A DNA stretch of 64,000 nucleotides from Mobula hypostoma (lineage: Eukaryota). Below, in pieces: positions 1 through 64,000 of this stretch; the first letter of the stretch is position 1, and each line of letters begins with the position of its first letter. The position numbers and the translations under genes were made by a program. Where the stretch lies: assembly GCF_963921235.1 (NCBI RefSeq), contig NC_086098.1, forward strand, positions 238,018,001 through 238,082,000. The letters are read 5' to 3'. The notes under the pieces were generated by a model, which saw only the letters and a list, made by a program, of their open reading frames with translations, was not told where the DNA came from and ran no database searches.

Positions 1-549
1 AATATCCCGTCCTCAAACTCCTTGGAAAAAGCTAACAATATTTTCCTGACAGTTTATTGTACTTGGATGTTATTAACCTGCGAAGGATATAATTGATCCT
101 TAGTTTTATTCGTTGTTACTAACTTCAAACATATTTTCTCCTTACATGTCAGTAAAATAAGTACAATAAATAATATTTATTAGAAGCCATAGGAGTCGTT
201 CTTGTTGAGCATCACTGACAAACAACTATGACATTAATTCTCTGTCTTTGACAGCGGCGACATTTAGACTTACAGAGTTATACAGCACAGGAATAGACCT
301 TTCTGCTGAATCTGTCCATGCCGGCCAAGTTGCCTAACTCTGCTCATCCCATTTGTATGCGTTTGACTAATGTCACCATAAAATTTTAATATCCGTCTAA
401 ATGCCCGGATGTCTTTTAAACTGCACAATTTTACTGCCCTTTACCACTACCTCTGCAGGTTGTTGAACATATCTACCACTGGTCCTCGGATCTAAGTCTC
501 CATGTTGGTCGTGCAACCTTCGCTTCCCTTGGGGAGAGGACTGACTCAA

Positions 550-1150
550 ACACATGACCTTATCTGGCTGAATAGTGCCACACCAACAACCTCTCACTGA
601 ATGTCAGCAAAACCAAAGAACAGTTTATTGACTACAGGGGGAGGAAGTCGGAGATCCTTCAGCCAGACCTCATCAGGAGATCAGAGAAGTTATCATTTCT
701 GTTCAGGGTCCAGCCCACAACCGCCGTTACAAAGAAGTAACTGCAGGGCTCCCACTTTCATCGAAGGTTACAAAGCTTTGACATGATATCTAAAACTCTT
801 ACAAACTTCTATAGATGCACGATTGATCTACATTGACGGCTTGTATCGCTCCCTGCTATGGTAACACCAGTACACTTGAATGGAAAGACCTACAAAAAGT
901 AGTGGATAAAGCCGAGTTCATCACACGTATAGCCCTCCCCACAATTAAGCACACCTCAAGCGGAGCAGTCGCATGAAAGCAGCAACCATCATCAAGGACC
1001 CCGCTCCCCCACGAACCCCACTATGCAAGCCTAATCTCTTCACGTTGCTGCCATAAGAAGAATGTACATGAGCCCAAGGTCTCACAACACGATGAACAGT
1101 TGTGGAACAGTTATCACCCTCTATTATCATATTCTTGAATCAGAGAGATC
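550..1150 (+). mobile_element. Rex-Babar/L2-like LINE RT 3' remnant
   Basis: Decayed [15 protein letters not shown]-type motif. Confidence 0.6.
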
Positions 1151-1689
1151 AACTTCACTCAACTTCATTCACAACAACAAGGAAATGATTCCACCACCTA
1201 TGGACACTTTCAAGAGCTCTTTAACTCATGTTCTTAATCTTTATTGCTATTTTATTTGTTATTATTTTCGGTATTTGCACATTGGTTCATTGTCCCTCTT
1301 TATTGCCTGCCGTTGTTCATTGATTCATTTGTGCTTCTTTTTATTTACTCTGAATGTCCACAAGAATATGAATCTCGTAGGAGTATATGATGACATGTAT
1401 GAACTTCGATGCCAATTTTACTTTTTCCTTAGAGGCTGAGAAGGAGACGTCAAGCTCTCTGAAGTTTAGTGAAATGAGAGGCAATCATATTACACGTTAC
1501 TGAATTGAAAGCAAAAGGGATGCAAAGTCTGCCTCCTCTGTTGAGTTGGGGGTGGTGGTGTGGGGGTTCAGCGATGGTGGACAGGATGAGAAATGTGATA
1601 TCACCCAGTTCAGTCGGGAACTGACAGCTGATGAAGTTCACTCTCTAATAGCCTCGCCAGATTCCAGGCTAGAATTGATCTATATATGG

Positions 1690-2170
1690 ACATAACGTGA
1701 TTCTGCATCATGCATTTTGCCACTGGCGTCCTTCGCTCTCTCTGTTCTACATCACTCCCCAGGTTCTTCCAAATTAGGTGGAAGTTATTGCAGCTTATCA
1801 TCCCAGAGTGCAAGATGCCAAGCATGCCAGCTACTTTTGCATCCAAATGGTTATTATAGCCGGGCAATCGTAGAGTCAGCACATGTCGCTGTTTTACACC
1901 ATTGGTAGCAGTCCTCCAGTGTGTAAAAATTGCTTCACCACCGCTCTCAATCCAATGCCACGCAAACATTTTTTGGGTAATTGGCTCGCTCATCCTGTGC
2001 CTTATGATTTCCTACCTTCCGATCCAGCTTACCATGCGGATCCTTGACAAAGGTCTTGCTACAGTTCACGTAAACGCCAAGAGGTTCATTCACAAAATCC
2101 GAGTTTACCAAGAGGGCCATGCTCTAGACAGGTGCCATCCTTCACTTCGACACATTCCTTCAGCCATTCA
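1690..2170 (-). mobile_element. Old CR1 RT fragment
   Basis: Decayed match to the CR1 RT motif DFSKAFDKVPHGRL. Confidence 0.55.
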
Positions 2171-2199
2171 TTGACTGTTTATTTCTTTCCTGCCTGAAG

Positions 2200-3385
2200 G
2201 GTTATCACACTTTGTCGTCTTCTACTAATTCAGGCAGACTTCGTGATTGGGGAGCATGTCGACCTCAGCATCTTTTCTTCCATCTTCTACGCTGCCCTCA
2301 AATTTACCTGGTCTATTTCCGACACCTCTGTCTCCTTTCTCGATCTCTTTCTCTAAGTCTTTGGAGACAAACTTATCTACTGATGTCTATTATAAACCCG
2401 CTAACTCTCACAACTACCTGGACAATACCTCTTCTCACCCAGTTACCTGTAAAAGTGCCATCATCTTCTCTCAATTCCTCCGTCTCCGCTGCATCTCTTC
2501 TCATTATGAGAACGAAGATGTCGTCCTTCTTCAGAGAAAGGGGCTTCCCATCCTCCACCATGAACGCTGCCCTCAACCGCATCACTTCCATTTCAAGCAC
2601 GTCGGCCCTCATCCCATTCTCCCGCCACCCTATCAGGGATAGGGTTCAGCTTGTTCTCACCTATCACACGACCAGCCTTCGCGTCCAGCACGCTTCTCCG
2701 TAACTTCCCCCATCCCCAATGGGATCCCAACGCCAAGCACCTTTCTCTCTTCCCCCTCAACTCTCTGCTATCCGCAGTTAACGCACTGTATGCGACTTCC
2801 TTGGCCATTCGTCCCTCCCGACTGATCTCCTTCCTGGCACTTATGCTTGCGAGCGGAACAAGTGCTACACCGGCCCCTGCACCTCCTCCCTCACTACCAT
2901 TCAGGGCCCCAAACAGGCCTTCCAGGTGAGGCGATGCTTCACCTGTGAGTCTGTTGCGGTCATCCACTGTATCTGGTGCTCCCGCTATAGCCTCCTGAAT
3001 GTCGGTGGCCACCGCTCCCCCTTCACCATTCCCCATTCCTATTTCCCTCTCTCACTTCATCTGTCCATCACCTTCCTCTGATGCTCCTACTACTATTTTT
3101 CCCTCCATGGTTTTCACTCCTCTCCTGTCACACTACTCCTTCTCCCACCCTGTATCTCTATCACCAATTAATTCCCAGATCTTTACTACACATCACCTCC
3201 CCACCCACCCCAAACCCTGGATTCATCCATCACGTTGTGTTTCTACTTTGCTCCCCCCATCCCTCAGACTCTGAATTCTTAACTTTTTCTCCAGAACTGA
3301 TAAAGGGTCTTAGCCCGAAAAGTCGACTGTTCGTTTCCACAGATGTTGCTGGCCTGCTGAGTTCCTCCAGCATTTTGTGTCTGTT
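2200..3385 (+). mobile_element. Penelope-like element fragment (RT C-terminus, GIY-YIG start, terminal repeat)
   Basis: LSTDVYYKPANSHNYLD..SSHP and FSQFLRLR motifs; QVRRCFTCES; degenerate hammerhead at ~3297-3325. Confidence 0.8.
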
Positions 3386-4079
3386 CCTGTTTCTTTCTTT
3401 CCTGCCCGATGTTTTATCTACATAGGTATCATTTTAAACAGTTAAGATTGACAGTGCAAATGCCTACTGAGACTGTTCATAAATACTTCTTCGTCTTAAA
3501 GCATAAACATAGGAGCTGTATCAGGCGATTCAGCCCATCACGTATGACCCGCCATTCCGTCGTGGCTTATTTATTATCCTTCCGAACTCTGTTCCCTGCC
3601 TTCTCGACGGAACCCTTGACGCCGGTACTAATCAAAGATCCCTTAACTTCCGCTTTAAGTATGCTCAGCGACGAAGCTTTCACAGCTGTCTGTGGCAATG
3701 AATTGCACATCTAATTTTGATGCCTATGATGGGAAAATCTCCTTCTCCTATTCCCCAGTAATGAGCTAGTGACGGAAGGGGCTCAAACATTTCCTCTCCA
3801 CACTGTGCTTGTCGAACTGTCCGCCCCCGTGTCTTCCTCCGTTGCAGGTTGAAGTGGCCGAAAGACTTTACTATTCCCCATGTAACAGTTCCCGTGGGTT
3901 GTTACTTTTCTGTACCTCTGTATCAGTTCTGGGTATCCTCTTTCACTTGACTCACGTGAACGGTTGACGCATGAATATTCTCCCACCAGCAAATCCAAAA
4001 TGTAACCAAATCAGCGAGTTATTCGATGGACGTAGTAAATAGGCGGATTGGGAAGAGGCCATGGAGGAAATATAATAGT

Positions 4080-4605
4080 AATCTCTATTCTTACCTCTTT
4101 ATCAGGTACCTCCTGTATGTTCATGGCCTGCTGCTGTTCGACATATTCTACGTTCAGAAATACTCTTCTTCATCACTGTTGAAACCCCTGGTGTGCACAA
4201 CAGTGTTAATACAATCGAGTTACCGACACCTTGCTGTCAGCTTGTACCAGTCCGACTATTCTCCTCTGACCTCTCTCATTAACACGGCATTTTAGCCCAT
4301 AAAGCTGCTGATCACTGAATGTTTTTCTTTAATTGTTTGTTTTTCTCATCATTCTCTGTAAACTCCAGTAACAGTTGTGCGTGAAAATCCAGGAGAGCAG
4401 CGGTTTCCGAAATACTCGAACCGCTCCATCTGACACCAAATATCACTTTTCTACTCCATTCAGTTCTGTGGTCCAACCAACAACTGAACCTTTTGATTAT
4501 ATATGCCTACTTTTATACAATGCGTTGTTGCCACTTGATTGACTGATTAGATATTTGCATGAATGATCGGGTATATTGGTGTACAAAATAAGTGGCTACT
4601 GGGTG
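4080..4605 (-). mobile_element. Tc1-like DNA transposon remnant
   Basis: Same family as 17455-17600 and 44070-44390 (ARLVQADRK..TRYNSGVQKS-type segment). Confidence 0.55.
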
Positions 4606-6639
4606 TATTTCTGTAAGGTGGAAGAATTTAATTCCTCTGTCACTCAATTGTACTCAACCCTTAACGAAAGTAGAGCATTGTGACCAGCGTTAACAGCGAT
4701 CTCACAAAAACTTTAGCAAAATATATCATCCCGTTAAGAGCATGATGCCCTGCTTAATATATGTCAGGAATGACTGCATCAATGAATTAACCAGTGTAAA
4801 GCTCCTGTTGTGCTCCTGAAATTCTGATTGGCGCAACCGAAGTGCAAATCTAACTCTATTTTGCGTTGCTGACGCTGCTTTGTCAGGTTAGGACCGACTC
4901 CGGTCACCGATAGCTCTCTACCGCCACCACATGTTCACCAGCGGAACTTCGAGCACCCGGAGTTCTCAATTGAAAATCCAAGCCCCCACCCCACCCCCAC
5001 TATCTTTTATTGGTCATGTTGATGGAATAATTCAATCCTCGAAAAAGAAAACTGATGCTGCCCCTAATAAAGAGTTTCAGCACCAAGGGCCTTTCAGTAA
5101 GAGAGTTCCAGACCTGCATACCGATTCAATCACTTCCACTCGTTATCCTTCTAATTGTCTCGAATTTTACCCCACTAGGCAAGGAGACCCAACTATGAGA
5201 CTGTCACGACGTGCGCTGAAAACGACTGAACCCAGGCGCGTACGAACCACAGACTCCTATATCGAGACAGCTTTAGATAAGAATTCCAAAAAGAACATTT
5301 GTGGCTTACTGAGCAACAGCGAGTCGAATCTTTCTCGACACACCAGGACACCGCAATAAGTGCCAATGGGGAGTCTACTTTCAAGAACCATAGTACACAG
5401 AAAACACGTGTCAGTCAAACTAAGCTTGACAAGATTAAACAGAAAGCAAAATGGGTTAATAACTCTAGATAAAACAACAATTAACAAAGACACGTTCACA
5501 GCCCCGTCTGGCTGATGGCAGTACATCATTCCCCAAGACCGGCACCTGTCGTCCCGAGGAGTCCTAGATTACTCGAGACAGGGCTTGTGAACTCGAAGCA
5601 GACAGGATGCTCTCGAGAAAGCGCTGGGAAACTCGAGGGAGAGCTGATACCACAGTGTCCAGAAGTCTGTGTTGTGAAATGCAAAATGGTCCATGGAGTC
5701 GGACGCTCAGTCCCGGTGATTTGAATCTGTGATCCATCGCTCAGTGACGGTTGTTTTCTTTTCATTTATGCAGGGTCGTGTGTTTGTTTTATCACGTTTT
5801 AACGCAATTTAGCGTATTTCGAGGATGGGAAATGTCACATTATCAGTTGTGGCTTCATAACGGGGTAAGGTTATCAGTAACAACGAGTTAAGGTACTGGA
5901 CAGGCGGAGTGTGATAGAATGGAAATAGATGCTGGAAGTTTTGACCCGCTTCTGCTCTTCGCTTGTGAGACCTGTAGAGTCGAACGGCTTCCTTCTGCTG
6001 CCACGTCACAGGGTCTAGGGAATGAATAGTCTCTCTTGTATGCACGATATTGACTGAGGAACACCATTAACATTTCCATATGAATTCTGAAAGTTACGAC
6101 TGGCGTCTGAACACCATTATGAATTTATAAACATCAGCAAAAAATGGTAATTCATGGGATATCAACTATCTGACGGTAATTCCGAAAGGACATTTGCGGA
6201 GCGGATGACTGATGCCGCGCTTAACATGGAAGCCCTGCATTCAATATTCACTTTATGTCTCCAAATATATTGGACATCAATCCCACGACTGCTCTTGGGG
6301 AAGGAAAAGGATTTTTTTTTTCCTTTTCAGATTTCTGCAATGCCCTTCTGCCATTATTACTCTGTTTCATGCACGTCAATTGCGAGTACGCCATATCATT
6401 TTCTTCCTTACTATGAATTTGCTTTCAGGGCTGAGGTGGTGATCAGGGCTACAGGGAATCAATCTCACATATCTTCACCATTGAACCTGGTTTGCAAATT
6501 ACATCCCGTGTATGGCTGCCTTCTGCCGCTTCCACACGGCAGATGTTACTTGGAGAAAATCAACTTTCTACTGGCATTTTTAACGTTTATGCCCAGTATG
6601 ACTTGCGATTCAGTAACAATATTTTTAGACTGAATACTG

Positions 6640-6830
6640 CCGTTGTAACTCCGTCATGGTTGGTCCCAAGCCGGGCTGCGAGAGGAGCAGGGTTGAGCAT
6701 GGCGCTCGCAACCCCAATCCGTAAACCGCAGAGCTACAGAAATGCCAGAGAAGGTCCAAAGACCCGCTCCATGGGAGAAGAAGGATCTGTCGGCGTTCTG
6801 TACTCCAGCGGGGGTGATGGGCTAAAGACA
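6640..6830 (+). mobile_element. RTE-like short element (related copies ~20290-20520 and ~52560-52810)
   Basis: Shared caaccccatcccgtaaa core; ggcccagga segment shared by the latter two copies. Confidence 0.45.
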
Positions 6831-6999
6831 AAGAAAAATACATTAGCATTGCAGCTTAATTTGTTGTTATGAGAAATAAATCTGCAGAAACAGAACAGAT
6901 TCGGAAAATAAATTTAGCACTGGAAATCAAAGAAATGTGTCAATCTGGTGCGTTTTAATTCTTCCATGCATTTAACTGCTTTGCAATATTTCCACGGTG

Positions 7000-7110
7000 G
7001 CAGGACCTCCAGCACTGAGTCTGACTCTGTGGTGCAGAAGGGTGGGACGGAGCAAAGGAGAGCTGTCGTCATTGGGGACTCTATAGTCAGGGGAGCAGAC
7101 AAGGTTTGTT
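7000..7110 (+). mobile_element. CR1 ORF1 esterase fragment
   Basis: RAVVIGDSIVRGAD (SGNH-like GDS motif). Confidence 0.7.
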
Positions 7111-9499
7111 GCAGTTACAACGAAAGCATGGCACCGTCTCTACTTACTTAGAAGCTTACAAAGTATCGGCATGACATCTAAAACTTGCACAAACGTCCAT
7201 AGATGTGTAGTGGAGGGTGTATTGACTGTTTGCCTCACGGCCTGGCATGGAAACGCACCAATGCCCTTCAACGGAAAATCCTACAGAAAGTAGCAGATAC
7301 CGTCAAGCCCATCACACCCACCACCCAGACCATGCTCTCTTTGCTCATGTTCTCTATCTATTGGTTATTTATTTATTATTATTTATTTACTTTTATTTTG
7401 TTTTTACACAGTTTGTTGTTATCTGCTTACAGGGTGTATTTCCATTTTATTGGGTGCGGTCTTTCACTGATTCTGTTGTGATTCCTGGGTTTAATTATTA
7501 TGCCCGCAAGCTTCGTATACGGTAACAAATCTGTACTTTGATAATAAAATTACTTTGAACTTTGCAATTTGATCCCAAATCTCTTTACTTTAGGGTACTT
7601 TAGGGTAAGCAATCTCTGCGTTGACATACAGAACTGATGTCATAACCACGGATTCGGCAGTGTATCACATACGGCAATTGCGCTCGTGGATATGCACATG
7701 TCAGCTAATTATTATCTCATTGTTTTAGTATTTGACTCCATTCTTTCTGGCTTTGTGTTTGGTCGGCACTTGAACCCAGCACAGCAACGCTTCGCTGCCT
7801 GCTTGCGTTCGGCCCTGCCTAAGAAATTGGACTGTCGAGTCAACTGACTCTGAAGACTAGCAGTGTTCGTTTTATATTTAGTTATTCCGTTCAGGCGCAG
7901 TGTTGGCTTCGCTTTTAATTTGAGAGTTTTAGTTGGCAGTCCTTTTTGGCCTCGCGTTTATTGTTTTCTTTTCCCTCTAGCTCTGTTCGCATTCATGTCG
8001 GGCCTATCGACACACTGCAGTGTCTTTTGCTCTGCATTTGGGCCAAATACAAATCCTGGTGACAGCTGATTGCAAGTTCCGAGAAGCCTCTGAGGAAGGG
8101 TTGCAGATTTCACCATAATTTGAGGAAAGGTTCTGCCTGAGGCCACCGCTGAACAGTCTGCCCTCGTCTTCAAGGTTATCTCCCTCATTCTGATCTATCC
8201 CATAACTCAACTCAACCGTCAACATCAACAACAAGCAATAGATTTCGCCTTCTTTCTAGCCAGTGATGAGAACTGCATTTCAGATCACCTTAATCTCCAC
8301 ATTAAAATCAGCTCTGAAACTTCAAAATCGCAGGGAAGTTAAACTCATTATATGAAACTTCCACATTTTTGGCTTTCGTGGGGCAACCGAGCAGACGAAA
8401 ATCTCACGGCCCAAACAGGTGCAAAGACTAAAATTCCAGTCACATGTGACTTTAAGGCTAGAAACACGCATAAATCAAATGAAGAAGCCCGGGAATTTAG
8501 GTTCTCTGGAAAAGAATGTGATGGGAGTCTTCACAATTTTTCTGAAATATTATTAATCCGAATTTGCATACGCTTCTGGATAATGTGTGGACTTGATTTG
8601 CTTCTTTTCAGGCAATGAATTACTCCATCGGTGAAATCGAATTCTGGCAGTATAGAAACAAAATTATGCGTAGAATGCTCATGATATTTCAGTATGTAAG
8701 CGTATTGTACACCTCCATTTCCAATAATACCCAACAAATTCTGAAACCAAGTGGTTTGTTAGTTGTATAAGATAAAGTGTATTTGTCAGTAGATGGGAAC
8801 AGGCCCAGCCGGCAGTGGGTAAGGGGCTTAGAAGCGAAGAAAGGGAGCTCCTGGAAATTCCACGAGTGACTATGTGGCGGTAGCAGAGAGCACCGAGAAT
8901 GTGTCTCAGACGAGAGATGACAAGCTAACAAAATAATCAGTTTTCATTTCCATATCGCCTGTCACAATTTCGGACATTTCAACAAGAGTGAAAGATCAAT
9001 AAACTTATTCGTTTGTAGGCTGTCTTCTAATGAATAGAACAGAGTAGTCAAATAAACAGACTGGGTCATCTGTTTTCCTCCAGTTGTTTGAGTGACCGCT
9101 GTCACGTCTACATACTGGGAAGGAATCGCTATTGTTCGTCTGCGGGATTATATAAACCAATATGCCTTATGTAGATAAGGTTTAGGACGCTTGTACAATC
9201 TCGCAGTGCTAAACCGTCGAAGTGCAAGCACGAAATTGCATCTACTCCGCCAATGCAATTTCCCAATCCCGTTATATTGCTCCCTCCACTCACCTGTCAA
9301 TACCTCTCACTTCAGTATATTCCTAATTTTGGGATTCAACAAGTGATTCATTGGGTCATAGAACACTGCAGCGCAGAAGCAGGCATTTGGTGGAGTCTGT
9401 GCCGAAATATTAAGCTTCCTCTTCCCATCGATCTCCATCTGGAGCATCGCCCCCCTCCACAACTCACCCATCGACGGACCTCTCCAAATTCTTCTTAAA

Positions 9500-11330
9500 T
9501 GTTGAAATCGAACTCGCATCCACAATTTCAGCTGGCATCTCGCTCCGCGCTCTCATTGCCCTCTGAGTGAAGAAGTTTCTCCTCATGTTCCCCTTAACTT
9601 TTCCATGTTTCACCCTTTACCCATGGCCTCAATTTGTAGTCTCAGCCAACCTCCGCTTGCATTTACCCCTCATAATTTTGTATACCTTTATCAAATCACC
9701 CCTCAGTCTTCTACCTTTCAGGCAATAAAGACCCAAGCTATTCAACTATTCTGTATAGCTCAGGTCCTCAAATAGAAACATAGAAACATAGAAAATGGGT
9801 GCAGGAGTAGGCCATTCGGCCCTTCGAGTCTGCACCGCCATCCAGTACCATCATGGCTGATCATCGAACTCAGAACTCTGTACCTGCCTTCTCTCCATAC
9901 CCCCTGATCCTTTCAACCACAAGGGCCATATCTAACTCCCTCTTAAATATAGCCAATGAACTGGCCTCAACTGTTTCCTGTGGCAGAGAATTCCACAGAT
10001 TCATCACTCTCTGTGTGAAGACGTTTTTCCTCATCTCGGTCTAAAAGGCTTCCCATTTATCCTCAAACTGTGACCCCTCGTTCTGGACTTCCCCAACATC
10101 GGGAACAATCTTCCGGCATCTAGCCTGTCCAATCCCTTTAGAATTTTATACGTTTCAATAAGATCCCCCAACAATCTTCTAAATTCCAGAGAGTATAAGC
10201 ATAGTCAATCCAGTCTTTCATCATATGAAAGTCCTGTCATCCCAGGAATCAATCTGGTGAACCTTCTTTGTACTCCCTCTATGGCAAGGTTGTCTTTCCT
10301 CAGATTAGGGGACCAAAACCGCACACAGTACTCCAGGTGTGGTCTCACCAAGGCCTTGTACAATTGCAGTAGTACCTCCCTGCTCCTGTACTCGAATCCT
10401 CTTGCCATAAATGCCAGCATACCATTCGCCTTTTTCGCCGCCTGCTGTACCTGCATGCCCACTTTCAATGACTGGTGTACAATGACACCCAGGTCTCTTT
10501 GCACCTCCCCTTTTCCTAATCGGCCACCATTCAGATAATAATCTGTTTTCCTGTTCTTGCCACCAAAGTGGATAACCTCACATTTTTCCGCATTAAATTG
10601 GATCTGCCATGAATTTGCCCACTCACCTAACCTATCCAAGTCATCCTGCATCCTCTTAACATCCTCCTCAGAGCTAATACTGCCACCCAGCTTTGTGTCA
10701 TCCGCCAACTTGGAGATTTAATGCCCTCGTCTAAGTCATTAATATATATTGTAAACAACTGGTATCCCAGCACTGAGCCTTGTAAATATCCTTGTAAGTT
10801 TCCCCTGCATTCTTTCAATCTTCTTAACATCCTTCCAGTAGGCAAGTCACCAACACTGCACACAATGCTCCATCTTAGGCCTCACCAGCATCTTATATAA
10901 TTTCAACACCACACCTCAACTCCTCTAACCAATACATTGATTTATCAAGGTTTGTGTGACAAGAGTTTTCTTCACAGCCCTATCAGCCTGTGACGCAACT
11001 TTCCTCCGCTTTCCTAATTTTCTGTTCTACTGAACTTCTCAATGTCCTACCGCTCAGCGTGTAAGAGCTGGTTGGCACTTCCAAATTGCAACACATCACA
11101 TTCCTCTGCACTAAATTCCTTCTTCCATTCTTCAGCCCATATTCCCCACTGTTCCAGACCCCGATGCAAGCTTTGATAGACTTCCAAACTGTCCAGTATA
11201 CCCCCAGTCATCGGCAAATGTGCTAATCCAGTTTACCACATTATCATCCAGTTCGTTGATGTACAACAACGGACCAAGCACCAATCCTTGCGACACACAA
11301 CCCGTCACGGGCCTCTAATCAGACAGGAAT
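9500..11330 (-). mobile_element. Young CR1 3' half (9772-10780, tagaaaca tail) nested in an older CR1
   Basis: ORF 10205-10708: ADDTKLGG...RPHLEYCVRFWSP; tandem tail aatagaaacatagaaacatagaaa. Confidence 0.85.
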
Positions 11331-11389
11331 GCCGATTGCGTCGCCTCTGATCTGGGCCGACATTTACGTGCCCGGCGGCACCTAATTCC

Positions 11390-12820
11390 CTGTTCTCTTC
11401 AAGAAGGGTGGAAGAGAGAAAACAGGGAATTATAGACCGATTAGTCTGACGTCGGTGGTGGGAAAGATGCTGGAGTCAATTAAAAAATGTGAAATTACGA
11501 CACACCTGGATAGTAGTAACAGGATTGGTCGGAGTCAGCATGGATTTACGAAGGGGAAATCGTGCTTGACTAATCTTCTGGAATTTGTTGATGATGTAAC
11601 TACGAAAATGGACAAGGGAGAGCCAGTGGATAGAGTGTACCTGGACTTTCAGAAAACCTTTGATAAAGTCCCACATAGGAGATTAGTGGGCAAAATTGGG
11701 CACATGGTATTGGAGGCAGAGTACTGACGTGGATTGAAAATTGGCTGGCTGACAGAAAACAAAGAGTAGCGATTTACGGGTCCCTTTTCGGAATGGCAGG
11801 CGGTAATCAGTGGGGTACTGCAGGGTTCAGTGCTGGGACCGCAGCTGTTTACAATATATATTAATGATTTAGATGACGGAATTAAAAGTAACATTAGCAA
11901 ATTTGCCGATGACACAAAGCTGGGTGGCAGTGTGAATGTGAGGAGGATGTTATGAGAATGCAAGGTGACTTGGACAGGCTGGGTGAGTGGGCAGATGCAG
12001 TTTAATGTGGATAAATGTGAGGTTATCCACTTTGGTGGCAAGAACGGGAAGGCAGATTTTTATCTAAACGGAGTCAAGTTAGGAAAAGGGGAAGCATAAC
12101 GAGATCTAGGTGTTCTTGTACATCAGGCACTGAAAGCAAGCATGCAGGTGCAGCAGGCAGTGAAGAAAGCTAATGGTATGCTGGCCTTCATAACAAAGGG
12201 AATTGAGTATAAGAGTAAAGAGGTCATTCTGCAGCTGTACAGGGCCCTGGTGAGACCACACCTGGAATACTGTGTGCAGTTTTGGTCTCCAAATTTGAGG
12301 AAGGACATTCTTGCTATTGAGGGAGTGCAGCATAGGTTCACAAGCTTAATTCCCGGGATGGTGGGACTGTCATATGTCGAAAGATTGGAGCGACTGGGCT
12401 TGTATACTCTGGAATTTAGAAGGCTGAGAGGGGATTTACCTGAAACATATAAGATTATTAAGGGATTGGACACGCTGCAGGCAGGAAGCATGTTACCGCT
12501 GATAGGTGAGTCCAGAACCAGAGGCCATAGTTTAAGAATTAGGGGTAAGCCATTTGGAACGGAGTTGAGGAAAAACTTTTTCACCCAGAGGACTGGTGGA
12601 TGTATGGAATGCTCTGCCCCAGAAGGCTGTGGAGGCCAAGTCTCTGGATGCTTTCAAAAAAGAGATGGATAGAGCTCTTAAGGATAGCGGAATGAAAGTT
12701 TATGGGGATAAGGCAGGAACTGGATACTGATTGTGGATGATCAGCCATGATCACAGTGAATGGCGATGCTGGCTCGAAGGGCCGAATGGCCTACTCCTGC
12801 ACCTATTGTCTATTGTCTAT
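11390..12820 (+). mobile_element. CR1 LINE RT, 5'-truncated, frameshifted
   Basis: QHGFTKGKSCLTNL, YLDFQKTFDKVPH, RPHLEYCVQFWSP; (ctattgt)n tail at ~12801-12820. Confidence 0.92.
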
Positions 12821-12949
12821 AATTAATTAGCTTGTTTATTTCGGCTTTTCTTTTAAATATGTGCTGGGTGCGTCCCGGCTACTGCTGCACCCCTGCATGC
12901 TTCGCAGATCGGTATAGGTCCACGGCCAGTAGGTTGGGGATCACTGCAC

Positions 12950-13440
12950 CACTCTAACCTCCGACGACTCAGCCTAACGCACCATCAACAGTGTGTTCGG
13001 CGCTGTCTTCCCGATTCCGGTAAGTGATGCTACACTGTACATACATCATTTCTACTTTATATAGGCTGTGTATTTTTATGTGTTATTTGGTATGATTTGG
13101 CAGCTTCATACCTTAAAGGTTACTGAAGAGAGTGTTTCTGCCGAGAGCGCTTGCGTGAGACTTTCGCTACGGTGGACAGTGCGGCAATGATTGTAGAAAA
13201 GTATCTCTACGTTATATAGGCTGTGTATTTATCATATCATTCCTGCTTTTACTATATGTTACTGTTATTTTATGTTTTATGTGTTATTTGGCATGATTTG
13301 GTAAGTTATTTTTTGGGTCTGCGAACGCTCACAAATTTGTCCCATGTAAATAAATGGTAATTGCTTCTTCACTTTGCAACATTCCGACTTACGAACCATT
13401 TCATAGAAACGCTCTACCTTCGGATGGCAGGAGAAACCTG
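12950..13440. mobile_element. Possible Tigger/pogo-like DNA transposon remnant
   Basis: Internal direct duplication (tatataggctgtgtattt) and a pogo-like terminal segment; family call is tentative. Confidence 0.3.
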
Positions 13441-14260
13441 GTATTTGATGAAATTTCAAATCTCTTCAAACTCCGAATGAAGTATAGCCGCTGTCTTGCC
13501 TTCTTTATAGCTGCATTGATATGTTGGGACCAGGTTTGGTCCTCAGAGATGTTGCCACCCTGGAACTTGCAACTTTTCACTCTCTCCACTTCTGATCCCT
13601 CTATGAGTATTGGTATGTGTTCCTTCGTCTTACCCTTCCTGAAGTCCACAATCAGCTCTTTCGTCTTACTGACGTTGAGAGCCAGGTTATTGTTGCGACA
13701 CCACTCCACTAGTTGACATATCCCACTCTTGCCCGCCCTTTCGTCAACACTTGAGATTCTACCAACAATCACTGTATCGTCAGCAAATTTATAGATGATA
13801 TTTGAGCTATGCCTAGCTACGCAGTCATGTGTATATAAAGAGTAGAGCAGTGGGCTAAACACACACCTCTGAGGTGCACCTGTGTTGATCGTCAGTGAGG
13901 AGGAAATGTTATCACCAATCGCCACAGATTGCGGTCTTCCGGTTAGGAAATCGAGGATCCAGTTGCACAGGAAGCTACAGAGGCCCAAGTTCTGTAACTT
14001 CTCAGTCAGGATTCTGCGAATGACAGTATTAAATGTTGAGCTATAGTCGATGGACAGCATAGCTGACTGTGTTGTCCTGGTTGTCTAAAGCCGTGTGAGG
14101 ATCCATTGAGATTGCATCTGCCGTTTGACGTATTGTGGCGACAGGCAAATTGAAATCGGTCCAGGGCCTTGCTGAGGCAGGAGTTTAGTCTGGTCGTGTT
14201 ATTTCATCATTTCATTACTGTAGATGTGAGTGCTACCGGGCGATCGTCATTAAGGCAGTT
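13440..14260 (-). mobile_element. Rex-Babar/L2-like LINE RT fragment
   Basis: ORF 13401-14060: [50 protein letters not shown]. Confidence 0.88.
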
Positions 14261-14289
14261 GACAATATTGTTATGAACGGGTCATACCT

Positions 14290-14890
14290 GCCCCAGAAGA
14301 GATCCCAATATTCCTGAAGCCATGTCCCATGCACCAACTTCTCATCCACACATTAATTTACCAAATCATCCTGTTTCTACCCTCACTGGCGCATAGCACA
14401 TGCAGCAATCCAGAAATTACTCTCCGGGAGGTACTGTTTCTCGGCTTCTACCTGGCTCTCTAAATTCTCTTTTCATGACCGCTCTGCTTTTCCTTCCTAT
14501 CTCATTGGCACCAATATGTACCAAGTTGTCTGGCTGCTCTCCCTCACTCTCCAAAATTTTGTAGACGCGATCCGAGACGTCCCTAACTCTGGCACCTCAG
14601 AAACAACATACTATTCGGGTGCCCTGTTCACGTCCACTGAAACTCCTGTCTGCCCCCCTGACCATTGATTCCCCTATCACTACCGATCCACTCTTCATCC
14701 ACTTTCCCTTCTGAACCATGAAACCATGCTCTGTGCCAATAACTCGGTCTCCGTGGCAATCTACTGGGAGATCGTCCTCCACAACAGCATCCAAAACTGT
14801 ATGTTTATTATTAAGACGAATGGCCACAGGGATGCTCTGTGCTAACTGACTATTCACATTTACATTTCTCTTAACAGTCACCCATCTTGC
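14290..14890 (-). mobile_element. CR1 ORF1 (esterase) fragment
   Basis: IPVAIRLNNKHTVLD...VVIGESMVRGADR. Confidence 0.75.
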
Positions 14891-15667
14891 CATTGACTCG
14901 CACGTCTCAGAAACCGCATGAGGAAAGAAACGTCACTGGACAGCATGAGGAGATGACTGGCGCTGTGGAAATGCATGACCGTCTCTTCACATCGTTGCCC
15001 ACGTTTTCAGAATGGTTGCATAGAAATTGTCATCGAGCCCAAATCACCTCGCATAAGTAATATTAAAAATGACTGTGAGCTACATAAGCAGGCATTAAGT
15101 AAGCAGAGTCATAGAATCACAGAACGGAAACAAGTCTTTCAGTCCAACTGGTCCATGCTGAGCAAGATGGTCCATACAAGTATGTCTCACTTGCCTGTGC
15201 TTGAACCATATCCCTCTCAACAATTCCTATGTACGTACCTTTAACTGTCCTTTTCAAGTTTTCGTTGTAACCCTCTCAACCAAATCCATATAGATACCAC
15301 ATCTTGTTTAAAAAATTGCCCCTAAAGTTCCTCTCCTCTTTCCCCTATCACTTGACACCTATGCCCTCCATTTCTTGATAACCTAACTCTGTGAATAAAG
15401 ACTTTCACAACATATTTGCACTTCGTGATTTTATACCCACTATAAGATCTCTTCTCAGTCTCCCACTTTTTAAGGAGTGAAGTCCAGGCCTGTCTAACGT
15501 ATCCATGTAAGTCGTGCCCCGAACCCTAACGTCCTTGTAAACCTTTTCTGCATTCTTTCCAGTTTAATAACATCTTTCCGAAACTAATGATCTCCAAGGA
15601 TTTTCATAAACAACAGTATCTAGAGTTAACGGAGTCTGGAAAGGAAAACAAATAAAAACATCGAGAG

Positions 15668-17419
15668 CAACAGGAATTCTGCAGATGCTGGAATTTCAAG
15701 CAACACACATCAAAGTTGCTGGTGAACGCTGCAGGCCAGGCAGCATCTCTAGGAAGAGGTACAGTCGACGTTTCAGGCCGAGACCCTTCGTCAGGACTAA
15801 CTGAAGGAAGAGTGAGTAAGAGATTCGAAAGTGGGGGGGGGGTGGAGATCCAAAATGATACGAGAAGATAGGAGGGGGAGGGATGGAGCAAAGAGCTGGA
15901 CAGGTGATTGGCAAAGGGGATATGAGAGGATCATGGGACAGGAGATCCGGGGAGAAAATCAAGGGGGGGAAACTCCAGAGGATGGGCAAGGGGTATAGTC
16001 AGAGGGACAGAGGGAGAAAAAGGAGAGTGAGAGAAAGAATGTGTGTATAAAAATAAATAACGGATGGGGTACGAGGGGGAGGTGGGGCATTAGCGGAAGT
16101 TAGAGAAGTCGATGTTCATGCCATCAGGTTGAAGGCTACCCAGTCGGAATATAAGGTGTTGTTCCTCCAACCTGAGTGTGGCTTCATCTTTACAGCAGAG
16201 GAGGCCGTGAATAGACATGTCAGAATGGGAATTGGATGTGGAATTAAAATGTGTGGCCACTGAGAGATCCTGCTTTCTCTGGCGGACAGAGCGTAGGTTT
16301 TAAAGAAAGGGGCTTCCCTTCCTCCACCATCAACTCTGCTCTCAAACGCATCTCCCCCATTTCACGTACATCTGCTCTCACTCCATCCTCCCGCACACCC
16401 CACTAGGAATAGGGTTCCCCTGGTCCTCACTTACCACCCCACCAGCCTCCGGGTCCAACATATTATTCTCCGTAACTTCCGCCACCTACAACGGGATCCC
16501 ACCACTAAGCACATCTTTCCGTCCCATCCCTCTCTCTCCTTTCCGCAGGGATCGCTCCCTACGCGACTCCCTTGTCCATTCGTTCCCCCCCCCCCCCCCC
16601 GCCATCCCTCCCCACTGATCTCCCTCCTGGCACTTATCCTTGTAAGCGGAACAAGTGCTACACATGCCCTTACACTTCCTCCCTTACCACCATTCAGGGC
16701 CCCAGACAATCCTTCCAGGTGAAGCGACACTTCACCTGTGAGTCGGCTGGGGTGATATACTGCGTTCGGTGCTCCCGATGTGGCCTTCTATATATTGGCG
16801 AGACCCGACGCAGACTGGGAGACCGCTTTGCTGAACACCTACGCTCTGTCCGCCAGAGAAAGCAGGATCTCCCAGTCGCCACATGTTTTAATTCCACATC
16901 CCATTCCAATTCTGACATGTCTATCTACGGCCTCCTCTACTGTAAAGATAAAGCCACACTGAGGTTGGAGGAACAATAACTTATATTCCGTCTGGGTAGC
17001 CTCCAACCTGATGGCATGTGCATCAACTTCTCTAACTTCCGCTAATGCCCCACCTCCCCCTCGTACCCCATCCGTTATTTATTTTTATAGACACATTCGT
17101 TCTCTGAATCTCCTTTTTCTCCCTCTGTGCCTCTGACTATACCCCTTGCCCATCCTCTGGGTTTCCCCCTCCCCTTTGTCTTTCTCCCCGGACCTCCTGT
17201 CCCATGATCCTCTCATATCCCCTTTGCCAATCACCTGTCCAGCTCTTGGCTCCATCCATCCCCCTCCTGTCTTCTCCTATCATTTTGGATCTCCCCCTCC
17301 CCCTCCTACTTTCAAATCTCTTACTAACTCTTCCTTCAGTTAGTCCTGCCGAAGGGTCTCGGCCTGAAACGTCGACTGTGCCTCTTCCTAGAAGTGCTGC
17401 CTGGCCTACTGCGTTCACC
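15668..17419. mobile_element. Penelope-like element with inverted structure and 14-bp TSD
   Basis: 15668-~16298 minus and ~16299-17419 plus; GIY-YIG ORF 16572-16979 (LYIGETRRRLGDRFAEH); aaaaacatcgagag at 15654-15667 and 17420-17433. Confidence 0.92.
15762..15799 (-). ncRNA. Minimal type-I hammerhead ribozyme motif, intact core
   Basis: UAGUC CUGACGA A GGGU-CUCG-GCCU GAAAC GUC^ GACUG: stem I 5 bp, stem II hairpin, palindromic ACGU stem III. Confidence 0.75.
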
Positions 17420-17454
17420 AAAAACATCGAGAGTGCGGCAATTTTGTGGGCGCC

Positions 17455-17600
17455 AACGCCTTGTTTCTGAGAGTGATGAGAGGAAAATAGCCAGACTGGA
17501 TCAAGCTGACAGGAAGGTGACAGTATTTCAAGTGGCCACGCGTTGTAACAGTGGTGTGCAGAAGAGCGTTTATGAACGCACAAGACTCGAATCCTGAAGT
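17455..17600 (+). mobile_element. Tc1-like transposase fragment
   Basis: ARLDQADRKVTVFQVATRCNSGVQKSVYERT. Confidence 0.6.
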
Positions 17601-18067
17601 GATTCAAAATTCAAGAGCACGAACATTAGCTTAGTGGACAGGTTAACAGTTACATATAATAAAATGACTATTGCGTGTATGAAAGCCAGCGTGCCAAATG
17701 TAATTGCAAATGAATTCAGTGCATTTGGTGAGGTGTAGTCTGAAGGGGGTAAACCACGGTGTAATTATCAATTCTACGGATCAAAGAATGAATTTCTAAT
17801 AATGTTTCCATCCCAAGGCTTCTCCCGCTTAGCCGACCCACACCTATCACCCAACTATCCACAAAAAGAAAACAGTTCACTGAAGAATAACGAAGTTAAA
17901 TGTATTTCTATGAAACTCTCTGGGTCTGATCTCAATATTACAGGCTTTGGAAAAGGTACCGTAATAAGAGTTTTACCAGGGAGGCCCTAGAACTTAGAGA
18001 TAATACCGAATAACAAAAAAAAGTCGGAAGAGGAAGCTAACTTTATCAAATAGTTTGATGGGAGTGA

Positions 18068-18257
18068 GCAACGCACACACAAAGTGTTGAAGGAATTCAG
18101 CAGATCAGGCAGTATCTATGAAGGGGAATGAGCAGTCGATGTTTCGGGCCCAGCCCTTTCATCAGGTCACCTCCATAGATGCTGCCTGACTTAATGAGTT
18201 GCTCCAGCATTTTGTTTGTGTTGCACACGGTTTCCAGCATCTGCTGATTCTCGTGTG
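18068..18257. mobile_element. Short fold-back Penelope-derived element
   Basis: Inverted arms of the terminal repeat with a degenerate hammerhead at 18133-18168 (-). Confidence 0.65.
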
Positions 18258-18439
18258 CTTTTCAGAAGCAGGAGAATAGTGGCTGACTGCAAGACTGAGT
18301 TGGAGGAGCGGTCATAACGATCATCCCTAATGAATCCAACGTGGAAATCGGGAAATATATAAAACTTTCAGAGTGAGAACAAGGCGGAACCCGCACGAGG
18401 CGGTGATCAGTCGCAGCAGATTGAACATCGATCTTGTCG

Positions 18440-20270
18440 GTCACACGAGTGGGAAAGAAACGGAAGTAGATAGCAATGGGTAGCATGGAGAGAAGTGAGA
18501 GCGAGTTCAACAGAGATGCGCTCAACAAAAAGTACATTCCAGTTAAAAGCAAGGAAAGTAAGGGTGGGGAGAACCAGCCTTGGATAAGTAAGGAAATAAA
18601 AGAAAGCAATAAATTAAAAGCTCGTGCATAAAAAGTCGCCAAGACTAGTGGGAAACTGGAAGATTGGAGACACTTTAATAAATCAGCAAAGAACCACTAA
18701 GTGAACAATAAAGAACGGGAAGCTAAATTATGAATATAAACCAGCACAAAATATAAAACGGATAGCAACTTTTTTATCATTATAAACAGAAGAAAAGGGT
18801 GGCTAAAGTGTACGTAGATCCCTTGGAGAACGAGAAAGGGAAGTTGATATTGGGTAATGAGAAAATGGCAGAGGCTTTGAAGGACTACGTTGTACTTGCC
18901 TTCACAGTGCAGGACACGTCTGACTTGCCAAAAAGAGATGTTACGGATGCGATGGGAGGTGAGCACCTCAATACAATAGCTATCACTAAAACGGTAGTGT
19001 TGAGCAAACTTGTGGGCCTAAAAATAGACAAGTCTCCTGGTCCTGATGGAATGCATCCCAAAGTACTGAAAGAAACAGTAGAAGTTACTTTCGAGCTTGG
19101 ATGATAATTTACCAAAATTCCCTGGACTCTGGGCAGGGCCCGGCGGATTGAAATCTGCGTATGTCACGCCACTGCTCAGAAAAGGATGTAGGCAAAAGAC
19201 AGGCAACTATAGGCCAGTTAGTTTAACATATGTAGTTGGGAAAATAGTTGAAACTATCATTAAAGACGAAATGAAAAGAAATGGATCAATCAGGGAAACG
19301 CAACATGGATTCAGCAAAGGCAGGTCCTGTTTGACAAATGTACTGGAGATCTTTGAGGATATAACGAGCGCAGTGGATAGAGGGGAATAGTTGGACGTTA
19401 AATATTTGGACTTTCAGAAGGCGATCGATAAGGTGCCGCATAAAAGACTTATCTATAAGAGAAGGATGCATCGAGTCGGGGGTGAAGTATTACCATAGAA
19501 AAAGGATTGGTTAACTAATAGAAAGCAGAGAGCTGGGAACATTTGTTTCTGTGGTGGGCAATCAGTACTGACCAGTGTGCCGCAGGGGTTGGTGCTGGGC
19601 CCGCAACTGTTCACGATAGACATTAACAATCTGGACAGAGTGCAGTGTATCTAAGTTTGCTGATTATACTAATTGAGTGGAAAAACAAATTGTGCAGAAG
19701 ATACGGAGAGTCTGCAGACATATAGATATGTCAAGTGACTGAGCAAGGGTCTGGAAGATGGAGTACAGTCTTGGTAAATGCGAGGTCATCAACTTTGGAA
19801 CGGAAAACGAAAGAGATGATTATTATTTAAACGGTAAAAACTTCCAGTATGCAAAAGGGGACTTGGGGGTGTTTGTACATGAATCACAAAAGATTGGTTT
19901 GCAGCTGCAGAAGGCTATCAAGAAGGCAAATGTAATGTTGGACTTCATTGATGGAGGAATTGCATTCAAGAGCAGGGAGGTTATGCTGCAACTGTACAAG
20001 GTACTGGTGAGGAAGGATATACTAGCTTTGGAGGCGGTGCAGAGGAGCGGTGGAATTCTCTATCTAATGAAGCAATGGAGGCTACCTCAGCAAATATATT
20101 TAAGAGAAGGTCGGATATATTTTGCATAGTAGTGGAATTAAGGATTATTGTGAAAAGGCAGGTAGATGGAGATGAGTCCATCGCCAGCTCAGCCATGATC
20201 TTATTGAATGGCGAAGTAGGCTCGACGTACTAGATGGCCGACTCCTGCTCCTATTTCTTATGCTCTTATG
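18440..20270 (+). mobile_element. CR1 LINE, decayed
   Basis: DKSPGPDGMHPKVLKE, NYRPVSLT, QHGFSKGRSCLTN; CR1 3' end near 20270. Confidence 0.88.
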
Positions 20271-21329
20271 AGTTACTGGAAAGCAGAAGCACCAGTTAAA
20301 TTCTACAGGGGCGGCCTCACGCCCGATTGCGAAAGCCTGAGTCTTGGACATTGGACTAACAACCCCATCCCGTAAAAAGACATACCTACAGATATGCCAG
20401 CCGAAGTCCCAAAGGCCACATCCATGGGTGGTCCAAGTTTTGCGAAGGTGGGCTCCGCCTGGGGACAATTTGAAAGACTGGCCCAGGACAAAGGATTCTG
20501 TAAAGATGCTGTCAGCGGCCTATAATGCAGGAGGGGTTAAGAAGAAGAAGAGTCGCCACTAGGGCGCCCTTATGAGAGGAAGTGAACTTTCAGAGTACAC
20601 TCACCAAATTCTGAAAAACTCAGAATTCCGGCAGATTCTTTGGACAAAGATAAACCGTTAATGTCTCGGACCGAGGCCCTTCATCAGAACTGAAGACTGA
20701 TAAGGGACAAAGAGTGAAATGGACTTAATTTTCCATTCAAAGCACAACTACTGGTTTTGGACCGAAATAGCCGCATTGTGCCATAACCAAATCGGTGCTC
20801 GAGAGAGAATTGACCTTCAGTAACAAGGAAATGAATCAGACCCTGATACAAAGGCAGCAGGACGTGCTGTCATCATAGACGTCCAGTGAACAGCTACTGT
20901 GGAAATCGTAGGCAGACTCACTCACAATGCATCTATTTCATTTTCAGGCGCTTCAAATACTGATAAACAGTTGCAGCAACAGTTAACGGTTAAGGTGGAA
21001 AACATGACCGAATTAGAACTTCTGTGTGGGTTTCCTGTTTTCGTAGTTTGGACGCTGCTGCCCAAAGGTCAGCCTCTCAGCATTAATGTTATATGTCACA
21101 TTCAAGACACTGCAGCCCACAACGAGCATATTTGTGGAAATTAACCTCGTATACTGTGCCCCATGTTACATTCTGTGAACACGAGAAGCGCAATGTGAAC
21201 AACATTCAATCTTAAATAAATAAATAGAAATATAACACCGGATGAACATATTCTTGGGGCACTGGCCACTCCAACAGGATCTGCATCCATATTTAATATC
21301 ACTTCAACGAGTCCTGCGTAATCCTGTAA

Positions 21330-21930
21330 CCATATGACATAGGAACAGAATTCGGCTATTCAACGCGTCGAGCCTGCTCCGCTATTCTATCCTGTCTGAT
21401 CTATTTCGCTTTCCACCTGCCTTTCCCCCGAAACATTTGATGCCCTTACCAATCTAGAACGTAACAATCTTCGCTTTAAATACATCCAATACATGGCCTC
21501 CACAGCCGTCTGTGGAAATGTGTTTCACCGATTCGCCACCCTCTTGCTAAAAAAATTCCTCCTTATCACTATTCTGAAGGGACATCATACTATTTTAAGA
21601 TTGTACCCTCTGGTCATAGACTCTCCCACAATTGGAAACATCGTCTCCACCTCCACTCTAAATAGGCCTTTCAATATTCCATTGGTTTTGATGAGATGCC
21701 ACACCCCCAGCCCACCACCACCAACAGCACCATTTTCTAAACTTCTGCAAGTTCAAGCACAGAACCATCAAGCGCTCTTCAGATGCTAACTCTTTCATTC
21801 CCAAGGTCAACCTGGTGAACCTCCTCTATACCGTCTCCAATGGAACCTCGTCCTCCCTGAGATAAGGCGCCCAAAGCTACTCACAATAATCCAATTGCTG
21901 TCTGACCTTACAAAGCCTCAGCATTGCAAC
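21330..21930 (-). mobile_element. CR1 3' fragment
   Basis: Reverse complement of the CR1 3' region shared with other copies. Confidence 0.7.
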
Positions 21931-22479
21931 AACGCTATAGGAATCACCATTAATTATAAACGCCTTTCGCTGTATGAATATAGTGACTGCAAGAACATGT
22001 CAGAGGTTGGAATCCCAGAATGAGCAATACTTTTTGACAACACCATCAATTTCTACCTTAACACAGGTCATGAATGCAATAGAATACTCTCTGCCGGTCT
22101 CTATTGGTGCAGTTCCGACAAGGCAAACTCGGTATTGTTCATTGTAAAGTACCCCCATCAAAATTGAATGCAGTTACCCTCCCAGGCAAATCCAACAGCT
22201 CTTCCCGAACCTTGGGCAAGCAGTTTAGGTGTAACAGGGACGGGAATACACCGCTGCAGGTTCTCCTCCAAATCGTGAATTACCCTATATTGTACATCTG
22301 TGTTCCGTCAATGTCTCTGATTCTAATGTCTCTGCTACCCTTACAAGAGGGGCTGCAGTAAGTACGCACAGTTGACTCATCGCCAGCTTCTGCGGGAATT
22401 TAATCAAGAGGAAATGAATGCGGCTTTTGTTAGCGATGCACATGTCTCCATCCCGGAAACCATGTTCAAACCATGCTCT

Positions 22480-22710
22480 GTTTGGCAGACTTCCTGAACA
22501 ATTCTCCATAGCCGTTTGATCTTGTGACGAACAGACGCGGTAACCTGGTGCAATAAGCACCAGGTGCAGTTTCGATGTATAGGCCCCGCCCCGGAACTTC
22601 GGCACCGAGCAGTGTCCATGACAGCCAAGAGGCTGCGCAGAGCTGCGGCTGAAATCAGTCCGACTCCTGGGAGTCGATCACAGCGCCGCTGAATACCGGC
22701 CCGAGTCTAG
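22480..22710 (+). promoter_or_regulatory. Putative gene A promoter
   Basis: CpG-rich. ETS-like ACTTCCTG (~22489), 9-bp inverted repeat 22543-22565 overlapping E-box CAGGTG, GC box GGCCCCGCCCC (~22583), CCGGAA. Confidence 0.45.
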
Positions 22711-22765
22711 ATGTTAATGGAAGTTTTGACCCTGTTCGTTGCCGTTCAGATGTTTCGTGTTTGTG
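22711..22765 (+). CDS. Gene A exon 1, signal peptide MLMEVLTLFVAVQMFRVC
   Basis: ATG at 22711, hydrophobic stretch, phase-1 donor G|gtgagt. Confidence 0.8.
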
Positions 22766-25700
22766 GTGAGTGAGTCGGCCTTGAGAACTTCCAAACAAGA
22801 TTGCCCAAAATTTTGGGAGAAACGGGCACTTGCATGTTTGTTATCCCAGTGGAAATGTTGTTCGGTTATAAAACCGGATCATTCATCGGGATTAAGTTAC
22901 CCTCACGACCTTCGCCCCGCTCTCTGCATCCAACATCCCACGAGACTGGGGAAATAAATTTTAGTGAATCATATAAATCTGGGTTACAAAGCTAGAACCT
23001 CATTAATGCTGATTCTAAAACAACCTAGATAAATTCTAAATAATTTTCTCGTTAAGTCTCGCTCTTTTCTATTCGTGATTCGTATCTGGCCCACTTATTC
23101 TCTGTGCCTGTACGTAACGCGAAACCCAGTGCAGAATGTTTGGCGGCCCTGCCTGATATGGTCACCAAACATCTCAATTTAAAGTCACCTGCGGAATCAT
23201 GAACAAACTAATTTTGCCGGCTACACATCGTGTAAATGAATAAAGGAAAACTCATAAAAATTTGACCTAGTTAACGTGTATTTTCCTTCTGGTCGAACGT
23301 TAGGTGTTGTTGAGATACCTTAGCAAATAAGACAAATCCGACTTCGTTTGATTCCGTAGTAGATAATTTTAATTAACTAATAATAATTCCAGTTGCAGAA
23401 CCCAATCAGTTTTCTGAGAGTCTGTCTGTAGTGACTGCAGATATCGGTCAGATGGTTGAACTCTCCTGCGAACTCACGTACAGAGTGGAGGTCGCAAGCA
23501 ATGTGTTCTGGTACAAACAGTGTGCGGACGAACCCCCGGTAGCGATCAAATCCACGGACTGCCGAAAGACCGGCTGTAAGACCACTCACAAAAAAGGCTC
23601 TGGCGATCGCACATCAGTGCTGGAACTCCGGGACGTCCATGTGGAGGATTCGGGTTCCTACTACTGTTCTAGAAGGGATTCGCTGCTTGCGAAGGGACCC
23701 ACACTCCTGGTTGGAGGTAAGAGAACTCGACAGTGGGATAATACTCCGCCATGTACTTCATGTAAAGCTGCAGTTAACGATGTCCCAATCTCTGGCCAGA
23801 CAGCTCCACCAATCGGACCTACATGCTGCTATTTGTCCCGCCGTCTGAGAAAAACGGTTCGGTTCACCTGGTGTGTCTGGTCGGCGGCCTTTCTTCCATC
23901 CAGATTGTCATTTACTGGAACATATCCGGACAGATCACGGAAGGATGGAGCGATACCGGCAGGCTTGACCCAGACCAGAGCTATAGTGTTAGAAGTCAGG
24001 TGTCGGTCCCAGTGGAAACCTGGATGAGCGCCGGAGACTGCACCTGTATCGCACAACTCGGGGGTGCGGGAAAGGTGATAATCAAGAGCGTGTCCCATAT
24101 CACCATTGAACCAGATCAAGGTGAGGCGATGTTTTGTACATAAAGTATTGATACTCATCTGTGGTGGAATGGCGGAGCAGACGTGATGGGCCGAACGGCC
24201 TAATTTTGCTCCTATGTCTTGTGGTCTTACGTCTGCTGGAATAACTCACAGGTTCAATAACGTCACAGTCAACATTAATTTGTATTTATTCGTTTATAAG
24301 AATCTGTTTATCTCCACCTTTGGCTGGCCTTTGAACAGCTGGGGGTGAACCTCCTTCTTAACTCTTTGATGTCCGTGACGATCTCACAGTATGGTTGGGA
24401 AAGACTTCCGGGAATTAGACACGGCAACTGGGGAAATGATTGGAAAGGTCAAGGTGGCTGTGAGACAAAGCGGAGAAACGGTCTGAGGAGCCGTATGGCC
24501 TCATGCGTTATTCCATTCTTTGAGTCATTCTTTGGTTAACGTTGCCATGGGTTTCTGGTTGTACATTACAGCTTGAAGATCAAAGGTCAAACCTTTTACC
24601 GTATACATTTACACCTTTTGGGAATTTGCTGTAGCGTGTTGGTCAGGGTACGACAGGCAACAGAAGCCAAAACCTTTCTAAAATTATAGGAGAAAAGAGT
24701 TTTAAATAAATAATTAAAAGAGCATCCACTGATGTAAAATCATTCCTAATACAACCAAATGAAAGCTCAAATAAAATGTTCTTGGAAACCATGGTTTCAC
24801 CAAACAACAATTGTCTCTCTCTAGGCTGGTGTCTTCCCACAGCGATCCTCCTTGGGATCCTTGTCTTCCTGGCTATCCTAATTATTATTCGGATCTCTAA
24901 AGAGCGGAGATCAGGTGAGGGTTGTCTTTTCCCAGAAATATCCATATAAGTATTAATAGTTATTGTGGTCCCTGTTTCAAGGCTCTGTGTGATAATTGCT
25001 GTTAATGGGTTTAGAATGGAGGAGGCGGAGAGGAGTGGTGGCGGGAAGTTGGACTGAAATCTCAGAGGGTAGGGGTCTGAGGTCTCAATCCGGCCATCAG
25101 TGGTGTCTCTGTGTATGTTGCTCATATTATTATTCTTGCTCAGTTGTTTTCCTGGGCCAACCTAAGGTATGGACATAGCCAAGCATAGTCTCAATTGCTG
25201 GAAACGTTGTACTATTCTAGAGATGTTTATTATTGTCGCTGTCTGAAAGTTTATAGAAATATTGCTGTGCAGACCTAAAAGTTTAATCCAACCGTGTAGG
25301 CACTTTCGGGAGATACAAGTAGTAGATAACACTTTTAGGACAACGTATACCCTGTTCATGTTCTATACACTTTCAATTTCGTCTTTTAATTCCGCACGTA
25401 TCTGGTGATTTTCATTTTGTGATTTCTCTATGTTAAGTGTGTTTGGAATGGCTATATCTATTAAGTTGTTCTTTCTTGTTTTTTTCCTGTAATATAAAAT
25501 CCAGGCAGCTATCATGGATCGCCCTATCAGCAATAATATAATTCATCGGTCATAATATAATTTGTCGGACACTGAATCTAAAATTGAATTAGGCTTATAT
25601 TTGGAGTAGGGTATAGTGTCTTTTATGAGTTTGGATTTTATGAGTTGTGCCTGGGTAAGTAATCAGATTGAGCTAAATTGCTGCAGTATCCTGTAATATG

Positions 25701-26912
25701 TTGGATTGTTTCCGGTTTTCCGGGCATTTTCTGAATTTCTCGTCTTCAATGTGTTGGTCTTTTATGATATATTTTTGATGTTTTGTGTTACCCACCAAGT
25801 CCTGTCTTGCTACAAGGAAGAGTTCTTCAACTCTCAGCCAGGCATTCGATATTTCCTTGTCGACATCTGGTCTGCTCGGATCATGGAAAGTCTTCCATGG
25901 AGGGTTATGCTCTTCCATTGGTTACTCTTTTCTTTTGTGATGATAATTCCTTCACTTTTCTGAATTGTGTTTTCATTGAAGTTTAGTATCCTTAAAAGTT
26001 TTATCTAACTGTTGTGTAGATTTTTCATATCTGTTATTCCTCTTCCTACTTTGTCCTAGTTAGTATTGATCTAAGTACGTTCAAGTGTACAAGATGTTTT
26101 CTCATATTTGTCATTTAAGTTCTTGTTTTTCCTTGTAAAGTTTCCGAATCGGTTTCAGACCAGATATTATACCAAATGAATACGTTAATATGGTACAGGG
26201 AAAATGTTATAATTTCACTTTGGGCGGAGGGGTGGAGATACGTCTCGACCAAAGGAGGTGTAAGGCCATCTTTCCCTCCACTAGCTTGCAGGTCAACCTT
26301 GGGCAAAGTGTAGCACCTGCTTGGGACGTGGGATTCCATGACGAGTGGTCTGTGTACCTGAGAAATATTCTCGTATTGGGGTTTATTGTCATATTTAGAA
26401 ATGAATAAGAAAGTCACGACACAGCTGAGAATTATTGGTGAATTTGAAATACTTCGCATAGCCCGACAGCTGGATTATTGGGGACTACTGTCATATTAGG
26501 ATTGCTGACATATGACATTTCTGTAAGTAATTATAAGTTGGCCAGACCAAATAATTGTTCCAATTCGTGCTCTTTCATTGCACAGGGACCCATCGTCAAT
26601 TGGCGACGCACCAAGTACACGGCACTGCGGCTCAGGTACGTATGGTTACTGCAACCCGTTGTAAGATTCACAAATTGGATGTTTGGGATTGGGTATATAA
26701 AGCCATACTTTACTAATCTGCTGCAGTTATTCAAGGGGTAACCTCGCTGAGGAAGTTTCGCACAGTCGTGACTGTTGCAAAATGGTAGATCATGCTGTTC
26801 GATATCTTTGATTGCCAATGTTTGCTATCCATTCCAGTCCCAAGCGCCGATCGTTTATGCCTCTCTCGAGTTCGGTGCATCAGCCTCTCCGCTCAGATGG
26901 GAAGCTGGTTGA
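22711..26912 (+). CDS. Gene A: non-rearranging VJ-C1-TM-ITIM Ig-superfamily receptor; join(22711-22765,23393-23716,23800-24120,24825-24914,26586-26635,26838-26912), 304 aa
   Basis: Six exons with GT-AG boundaries and compatible phases (1,1,1,1,0), 915 nt total, open to TGA at 26910-26912. Leader, V, C1, TM and ITIM are each recognisable. Confidence 0.88.
23393..23716 (+). CDS. Gene A exon 2, V-set domain with fused J-like G strand
   Basis: VELSC...VFWYKQ...VLELRDVHVEDSGSYYC SRRDSLLAKGPTLLVG; donor G|gtaaga. An alternative in-phase acceptor lies 6 nt downstream (23399). Confidence 0.92.
23800..24120 (+). CDS. Gene A exon 3, C1-set domain
   Basis: VHLVCLVGG...YWNISG...DQSYSVRSQVSVPVETW...CTC; acceptor ccag|, donor G|gtgagg; preceding intron only 83 nt. 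Confidence 0.92.
24825..24914 (+). CDS. Gene A exon 4, transmembrane GWCLPTAILLGILVFLAILIIIRISKERRS
   Basis: ctctctag| acceptor, 90 nt, phase 1-1, uncharged hydrophobic helix followed by basic stop-transfer residues. Confidence 0.88.
25150..26110 (-). mobile_element. R4/Dong-like non-LTR retrotransposon remnant (restriction-like endonuclease region)
   Basis: DVDKEISNAWL..ELF..QD...KYIIKD...RKC (ORF 25673-25918), then frameshifted IDIAIPN at 25461-25441. Confidence 0.65.
26586..26635 (+). CDS. Gene A exon 5, cytoplasmic GTHRQLATHQVHGTAAQ
   Basis: ctttcattgcacag| acceptor, CAG|gtacgt donor, 50 nt, phase 1-0, which bridges the TM and terminal exons in frame. Confidence 0.72.
26838..26912 (+). 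CDS. Gene A exon 6, terminal exon SQAPIVYASLEFGASASPLRWEAG* with ITIM
   Basis: tatccattccag| acceptor, phase 0; IVYASL at 26850-26867; possible ATTAAA polyA signal at 27164-27169. Confidence 0.8.
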   Translation, partial: SQAPIVYASLEFGASASPLRWEAG

Positions 26913-27529
26913 AGGATTAAGAAGAAATGGACCGAACCTGGGGTCACACTAAAACCACTGAACGAATCATCTGACGCTGCTGGATTGACAAGATTTGTGC
27001 GGGCTCCTTTGATACATCAATAGAATGTTGGACTAACATTGATGTCGCGATTCTGGCATATTCGAAACCTTAAGTGAAGAACTGAGTCTTTTTGCATAGT
27101 TTGCGTAAATCTCCTCTCAAAGCTTTCCTCTGTGTTATCATTTTTTAATTTTCCTTTGTATAAATTAAATATATTGTAACATAAGAAAAAAAACTGTATT
27201 GCAGTAATCAACGGTCACTTTCCGGTTTGTTCCGCCTCTGGTTTCAACTTACGCTGCAGCTCAGTTACTGTACAGTGCGTCTTATCGGATTGACTCTGTA
27301 TTTATTGTACTTTGTGTTTCCATTGCGTTTTTATGCTGCGTCGGATCGGAGAAAAAATCATTTTTGTTCGATATAGCTGAAGAATGACAGTAAACAATCT
27401 TGACTCTTGAATCTTCAGCGGTAAAGACCGCTGTTTGGACAACAGCCGAGGCATTTGGAGAAGTTAAACGCCCGCATCTGACCAAGAAGTCCTTGGGCTG
27501 AGAGGGAAAACAGCGTGGTTTTAAATCAA

Positions 27530-28660
27530 AAACCATAAGACCACATGACACAGGAACAGAATTAGGCCATTTGGCCCAGCGAGCTTGCTCCGCTATTCCA
27601 TTATGACCAATTTATTATCCCTCTCACAGCGCCATTCTTCTACAATCTCCTCGTAACCTTTGACGTCCTTACTAATCAACAACCAGTAAAACTCCGCTTT
27701 AAATATGCCTCCACAATCGTCCGTGGCAACGAATTCCATAGATTCACCACCCTCTCGATAAATTTCTCCTCATTTCTATTCTAATAGAATATCCCTCTAT
27801 TCTGAGGCTGTGTATTTGGTCTTAGACTTTCCCACTATAGGAAACATCCTCTCCACCTCCAGTCTATCTGGACCTTTCATTATTCAGTATGTTTCACTGA
27901 GATCCCCCACTCCACTTCATTCTCCTAAACTCCAGCCATCAAAAGGTCCTCATGCATTCACCATTTCATTCCCGGAATCATTCTCGTCAACTTTCTCTGT
28001 ATCCTCTCCAAGCACATTCCTTCCTAGATAAGGGGCCCGAAACTGCTCACAAATCACCAAGTATAATCTGACCAAAGACTTCCTGAGTTGCTTTACCAGA
28101 AGCATTCCTCAGACTGTGTTTAAAGTTGCAGTACAATCTTCCGGTTCCCTTTAACAGTTTGGAAATAACGCTGCAAGAATGTAATGCTGAGGCCTTATAA
28201 GGCACTGGTGAGGCCTCATCCTGAGTATTGTGAACAGTTTCTGGCTCCTTCTCTAAGAAAAGGTGTGCTGGCATTGAGAGGGTTCAGAGGAGGCTCACAA
28301 GGATGATTCCGTGAATGAAAGGGTTACCATGTGAGGAACGTTTGGTGGCTCTGGACAGGTACTCGCTGGATTTAGAAGAATGGGTCGAGGGGATTCCATT
28401 AAAAGTTTTTCAATGTGGAAAGGCGGAAACATGGTAGATGTGGAAAGGATGTTTGCCTTGGTGGGGGAGCCTGGGACAAGAGGGCACAGCCTCAGGATAA
28501 AGGAGAATCCATTTGAAAGGGATGCGGAGAATTTCTTTGGAGGGGCGCTGAATTTGCGGAATTTGTTACCACGGGCAGCTATGGACATGCTGTTGGGTGT
28601 ATTTATGGTGGAGGTTAATAGGTCCTTGATCGGCCGTGGCATCAAGGGTTACGGGGAGTA
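27530..28660. mobile_element. Two CR1 3' fragments in opposite orientation (27530-28090 minus, 28170-28660 plus)
   Basis: RGHSLRIK-type motif and CR1 3' UTR. Confidence 0.7.
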
Positions 28661-30796
28661 GGTCAGGGAGTAGGACTGTGGGGGTGCAGAGGTGGGGGAA
28701 AGAGTGATATGATTAGTTTTTAAGATGTTAGTGGCAGTAGTCGGGGAGCCTCGAACAGGAGGATGCGGGGCCAGGGTTTCAGGAGCGACGTTATGGAAAT
28801 CTTTGTATCAGAGGCTAGAAGAAATGTAAAATTCTCTAGAGGAAACTGCAAAGAACGTCGAAAAATTGTTTCGTTAAAATCTGATGCTAAACTTGTTTTT
28901 ATTACCTGTGGGTAGATGGATCAGTCCGAATGGCCTCCTCATGCCGATCATATAACTTAGTTCCACCTGGAGAAAACGGCTCAACCAATATGAATTTCCT
29001 ATAACTCCATTTTCTGGTTCACACATGATACCCTTGTCTCATCAGAACCACTCTGAGCCTCGGCTGAAAGGAAACAATATCGCGAAGCTTTCTGGGAATC
29101 GCTGATGAAGTGAAGAATGACTAAATGTCAATCTGCTGGAATTTATTTTTATTTGTGGTAATATTATATTATGTGTTGTGTGGGAGGTACCTGCACTGTG
29201 TTGTACGCCTTCACCAGAAGGAATGACTTTTCATTTGGCTGCATTCATGTGTGCGGTTGAATGCCAGTGCGTTAAACTTGAGCTAAATCATCCCACACTT
29301 ACCATAAGAGTGGCAAATATTTTTAGATCTAAAGTTAGTGTGTCTACTGACGGCAATCAAACCTGGGTTTCTTGTGCTTCTTGCCGAATATGTTTCACTG
29401 TGTAAGTATTTGACTTGGTGCCTTCTCAAGCAGAGAAAGTCCCCACCAAAATTGGACACCAAACCAATGCCGTGAATAGATTAATAGTGGTGGTTTCTAA
29501 CACACTCCGTCCTCTCACCCATTCTCCCCTTACCTCCGGCCACCCCAGCCCCGCTTCCACACTCTTCGTTGTGGGCTCACCTGACCTCTGCACATCGGAG
29601 GTGACTCAAGCAACCTGGTAAGTGCTGAACTGGCTCCGTCTTGAGATTCAGAATCAGAATCAGGTTTAATATCATTTACGTATTTCGTGAAATCTGTTGA
29701 TTTCCGGCAGAAGAAAATTGTAATGCATAATAATAAAAACTATAAATTACAATAAGAAGCTGATATAAAAATTAAATAAAGTAATTGGTACAAAAACAGA
29801 AGTAAAATTGTGAGGTAGTGTAATGGATTCATTGTCCATTCAGAAATCTGATGGTAGAGGGGAGGAGTCTGTTCCTGAAATGATGTGCGTGCCTTCAGGA
29901 TCCTGTAACTCCTCCTTAATGAGAAGAGGGTATGTCAATTGTAGTGGCCTTGCCGATTGAAGCTACGCGGCCTCAAACAATCATGAGTGAAAAGACACGT
30001 CAGTCCATATCGTCATTCAGGGAACTTTATGTCAAAAGACTAATCCTGAATAAGCAGCATAAACCATGGGCAGGGAAAGCGGGTTTACAGGATGTTATGT
30101 AACAGTGGACATTGACACCTTTCAGCGTTCACATACAAGCACCTCCCAGTTTCCACTCAGATATTTGGATTTACCTGCCACTCTTTCGAGACTCCTCACC
30201 TGCAGCCTATTTAACCCCACTTCTCATCCACAGTTCTTGTTCACTCATCGAACCAGCCGAACTCACATGTAAATTTGAAATTGACCATTCAGGCAGAAAA
30301 TGTAACAATGAAGACAGTGAAATGCAAGATCAGACACTGGAGATCTCTGAGCAGACAGCGATGTGGATCTCCCAGTGTTTCAGCACAAAATATTAGTATG
30401 CAAATAGGGCAAGTATTTACTTAAGGAAAATAACGTAATTATAGGCTGGGTTCGATTATCATTGTAAGCACTGCGGTTCAATGGAATTTATTGTTTTCAC
30501 GAAACTCACGGAGCAAACAGTGGACATCATCATATTAAATACAGAAATAAATATAACGCTATATTTAATTCTGTATTTGATGCCTTAGTTGACATCCGTC
30601 TTCAATGACCCCCATTATCCGGAACATGCCTTGCATCCATTGCTATAATCAGGTAGGTGGTACAGCAGCCTAAAAGCCACATTCAGCATTTTAGAAGCAA
30701 TTTCTTCCCCACCGCATCAGATTTCTGAACAGACAATGAACCAACCCATGGACGCTCCTCACTACTTTTGTTCCAAAAATATCTCCTCACTATTGA

Positions 30797-32198
30797 TCCA
30801 AACCTATTCTGGTATCTGTCGCCCACTTTTCCTTCGCTACATCGACGACTGCATGGGGGCGGCTTCCTGCACGCATGTTGAGCTCGTTGACTTCATTAAC
30901 TTTGCCTCCAGATTTCACCCTGCCCTCAAGTTTACTGGTCCATTTCTGACACCTCCCTCCCCTTTCTAGAGCTTTCTGTCTCTATCTCTGGAGACAGCTT
31001 ATCTACTGATGTCGACTATAAGAATACTGACTCTCACAGCTATCTGGACTATTCCTCTTCTCACCCTGTCTCTTGCAAAAATTCCAACCCCTTCTCGCAA
31101 TTCCTCCGTCCCCGCCGCATCTGCTCTCAGGATGAGGATTTTCATTCCAGGACGAAGGAGGTGTCTTCCTTTTTTAAAGAAAGGGGCTTCCCTTCCTCCA
31201 CCATCAAAAACATAGCCCCATTTCACGCACATCTGCTCTCACTCCATCCTCCCGCCACCCCACTAGGTATAGGGTTCCTCCGCCCCTCCCACCCCCCGCG
31301 CTTTCAGCAGGGATCGCTCCCTGCGCGACTCCCTTGTCCATTCGTCCCCCACCACCACCGCCCCCAAATCCCTCCCCGCCGATCTCCCTCCCGGCACTTA
31401 TCCTTGTAAGCGGAACAAGTGCTACACATGCCCTTACACTTGCTCCCTCACCACCATTCAGGGCCCCAGACAGTCCTTCCAGGTGAGGCGACACTTCACC
31501 AGTGAGTCGGCTGGAGTGATATACTGCGTCCGGTGCTCCTGATGTGGCCTTCTGTATATTGGCGAGACCCGACGCAGACTGGGAGATCGTTTCGCTAAAC
31601 ACGTACGCTCTGTCCGCCAGAGAAAGCAAGATCTTCCAGTGGCCACACATTTTAATTCCACGTCCCATTCCCATTCTGATATGTCTACCCATGGCCTCCT
31701 CTTGTAAAGATGAAGCCACACTCAGGTTGGAGGAACAACACCTTATATTCCGTCTGAGTAGCCTCCAACCTGATGGCATGAGCATTGACTTCTAAAACTT
31801 CCGCTAATGCCCCACCTCCCCCTCGTACCCCATCTGTTATTTATTTATATACACACATTCTTTTTCTGGCTCTCCTTTTTCTCCCTCTGTCCCCCTCACT
31901 ATACCCTTTGCCCATCCTCTGGTTCCCCCCCCCCCCTCTTTCTTTATCCCTCGGCCTCCTGTCCCATGATCCTCTCATATCCCTTTCGCCCATCAACTGT
32001 CCAGCTCTTGGCTCCATCCCTCCCCCTCCTGTCTTCTCCTATCGTTTTGGATCTCCCCCTCCCCCTCCCACTTTCAAATCTCTTACTCGTTCTTCTTTCA
32101 GTTAGTCCTGACAAAGGGTCTCAGCCGGAAACGTCGACTGCACCTCTTCTTAGATATGCTGCCTGGCCTGCTGCGTTCACCAGCAACTTTTATGTGTG
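30797..32198 (+). mobile_element. 5'-truncated Penelope-like element
   Basis: FLRYIDDCMG, GIY-YIG, terminal repeat with mutated hammerhead at 32103-32140. Confidence 0.9.
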
Positions 32199-34058
32199 TC
32201 ACCATTTTCGCTCTGTTTTTGTACTACTTATTCAATTTGATTTTTTTTAATATTTTATTTTAATTCTTAGTTTTTTTAAGTATGATATGTTACTGCTGCC
32301 GCAAAGCAACTAATTCCAAGACATACGTCTGCTTCGATATTGAACCTGATTCTGTTACTAATTACTTAGTCGTGCCATCTAAGCCGGGCAAAAGTCCTGA
32401 CGTAGCAATAATGAAATATCCGAGTACGTGGCAGCACCATTACGTCAGCCGAAGTCCGGATCTAATGATATTCTATTACTTTTAATTTACTATTGCCAAA
32501 GCAAATGGTTTCGCTCCACCGACTGAATACTTTTTATAATGCATTGAAAACTCTTCAGTTAAATTAATCCTTAAGTTCTCTGTAAATGAATTCAGCAATT
32601 GTACTCTTCATTAAATTCATGAAAAGTTATTTAATTATTGTTACTTGGTAGGTTGATCACGAAGGTGAAATCATGAAGGGTCCAGATTGAAATGAACAAC
32701 TGGATAGGGAATTGGTTTGGTGGTTTGGTGGTTTGGGCTGTTATTGAGTCAGAAGACCTGACCAGTGGGGTGTGAAGCTGTTTGTCATCAAAATGATTTG
32801 GATGAGAAGGTGGTATGATTAGTAAATGCAAGAATGACGCTAAAATTGGTAGTTTGTCAGAGAATGAAGTAGGCTGTCTAGGGCTGCAACAGGATCTAGA
32901 TCAGCTGGGAAAGTGGACAAAGGAATGGCAGATGAAATATAACTGTGAAACATGAGAGTTTTGGGAAGGATCATGCCTCAATTTCATTCGCCATCTGCAT
33001 TGACATGTGTTCGGAATTTCCAGTGGTGTGTTAGCGCGACATCCAACAAAAGAGACAGCATTCAACAATTACACAGAAGAAGGATTAAAAGGAAATAAAA
33101 TTAGAGGAAAGATATTGAATAAAGGGTGCTATAATAATTAAATACCGGCATGTGCTTGCGATATAAACAGCATTATAAGTAGTTGTTCAAAGGGCTGCAG
33201 TACCTGATGGCGGTAATAAATCCAGGGGCGGGGCTAATTAAATGGTTGATTGGATTAAATAGCTGGAGCGGAGGGACTTTTAAAATAATGTGAGGTTTTT
33301 GTTTTAGTAACCGTGTAGCGCTTTCGAGAGGGAGCATTTTGAAAAGGCAGTTCTCTGGGTGAGTTGTGTCCACAATGATTTGTCGTACTTATGTCTTTGT
33401 TCTGAAAACAAAAAGCCAGGGCGGGATTTGCATAGTATATAACACGGCCCGGGGTTGAAGTTGGTGATTGGTGTTGTAAAATAGACACGGGGGCATAAGC
33501 CATAATTCTATGTATGTGTCAACTCAGTTCGAATTAAATTTATTTACAAAGGCAGACATGCTACTATATACCGCCCAAAGGTTCATTTTCATCCGGGTGT
33601 TCACAGTACGTAATGGAAACACAATAAAATCAATCTAAAACTGCACACATCATAGACGGAAAAATAACCAATGTGCAAAAGAGAACCAATTGTGCCATAT
33701 AAAAAGAACAGTAAATAGGTATGAAGTTAATATTGAAAAATTGAGTTGTAGAGTCCTTGAAGGTGAGTCCTTAGGTGCGGGAATCAGTTTAGACTATGGA
33801 TTTAGTACCCTAATGGTTGAGCGGTAAGAGTTCTGCATGAACCTGGAGGTGTGGAACCCGAGATTTCAATGCCTCATTCCAAAGCCATAAGAAAGTATGG
33901 AAGAGTTAAAAATCCGTCTACGTATCAAAAGAGAGGGGGAGGGAGAGAAAAGGACGGGTGGGTGGATAATTAGAATCAGGATCAGGCTGTAGATCACTAA
34001 TATGTGTCGTGCAACATTAAATTCTATAAACCACGATAATAAACATATTTAAAAATAG

Positions 34059-34234
34059 CAACACACATCAAAGTTGCTGGTGAACGCAGCAGGCCAGGCA
34101 GCATCTATAGGAAGAGGCGCAGTCTCTGCGTAGACTGCGCCTCTTCCTATAGATGCTGCCTGACCTGCTGCGTTCGCCAGCAACTTTGATGTGTGTTGCT
34201 TGAATTTCCAGCATCTGCAGAATTCCTGTTGTTT
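34059..34234. mobile_element. 176-bp fold-back Penelope-derived insertion with 14-bp TSD
   Basis: Arms 34058-34124 and 34133-34199 (65/67 complementary); atatttaaaaatag at 34045-34058 and 34235-34248. Confidence 0.88.
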
Positions 34235-35219
34235 ATATTTAAAAATAGATTTATTTTACAGATTAACAGTTTCTGGTGCCGAAAGAGGGCAAATCGTGAG
34301 GTAGTGTCAGGTAGTGATAACTAGATGAATATTATGTACAGGCATATTAATGTTGTAGTGGACATTTGTCTAGCATTTAAAGATACGTCTGTGGAAAGTA
34401 CCGCACCGTGCCAATTCACGTTACAAGTTTCCTGTTTACGCTTTCAAAGTCAGTGATTGCGTCGAACTGCAAAGGGCGCTCTGTGATACATGGGCACGCG
34501 TGGAAAGTGTTGCGCGGACCAGGTTGCTTAACCCGTAGGCTACAAACAGATGGTGTCAAGTGACATTCATTTGCTTCTGTCAGCCGTGTGGCCCCTGTAC
34601 TTTATTTGTCACCCTACAGAGCACTTCCTTTCTAACAGCAACACTTACCCTTCTTCATCCTATTCACATTAAATACAGACGTGGTTGGCTTAGTACCTTG
34701 ATGCCATTTTCCTGCACTAATCCAAGACCTGGCTTTCCGGTTATCATCTAAAAATCGACCCAGCTCGGTCTTATATGTGAGCAGGTACAAAGATCTGAAT
34801 GCCATCCTCGTAAAACATTATGGAGATTTATTAACATTCTAGTTGAACAGATTACCTCTCATCTCAATTCTGAAAGGGGAACCCGATTTTTAAAGCGTCG
34901 CCGTTATTCTAGGTACCTTCATGCAAGAGAATCATTAACCCTTCATCAACCCGGACAGGCCCAGAATGCAATTTGCAGGTCATGTGAGCTTACATCCAAT
35001 TCTTCTAAAGACCACAGACATTGGTCCCTCTTGAAACCAATATATTACAGTGTTTGTTCATTTAAAATTTCCTTACCGCTTGTTGATTGATATGCGTATT
35101 CTTACACTTTTCTGCGCTACATTTCATTTTCTTTGTTACCTGGAAATTGGCTTATCACCTTATGTTAAAATGATCGATTTCCGCTTATCAACCTTCTATC
35201 AATTCTGTGCTGTACTATT

Positions 35220-38200
35220 CTATGTTCTATGTTCTATGAAGTCCTCTTCAACAATCACTCTAGCAACTTCATTCACCCAATCTATGTGCAAGTTAAAGTC
35301 CCCCATGATAACTGCGGTTCCATTCCGACATACCTCAAATATATCGCTGTTTATTGTCCGTGCCACTGTAATGTTATTTTTCGGTGGCCAATAGAGAACT
35401 TTCTCCTGTGACACACATAAAAGCTGCTGGTGAACGCAGCAGGCCAGGAAACATATATAGGAAGAGGTACAGTCGATGTTTTGGACCGAGACCCTTCGTC
35501 AGGACTAACTGAAAGAAGAGCTAGTAAGAGATTTCAAAGTGGGAGGGGGAGGGGGAGATCCAAAATGATAGGAGAAGACAAGAGAGGGACGGATGCAGCC
35601 AGGAGTTGGACAGTTGATTGGCAAAAGGGATATGAGAGGATCATAGGACGGGAGGTCTCGGAAGATAGAAATGTGGAGGGGGGAAGCCCAGAGGATGGGC
35701 AATAACGGATGGGGTACGAGGGGGAGGTGGGTCATTAACGGAAGTTAGAGAAGGCAATGTCCATGCCATCAGGTTGGAGGCTACCCAAACGGAATATAAG
35801 GTGTTGTTCCTAGAACCTGAGTGTGGCTTCATCTTGACAGTAGAGGAGGCCGTGGATAGACATGTCAGAATGGGAATGGGACGTGGAATTAAAATGTGTG
35901 GCGACCGGGAGATCCTGCTTTCTCTGGCGGACAGAGCTGAGGTGTTCAGCGGAACGATCTCCCAGTCTGCGTCGGGTCTCGCCAATATATTGGAGGCCAC
36001 ATCGGGAGCACTGGACGCAGTATATCACCCCAGCCAACTCACAGGTGAAGTGTCACCTCATCTGGAAGGACTGTCTGGGGCCCTGAATGGTAGTGAGGGA
36101 GGAAGTGTAAGGGCATGTGTAGCACTTGTTCCGCTTACACGGATAAGTGCCGGTAGGGCGATCAGTGGGGAGGAACGGGGGTGGGGGGCGAATGGACAAG
36201 GGAGTCGCGTAGGGAGCGATCCTTGCGGAAAGCGGGGTGGGGTGGGAAAGATGTGCTTAGTAGTGGGATTCCGTTGGAAGTGGTGGAAGACGGAGCCGGA
36301 GGAAGAATTCAGCGTTTTGGCGAACGCGGAACTCGCTGAGGTGTGGGCGAAGGGGGACAAAGGTAAGGCCCTTGCTCTTCCGCCGGCTCCGTCTTCGAGC
36401 CTACTTCGGCAAGGACTCTCCCACCCCCACCGATGACCCCTTCTCCCTTCTTCGACCCTCCTCCTCTTCATGGACACCCCGCTCTGATCTTCTGCCAGCT
36501 CTGGATCCCTTTATTGCTAACTGCCGACGGGACATCAAAAGTCTCGACTTCACCACACTTGTTCCCATTCCAACTTCACTCCTTCCGAACGCTCTGCTCT
36601 CCACTTCCTCCGCGCTAATGCTAACCTTACTATAAACCCTGCCGATAAGGGGGATGCTGTTGTGTCTGGCGTACTGACCTCTACCTTGTTGAGGCACAGC
36701 GACAACTCGCGGATACCTCCTCTTATTTACCCCTCGATCATGACCCCACTAAGGAGCACCAGGCCATTGTCTCCCACACTGTCACCCGCTTTATCCGCTC
36801 AGGGGATCTCCCATCCACTGCTACGAACCTTATAGTTCCCACACCTCGCACTTCCCGTTTCTACCTCCTATCCAAGATCCACAAACCTGCCTGTCCAGGT
36901 AGATCTATTGTCTCAGCTTGCTCCTGCCCCACCGAACTCATTTCTGCATACCTCGGACACTGTTTTATCCCCCCTTGTTATAGTCAAGTCATAGTCATTG
37001 TCATACTTCATTGATCCCGGGGGAAATTGGTTAATTGTTCAATCCCTTCCTACCTATGTCCGTGACACTTCTCACGCTTTGAAATTTTTCGATGATTTTA
37101 AGTTTCCTGGACCCCACTGCTTTATTTTCACCATGGATGTCCAGTTCCTATATTGTTTCATTCCCCCACCAGGAAGGTCTCAAAGCTCACCGCTTCTTTT
37201 TGGAATCTGGACCTAACCAGTTCCCCTCTATCACCACTCTGCTCCGTCTAGCGGAATTAGTCCTTACTCTTAATAATTTCTCCTTTGCCTCCTCCCACTT
37301 CGTCCAAACCAAAGGTGTAGCCATGGGCACCCGTATGGGTCCCAGCTATGGCTGCCTTTTTGTTGGCATGGTGGAACAATCCATGTTCCAAACCTATACT
37401 AGTATCTGTCCCCCACTTTTCCGTCGCTACATCGACGACTGCATTGGCGCTGCTTCCTGCACGCATGCTGAGCTCGTTGACTTTATTAACTTTGCCTCCG
37501 ACTTTCACCCTGCCCTCAAGTTTACCTGGTCCATTTCCTACACCTCCCTCCCCTTTCTAGATCTTTCTGTCTCTATCTCTGGAGACAGCTTATCTACTGA
37601 TGTCTACTATAAGCCTATGGACTCTCACAGCTATCTGGATTATTACTCTTCTCACCCTGTTTCTTGCAAAAATGCCATCCCCTTCTCACAATTCCTCCAT
37701 CTCCGCCGCATCTGCTCTCAGGATGAGGCTTTTAATTTCAGGACAAGGGAGATATCCTCCTTTTTTAAAGAAAGGGGCTTCCCTTCCTCCACCATCAACT
37801 CTGTTTTCAAAGGCATCTCTTCCATTTCACGCACATCTGCTCTCACCCCATCCTCCCACCACCCCACTAAGAATAGGGATCCCTTGTCCTCACCTACCAC
37901 CTCACCAGCCTCCGGGTCCAACATATTATTCTCCGTAACTTCCGCCACCTCCAACGGGATCCCACCTTTAAGCACATCTTTCCCTATTCCCCCCCCCCCC
38001 CCGCCACCTCTGCTTTCAGCAGGAATCGCTCCCTACGCGACTCCCTTGTCCATTCCTCCCCCCGCCCCCACCGATCTCCCTCCCGGCACTTATCCTTGCA
38101 AGCGGAACAAGTGCTACGCATCCCCTTACACTTCCTCCCTACCTACCATTCAGGGCCCCAGACAGTCCTTCCAGGTGAGGCGACACTTCACCTGTGAGTC

Positions 38201-39490
38201 GGCTGGGGTGATATACTGCGTCCGGTGCTCCTGATGCGGCCTTCTATATATTGGCGAGACCCAACGCAGACTGGGACACCGTTTCGCTGAACACCTACTC
38301 TCTGTCCGCCAGAGAAAGCAGGATCTGCCAGTGGCCACATATTTTAATTCCACGGCCTATTCCCATTCTGATATGTCTATCCACGGCCTCCTCTACTGTA
38401 AAGATGAAGCCACACTCTGGTTGGAGGAACAACACCTTCTATTCCGTCTGGGTAGCCTCCAACCTGATGGCATGAACATTGACTACTCTAACCTCCGTTA
38501 ATGCCCCCCCCCCCCGTTTCCCATCTGTTATTGCCAATCCTCTGGGCTTCCCTCCTCCCCATTTCTTTCTCCCTAGGCCTCCCGTCCTATGATCCTCTCA
38601 TATCCCTTTTGCCAATCAACTGTCCAGCTCTTGGCTCCATCACTCACCCTCCTGTCTTCTCCTATCATTTTGGATCTCCCCTTCCCCTTCCCACTTTCAA
38701 ATCTCTTACTAGCTCTTCTTTCAGATAGTTCCGACGAAGGGTCTCGACCTGAAACGTCGACTGTACCTCTTCCTATAGATGTTGCCTGGTCTGCTGCGTT
38801 CACCAGCAATTTTATGTGTGGTGCTTGAAATTCCAGCATCCCAGTGATTTTCTCCCCTTTACTATTCTTAATCTCTACCGAGATGATTTCAGCATTCTGC
38901 TCCTTAGATCTTATATCGTCTCTCACTATCGCCCTGATCTCACCTTTAATTAAGAGCACTTACCTTACTGCCTATCCTTCCGTATTGCCTGATATCCTTG
39001 GATATCTAATTTCTAATCCTCTCCACCCTGCAACCACGTTTCTGTGATGGCCACTAAATAATACCCCTTTGTGCTAATTTGGACCACAAGCTTACTGATC
39101 TTCTTACGAATACTATGGGCATTCAATTCAGGTGCTGTTACAGTCAATGTGCTTTTAAAATCTTGTAATCATTTACTCTTTTGCACCTCTGTTTTCTTCA
39201 CTCCAAACTTAATTTTTCCTTTTTTGTTTTTTTTTATGCTTTTTTATCTTTATCCACACTTTCCTCTTTTACTTCTCTAATCTGTTGAACCCAACCCCTA
39301 TAAGTTAGTTTAAAGCCCTATCCATAGCCCTAGTTATGCGATTCGTTCGGATCCAGATCCCATCACTGTTCAGGTGGAGTCTGTCCCATTGCTACAGCTC
39401 CCTCCTTCCCCAATACTGGTGCCAATTTCCTATGAATTCAAACCTACTTCTCCCACACCAATCCTTGTGCCACGCATTTAACTCGATAAT
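35220..39490 (-). mobile_element. CR1 endonuclease region split by a Penelope insertion (35220-35410 and 38850-39490)
   Basis: ALLIKGEIR..ISVEIKNSKGEKITG on one side continues as VLYWPP..AVIMGDFNLHIDW on the other. Confidence 0.75.
35411..38845. mobile_element. Long Penelope-like element with inverted 5' part
   Basis: Minus 35411-~36360, plus ~36365-38845; RT ORF 37092-38234 (380 aa: GVAMGTRMGPSY, RRYIDDC) running into GIY-YIG; stops and frameshifts elsewhere. Confidence 0.93.
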
Positions 39491-40065
39491 CTTCTTAAAC
39501 TTCTGTATGTATGAATCGCTTTCTGTACCATCACTGGGAACATCTCATTATCTGGAGTGAGAATTCGGGATCCATGGCTCCAGCGGTGATTGTGCAATCA
39601 ACCTTTGGACAATTACCTACAAGCGGCTCGCCATCAATTGGACGTTTAGATGACCAAGAAAAAAAATCTACATTTCGTGCCAGATTATAATTTATTGAAG
39701 CAGTAGTTAGGACAAGGGTTAGTTTCAATCGTAGCAAACTGTACATCATCAAGGATTAGACCACAGATTAACCGTTGTTCATTATCACCGATTGGTCTGA
39801 GACTGAGGGAGCTCTGTGTGAGGCTTTGGATGGAGAGATCCCGGAATATGACAACTGCGCATGCGGCCGATCGAAGGCGCCGTGAATCAATTACGCCACC
39901 TGTGCGCGGGCTTTCTTCCGAGCGTGCACGTTTTCATCTCGGCGGGTCCGGTTTGTCGCTCCCGCACTATAAGTTGCTCAGCTTGTGCCGTTACTAACAC
40001 GACTCTTGAAAAACGTTGCTGTTTTAGTTCCGCACAAACGAAACAAGGTCTAAATCTTTCGTTGT

Positions 40066-40131
40066 TCACTGAGGATAATATTCACTCTGCCTTTCCAGAT
40101 CAGTTCTATCAATCGCCAGCTGGGCGTAGAT
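40066..40131 (-). CDS. Gene B exon 6, terminal exon IYAQLAIDRTDLERQSEYYPQ*
   Basis: ccattcccttacag| acceptor, phase 0, tyrosine motifs, downstream AATAAA. An unseen small exon between 44404 and 40131 is not excluded. Confidence 0.72.
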   Translation of the reverse strand: MYAQLAIDRTDLERQSEYYPQ

Positions 40132-43100
40132 CTGTAAGGGAATGGCATGAGATTGGTTACGGTATCAATCCCCACCCTGCACTATTCCTCGCCAGGTTGC
40201 GTGTATGGCGCAACTTAATCACGCGTTAATTCCAAATCAAAAGAATGTGATATTATGGAGCAAAGAGTTTCATTCACTTTAATTTCCCTGATTACAACCA
40301 ACAAAAACACTCAGGGCCCTCTATTTCGGTCGCTGAACCTGCCCCTGTGATATCCTTCAGATTTCTATATTATTCTTCGGTCCCTGCTCTGTGCAATCTT
40401 GTCCTAGACCTAATATATCCATTGCATCCTACAGCCCATGGACGTCTTGTTGTCCCTTAAATACAGTATCTTTCGGCCTTACATCGTCCCTGTCTGCCTC
40501 CCCAGCTGACGCCACCAGCACCAACGCCCTTCCCTATCTATGTAACTCTCTGCAGTCTCTGCACTGCTCTCTGTGTAACTGTTTCGGCACCTGCACGGTA
40601 GTATATTTGCGTAACCCCTCCAGCCCGTATACCCCTCTGTGTGACCCCCGTCCGGCCCGCATACACATTGTGTGACCCCTTCAGCCAGTATACACTCCGT
40701 GTGACCCCTCCAGCCCGTATACCCCTCTGTGTGACCCCTCCAGCGCGTATACCCCTCTGTGTGACCCCTTCCTCCGGCCCGCATACACTCCGTGTGACCC
40801 CTCCAGCTCGTATACCCCTGTGTGACACCTCCAACCCCGAAACCCTCTATCTGAGTCACCCTTCTAAACCTTTCGCTATCTGTGTAATTCGTCCAAATCC
40901 TTAACCCCTTTATCAATTCAGCACACTCCAGTCTCTATCTCCTCGCCGATCTGTAACTCCTTTTTAAGTTGTTTCCCTACAACAGAATTCTCAACAAATT
41001 CCCTGTCCAATTCCATTCCCTGTTGTACTCTTTCTCTTCTTCCGCAACTCCACGACTTCCCAAGTTCTCTGCACTCCGCTGTTGCGGACTAACGCCAACA
41101 GTGTCTACGTTCGCTGCTGCGGGTCTGGCAACCCGACCGCTCCTCGTTTAAAGACCTCCCGCCGACAGGGAGGGGCCAGCTAACGGTCACACGATCGTGT
41201 ATGGTTTGGTGTTACATTCTGTCTATTGCCGTATCTGTAATTTGTTCTAAGACAATGAATCCTACACAAAGGTCTAAAAACAACACGGTTGTTGCAGGTA
41301 ATTTCAACTTCCCTAATATCAAGTGGGATCTTCTTAAAGAAAGATATTTATACAGTGCAACATTTGTTTGGTGAATCCTAAATGTTTTCTATATCAATGT
41401 GCAAATGTTCCAGAAAGAGGATGGGGTAAAATTGAAGCGAAGTTTGATAATGAGCTTGGCCTAGTGACTAACCTTTCACTGGGAGAACAATTATTATAAA
41501 TACCATTAAATTCGAGCAGGGTAAATTTGGAGAATATTGGACAGAAATTAGGGGACGTCAACTGGGAGTAGCTGTTTGGGCGCAAGTATCGAGACAGGCA
41601 GCGAATTTGGTCCAGAAGGAAAGGGAATCTTTTGGTTAAAAAAAAAGGTTTGCATAGCTAAAAGGAATCAATCAGAGTCCTTAAGAATTATAAAGAAGCT
41701 AGAAGCTAACTCGAAGTGGTGAGGAAGGCCAGAAAAGACCATGGAAGTTCATTGGGAAGTCGGATTAAAGTGAGATTCCGGGGGGTTCTATCCATACATG
41801 AAGAGCAAGACGATAACTAGGAGCGGGTAGGACAACTGAATGATAAATGAGGGAACATGTGCATAGATGTGAAGCATATGGTTCAGTGCTTAACATCAAG
41901 GAGGGAGGGAGTTAGATATGGCCCTTGCGGCTAAAGGGATCAGGGGCTATGGAGGGAAGGCTGGTACAGGGTTCTGAGTTGGATGATCAGCCATGATCAT
42001 ACTGAATAGCGGTGCAGGCTCGAAGGGCCGAATGGCCTACTCCTGCACCTATTTTCTATGTTTTAAGGAGAAAGATCTGGAAGGTGGCGAGATCAGTGTG
42101 GAGGGTACGAATTTGCTTGTGCAAACATGAAAAAAAGAATGAGGCATCACTGTGCCTCTTGAGGAACATTAAGTGGGTGTTTTGTTAGGATATACACCGG
42201 GTTATTGAGAGGGGCAAGAGATGAGATTGCTGGAGGCTTGACCAATATCTCAGTGTCCTCTCCAGCCACAGGCGATGACTCAGAGAACTGGTACGTCGCT
42301 AATGTTCCATTATTGTTGAAAGGAAATAGGGATAATCTTGAGAATTATAGACCGGCGAGTCTCACGTCAGTGGTAGGGAATTTACTGGAAATAATTCTTA
42401 ACGATCGGCTTTATGAGCGTTTGGAAAACCTGTCTTTGTGTTGGGCACGTCGTATCTTCCTAACTTGATTAAGAAGTTTGACGAAGTGACGATTGTGATT
42501 TCCTGTAGGGAGAGATATGGATGTTGTCCACATGGATTATAGTAAGGCGTTTGACAAGGTCCCATATAGGAGGATCAATCGGAAATTAAGATTGCATGGG
42601 TTCTGTGATGGGTTCAGAAAGGCTTTCCCATAGAAGACAGAGGGACTTATTCTAGCTGGAGGGCTATCCCCCGCAGGGATCTCCGCTGGGAACTCTGTTA
42701 TATGTGATATATATAAATGACCTGGATGAAAATGTAAATGGGTGGGTTAGTAAGTTTGCAGATGATACCAAAGTTGTGGACAGTATAGAAGGCGGCCAAA
42801 GGATACAGATCAGTTGCAGATACGGGAAAATGACAGAGAAGTTTAATCCCACCAAATGGGAACTGTTGCATTATAAAGGGATGGTACACTATTAATGACA
42901 AACCCTTAGCACCCGTGACGTACAGAGGGATTTTGGAGTTGAGTCCGTATCTCTCTGAAAGTGGCGACACAGCTTGTTAGGGTGGTCAGAAGGTACATGG
43001 AAATCTTTCCTTTATCTCTCAAGGAAATGAGTTCCAGAGTCGGGAAATGATGTTGGAGATTAACAGAACCAGCAGTTAGACTTTCCAGGCAGCATTGTAT

Positions 43101-46100
43101 TCAATTTTGGCCGACTCCGTTATAGGAAGGAAGTTGAGGCTTTGGATAAGTGTAGAAGACGTATTCTGGGATGCTGTCTGGAAAGTAGAGCATGTGCTAT
43201 AAGGAGAGTCTGGTGCTGCGTACGAATTCTTAGCATTGTCGATAATCCCTCCCATTCCTTCAACAATCTTTCTTATCCCCTACCATCAGGCAGGTGGTAC
43301 CGGAGTATTAAAACCAGAAATTTTAGGGTGTGGGACAGCTTCATCCCACAGGCCTTAAGACTACTAAATTCCCTGCCACCACCCACATCTCAGCACGTAT
43401 GAAGTGCCAATAGAGTTGCGCTGTTTATCTTTGACTTGTGCCGTATGCATCGTATTATTTTTTTTAATTTATTTGTGGTTATTATGGTTATATTACTTAA
43501 TGTGTGGTGTGTAAGTTATATGTACTGCGTTTTACCACTTGCTCTGGAGGAACGTTGTTTCGTTTGGCGATATACATGACAATAACCTGAACTTGAACTT
43601 GAACCTGAGCAAACTTGGGTTGTTTTCTCTGGAACCTCTGAGTCTGAGGGGTTATTTGACAGCGATCTACATAATATGAGAGGCACAGATAGAAAAGGTA
43701 GACAGTATAACTCTTCCACATTGTTGAAACGTGGCATGTGCTTAAGGTAAACTGGGGTAAGTTCAAATGAGACGTGCGGGTCACTTTTTTATCACAGAGA
43801 ATGGTAGAAGCTTGGAATTCGCTGCCCAAGGCATTGCTGGAGGCAAATGCGATAGAGCCGTTCTAGAGGATTTACGATAGGTACATAGATGTGCTGGAAA
43901 TTGAAGAATATGGATATTCTTCAAGCTGAAGTGATTAGTGCAGTTGGGTATTTGGTTACTAATTCAATTAGCTCAATAGAACATCGTAGGCTGAAGGACC
44001 TGTTCCCGTATGGTACCATTCTAAGCGCAAAGTAATTCTCTGCTTGTAAATGGCATTATCGGGTACAGGAGTGGAACCCGGTGTGGTATTCTGCTGTTGT
44101 AGCCCATTCACTTCAAAGTTCGACGCTTTGAGCGCTCAGAGACGTTCTTCTGTCACCGCTCTCGTAACACGTGATGATTTAAGTTACTTCCGCCTTCCTG
44201 TCAGCTTGAACCAGTCTGCCCATTCTCCTCCAACCTCTCTCATTAACAAGCACTTTTCGTCCAAATCACTGCCACTCACCAGATGTTGTCTGTTTTTTTT
44301 CAGACCAGCCACTGTAAGTTCTAGAGTCTGGTGTGCGTGAAAACACCAGGGTATCACATTAACGAGTAGGTTTACAGGTGTACCTGAAATTGAGTGTACT
44401 TACATCACGTTCTCGATTCTTTCGCCGGGTGATGGTGCTTTTGCTTGCCGTTTCTCCTTTTACTGATTGAAAGAGATGTTTAGATGTGAGTTTTTCTACA
44501 AAGGAATTTTTCACCGTTAGGCGAAAAGTTCAGGTCATGATTAGGTTAAGGCCAGCACGTTACCTGGTTCGCGTTCCTTCCGAAACTTCCTAATGGCCAC
44601 AGTGGTCACCCCTATAGCAAGGAACACGAGGGTCGCCGCCAGGCCAATTGCAATCATATGACAGAGTTGCCCCTGCAGGCTGTCTGAAGAACATAGAATC
44701 GACTTTCAATTGAAAGTAATTTACCATCAGTTCCAATCTGCATTTATTGGCCTGTGTGTCCTAATTACTCAACAGATTGTACATAAATTCAACGTATTGT
44801 CAGAATCAGAATCAGGTATTTGTCGCGGGACTTGCTGTTTCGCTGCGGCAGTAAATTGCAATGCGCAATAATCAAAACTATAAATTACAATAGGAAGTAT
44901 TTGTATGTGTCTGACTGTCTGACTGTCTGTCTGACTGTCTGTCTGTCTGTCTGCAAATTAAATATGTAGTGCAAAAAGAGAGGGAAATGGTGAGGTTGTG
45001 TTCATGGGTTAATTGTCCATTCAGATATCTGATGGCAGAGGGGAAGAAGCTGATCCTAAAACTTTGAGATTGTTTTTTTCAACTCTTATATTTCCATCTT
45101 GAGAGAAGCAATGCGCAGAGGACATGTCCTGGGTGATGGGGTCCATAATGATAGATGTCCTTTTTGAAACATGGCTTTTTGACGGTGTCCTGGATACTGA
45201 GGAGAGTGTTGGCCATGATGGAGCTAGCTGAGTTTACAATTGATATATTTAAAGCGGAGATTGATGGTTTCTCGATTAGCAAAAACGTCAGAGGTTTCAG
45301 GAAAAGGGAGGAGAATAGATTTGAGGGGGATAGTGAAGCAGCGACGATGGAATAGCGGAACAGACTCGATGAGCTGAATAACACTATGTCTTGTAGTATT
45401 ATATTCTAATATCTCGTTCCTTCTGAAAATACTGACTTCGGATCTCTACAACATTCTATCCAAATGGCTCCCTACTCGTCACAGGAACTGACCATTCGGC
45501 CCAACAACCCCATACTGGTACTTGGGCTCCTGGTGGCATTTACATGTTCTTCCACTTCTGCTGTAGTCTGACACTAGGTTGATACCGATAACGTTAACGC
45601 GCCTTACTACAACACTTCTTTCAGGGCTGGGGAGGGCGGTCTCCGATTATCCTTCGAGTACTGGCCAGTGTGTGTGTGTCACTCTGTCTCAGATATGCTC
45701 GCTCCACTCTACTGTAAAAGTAGCTCGTGACTCTAGGGACACGGTTTCGATCCAGTTCTTGAATGTCCTCTCTGTGAAGTGTGCACGTTTCCGCGTGATC
45801 ATGTGGCATTCCACCAGATATTCCCGCTGCCTCACAGTTAGGAAGGGCTTGCTGGTAACTATATGGCAACAAAGAATCAAAGCAAGTATGATTTCCGTTT
45901 CTATGTGGTAAGGTTAAAGGGGATACAAAGGTCAGAGATCTGGTGCAGGGTGTCTCGGGACCTGACTCGGCCAATAACAAGCACTGGATTGAGGATTGTC
46001 AGAGTCTGAGGGGATGTCATAGAAAGTGATCTGATGGGTCACTTTACTTTGCAACCTTTGTATCTGGGGTCTAATTTGGAATGTAATAATTCTTGGAAAT

Positions 46101-49100
46101 TTATAGCAATTAGTATCAGGTTTATTATTATCACATAAACCGAGATGCAGTGAAAAGTTTGCCATCCAGACAGATCATACGGCACATAAAACACCGAGTA
46201 GCACAAAACGAGAAATTGGTGAATTGCAGTTACAGAGAAGGCGCAGTGTAAGTGAAAACAAGATGCAAGAGCCGTGGCGACTAGATTTTGAGATGAATAG
46301 ATCACGGAAAGGAAATCTGTACAGCACAGTACAGGCGTAACGATGCTGTGCCGACCTTTTTACTCTAAAATCAGTGTAATCCTCCCCTTCTACATTGGTC
46401 TCCATTTTCCTTTCATCCATGTACCTATCTAAATCGTACAAGAGCTCCGTTCAAAGGGCCCATAGAGATATACATCCGGGCCAGGGCAGTTACTTGGTTT
46501 GAGTTTGAAATTTAGCTAACTTTTGAGATCATAGCAAATATGATGGGTAAAGGAGAACTGGAACCTGCAGGGTCGCGCACTTTCGGAAATGATCCATCTG
46601 TCACAGGTAGCTCACAAGTTAAGCGCGCCTAGCGTTGCGAAGCGGTGTATTGGCCTGGAGAGGGGAATGGTTAACCAACAGAGAGTCGGCGGTGAATGCG
46701 TCATTTTCGGGCCTGAACTGCTTATGTCTTGTGATGAGCTGAATGAAGGACTGCGTGTTTTGTAACTGGTTTCCCCCATTATATAAATTCTGAGGTGACT
46801 ATGGGGAAATTTATAGGGTCGTGCGGTAACGTATCGGTTAGCGAAACGACTTACGGTGCCGGCTGAAAGATTGAGGCTCGATTCCTGCTGCTTTGTAAAG
46901 AGATTGTACATTCTCCCGGTAACCCCGTGGGTTTCCTCCGGGTTCTCCGGTTTTCCCCCACATTCCAAGGACGTAGGGTTTGTGATAGTGAGTTACAGGC
47001 ATGCTATACTGCCGCCGGAAGCGTGGCGGCCGCAGCACACCTCGCTGATTTGATTAGACGGAAAAGACGCAGTTCACTGTATTTTTCGATGTACATGTAA
47101 CAGTTAAAGCTTATCAATCCAAAATTTATCGGACTCGTGTGTCGGGAGATGAGTACTTTCAAGGGCTCTACAACTAAGTGTTATTTATGAACTTATTTAT
47201 TATTTGTACAATTTGACTTTGTTTGTACATCGGTTATTTGTCAGTCCTCGTTATTCATAGCATTTCACAAATTCCGCTGTATTTCTCGCTTGTTCTACTG
47301 TGAATGTCTGTGATCTCAATGCCTTATATCGTGACATATACTTACTTTGATAATAAATGTACTTTGTATTACGAATAAAAAGTCAATGATAATAAATCTG
47401 ATACTATTTCTGATTCTGATTCTGAGCATTTCCCTCAGCAGAGTAGCCTAAACAAGAGGTGCCCATTTACAGTAAGTTTGGAGTGATGATAAAGGAACTG
47501 AGGGAAAGGGCTTCACCCGGAGAGCGGTGAGAGTTTCAATGATCGGTGGGGAGCGGGGAGAAGCTCTGCTCACATTTACGCAGTGCCTGAATGCGACAGT
47601 TGAGCCATTAGGGCCACGGAGACAGCGCTGGAGAGTGGGATTTAGCTCGATACTAGGCATAAACACAGAGGACCGAATGGCCTCGCGTCATAAAGCTGAA
47701 GGGAATCTCTAGTTTCTACGTTACCTTTCTGAGAAGACACAATGTCACTGACCAGATGTCCAGTGGCGCAAGTGCAGACGGCGCCGCTACGCCAACTTTC
47801 CGCCGGGATCTGGAAGCGGCTGCTAACGCTGTAGCCTCCGTCCGGATCAAATACCGGGGGATCAACGAGACCTTCTGTGATATTTCCCGATATGTTCCAG
47901 CGGATGTTCAGGGAATGGGAAGAGACGCCTCTCACCAAACACATCAAGGTCACCAGTTGCATCCGGGAAATTTCATCCGCTTGCGGCGCTAACAGGTATA
48001 TCGTGGGAGGCTGGGCTGAATGCGGAAAACACAACAACGCTGTTTTAGTTGGATGGCCAATTTTAATCACGGTTTCAAAAACAGGCTATTCTGGCCACCT
48101 TCTCCGTTCTGGCGGTCAGGTACATATCTGTGCCAATTCTAGTTTACAAGGCCCTCTGTCTGTGATAGTTCGTCTACATAACTGAGCGAGTAGCTGCATC
48201 GCTACCCTTCAGGGAGTGAGATCCCAACGCCCCTCGGACAGAAACATCCTTCTTCAAGCCTTCGCTATATCTCCCACCCCTCCTCTGTATAGGTTTATCG
48301 ATACATTTACTGGCGCCACGGAAGCAGAACGCTTAGCGCAACGCTATTACACTTCAAGGAGTCGGAGTTTGGAGTTCAATCCCGGCGTCCATTGTCAGGA
48401 GTTTGTCTCCGTGAAACGCCATTCCCCGTGGAAAGCGTGGGTTTCCTCAGAATGCTCCGGTTTCCTCGCACAGTCCAAAGACGTACTGGTTAATGGGTTA
48501 ATTGGTCATTGTATATTGTCCCGTGATTAGGCTCAGCTAATGTTCTACATTTCTATCAGCTTACTCTCTCCACCCCAAGGAAAGCAAAGCAACGCACACA
48601 ACCGATCCTCGCAAACGAAACGACATCGTTGTGATAGAGACGCACAGCGGGGAAGCAGACAATACAGCTCATCATATCGACCACAGTGGGCACCAATCCA
48701 CATTAATCCCATCTTCCTACACTTAGCCAAGACGCTTCTGTCTAACTCATGAATGAACACATCCAGACACCTCTTAGATGCTGTCAGCAAATCTGCTGCA
48801 ACCATTCTAGGACATACCCACAGTTGGTCCTCTTCAGATCCCCCCGAAACTCTTCTGCCTTATACTAAATCTATGCTCTCTTGTCTGTCTACCTCAAATG
48901 TGTGGAAGTGCCTCCTGCTGCTTACTTCGTGTTATGAAGTTGATCTATAACCTCCCTGCCTGTCTATTCAATAACCTGACTAATGAAAGGCCAATATCCA
49001 TTTGCCTTCATAATCACAGTATGTACGTGCGATGCCACCTTGCTGGATCACTGGATCTTGTAATCCAGGGTCCTTCTGTTCCTCAACCTCCACATTTCAG

Positions 49101-52100
49101 ATGTCTTTTCCTCATTAATCCTCCCAAACCGCAGCCCCTCGCGTTATTCTGGGTTAACATTTATAATCCATTTCAACAATACTTCAGTATCACCCCTTGG
49201 ATAAAGACTAACTTTCACACTATCCGCACCATCCACTATTTCGCCCTTCTTTCTCTTCTCCACAAATTTACTGATCTTGCTTCTTCTATCAAAACCTAAG
49301 CTATTCAAGAATATTTCGAATAGCAAAGGTGCTTGGAGAATCTTTTCGCCGCCTATTCTTGGGGAACACCGCTAGTGACAGGCATCCAATCTTCCCTTGC
49401 CCCTTGTTGCCAGTCTCATGCGGAATCGTTTGACAAATTGCCCTGGTCCATGTCTCTGTGGGACTTTGTCAGAGGCCTCACTGAAGTGCATGTAAAGCAT
49501 ACATTGATTGCTCTGTTCTCAATCATAGACTCGGCCAGCTCTTCAGGAATTTCGATCAGATTGCTCAGACATGCCCGGCTATTGACAGAGCCAGCTTGGC
49601 TGTCTCAGATTAGACCTTGTCACTCCAAGGTATTATTAAACCTGTCCCTCGGAGTTCAGTCCTTTAAGATCGCAACGACTGATGTTCGACTCATGGGTCT
49701 ATAATTGTCAGTCTTTTCCCTGGTATTCCAATTGGTACCTTCCAGGAGCCTCACATGTACCCAGCGAGTATTTACAATATCTCAGTTAAAGATCCAGCAA
49801 TCTCACAGTTTACTTGTCACAGACGTCTAGGATAGATCCGGTGATTTTCGACTTTTAAAGCTGCTACGGCTTCAAACATGTTTTCGTCCATTATTGAGAT
49901 TTACACCAAAAATTCACCTTTTCCTTCACTGAAGCCTTCATCTAAAAGGTGCACTCCCTTTGTGAATTCTGATGAAGCGTACTCATTTGGAGTCGATTGT
50001 CAAGGATGAGGTGACAGAGTACCTGGAGGCATATGACAAGATAGGCAGAACTCAGCATGGATTCCTCAAAGGAAAATCCTGCCTGACAAACCTATTACAA
50101 TTTTTTGAGGAAATTACAAGTAGGCTAGACAAAAGAGACGCAGTGGATGTTGTATATTTGGATTTTTAGAAAGCTTTTGACAAGGTACCACACATGAGTC
50201 CACTTCACAAGATAAGAGCCCATGGAATTATGGGAAAGGTACATACGTGGATAGAGCGTTAGCTGATTGGCAGGAAACAGAGTGAGAATAAAGGGATCCT
50301 ATTCTGGTTGGCTGCAGGTTACCAGTGGTGTTCCACAGGGGTCCGCGTTGGGGCCGCTTCTTTTTACATTGTACATCAACGATTTGGATTATGGAATTAA
50401 TGGCTTTGTGGCTAAGTTTATTGACGATACGAAGATAGGTGGAGGGGCCGGTAGTGCTGAGGAAACAGAGAGTCTGCAGAGAGACTTGGATAGATTGGAA
50501 GAATGGGCAAAGAAGTGGCAAATGAAATCCAATGTTGGAAAGTGTATGGTTATGCACTTTGGCAAAAGAAATAAACGGGCAGACTATTTAAATGGAGAAA
50601 GAATTCAAAGTTCTGAGATGCAACGGGACTTGAGAATCCTCGTACAGGATACCCTTAAGGTTAACCTCCAGGTTGAGTTGGTGGTGAAGAAGGCGAATGC
50701 AATGTTGGCATTCATTTCTAGAGGAATAGAGTATAGGAGCAGGGATGTGATGTTGAGGCTCTATAAGGCGCTGGTGAGGCCTCACTTGGAGTACTGTGGG
50801 CAGTTTTGGTCTCCTTATTTAAGAAAAGATGTGCTGACGGTGGAGAGGGTACAGAGAAGATTCACTAGAATGATTCCGGGAATGAGAGGGTTAACATCTG
50901 AGGAACGTTTGTCCACTCTTGGACTGCATTCCTTGGAGTTTAGAAGAATGAGGGGAGACCTCATAGAAACATTTCGAATGTTGAAAGGCATGGACAGAGT
51001 GGATGTGGCAAAGTTGTTTCCCATGATGGGGAGTCGAGTACGGAGGGCATGACTTAAGGATTGAAGGGCGCCCATTCAGAACAGAAATGCGAAGAAATTT
51101 TTTTAGTCAGAGGGTGGTGAATCCATGGAATTTATTGCCACGGGCAGCGGTGGAGACCAAGTCATTGGGTGTATTTAAGGAAGAGATTGATAGGTATCTG
51201 AGTAGCCAGGGCATCAAAGGTTATGGTGAGAAGGCGGGAGAGTGGGACTAAATGGGAAAATGGATCTGCTCATGATAAAATGGCGGAGCAGATTCGATGG
51301 GCCGAAAGGCCGGCTTCTGCTCCTTTGTGCTATGGTCTTATGGTCATTTATGACGACTCCAATATCTTCTGGCTCCAAAGTCAGATTCGCCCGTTGCTCG
51401 AAGTGGGCTCTAAATTCCATTTCCTTGGATGATCTTTCGCCCTTCATACACTTTTAGGTGGTTTGCTGATAAGCTTTAATCTGCTTGCCAGTGATATTTT
51501 GTTACTTTCCTTAATCTGTCTTTTAAGCATCACCTTGCGTTTTTATACCAGGAAGGGCTTCGCTCGTCTTTAACTTCCTATACATACCATCAGTTTCATT
51601 TTTTAATCTTTATCCATCCTCAAAAACCTTGTCGTCCATGGTTCTCTGAGATTATGACCTCTACCTTTTACCCTTACAGGAACATGTTGGCCCTGAGCTC
51701 TTCCCATTTCTCCTTCCATACATATATGGACTTACGAGCAAGCGGGTCCTCCCATTCAACTCTATCCAGGTCCTGTCTAATACTAATGAACACGGATTTG
51801 CCCAGTTGATTTCTGGTTCATGTGAACTTTTGCATTCCAAACCCACTTGAAATATGTGGAGTCCCGGCCACAATTTCAAAACCGCTCCCCAGCTGACACT
51901 TCGCCAAACTGACGACCCAGAAGGTTGAATCCTCAGCATCCTCTCCAGCGCAATCGCGCCCCTGCTATAGTTTAATGTCCAGGCTCCAATTTTAGTACAC
52001 GACTCCAATTTTCGTTTGATTAAAGTATTACACAGTTTGAATATACGCACTTCCTGCTCTTAGATTCTATTCCGCGGCAACTGAAGGCAAGTATTTGGTA

Positions 52101-53909
52101 TGTTCGCTTCACCACCTCGTCTCCAAGTCGCCTTTGGTACTGCCGTTCATTATATCTGTTCCCGACCTTCCTAAATACTTCGCCTCGAATTTCTCAGATT
52201 TAAACTTCATCTGCCATTGTTCTGACCACCTTTAAGGGAGGCACGGTAGCGTAGCGGTTATGGCAACTCGTTAGTGAGCCAACTGTAAGACTGTGGTTCA
52301 ATCCCCGTCGCTACCTGTAAGGGTTAGTACGACAATGCGTGGATTTCCTCCGAGTGCTCTGATTTCCTCCCACATTCTAAAGACGTGAAAATTAACTGGT
52401 ACTGTAATTGAAGGAGACTGATGCCATGCTGTATCTCTAAATCAGACTCAATTAACCTCATCAGTATCGCTCTGTAGCTCAAACCTAATCTCCGCACTTC
52501 CAACAGCATCGCAAATCCCCGTCTCATTTCTGAACCTACTTATTGTACTTTCTACGTACCATCTGGGCCCCAGCAAACGCCGCCATGTACAGTCCTATGC
52601 CCGGCAACGAAAGGAGTAGGGCTGGACATGGGATTCGCAACCCCATCCCGTAAAACTCCAGTGCTACAGTAACGCAAACAGAAGCTCCCCGGGAGAGGAA
52701 GGTTTTTCGAAAGTGGGCTTCACACGGGGACAATATGAAAGTGGCCCAGGATAGAAGACTCTGCGAGCTGCTTTCAGCACCTATGCCCAACAGGGGTGAT
52801 GGACTTTGAAAAGGAAATGTATGAAGTTGTTATGACGAGTTACCTGTGACCACCAGTTTGGATCCATTGCCGAACTCGCCATAGAGCTGGGCTGCGCAGA
52901 AGTAGATCCCAGAATCATTTCGCTGGACGTTTTCTATCACCAGGGAGTAAGTGGCTGATTTTTCGTCCACATGCCCCGAGAACCTTCCCTCTGCTTGCAC
53001 GAATCTGCCCACCCTGGCAACGAACTGCAGATGCCTTTGGTCGCTCCGTTTATACCAGTGTATAAAAGCAAGCACACCGAGGTCCCGGCTGCAGTTCAGG
53101 ACGGCCCGACCTCCGACACGGACGGTCTGAATCGGCGGAGACTGGAACAAGGCGGCCTGAGACACACAAACTGAAAAAAAGGAAGATTTAATCACAGATG
53201 TTATCCTCTCGCGGATGATACAGCGACTACAACACCGCGCCATCTTATTACGAATTGAGACTTTGGAACACAGAAAGAGCAGTATGCTCAGTCTGTACAG
53301 TTAGTTGTACTACCCGCTGCTCGAGTCCCATAATTCCTTTCTTAAAACTCCTTTGGAAATCATTCCAGTTATTTCATTCCCTGGTGGGGTAGGAATAAAT
53401 TTACCGCACCATCTCTCCCGAGTAATCTACCTTCCTAATTCTACCTTCTGCTTTCTCTGATTATCGGCTGTCGGTAGTTAAATTTAAATATCAGCATAGA
53501 ATATAGAACAGTACAGCACAGTAACGGGCCCTTTTGTGTCGAACCAACTAAATTAATAATCAAATGACCATCTAATCTTTTCTGCCGACACAACGGCTAT
53601 TTTGCTCGCATGAATGCGCCTGTCTAAACGTATTTTAAAAGTTCCTAATGTGTCTGGCTCTGCCACCACCCCAGCACTTTCCAGGCACCACCATTATCTA
53701 CCCCGCACATCTACTTCAAATCTACCCCCTTTCAACTTAACTGCATGCCCTCCGGTATTACAATCCCCTTATTTATTCTACCAAATCCCTTCAGTTAATT
53801 AACGATCAACATTCCCTTTGAACGAGCTGCACAAGCTCTTCTCTGCTGGAAACTCTGGTCACTTACCTTGCAGTAGGTAAGAGAGCGCGAAGACCGCGAA
53901 GCGTCTCAT
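40066..53909 (-). CDS. Gene B: non-rearranging VJ-C1-TM receptor with cytoplasmic tyrosine motifs; complement join(53909-53867,53170-52844,48015-47725,44683-44564,44462-44404,40131-40066), 301 aa
   Basis: Six exons with GT-AG boundaries and the same phases as gene A (1,1,1,1,0), 906 nt total, open to TGA; AATAAA on the minus strand at 39696-39691. Confidence 0.87.
40611..40836. repeat. Minisatellite, ~30-bp unit, ~7-8 copies
   Basis: gtgacccctccagcccgtatacccctctgt and variants. Confidence 0.9.
41280..44030 (+). mobile_element. Decayed CR1 pieces, with a younger CR1 3' end inserted at ~41890-42062
   Basis: GNFNFPNIKW-type EN motif, NYRPASLTS, KFADDTK. Confidence 0.75.
44070..44390 (-). mobile_element. 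Tc1-like remnant
   Basis: Same family as 17455-17600. Confidence 0.6.
44404..44462 (-). CDS. Gene B exon 5, cytoplasmic VKGETASKSTITRRKNRERD
   Basis: ctctttcaatcag| acceptor, |gtaagt donor, 59 nt, phase 1-0. Confidence 0.8.
44564..44683 (-). CDS. Gene B exon 4, transmembrane DSLQGQLCHMIAIGLAATLVFLAIGVTTVAIRKFRKEREP
   Basis: tatgttcttcag| acceptor, CAG|gtaacg donor, 120 nt; shares LVFLAI and KER with the gene A TM exon. Confidence 0.88.
44905..44953. repeat. (TCTG)n/(TGAC) microsatellite
   Basis: Direct inspection. Confidence 0.9.
45560..45990 (-). mobile_element. CR1 ORF1 N-terminal (zinc-finger/coiled-coil) remnant
   Basis: Decayed ETCTLHREDIQELDRNRV, resembling the CR1 ORF1 zinc-finger/coiled-coil segment. 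Confidence 0.45.
46816..47100 (+). mobile_element. tRNA-derived V-SINE (HE1-like)
   Basis: A/B-box-like head, then gtgggtttcctccgggttctccggttttcccccacattccaaggacgt core. Confidence 0.8.
47725..48015 (-). CDS. Gene B exon 3, C1-set domain
   Basis: QPPTIYLLAP...VTLMCLVRG...RWNISG...DGGYSVSSRFQIPAESW...CTC; 291 nt, phase 1-1. Confidence 0.92.
48312..48560 (+). mobile_element. tRNA-derived V-SINE (HE1-like)
   Basis: ggagttcaatccc B-box; gcgtgggtttcctc...cagtccaaagacgt core. Confidence 0.8.
48560..49800 (-). mobile_element. Old CR1 fragments
   Basis: Decayed NYRPMSLT and FDKVP-type motifs on the minus strand. Confidence 0.55.
49960..51345 (+). mobile_element. CR1 LINE RT 3' half
   Basis: ORF 50267-51052: GVPQGSALGPLLF, FIDDTK, RPHLEYCGQFWSP; CR1 3' end. 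Confidence 0.93.
52236..52440 (+). mobile_element. tRNA-derived V-SINE (HE1-like)
   Basis: ggcacggtagcgtagcggtta A-box, ggttcaatccc B-box. Confidence 0.8.
52844..53170 (-). CDS. Gene B exon 2, TCR-like V domain with canonical J motif in the same exon
   Basis: AVLNC...IHWYKR...GRFSG...YSLVIENVQRNDSGIYFC AAQLYGE FGNGSKLVVT; acceptor tttttttcag|, donor G|gtaact. Confidence 0.94.
53867..53909 (-). CDS. Gene B exon 1, signal peptide MRRFAVFALSYLLQ
   Basis: ATG at 53909, phase-1 donor AAG|gtaagt; continues as VCVSQA in exon 2. Confidence 0.88.
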
Positions 53910-54130
53910 TGTTCGTGACCGAGTTAAACTCCGGGTGTTAATCGCAGACGCGTGTTCATCGGTTTGTAAGATCGGTGCAAGGGAGGGGTGAGATCCTTTG
54001 TAATTGATGAAAATCAAACGTAATGCTAATTAGTAAATGTTCGGTTGTATTGGAAAAAGGTAGAGGCGTTCTGCGGGTTTCCTGTTTACGCGGGCCAGGT
54101 ACACGCAGATGGAACGCGGTTTGCAAACAC
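53910..54130 (-). promoter_or_regulatory. Putative gene B promoter
   Basis: CpG-rich segment directly upstream of the leader ATG; ACAGGAAA (ETS/NFAT-like) at 54085-54078. Confidence 0.35.
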
Positions 54131-54499
54131 ATTGAAAAATATATACGTCTACTCGCGTCGGTCTGACCACACTCAATGCACTCTACATCGTGCTAACCCT
54201 GTGGTGTGAGACTATGGACAGGACTCTAGTTAGCGTTATCATGAAGGCCTAATTAGTACAGGAAATCTTACGCCAGAGAAGTGTATACAGTGGGGTGGGC
54301 GGATACCTTGTCGGGGTTAATTTTAACTCAAAAAAGTGTTTGCTGAAGTGGTTTTGGCGATGTTTCCAGGCGGCGATGGTTGTGTTGGAGGCGGCCAATG
54401 ACGTTTCTAACATGTTTCGGGCCTTTTATGTGCCCGAGTTGTTTAATACACAACGGAGTGTGTTTTTCTGATTGAGATTGCAAAGTTGCAAAGGTACCG

Positions 54500-54710
54500 A
54501 GCAATATTTACACAGAAAGCTCCCACAAACCGGCCATGTAATGGTGTCTGGTCTGGATTGATAGATATTGGCTCCAAGGACGGAAAGGGGTCACTTTCTC
54601 TTGTTTCAGTAGAGTGGCCATGAATAGGCGGACTTCAGTTTAACTTCTCGCCTGAAGATCGCACAGTGGGCAGCGCGGCTCGTTGAAGTCTTTGCACAGA
54701 AGTTGAAGTT
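54500..54710 (+). mobile_element. Old Deu-domain/SacSINE-like element
   Basis: Decayed similarity to a recalled shark SINE consensus (gatattggc...gtttaacttctcgcctgaagatcgcac). Confidence 0.35.
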
Positions 54711-54961
54711 AAACAGAAGGCTAAGGAGGAGAGGGATAAAGTTAAATGTTGAGCAGGGTGGGGGGAGGAGGCTGGCATGGAGTACATTGCCAGTAACCAG
54801 TGGGAGTTGTACTGATGTGATGAAACGATCTTTCTGGAATGGACGGGAAAGAAAGATTTTTTTTCATTGTTGCTCAGTACAATAATAAACCAATTATACT
54901 GAGTGTTTGATTGCACTAAGTGGTTCTATTATCTTGATCGAAAATCAGATCACATGTATAA

Positions 54962-54999
54962 AAACACACACGCACACAGAGAGAGAGAGAGAGAGAGAG
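54962..54999. repeat. (AC)n(AG)n microsatellite
   Basis: Direct inspection. Confidence 0.9.
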
Positions 55000-55439
55000 G
55001 CCTGTAACCCTCTCCTATCCTTCTACTTTTCTAGATGGCTTTTAAACTTTGTTAATGTACTCGCCTCGACACAGTTTCTGGCAGCTCCTTTCAAATACGC
55101 AGCACCCTTTGCGTGAAAAAGCAGCCCCTGATTCTCGTTTTAAATCTCTCGCATCTGATCTTAAACCTATGTCCTCTTCTTAGCGCCCGTTAGCTGGAAA
55201 AAAGACAGTGTGTTTTCGCCTTGCCTTCGCCACTCATGATCTTATATGCCTGTCAGGTCACTTTTCAATTTCTAACATTCCAGAGAACAGTCCAACCCTA
55301 CTCAAACTTCCCTTGTAACTCGTGTCCTCAAGTCAATACAACATCCTTTTAAGCTCTTTCTAGTTCATACCGATTGAATTGGACCCAGATCGTGTATTTC
55401 GCCATGACGTTAGATTCTATAGGGATCAAATGACAGGAA

Positions 55440-55930
55440 AATTCAACCTCTCCCTGCATTGGTTTAGTTCCTTCCTCCTTTAAGCAGACCACTATCATTC
55501 CAGCACTTAAGGGAAACAAAATGACGTGCCTTAAAGACCACCGCACTGTGGCTTTGACATCCGGCATCATGAGAAGTTCCGCCAGCCTCTTCATGGCCCG
55601 TATCCACCCCAGCTTTCTGGACAACCTCCACCGGCTGCAATTCACCTACCGCCGAAACAGGTCTATGGCGGACGCCATAACCAGAGCCAGGAGAACCTGC
55701 AGAGAATTGTGAACAGAGCTCAGCATACCACGGAAACCACCCTCAGTAAACATAATGAAAGACCGCACCCACCCCGCACATTCTCAGTTCTTCGCTCTCC
55801 CAACAGGCAGAAGATACAAAAGCCATGAAAGCACGTACCACTAGGCACAAGGGCAGCTCCCATCTACTCTTATGAGACCCCTGTACAGACCTCTTGTGCG
55901 GATGGAATTCTGGCTACCTGGATATTATTT
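55440..55930 (+). mobile_element. Rex-Babar/L2-like LINE, internally deleted
   Basis: KMTCLKDHRTVALTSGIM; LQFTYRRNRSMADAI. Confidence 0.7.
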
Positions 55931-56559
55931 GCACTTCATTGTTTACCCGCACTGCGCTTTCTCTGTAGCTGCTACACTTTATTCTGCATTGTAATTGTAC
56001 CTCGTATTACCTTAGTGCATTGTGTAGTGATTTGATCTGTCTAAAGAGTACACAGGTCAAGCTTTCAACGATATCTTGATACATGTCACAATAATAAACT
56101 AATACTGTTGCCAATATTTTAACAACACCTTTATTTCGTGTAATAACATCATGTTCACGTGGGGAACTGGGGGCTGTATATTTCGGGGACGATCTGTCTT
56201 CATTGGTAGCACAGATAGAGGGTATCGGCACGAAATGTGCACTGTCCACTTTCCTCCACAGATACTGCCTGGCCCGCTGAGTTCCTCCAGTTCCTTTGTG
56301 AGTTGCTTCGGATCTCTCTCCAATCGCTAGCTGGGCGATTGTGGTAGGTCGTTGTCCCTTTGCAGGAGGCCATCCACCGGAGTATGAGGGACCAGATGAA
56401 AGAAGACCCTGCCCCTTTAATGGGAAAGGGAGGTTTCCCGGAGTGGCAACACGGTACTGTTGAATCGGGTTGGAATTCAGACAGAGTGGACAGACCCTTT
56501 AAAATTCTGGCGACCGGATTTCTAAAGAAGTGCTCGTTGTCCCCTGGAACCGCAGCAGT

Positions 56560-56730
56560 CAATCCTGTCGTTTGCAGCGCCTGCGATGGAGGTGGGACGC
56601 TGCCCCTTTAAGCGGCTGCTTTCTTTTCCGGCAGCTCCTAGGAAAACAAGGGGCCCCGTCTTTACATTTCCTCCAATCAGCCCTCTTCCAGAAGGCGGCG
56701 ACTGATTCCCAGTGACACAGACGCGGTGAG
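56560..56730 (+). promoter_or_regulatory. Candidate PAQR6 promoter and non-coding first exon
   Basis: CpG-rich, CCAAT at 56673-56677, donor-like GCG|gtgagc at 56726. The first coding exon has an acceptor, so an upstream exon is required. Confidence 0.35.
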
Positions 56731-57299
56731 CGGACAGTTGGCCACTTTGATCAGTAAAGCCGTTCCCAACAGGCACCATGAAACGCCACGATCCCCGCGG
56801 GACGAGTAGTCCCGAATAGGAGGAGGTGACTCCCCGTTCTGCATACTGGTGAGACCCCGCTGAGCCCTTTTCAGACCGTTTCCCTGAAGTGTACGACTCA
56901 ACAGAAACGTCTAACCGCTGTAACTGTTTGCGCGAGAAAGAAGCTAACTGCGCGGGTGCAATGTGTTCTCTTTCCCTGCGAAAAATTTACTTAAAATATC
57001 CAGTAAGGATTTCGCCGTTGGTAACTTGCTGCTTTCAGACTTTACCCTAAGTGAAACACGAGATAAAGTTCTTGTAGTGACAGGCGTCAGGAGATATGAG
57101 GGCAGGGGATGGTTGAAGTTTGTCAGGAGGGGCGTGGCGGGAGGAGATGGGGAGATCCGGTGGTTTCGGAGGTGGGAACACGCGGTTGTCCTGATGGCAG
57201 CGGGATGGGAGTGATTGGAGCAGGCTATCGGAGGGGTGGTCCAGATGACCAGATGAAGCCAAGAGAGTGCCACGTGATTAGATCTGTTCCTGAGAGCTA

Positions 57300-57590
57300 C
57301 CAGGCCCGGCCGTCGCCCCGAAGATGGGAGTTCGAATCCCCTCTGGCCAGCTGTGGATTTAAAGCTTACTGAAATAAACAAGTCTGAACACGTTTAAAAC
57401 TAGTATCCATGGTTGCCTCGCGTAGATCATACCTAGTTTACTGATGAATCAGGAGTAAATCTGACATCCTTGCTTCATCTAGACTGTCACCAAGGACCCA
57501 GAAGAGATATCGCTGGTGTTCAAATGCCCCCATGAAATTAACTCAGTTCCAGTAAATCAGGGACAATGGGCTGGTGCATTCCGGGTTGCA
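57300..57590 (+). mobile_element. tRNA-derived SINE remnant
   Basis: B-box gggagttcgaatcccc followed by a shark SINE-like body; no complete tRNA cloverleaf. Confidence 0.5.
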
Positions 57591-57959
57591 CGGGTACGTG
57601 CTAAGTGACGCACTGAAGTTGGAGCAGTTACTACAAGAGCTCGGAAAGGGAGGAGCGCACTGTAGGGTTCTACCGCCACTGGAGAGAGGGCCCGGACTGG
57701 ATGCGTAAGCACCTCACCTTTTCAGTAGTATACCACCCCCAGGGGGCCACATAAATGCCCACAGTCCAATTGGTATTAAAGGAATGAAATAGAACAGTAC
57801 TTAAAACATTGATTAGGAACGTAAGAATGAAAAGGTATTGGCCGGATTATTCTTGTATTTTTTTCTTTACGGGTAAAGTTTATTTTGATAAAAATATTGT
57901 TCGCCTAATTTACCAGCAGCCTCTGGTGAGTTGTAGGCATATAGTAAATTGTATTGAAA

Positions 57960-59720
57960 TATCCAGATCTAACACACGGAGTCACTGGGGCACAATGCAC
58001 GGAGGATAAGAAATAAGGTGGATGATCTTGTTGCACGATCACAGATTGTCAGGTATGATGTTGAGGTTATCACTGAAATCGTGGCTGATAGATTGTTGTA
58101 GTTGGGAGCTGAATGTTCAAGGTTACATGTGTAACGTGGGGATAGGAAAGTAGGCAGAGGAGGTGTTGTGGTTCCACTTGTAAAGAATGGCACCAAATCA
58201 GTAGAACGATGTGGAATAGGATCGGAAGATGTTGAATCCTTGTGGGATGTGTTAAATAACTGTAAGGGCAAAAGGACCCTAATGGCAGTTATATACAAGG
58301 CCTCCCAACATTAGCTGGGATGCGGACCACAGATTACAAGGAGAAATCGAAAAGGTGTGTCAAAAGTAATAACCGTGAGAGATTTCATATGCACGTCGAT
58401 TGGGAAAATCAAGTTGGTAATGGTTCTCAAGAGAGAGAGTTTGTTGCATGCATAGGAGATGGCGTTTTAGAGCATTTGCTGTTGAGCCTTCGAAGAGATT
58501 AGCTTTCCTAGATTGGGTGTTATGTAATGAACTGGAGGTGAAAAGGGAGCTTAAGGTAAAGGAATCCTTAGAAGACAGATATGACACTATGATTGAATTC
58601 AACTTAAAATTTGATAGGTAGAAAGTAAGGTCTGACGTAACACTATTTCAGTGGAGTAAAGGAAATGTCAATGGTATGAGAGAGGAGTTGACCGAAGGAA
58701 GTTGGAAGGAGATGCTGGCAGGGATGCCAGCAGGGCAGCAATGGCTGAGATTCTGGGGAAAATGAGGAAGTTGTAGGATAGATGTATGCCAACAACAAGG
58801 AAATAGTCAAATGGAAAAATAGTACAACCGTGGATGACAGGGAAAGTCAAAACTATTGTAAAAGTAAAAGAGAGGGCATATAACAAAGCAAATATTAGTG
58901 GGAAGACAGAGGATTGTGAAGCTTTTAAAAACCCACAGAGGGCAACTAAAAGAATCATGAGGTGGGAAAAAATAAAATACGTAAGCAAGCCAGCAAACAA
59001 TATCAAAGTGGATAGTAAAAGCCTTTTTCAAGTATTTAAAAAAAGAAAGAGATGAGAGTGGATATAGGACCCATGGGAAAATGAGGCTAGAGAAAGAATA
59101 GTAGATGAACTAAATGAGTATTTTGCATCAGTCTTCACTGTGGAAGACACTAGCAGTGTGCTAGCTGTTGAAGGGTGTAGGGACGAGAAGTGAGTGCAAT
59201 TACTATTACAAAGGAGAAGGTGCTCAAAAAGCTGAAAGACCTAAGAGTATATAAGTACCCAGGGACAGATGAACTGCACCCTAGGGTTCTGAAAGAGGTA
59301 GCGGTAGACATTATGGAGGCATTAGAAATGATCTTTCAAAAATCATTGAACTCTGGCATGCTGCCAGAGAACTGGAACATTGCAAACGTCACTGCGGTCT
59401 TTAAGGAAAGAGGAAAGCAGCAGAAAGGAAATTATAGGCGAGTTAGCCTGACCTCAGTAGTTGAGAAGATGTTGGAGTCAAATGTTAAGGATGAGGTTAT
59501 GGAGTCCTTGGAGATGCGGGACAAGATAGAACAAAGTCGGCATGATTTCCTTAAGGAAAAATCTTGCCTGACGAACCTGTTTGAATTCTTTAAGGAGATT
59601 ACAAGTAGGATAAATAAATGGGCTGCAGTGGATCTTGTATATTTAGACTTTCAGAAGGCCTATGACAAGGTCCAGTGCATGAGGCTGCTTGCCAAGTTAA
59701 GAGCCCATGGTATTACTGGA
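57960..59720 (+). mobile_element. CR1 LINE EN-RT, decayed
   Basis: ORF 59190-59756: PGTDELHPRVLKE, NYRRVSLTS, YLDFQKAYDKV. Confidence 0.88.
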
Positions 59721-59982
59721 AGCCCTCTCTCTCTCTCAAGATCCAACGTTGCGTGAAGCCATATCCCAATCCTGCTCCATGATCGTTGTTGGAGATACTG
59801 TGTGTATGAGTGTGCTTGATTTACTGTTTGGGACTTCACGCTCTCGTCCTTTGTTCTAACCTATCTCTGCTGTGAATTCCGCAGGGCAGCAATGGAGCTG
59901 AGGAAGAGAAGGTGAGGTGAGGCACCCGACAACTTCGGTGATCCTCTGGTACAGGTTTTGTGTATGGACACAGGACTCCAAG

Positions 59983-60033
59983 ATGTTAACTGTTAAGTTG
60001 CCCCACTTATTAAGCAATCACCAAGTACCCAAA
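59983..60033 (+). CDS. PAQR6: PAQR6 first coding exon (acceptor at 59955)
   Basis: ATG at 59983, 17 codons, AAA|gtaagt. Confidence 0.85.
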
Positions 60034-63000
60034 GTAAGTCCAAGGTAACGGGTATCTGCTCTAAAAAAATCTCTAATACAGAGAGTTAACCCACACATTG
60101 ATTTCAATGCGTCAATCAAAGTAGATCAAGGCAAGGATCACGCATAAAAAATGCTGGCGAACGCAGCAGGCCAGGCAGCATCTATAGGAAGAGGTACAGT
60201 CGACGTTTCGAGCCGAGACCCTTCGTCAGGCAAGGATTAGAATTTGTGAGGCCTAGAAGGCTAAAGATCAAGTACTGGTAAGGGGACGAGTGTAGATGGA
60301 TATGGTATGGTCGGCATATACATTATGGGCCGAAGGGCCCGTTTCTGTGTTCTGTAACTCCAAAACAATATTCTGTATTCAATTTACTTGTTCTGTTAAA
60401 CCTGTCCACATATCTTTGGATACATTTTTAGTTCAATTGTTAAATTGCTATATTAATGTTCCCCATTCATTTTTTGCCAATTCACAGTTTAGATTCTGGC
60501 ACTCACCACCTGGAGTCTCCTCACAGCAGACAGCAGGTTTCCAAAGTCAGTCTGTTAGGTCTGTCAGCGAGTCACTAGGTAACCTTCCCCCGCCCCCCCC
60601 CCGTCTCTCTCTCTCCGCCCCCCCCCCAACTTCCCGCTCTCGCTCATACACACATATGTACACATATTTGCTCACAACCACACACATTCACCAGACATTA
60701 ATACGTAACACTTCAGTTGTGAATAACAAAAACAAACACAAGACACAGAAAGAGATATCACAAATATTTCTTATCCTGAGCATATTCCAGTGGTCTGTGT
60801 CTGCCACGTTCTGCTAACCAGCCTTCAGTCCGAAGGGCGTTAGTTTGTTCAACTTTGAGATTTTAAGTCTCAGTCTTGAACTACTGGCGTTAAGCTATAC
60901 TGGGGGAAGGGAACGTTGTGGGAGAGGAGATACTGAGGGAGTGTCACACCGTGGTTGCGGAGAGGAAGGAGTGCTGCACTTTGGGACTTGCGAAGTTTGA
61001 CTTTATTTTAGAACCATTCTCCCATCAACCTGTTGGAGGGGTTAGAGTGAGCAATGGTGGTAAATCAAAAGTTTGGGCCCAATATTTATCCTCTAGTCAT
61101 CACTAGAGCACTTACGAAGAGTCGCGTTGCTATCTGTGGGATCGTGCTGTGCATAAATTAGCCAATCCCGTGTCTAGCGCTTCCTGGGCTGTGGGGAGCT
61201 TCGGGGATTTCCAGTGCGTGGGGTTCTGGGGAAATTTTGGACTGCCATAACTTTGTCTTTTCTGTGCTGCCACCCCACGCACCTCCCCAGGTTTTCCGAG
61301 AGGATGGAATTGTGAGCGGCTACCGTAACCCACAGAGCTCTGCCAAGGACTGCCTCCTTAGCACCTTCCAAATGACGAACGAGACGCTCAACATCTGGAC
61401 CCATTTCCTCCCCACCTGGTACGTGTCAGAGCCAATCATGGCAGTCGGGGGAGATACCGCAGGCAGCAACAGCTCAGAGGCTCAGGGGCCCCTCTGCTCC
61501 GTGCTCGCATTCTCTTCTCCTCTCCCTGCCTCATCCTACCGGCGATAAGTAGATTCGCAAGTTTTGAGGAGAGCCCAACCTGCCTGCAAAGGGGCGGTGG
61601 GATTGATGAATAGCTGAGGTTCCTTTACAAAGTGGGAAAGTGTTAGGAGTGAAAGGCCATTTGTTATTAAACTAGAAAAAGTTAGAACTTTACTCCCTGC
61701 AGTGCAGGAGAATGGGGGGAGATTTGATAGAGTCATTGAAAATGACGAGGGATATAGATACGGCCAATGCAAGTAAGCTTTTACCCCTGAAGTTGGGTGA
61801 GACTAGAACTGGAGGCCATGGGTTAAGGGTGAAAGATGAAATACCTAAGGGGAACCTGAGGGGGAGCTTCTCCACTCAGCGAGTGGCGTGAGTGTGGAAT
61901 GAGATGCCAGCGGAAGTGGTGAGCTTGAGTCTGATTTTAAGACTTGAGAGAGGTTTGCATAACTACATACATGGATAGGAGGGGTGTGGAGGGTTGTTAC
62001 CTCGATGCAGTTCGATGAACAGAATGATAATTCGCAAACACCAGAAAGTCTACAGATGCTGGAAATCCAAAACAACGCACACAAAATGCTGGGAGAGTTC
62101 AGCAGCTCAGCCAGCATCTATGGAAATGTCCTGGACTGAAGGAGAGTCTCGGCCCGAATCGTCGACTCCTTACTCTTTCCATGGATACTGCCTAACTTGC
62201 TGAGTACATCCAACATGTTGTGTGTGTTTCAGTGCTGTTGTGCTTTATGGCCGTATGGACTGAGAACATGAACAAAATATGCAGGTACAGGTACAGCAGT
62301 GATTTTAACAGAATGACTTCCTTTACGGGAAGGGCTATGTGTATAAAAGGATGAAAGTTCTAATGATGCAGTGGAGGCTACCTCAGAAATATATTAAAGC
62401 TAACTTTGGATAGAGTTTTGTACAGTAAAGGGAATTAAAGTTCTGGGGAAAAGGCAGGTAGATGGAGATAAGACCATGGTCGGATCAGCCATGATTTTAT
62501 TGAATGGCGGAGCAGGCCCGACGAGCCAGGTGGCCTACTCCGGCTCCTAGTTCTTATGTTATGTTTCACACACACACACACACTATGCTGGAGGAACTCA
62601 GCAGGTCAGGTGGGAAATTAACTGTCAACGATTCATACATTGAGAGGTAAAGAAGAGCAGGAGGCTAGAAATGGAGGGCGAGCAGAGAATGAAGAGGCCG
62701 GCAGAGCTCACAGAGATATTGGAGAGTGTGTAGGATGAGGAGGGTACACAGATCTGAGGAGGTTACACTGACGTCAGTGGATTATCCTCAGGTCAAAGGG
62801 AGTTACACTGATATCAGAAGGGTTTACAGAGGTCGGAGGAGATTCCAGGGTCGGGAGGAATTAGAGGATAGAAGAGGTTTTACTGAGGTCGGAGGAGGTT
62901 ACAGAGGTCAAAGGGGGTTACAGGGCTCAGGGAGAGGTTTACAACAGTAGGATGAGATTATACTGAGGTTAGAGAGGTTATACTGGGGTCTAGGTGTGTT

Positions 63001-63903
63001 CCAGAGTTCGACGACGTCATGCAGGGAAGCGGGGGTTACACAGGTCAGAGAGGAGTAAACATATATCAGAAGAAGTCACACAGGTCAAAGGAGGGAACAC
63101 AGGTCGTGAGGAGTGACACGGTCGCGGGATACAGGTGTGAAGGGAGGTTACACGATTTAGAGCGGGGTTACTGAGGTTAGTGGAACCAAGTTCCACAATG
63201 GACCTGAAAACGACAGAGGGAATTTTGAAAGTTTTCTATGTTGGTGGAAGAAAGACTTCCCAGAGACCCATGGTGCTTTCAACCCCATGGTGACTATGAA
63301 CTGGAAAGCAGAGGTTGGTGTAAAGGCGGAGGAACACAGAGGAGCGAGGGACATGGAGGAGTGGAGAAAAACAGAAGGGAGAGAGACCAGCATAGAACAT
63401 AAGTCACGGGATTGTGGCTCATTCTACATTGCTAGGCACAGCCCGATCCCATGGTTTTGCAAAGAGACGCATAGGTTGAAGCCGCTGCTAGAGGGTGAAA
63501 TGTCGGCTCGCTCTCTCCCCTGCAGACACTGATTGACCTGATGAGTATCTCGGCGTTCCCTGCCTTAATTCGGTGAAGGGTTTGCGGTTGGGGGTGGGGT
63601 GGGAATCGTCCGTTGGTGCCTCGGGACTGTGCGTTCAACCGAGTCCCCTTTCCTGTCCCGCCAGCTCACGTTGACCTCTAATTCTTGTCTCTGGCAGGTA
63701 CTTTCTGTGGCGGCTGCTGGTGCTGTGGCACTCCGTGGACTTCTGCAACGAGCCGTATGCCTGGCCCCTTCTCGTCTACCTGTGCGTCAGCTGCCTCTAC
63801 CCTTTCACCTCCAGCTGTGCCCACACCTTCAGCACCATGTCTGCTCACGCACGGCACGTATGTTACTTCTTCGACTATGGAGCCCTCAGCCTATACAGCC
63901 TGG
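59983..63903 (+). CDS. PAQR6: Progestin and adipoQ receptor family member 6 (membrane progestin receptor delta), first three coding exons join(59983-60033,61291-61418,63698-63903); continues beyond the window
   Basis: MLTVKLPHLLSNHQVPK|VFREDGIVSGYRNPQSSAKDCLLSTFQMTNETLNIWTHFLPTW|YFLWRLL...CAHTFSTMS...YFFDYGALSLYSLG. Exons are 51/128/206 nt with canonical splice sites. THFLPTWYFLWRLL and GALSLYSLG favour PAQR6 over PAQR5 (recalled sequences). Confidence 0.88.
60139..60228 (-). mobile_element. 90-bp Penelope terminal-repeat insertion beginning at the hammerhead core, ~10-bp TSD
   Basis: aggcaaggat at 60129-60138 and 60228-60237; CUGACGA...GAAAC GUC GACUG present. Confidence 0.7.
61291..61418 (+). 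CDS. PAQR6: PAQR6 second coding exon
   Basis: ccccag| acceptor, NETLNIWTH PAQR signature, TG|gtacgt. Confidence 0.95.
61570..62560 (+). mobile_element. CR1 3' fragments flanking a fold-back Penelope-derived element (~62040-62230)
   Basis: CR1 3' ends; inverted terminal-repeat arms. Confidence 0.7.
62700..63180. repeat. Degenerate ~20-bp tandem repeat in a PAQR6 intron
   Basis: Recurrent gaggttacacaggtcaga-like units. Confidence 0.65.
63698..63903 (+). CDS. PAQR6: PAQR6 third coding exon
   Basis: tctggcag| acceptor, SSCAHTF and DYGAL motifs, G|gtacgt. Confidence 0.95.
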
Positions 63904-63939
63904 GTACGTCCTCATATCCCATCTCCCTCTGTACTGTAT

Positions 63940-64000
63940 GACACCGTAGCGTAGAAGCTAGAGTAATGTTTTACAGCACCAGAGAACGGGGTTCAATCCC
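63940..64000 (+). mobile_element. Head of a V-SINE, truncated by the window edge
   Basis: caccgtagcgtag A-box, ggggttcaatccc B-box. Confidence 0.7.

What the first reader, a model, noticed from the sequence alone, without database searches (positions are those of the whole stretch)
40066..53909. Gene B: TCR-like V with a perfect J motif fixed in the germline, spliced to C1-TM-cytoplasmic exons
Seen: ...DSGIYFC-AAQLYGE-FGNGSKLVVT|gt in one exon, with a 7-residue CDR3-equivalent, its own leader exon, and a 4.8-kb repeat-filled V-C intron. Known: cartilaginous fish carry germline-joined Ig genes attributed to RAG activity in the germ line. Inference: either such a joined VJ was captured by a signalling receptor, or it descends from the ancestral unsplit VJ exon.
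Basis: partly seen in the sequence, partly recalled or inferred. Interest (0 to 1): 0.8.

Follow-up and report, generated by a model that had tools for sequence, protein, structure and literature searches.

The report
Non-rearranging VJ-C1 receptor gene, devil ray
This is a real devil-ray gene for a membrane receptor shaped like one antibody light chain or T-cell-receptor chain whose variable region needs no DNA rearrangement. It is one copy of an old gene family shared by sharks, rays, chimaeras, lungfish, reptiles and birds, so it is not a recent shark oddity.

Summary
On the minus strand, six GT-AG exons (53909..40066) encode a 301-aa protein: split leader, one exon holding V plus a J-like strand (YFC-AAQLYGE-FGNGSKLVVT), one C1-set exon, a transmembrane exon and two cytoplasmic exons. 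The protein is identical to Mobula hypostoma LOC134337323, annotated as "uncharacterized".

It is not a lone germline-joined antigen receptor. It belongs to a multigene family of VJ-C1-TM-tyrosine-motif receptors found in rays, sharks, a chimaera, lungfish, turtles, crocodilians, lizards and birds. The VJ exon is unsplit in sawfish and birds too. The 7-residue CDR3-equivalent is constant, but only within a ray/skate clade (100/100 support); other members have 9 or 11 residues.

No antigen-receptor V scored as high as the family's lungfish or turtle members. This argues against recent capture of a RAG-joined shark Ig V.

The family is most likely PRARP (Fu et al. 2019, chicken), but I could not read that paper or obtain its sequences. 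Bird copies lie beside APH1A and a carbonic anhydrase gene (human 1q21); the ray copy lies beside a PAQR gene.

Gene B's tail motif is DIYAQL, not a canonical ITIM.

The scan had already noted two other copies of this family 0.7-0.8 Mb away in this genome.

The parts
53867..53909 (-). Leader exon: ATG at 53909, 43 nt (MRRFAVFALSYLLQ + 1 nt), donor GTAAGT. This is a split leader with a phase-1 intron.
   Evidence: identical to residues 1-14 of P0154
52844..53170 (-). Single VJ exon (327 nt): end of the leader, a V-set domain and a J-like G strand (...DSGIYFC AAQLYGE FGNGSKLVVT), donor G|gtaact. The J motif contains an N-glycosylation sequon (NGS).
   Evidence: (V-set 2.4e-13, profile 1-109/109)
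47725..48015 (-). C1-set exon (291 nt): ...LVTLMCLVRG...IRWNISGNITEG...YSVSSRFQIPAESWRSGAVCTCATGH...
   Evidence: C1-set 6.1e-10; closest to IgG CH3, IgA CH3, CL
44564..44683 (-). Stalk and transmembrane exon (120 nt): DSLQGQLC HMIAIGLAATLVFLAIGVTTVAI RKFRKEREP. It has a membrane-proximal Cys and no charged residue inside the helix.
   Evidence: (helix 223-257)
44404..44462 (-). Cytoplasmic exon (59 nt): VKGETASKSTITRRKNRERD
   Evidence: found by aligning the ray orthologs
40066..40131 (-). Last exon: IYAQLAIDRTDLERQSEYYPQ plus stop. With the preceding Asp it forms the tyrosine motif DIYAQL.
48016..52843 (-). V-C intron, 4,828 bp. It contains a LINE-type reverse-transcriptase fragment at 50267-51049 on the + strand.
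22711..26912 (+). Gene A, a neighbouring paralog lying tail-to-tail with gene B. Its C1 exon (23778-24140) is 53% identical to gene B's C1 over 62 aligned residues. Its V is very divergent and lacks FGxG. Its tail carries IVYASL, a canonical ITIM.
61162..61545 (+). First coding exon of the divergently transcribed neighbour, a PAQR/HlyIII-family gene (341-aa product in the public annotation).
   Evidence: PF03006 on the annotated product; weak HlyIII hit on this exon

Best explanation
Gene B is an intact, germline-encoded, non-rearranging type I membrane receptor: leader, VJ, C1, stalk Cys, TM, and a short tail with one conserved tyrosine motif. It is the ray/skate ortholog group of an ancient jawed-vertebrate multigene family. 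[quoted passage not shown]

Shown: the gene model; the domain identities; family membership; the unsplit VJ exon in distant species; purifying selection.

Inferred: the V domain binds an unknown ligand through its CDR-like loops. The chains pair through the conserved membrane-proximal cysteine. Ligand binding leads to phosphorylation of the tail tyrosine, which recruits SH2-domain proteins. In most family members the motif is ITIM/ITSM-like (S/T-x-Y-A-x-L/V), which points to an inhibitory or regulatory immune receptor. In the ray clade that includes gene B, the -2 residue is Asp or Glu, so its signalling partner may differ.
For: The six-exon model gives a product identical to the annotated Mobula hypostoma protein. 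V-set and C1-set domains are confirmed. The AlphaFold model has mean pLDDT 81.6; its best matches are Ig light chains and TCR chains over both domains (Foldseek E about 1e-14, VIA Z about 14), ahead of SIRP and butyrophilin. Homologs with the same layout occur in 15 or more elasmobranch species, Callorhinchus, Protopterus, turtles, alligators, lizards and birds. V and J sit in one exon in Pristis, Gavia and Balearica. In the V tree, gene B sits in an 11-member ray/skate clade (100/100) nested in a 17-member elasmobranch clade (95/94). dN/dS against the sawfish gene is 0.34 for V and 0.57 for C1. Variation among the ray copies concentrates in the CDR1-, CDR2- and CDR3-equivalent stretches. The stalk Cys and the terminal x-Y-A-x-L motif are conserved. 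No charged residue lies in the TM. No RSS was found. PRARP link: PMC10751288 cites Fu et al. 2019 and names PRARP among single-exon VJ genes. By my memory of that abstract, PRARPs are VJ-C1-TM-ITIM genes of bony fish to birds, with a degenerate C1 in birds. The bird members here do lack a Pfam C1-set hit.
Against: I could not read the PRARP paper or obtain a PRARP sequence, so the family name rests on a citation, my memory and matching architecture. Gene B's own motif (DIYAQL) fails the ITIM/ITSM consensus at position -2. No expression, dimerisation or ligand data were available here. The V tree contains few true antigen-receptor V domains and none from cartilaginous fish, and its backbone is unresolved.
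Confidence: 0.8

Rival explanations
1. A rearranging Ig or TCR V-J pair was joined in the germ line by RAG in the cartilaginous-fish lineage, as in germline-joined shark Ig clusters, and was then fused to a signalling receptor.
For: Germline-joined Ig genes are well known in cartilaginous fish (stated for IgL lambda in PMC12227049). By sequence and fold, the V and C1 are closest to antigen-receptor domains.
Against: The same unsplit VJ exon and the same layout occur in birds and sawfish, and homologs occur in lungfish and reptiles. The V is closer to lungfish and turtle family members (62-63 bits) than to any antigen-receptor V seen (45 bits or less). CDR3-equivalent length is fixed within clades. 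No RSS remnants were found. A joining event before the common ancestor of jawed vertebrates cannot be told apart from 'never split'.
Confidence: 0.05
2. Gene B belongs to the UrIg/UrIg2 lineage, the non-rearranging shark 'antibodies' of the MHC and of the antigen-receptor complex, rather than to a separate family.
For: It shares the split leader, the single VJ exon and antigen-receptor-like C1 domains, and occurs in elasmobranchs (PMC12227049).
Against: UrIg has three C1 domains and is secreted. UrIg2 has nine to eleven C domains. Both are reported only in elasmobranchs, and they lie in the MHC and beside IgH/TCR alpha-delta. Gene B has one C1 and a tyrosine-motif tail, lies beside a PAQR gene, and has tetrapod homologs. 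No UrIg or UrIg2 sequence was available for direct comparison.
Confidence: 0.07
3. The receptor is real, but gene B's tail does not act as an inhibitory motif. DIYAQL would serve as a YxxL endocytosis signal or as a docking site for an activating kinase.
For: All nine ray/skate-clade members with a complete tail have Asp or Glu at -2 ([DE][IT]YAQL), whereas sharks, turtles and neighbouring gene A keep S/T/I at -2. The change has been conserved since rays, sawfish and electric rays diverged, which suggests a shift in function rather than decay.
Against: No partner is known. The rest of the family points to ITIM/ITSM-type signalling. The TM has no charged residue for pairing with ITAM adaptors.
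Confidence: 0.3
4. Gene B is a decaying copy with no function.
For: It sits among many transposon fragments. Its C-terminal extension (TDLERQSEYYPQ) is absent from the other ray copies.
Against: The reading frame is open and all splice sites are canonical. The canonical Cys/Trp residues are invariant or nearly invariant across 45 aligned family members and are present in gene B. dN/dS is below 1. The public annotation models it as a protein-coding gene with isoforms.
Confidence: 0.03

Closest known systems
[quoted passage not shown]
   Same: Non-rearranging single VJ exon with a canonical J-like motif, followed by a C1 domain (degenerate in birds), TM and an ITIM-type tail. The genes come in adjacent copies, and disulfide-linked dimers are reported. 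The reptile and bird homologs found here fit that description.
   Different: To my knowledge no cartilaginous-fish members have been described. Gene B's clade has a 7-residue CDR3-equivalent and a non-canonical DIYAQL motif. The identification is by architecture, citation and memory, not by sequence comparison with a named PRARP.
UrIg and UrIg2 (Flajnik et al. 2023, 2025)
   Same: Elasmobranch, non-rearranging, split leader, single VJ exon, antigen-receptor-like C1 domains. [quoted passage not shown]
   Different: They have 3 or 9-11 C domains against one here. UrIg is secreted. They have no tyrosine-motif tail. They lie in the MHC and beside IgH/TCR alpha-delta, not beside PAQR/APH1A-type markers. 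They are reported as elasmobranch-only, whereas this family reaches birds.
NITR (novel immune-type receptors of teleosts)
   Same: Germline-encoded multigene family with a V domain carrying a J-like FGxGTxLxV strand, a TM and ITIM tails. Teleost proteins with ...FGNGTKL... J strands were among the nearest non-family V hits. They are unnamed in the databases, and calling them NITRs rests on my recollection.
   Different: The second NITR domain, when present, is I-type, not C1. NITRs are teleost-specific.
SIRP family
   Same: V domain with a J-like strand, C1-set domains, ITIM tail. SIRP alpha/beta appear among the structural matches.
   Different: SIRPs have V-C1-C1 and several ITIMs. They rank below Ig light chains and TCR beta in both structure searches. 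No SIRP appears among the 60 listed sequence hits.
Ig light chains, TCR chains and germline-joined shark Ig clusters
   Same: V-J-C1 order, split leader, phase-1 introns. These are the best structural and sequence matches.
   Different: Gene B has no separate V and J segments and no RSS. The TM lacks the basic residues of TCR chains. The tail carries a tyrosine motif. The V is closer to tetrapod family members than to any antigen-receptor V.

Membership tests
PRARP | V and a canonical J-like motif encoded in one exon, no rearrangement | tested here: met
   VJ exon 53170-52844 ends FGNGSKLVVT|gt. No RSS in 18 kb.
PRARP | C1-set domain directly after the VJ domain (degenerate in birds) | tested here: met
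   C1-set 6.1e-10. The bird homologs have no Pfam C1-set hit.
PRARP | TM region and a cytoplasmic ITIM | tested here: inconclusive
   TM helix 223-257. The tail motif DIYAQL fails the consensus at -2. Paralogs and gene A carry SVYARL, TLYARL, IVYASL; turtles carry TEYAAV.
PRARP | Sequence homology to chicken PRARPA/B | not testable with these tools
   No named PRARP sequence could be obtained, and the paper is not held. Bird homologs of the family were found.
UrIg / UrIg2 | Three (UrIg) or nine or more (UrIg2) C1-type domains | tested here: not met
   One C1 exon lies between the VJ and TM exons. The 301-aa product is identical to the annotated protein.
UrIg / UrIg2 | Location in the MHC class III region or beside IgH/TCR alpha-delta/PSMB5 | tested here: not met
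   The annotated neighbour within the 10 kb examined upstream is a PAQR/HlyIII gene, and a paralog (gene A) lies in the same window. Bird homologs lie beside Aph-1 and carbonic anhydrase genes.
Rearranging or germline-joined Ig/TCR | Separate V and J segments with RSS, or close kinship to a rearranging V clade | tested here: not met
   No RSS. Antigen-receptor V domains score 45 bits or less, against 62 bits or more for lungfish and turtle family members. Cartilaginous-fish Ig/TCR V sequences were not in the tree.
TCR chain | Basic residue(s) within the TM for CD3 assembly and a very short tail | tested here: not met
   TM HMIAIGLAATLVFLAIGVTTVAI has no Lys/Arg/Asp/Glu. The tail is about 50 residues and carries a tyrosine motif.
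NITR | V (with J) followed by an I-type domain or none; teleost gene clusters | tested here: not met
   The second domain is C1-set. The host is a ray.
SIRP | V-C1-C1 ectodomain | tested here: not met
   Only one C1 exon.

The most novel reading that the evidence does not exclude
The family is the 1q21-22-paralogon counterpart of UrIg (MHC) and UrIg2 (antigen-receptor complex). On that reading, a VJ-C1 cassette with a split leader already existed before the two genome duplications and survives unsplit on at least three MHC paralogons, and this is the only one of the three retained from chimaeras to birds. Within it, the ray/skate clade would have changed function, through a 4-residue CDR3 deletion and loss of the ITIM -2 residue.
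Probability: 0.3. Interest if true: 0.7.

Novelty: new member of a known kind. Interest (0 to 1): 0.45.

Why it matters
Unsplit VJ-C1 genes are the best living models for the gene that the RAG transposon invaded. The recent shark literature (PMC12227049) presents UrIg and UrIg2 as elasmobranch-only relics and does not discuss this family. Showing that a VJ-C1-TM-tyrosine-motif family runs from chimaeras and rays to birds gives a third comparison point for reconstructing the pre-RAG receptor. The same holds for its position beside 1q21-22 markers in both a ray and birds. It is also a receptor that can be studied functionally in chicken as well as in sharks. For genome annotation, dozens of these genes are misnamed 'immunoglobulin kappa/lambda/gamma-like' or 'T cell receptor-like'.

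Tried and rejected
- Word-indexed protein search with the V exon alone: one candidate, useless because of the length filter.
- Literature searches for PRARP: hits were mostly prostatectomy papers. Only PMC10751288 cites the Fu 2019 paper.
- The Fu 2019, Ohta 2019, Flajnik 2023 and Dornburg & Yoder 2022 papers are not held. An 'AgR-like' search returned only bacterial quorum-sensing papers.
No tool gave me named cartilaginous-fish antigen-receptor V sequences, and I did not type any from memory. The V tree has only human, mouse and lizard Ig/TCR V domains, teleost NITR-like V domains and a second shark V family as outgroups, and its backbone is unresolved.
- UrIg2 did not appear among the 50 rows shown of the structure searches, so no direct comparison was made.
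- My first scan for ITIM motifs between the TM exon and the 3' end missed the real motif, because it spans an exon junction. The ortholog-guided model fixed this.
- I considered SIRP, NITR, TCR and UrIg membership and rejected each on a tested defining feature.
Full report
**Observation**

Reading that strand, I found:
- a leader exon with ATG at 53909 and donor GTAAGT;
- a 327-nt exon that carries the last residues of the leader, a complete V domain and a J-like strand (…DSGIYFC AAQLYGE FGNGSKLVVT), ending G|gtaact;
- a C1 exon and a transmembrane exon, each with a polypyrimidine-AG acceptor and a GT donor;
- a last exon ending in TGA at 40068-40066.

A short cytoplasmic exon (44462-44404) was located by aligning ray orthologs to the window.

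The six exons are 53909-53867, 53170-52844, 48015-47725, 44683-44564, 44462-44404 and 40131-40066. They have phases 1,1,1,1,0 and translate to 301 residues identical to P0154, "uncharacterized protein LOC134337323 isoform X1" of Mobula hypostoma. The public record places that gene on a 252-Mb chromosome of assembly GCA_963921235.1 with a span of 13,844 bp, the same as 40066-53909.

Pfam finds a V-set domain over the full profile (2.4e-13), so the J strand is an integral G strand. It also finds a C1-set domain (6.1e-10).

The V-C intron is 4,828 bp. It contains a reverse-transcriptase fragment on the other strand, and about 18% of it has diverged copies elsewhere in the window.
- The J motif has Ser where the antigen-receptor consensus has Thr.
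- The intron is only partly made of recognisable repeats.

**What the domains resemble**

By sequence against solved structures:
- The V is about equally close to Ig kappa/lambda VL and to TCR alpha/delta V. All 60 listed hits are antibodies or TCRs.
- The C1 is closest to IgG CH3, IgA CH3 and light-chain constant domains.

An AlphaFold model built on a 45-member family alignment has mean pLDDT 81.6. It shows two Ig domains, a TM helix at 223-257 and a disordered tail.
- Foldseek against the PDB, and a second look with VIA-align, put Ig light chains and TCR beta/gamma chains on top over both domains (E about 1e-14, Z about 14, 22-28% identity).
- In reviewed AlphaFold entries the order is TCR beta, Ig lambda, then SIRP alpha, butyrophilin and CD200.

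So the ectodomain is antigen-receptor-like, not specifically TCR-like. It is nearer to antigen receptors than to SIRP, CD8-type or B7-type V domains in the searches I could run.

**It is one copy of a large, old family**

A profile-free search of 1.84 billion representative proteins with the V exon gave ray proteins at 79-81% identity. It then gave a series of single-V proteins of 200-410 residues at 38-53% identity. Look-ups and a further search name the sources:
- Rays, skates and sawfish: Hypanus sabinus (at least five copies on one chromosome), Hemitrygon, Mobula birostris, Pristis, Narcine, Amblyraja, Leucoraja.
- Sharks: Heterodontus, Mustelus, Cetorhinus, Rhincodon, Scyliorhinus, Carcharodon, Chiloscyllium, Pristiophorus.
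- Chimaera: Callorhinchus.
- Bony vertebrates: the lungfish Protopterus and the turtle Pelodiscus.

A profile of the lungfish, turtle and two further sauropsid-like members of unrecorded origin found 101 more proteins in turtles, alligators, lizards and birds. None has a curated name. The automatic names include "immunoglobulin kappa light chain-like", "Ig heavy chain Mem5-like" and "M1-specific T cell receptor beta chain-like".

All full-length members share the same plan: leader, V with FGNG[ST]xLx[VI], C1, a cysteine at the membrane boundary, TM, and a tail ending in x-Y-A-x-L/V.

**Family features measured**

Of 119 members with a recognisable J strand, 95 carry an N-x-S/T sequon inside it (FGNGS or FGNGT). 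I take this as a family signature. Whether the site is glycosylated, and what that would do to V-V pairing, is untested.

The CDR3-equivalent has these lengths:
- 7 residues in 12 cartilaginous-fish members, all from rays, skates and sawfish.
- 11 residues in the other 26 cartilaginous-fish members.
- 9 or 11 residues in nearly all bony-vertebrate members.

In a maximum-likelihood V tree, gene B lies in an 11-member ray/skate clade with 100/100 support. That clade is nested in a 17-member elasmobranch clade (95/94) whose shark members have 11-residue loops. The 7-residue loop is therefore a 4-residue shortening at the base of the batoids, and its length has stayed constant since.

Among the ray copies, variation is concentrated in the CDR1-, CDR2- and CDR3-equivalent stretches, while the framework is conserved. 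Against the sawfish gene, dN/dS is 0.34 for V and 0.57 for C1. That is purifying selection of the moderate kind usual for immune receptors.

**Unsplit exon or germline joining?**

Four results bear on this:
- The sawfish ortholog has the same exon plan, with V and J in one exon. In two birds (Gavia, Balearica) the V and the FGNGTRLVVT strand are also contiguous in one exon.
- In the large search, every single-domain hit at or above the list's cut-off (58 bits) is a family member, including chimaera, lungfish and turtle (58-63 bits).
- The best named antigen-receptor V domains I could score reach 36-45 bits.
- There is no heptamer/nonamer pair resembling an RSS in the 18 kb around the gene.

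A recent capture of a RAG-joined shark Ig or TCR VJ is therefore very unlikely. The VJ exon has been unsplit at least since the common ancestor of cartilaginous and bony vertebrates. Sequence alone cannot distinguish 'never split' from 'joined before that ancestor'.

The tree's backbone among the family, the teleost NITR-like V domains, a second shark V family and the few Ig/TCR V domains is unresolved. I had no cartilaginous-fish Ig/TCR V sequences to add. This is the main gap.

**Genomic setting**

In the window:
- Gene B is tail-to-tail with gene A (22711-26912, + strand). Gene A's C1 is 53% identical to gene B's over 62 aligned residues and 38-48% identical to other family members' C1. Its V is very divergent and lacks FGxG. 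Its tail has a canonical ITIM, IVYASL.
- About 6 kb upstream of gene B, on the other strand, the public annotation has a 341-residue HlyIII/PAQR protein. Its first coding exon is at 61162-61545. I confirmed the PAQR family but not that it is PAQR6.

In the birds, the family copies lie next to an Aph-1 gene and a carbonic anhydrase gene. A lizard gene model fuses a family member with APH-1A. By established human gene maps, APH1A-CA14 is at 1q21.2 and PAQR6 at 1q22. The ray and bird locations are therefore consistent with one conserved region, which the literature counts among the MHC paralogous regions. This is suggestive, not proven, because I saw only 10-kb flanks.

Earlier notes of this scan report two more copies of the same kind of gene 0.7-0.8 Mb away in this genome.

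**What is known**

UrIg (MHC-linked, VJ plus three C1 domains, secreted) and UrIg2 (beside IgH/TCR alpha-delta, VJ plus nine to eleven C domains, TM) are the published non-rearranging shark genes. They are described as retained in elasmobranchs and in no other vertebrates (PMC12227049). Gene B fails two of their defining features, domain number and location, and its family is not elasmobranch-only.

PMC10751288 names PRARP among single-exon VJ genes and cites Fu et al. [quoted passage not shown] I could not read that paper. From my memory of its abstract, PRARPs have these features:
- a V domain with a canonical J-like segment;
- a V-C1 structure in bony fish, amphibians and reptiles, with a degenerate C1 in birds;
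- a TM and a potential ITIM;
- formation of disulfide-linked homo- or heterodimers.

The reptile and bird proteins found here fit this point by point, including the loss of a recognisable C1 in birds. I therefore file gene B as a cartilaginous-fish member of that family, at about 70% confidence for the name. To my knowledge, cartilaginous-fish members have not been described. The accessible papers do not mention them.

**Likely mechanism**

Shown: an intact type I membrane protein with an antigen-receptor-like VJ-C1 ectodomain, five N-glycosylation sequons, a membrane-boundary cysteine, an uncharged TM and a roughly 50-residue tail.

Inferred:
- ligand binding by the CDR-like face of a germline-encoded V;
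- pairing through the stalk cysteine, possibly with the neighbouring paralog;
- signalling through the single conserved tail tyrosine.

In most members the motif is ITIM/ITSM-like: SVYARL and TLYARL in sharks, TEYAAV in turtles and alligators. This predicts recruitment of SH2 phosphatases or SAP-type adaptors and an inhibitory or regulatory role.

In gene B's clade every complete tail reads [DE][IT]YAQL. This fails the consensus at -2, yet it is conserved among rays, sawfish and an electric ray. A changed partner or an endocytic YxxL role is a live alternative, at about 30%.

**Verdict**

The gene is an ordinary, intact member of a widespread but neglected family, probably PRARP, and not a singular find. 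Its value lies in two things. It extends that family to rays, sharks and chimaeras, and it places copies beside 1q21-22 markers. Both bear on models of how antigen receptors arose.

Noticed in passing
P0053, P0290-P0296, P0017, P0067, P0005 (Scyliorhinus torazame, Hemiscyllium ocellatum, Chiloscyllium); not in the window: A second shark family of germline V domains with J-like strands (...YYCSVWG(D/S)ISG(N/D)G(S/T)QLNV). It has two or more tandem V domains followed by a TM (V-V-TM, 237-300 aa). Members are auto-named 'Ig kappa light chain-like' or 'perlecan-like'. It forms its own starred clade in the V tree.
   Followed up: partly
L003:1240-1467 (+), Pristis pectinata, 9 kb upstream of the gene B ortholog: Another C1-like exon (...DTDQTYRLSSYLRVSAAAW) lies beside the sawfish ortholog, and a further V-set gene lies 5 kb downstream. 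The sawfish locus therefore also holds several IgSF genes.
   Followed up: no
window 40614-40864: A tandem repeat with 29/93/120-nt units (2-7 copies, 76-84% matches) lies in the last intron of gene B. Translated, it gave a long spurious open frame.
   Followed up: no
window 22711-26912 (+): Gene A's V domain lacks the FGxG bulge (…CSRRDSLLAKGPTLLVGG) and has extra cysteines, on a very long branch. Its C1 is a normal family member, and its V-C intron is only about 100 bp.
   Followed up: partly
window 40066-40131 (-): Gene B's last exon runs 11-12 residues beyond the point where the other ray copies stop (…AIDRTDLERQSEYYPQ against …AIDTN). This adds two more tyrosines that are unique to this copy among the family tails listed.
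   Followed up: no
P0272 (Sceloporus undulatus), P0185 (Platysternon): Some public gene models fuse family members to neighbouring genes, giving names such as 'gamma-secretase subunit APH-1A isoform X1' and 'rho GDP-dissociation inhibitor 1'. These are annotation errors, but they reveal the neighbours.
   Followed up: no
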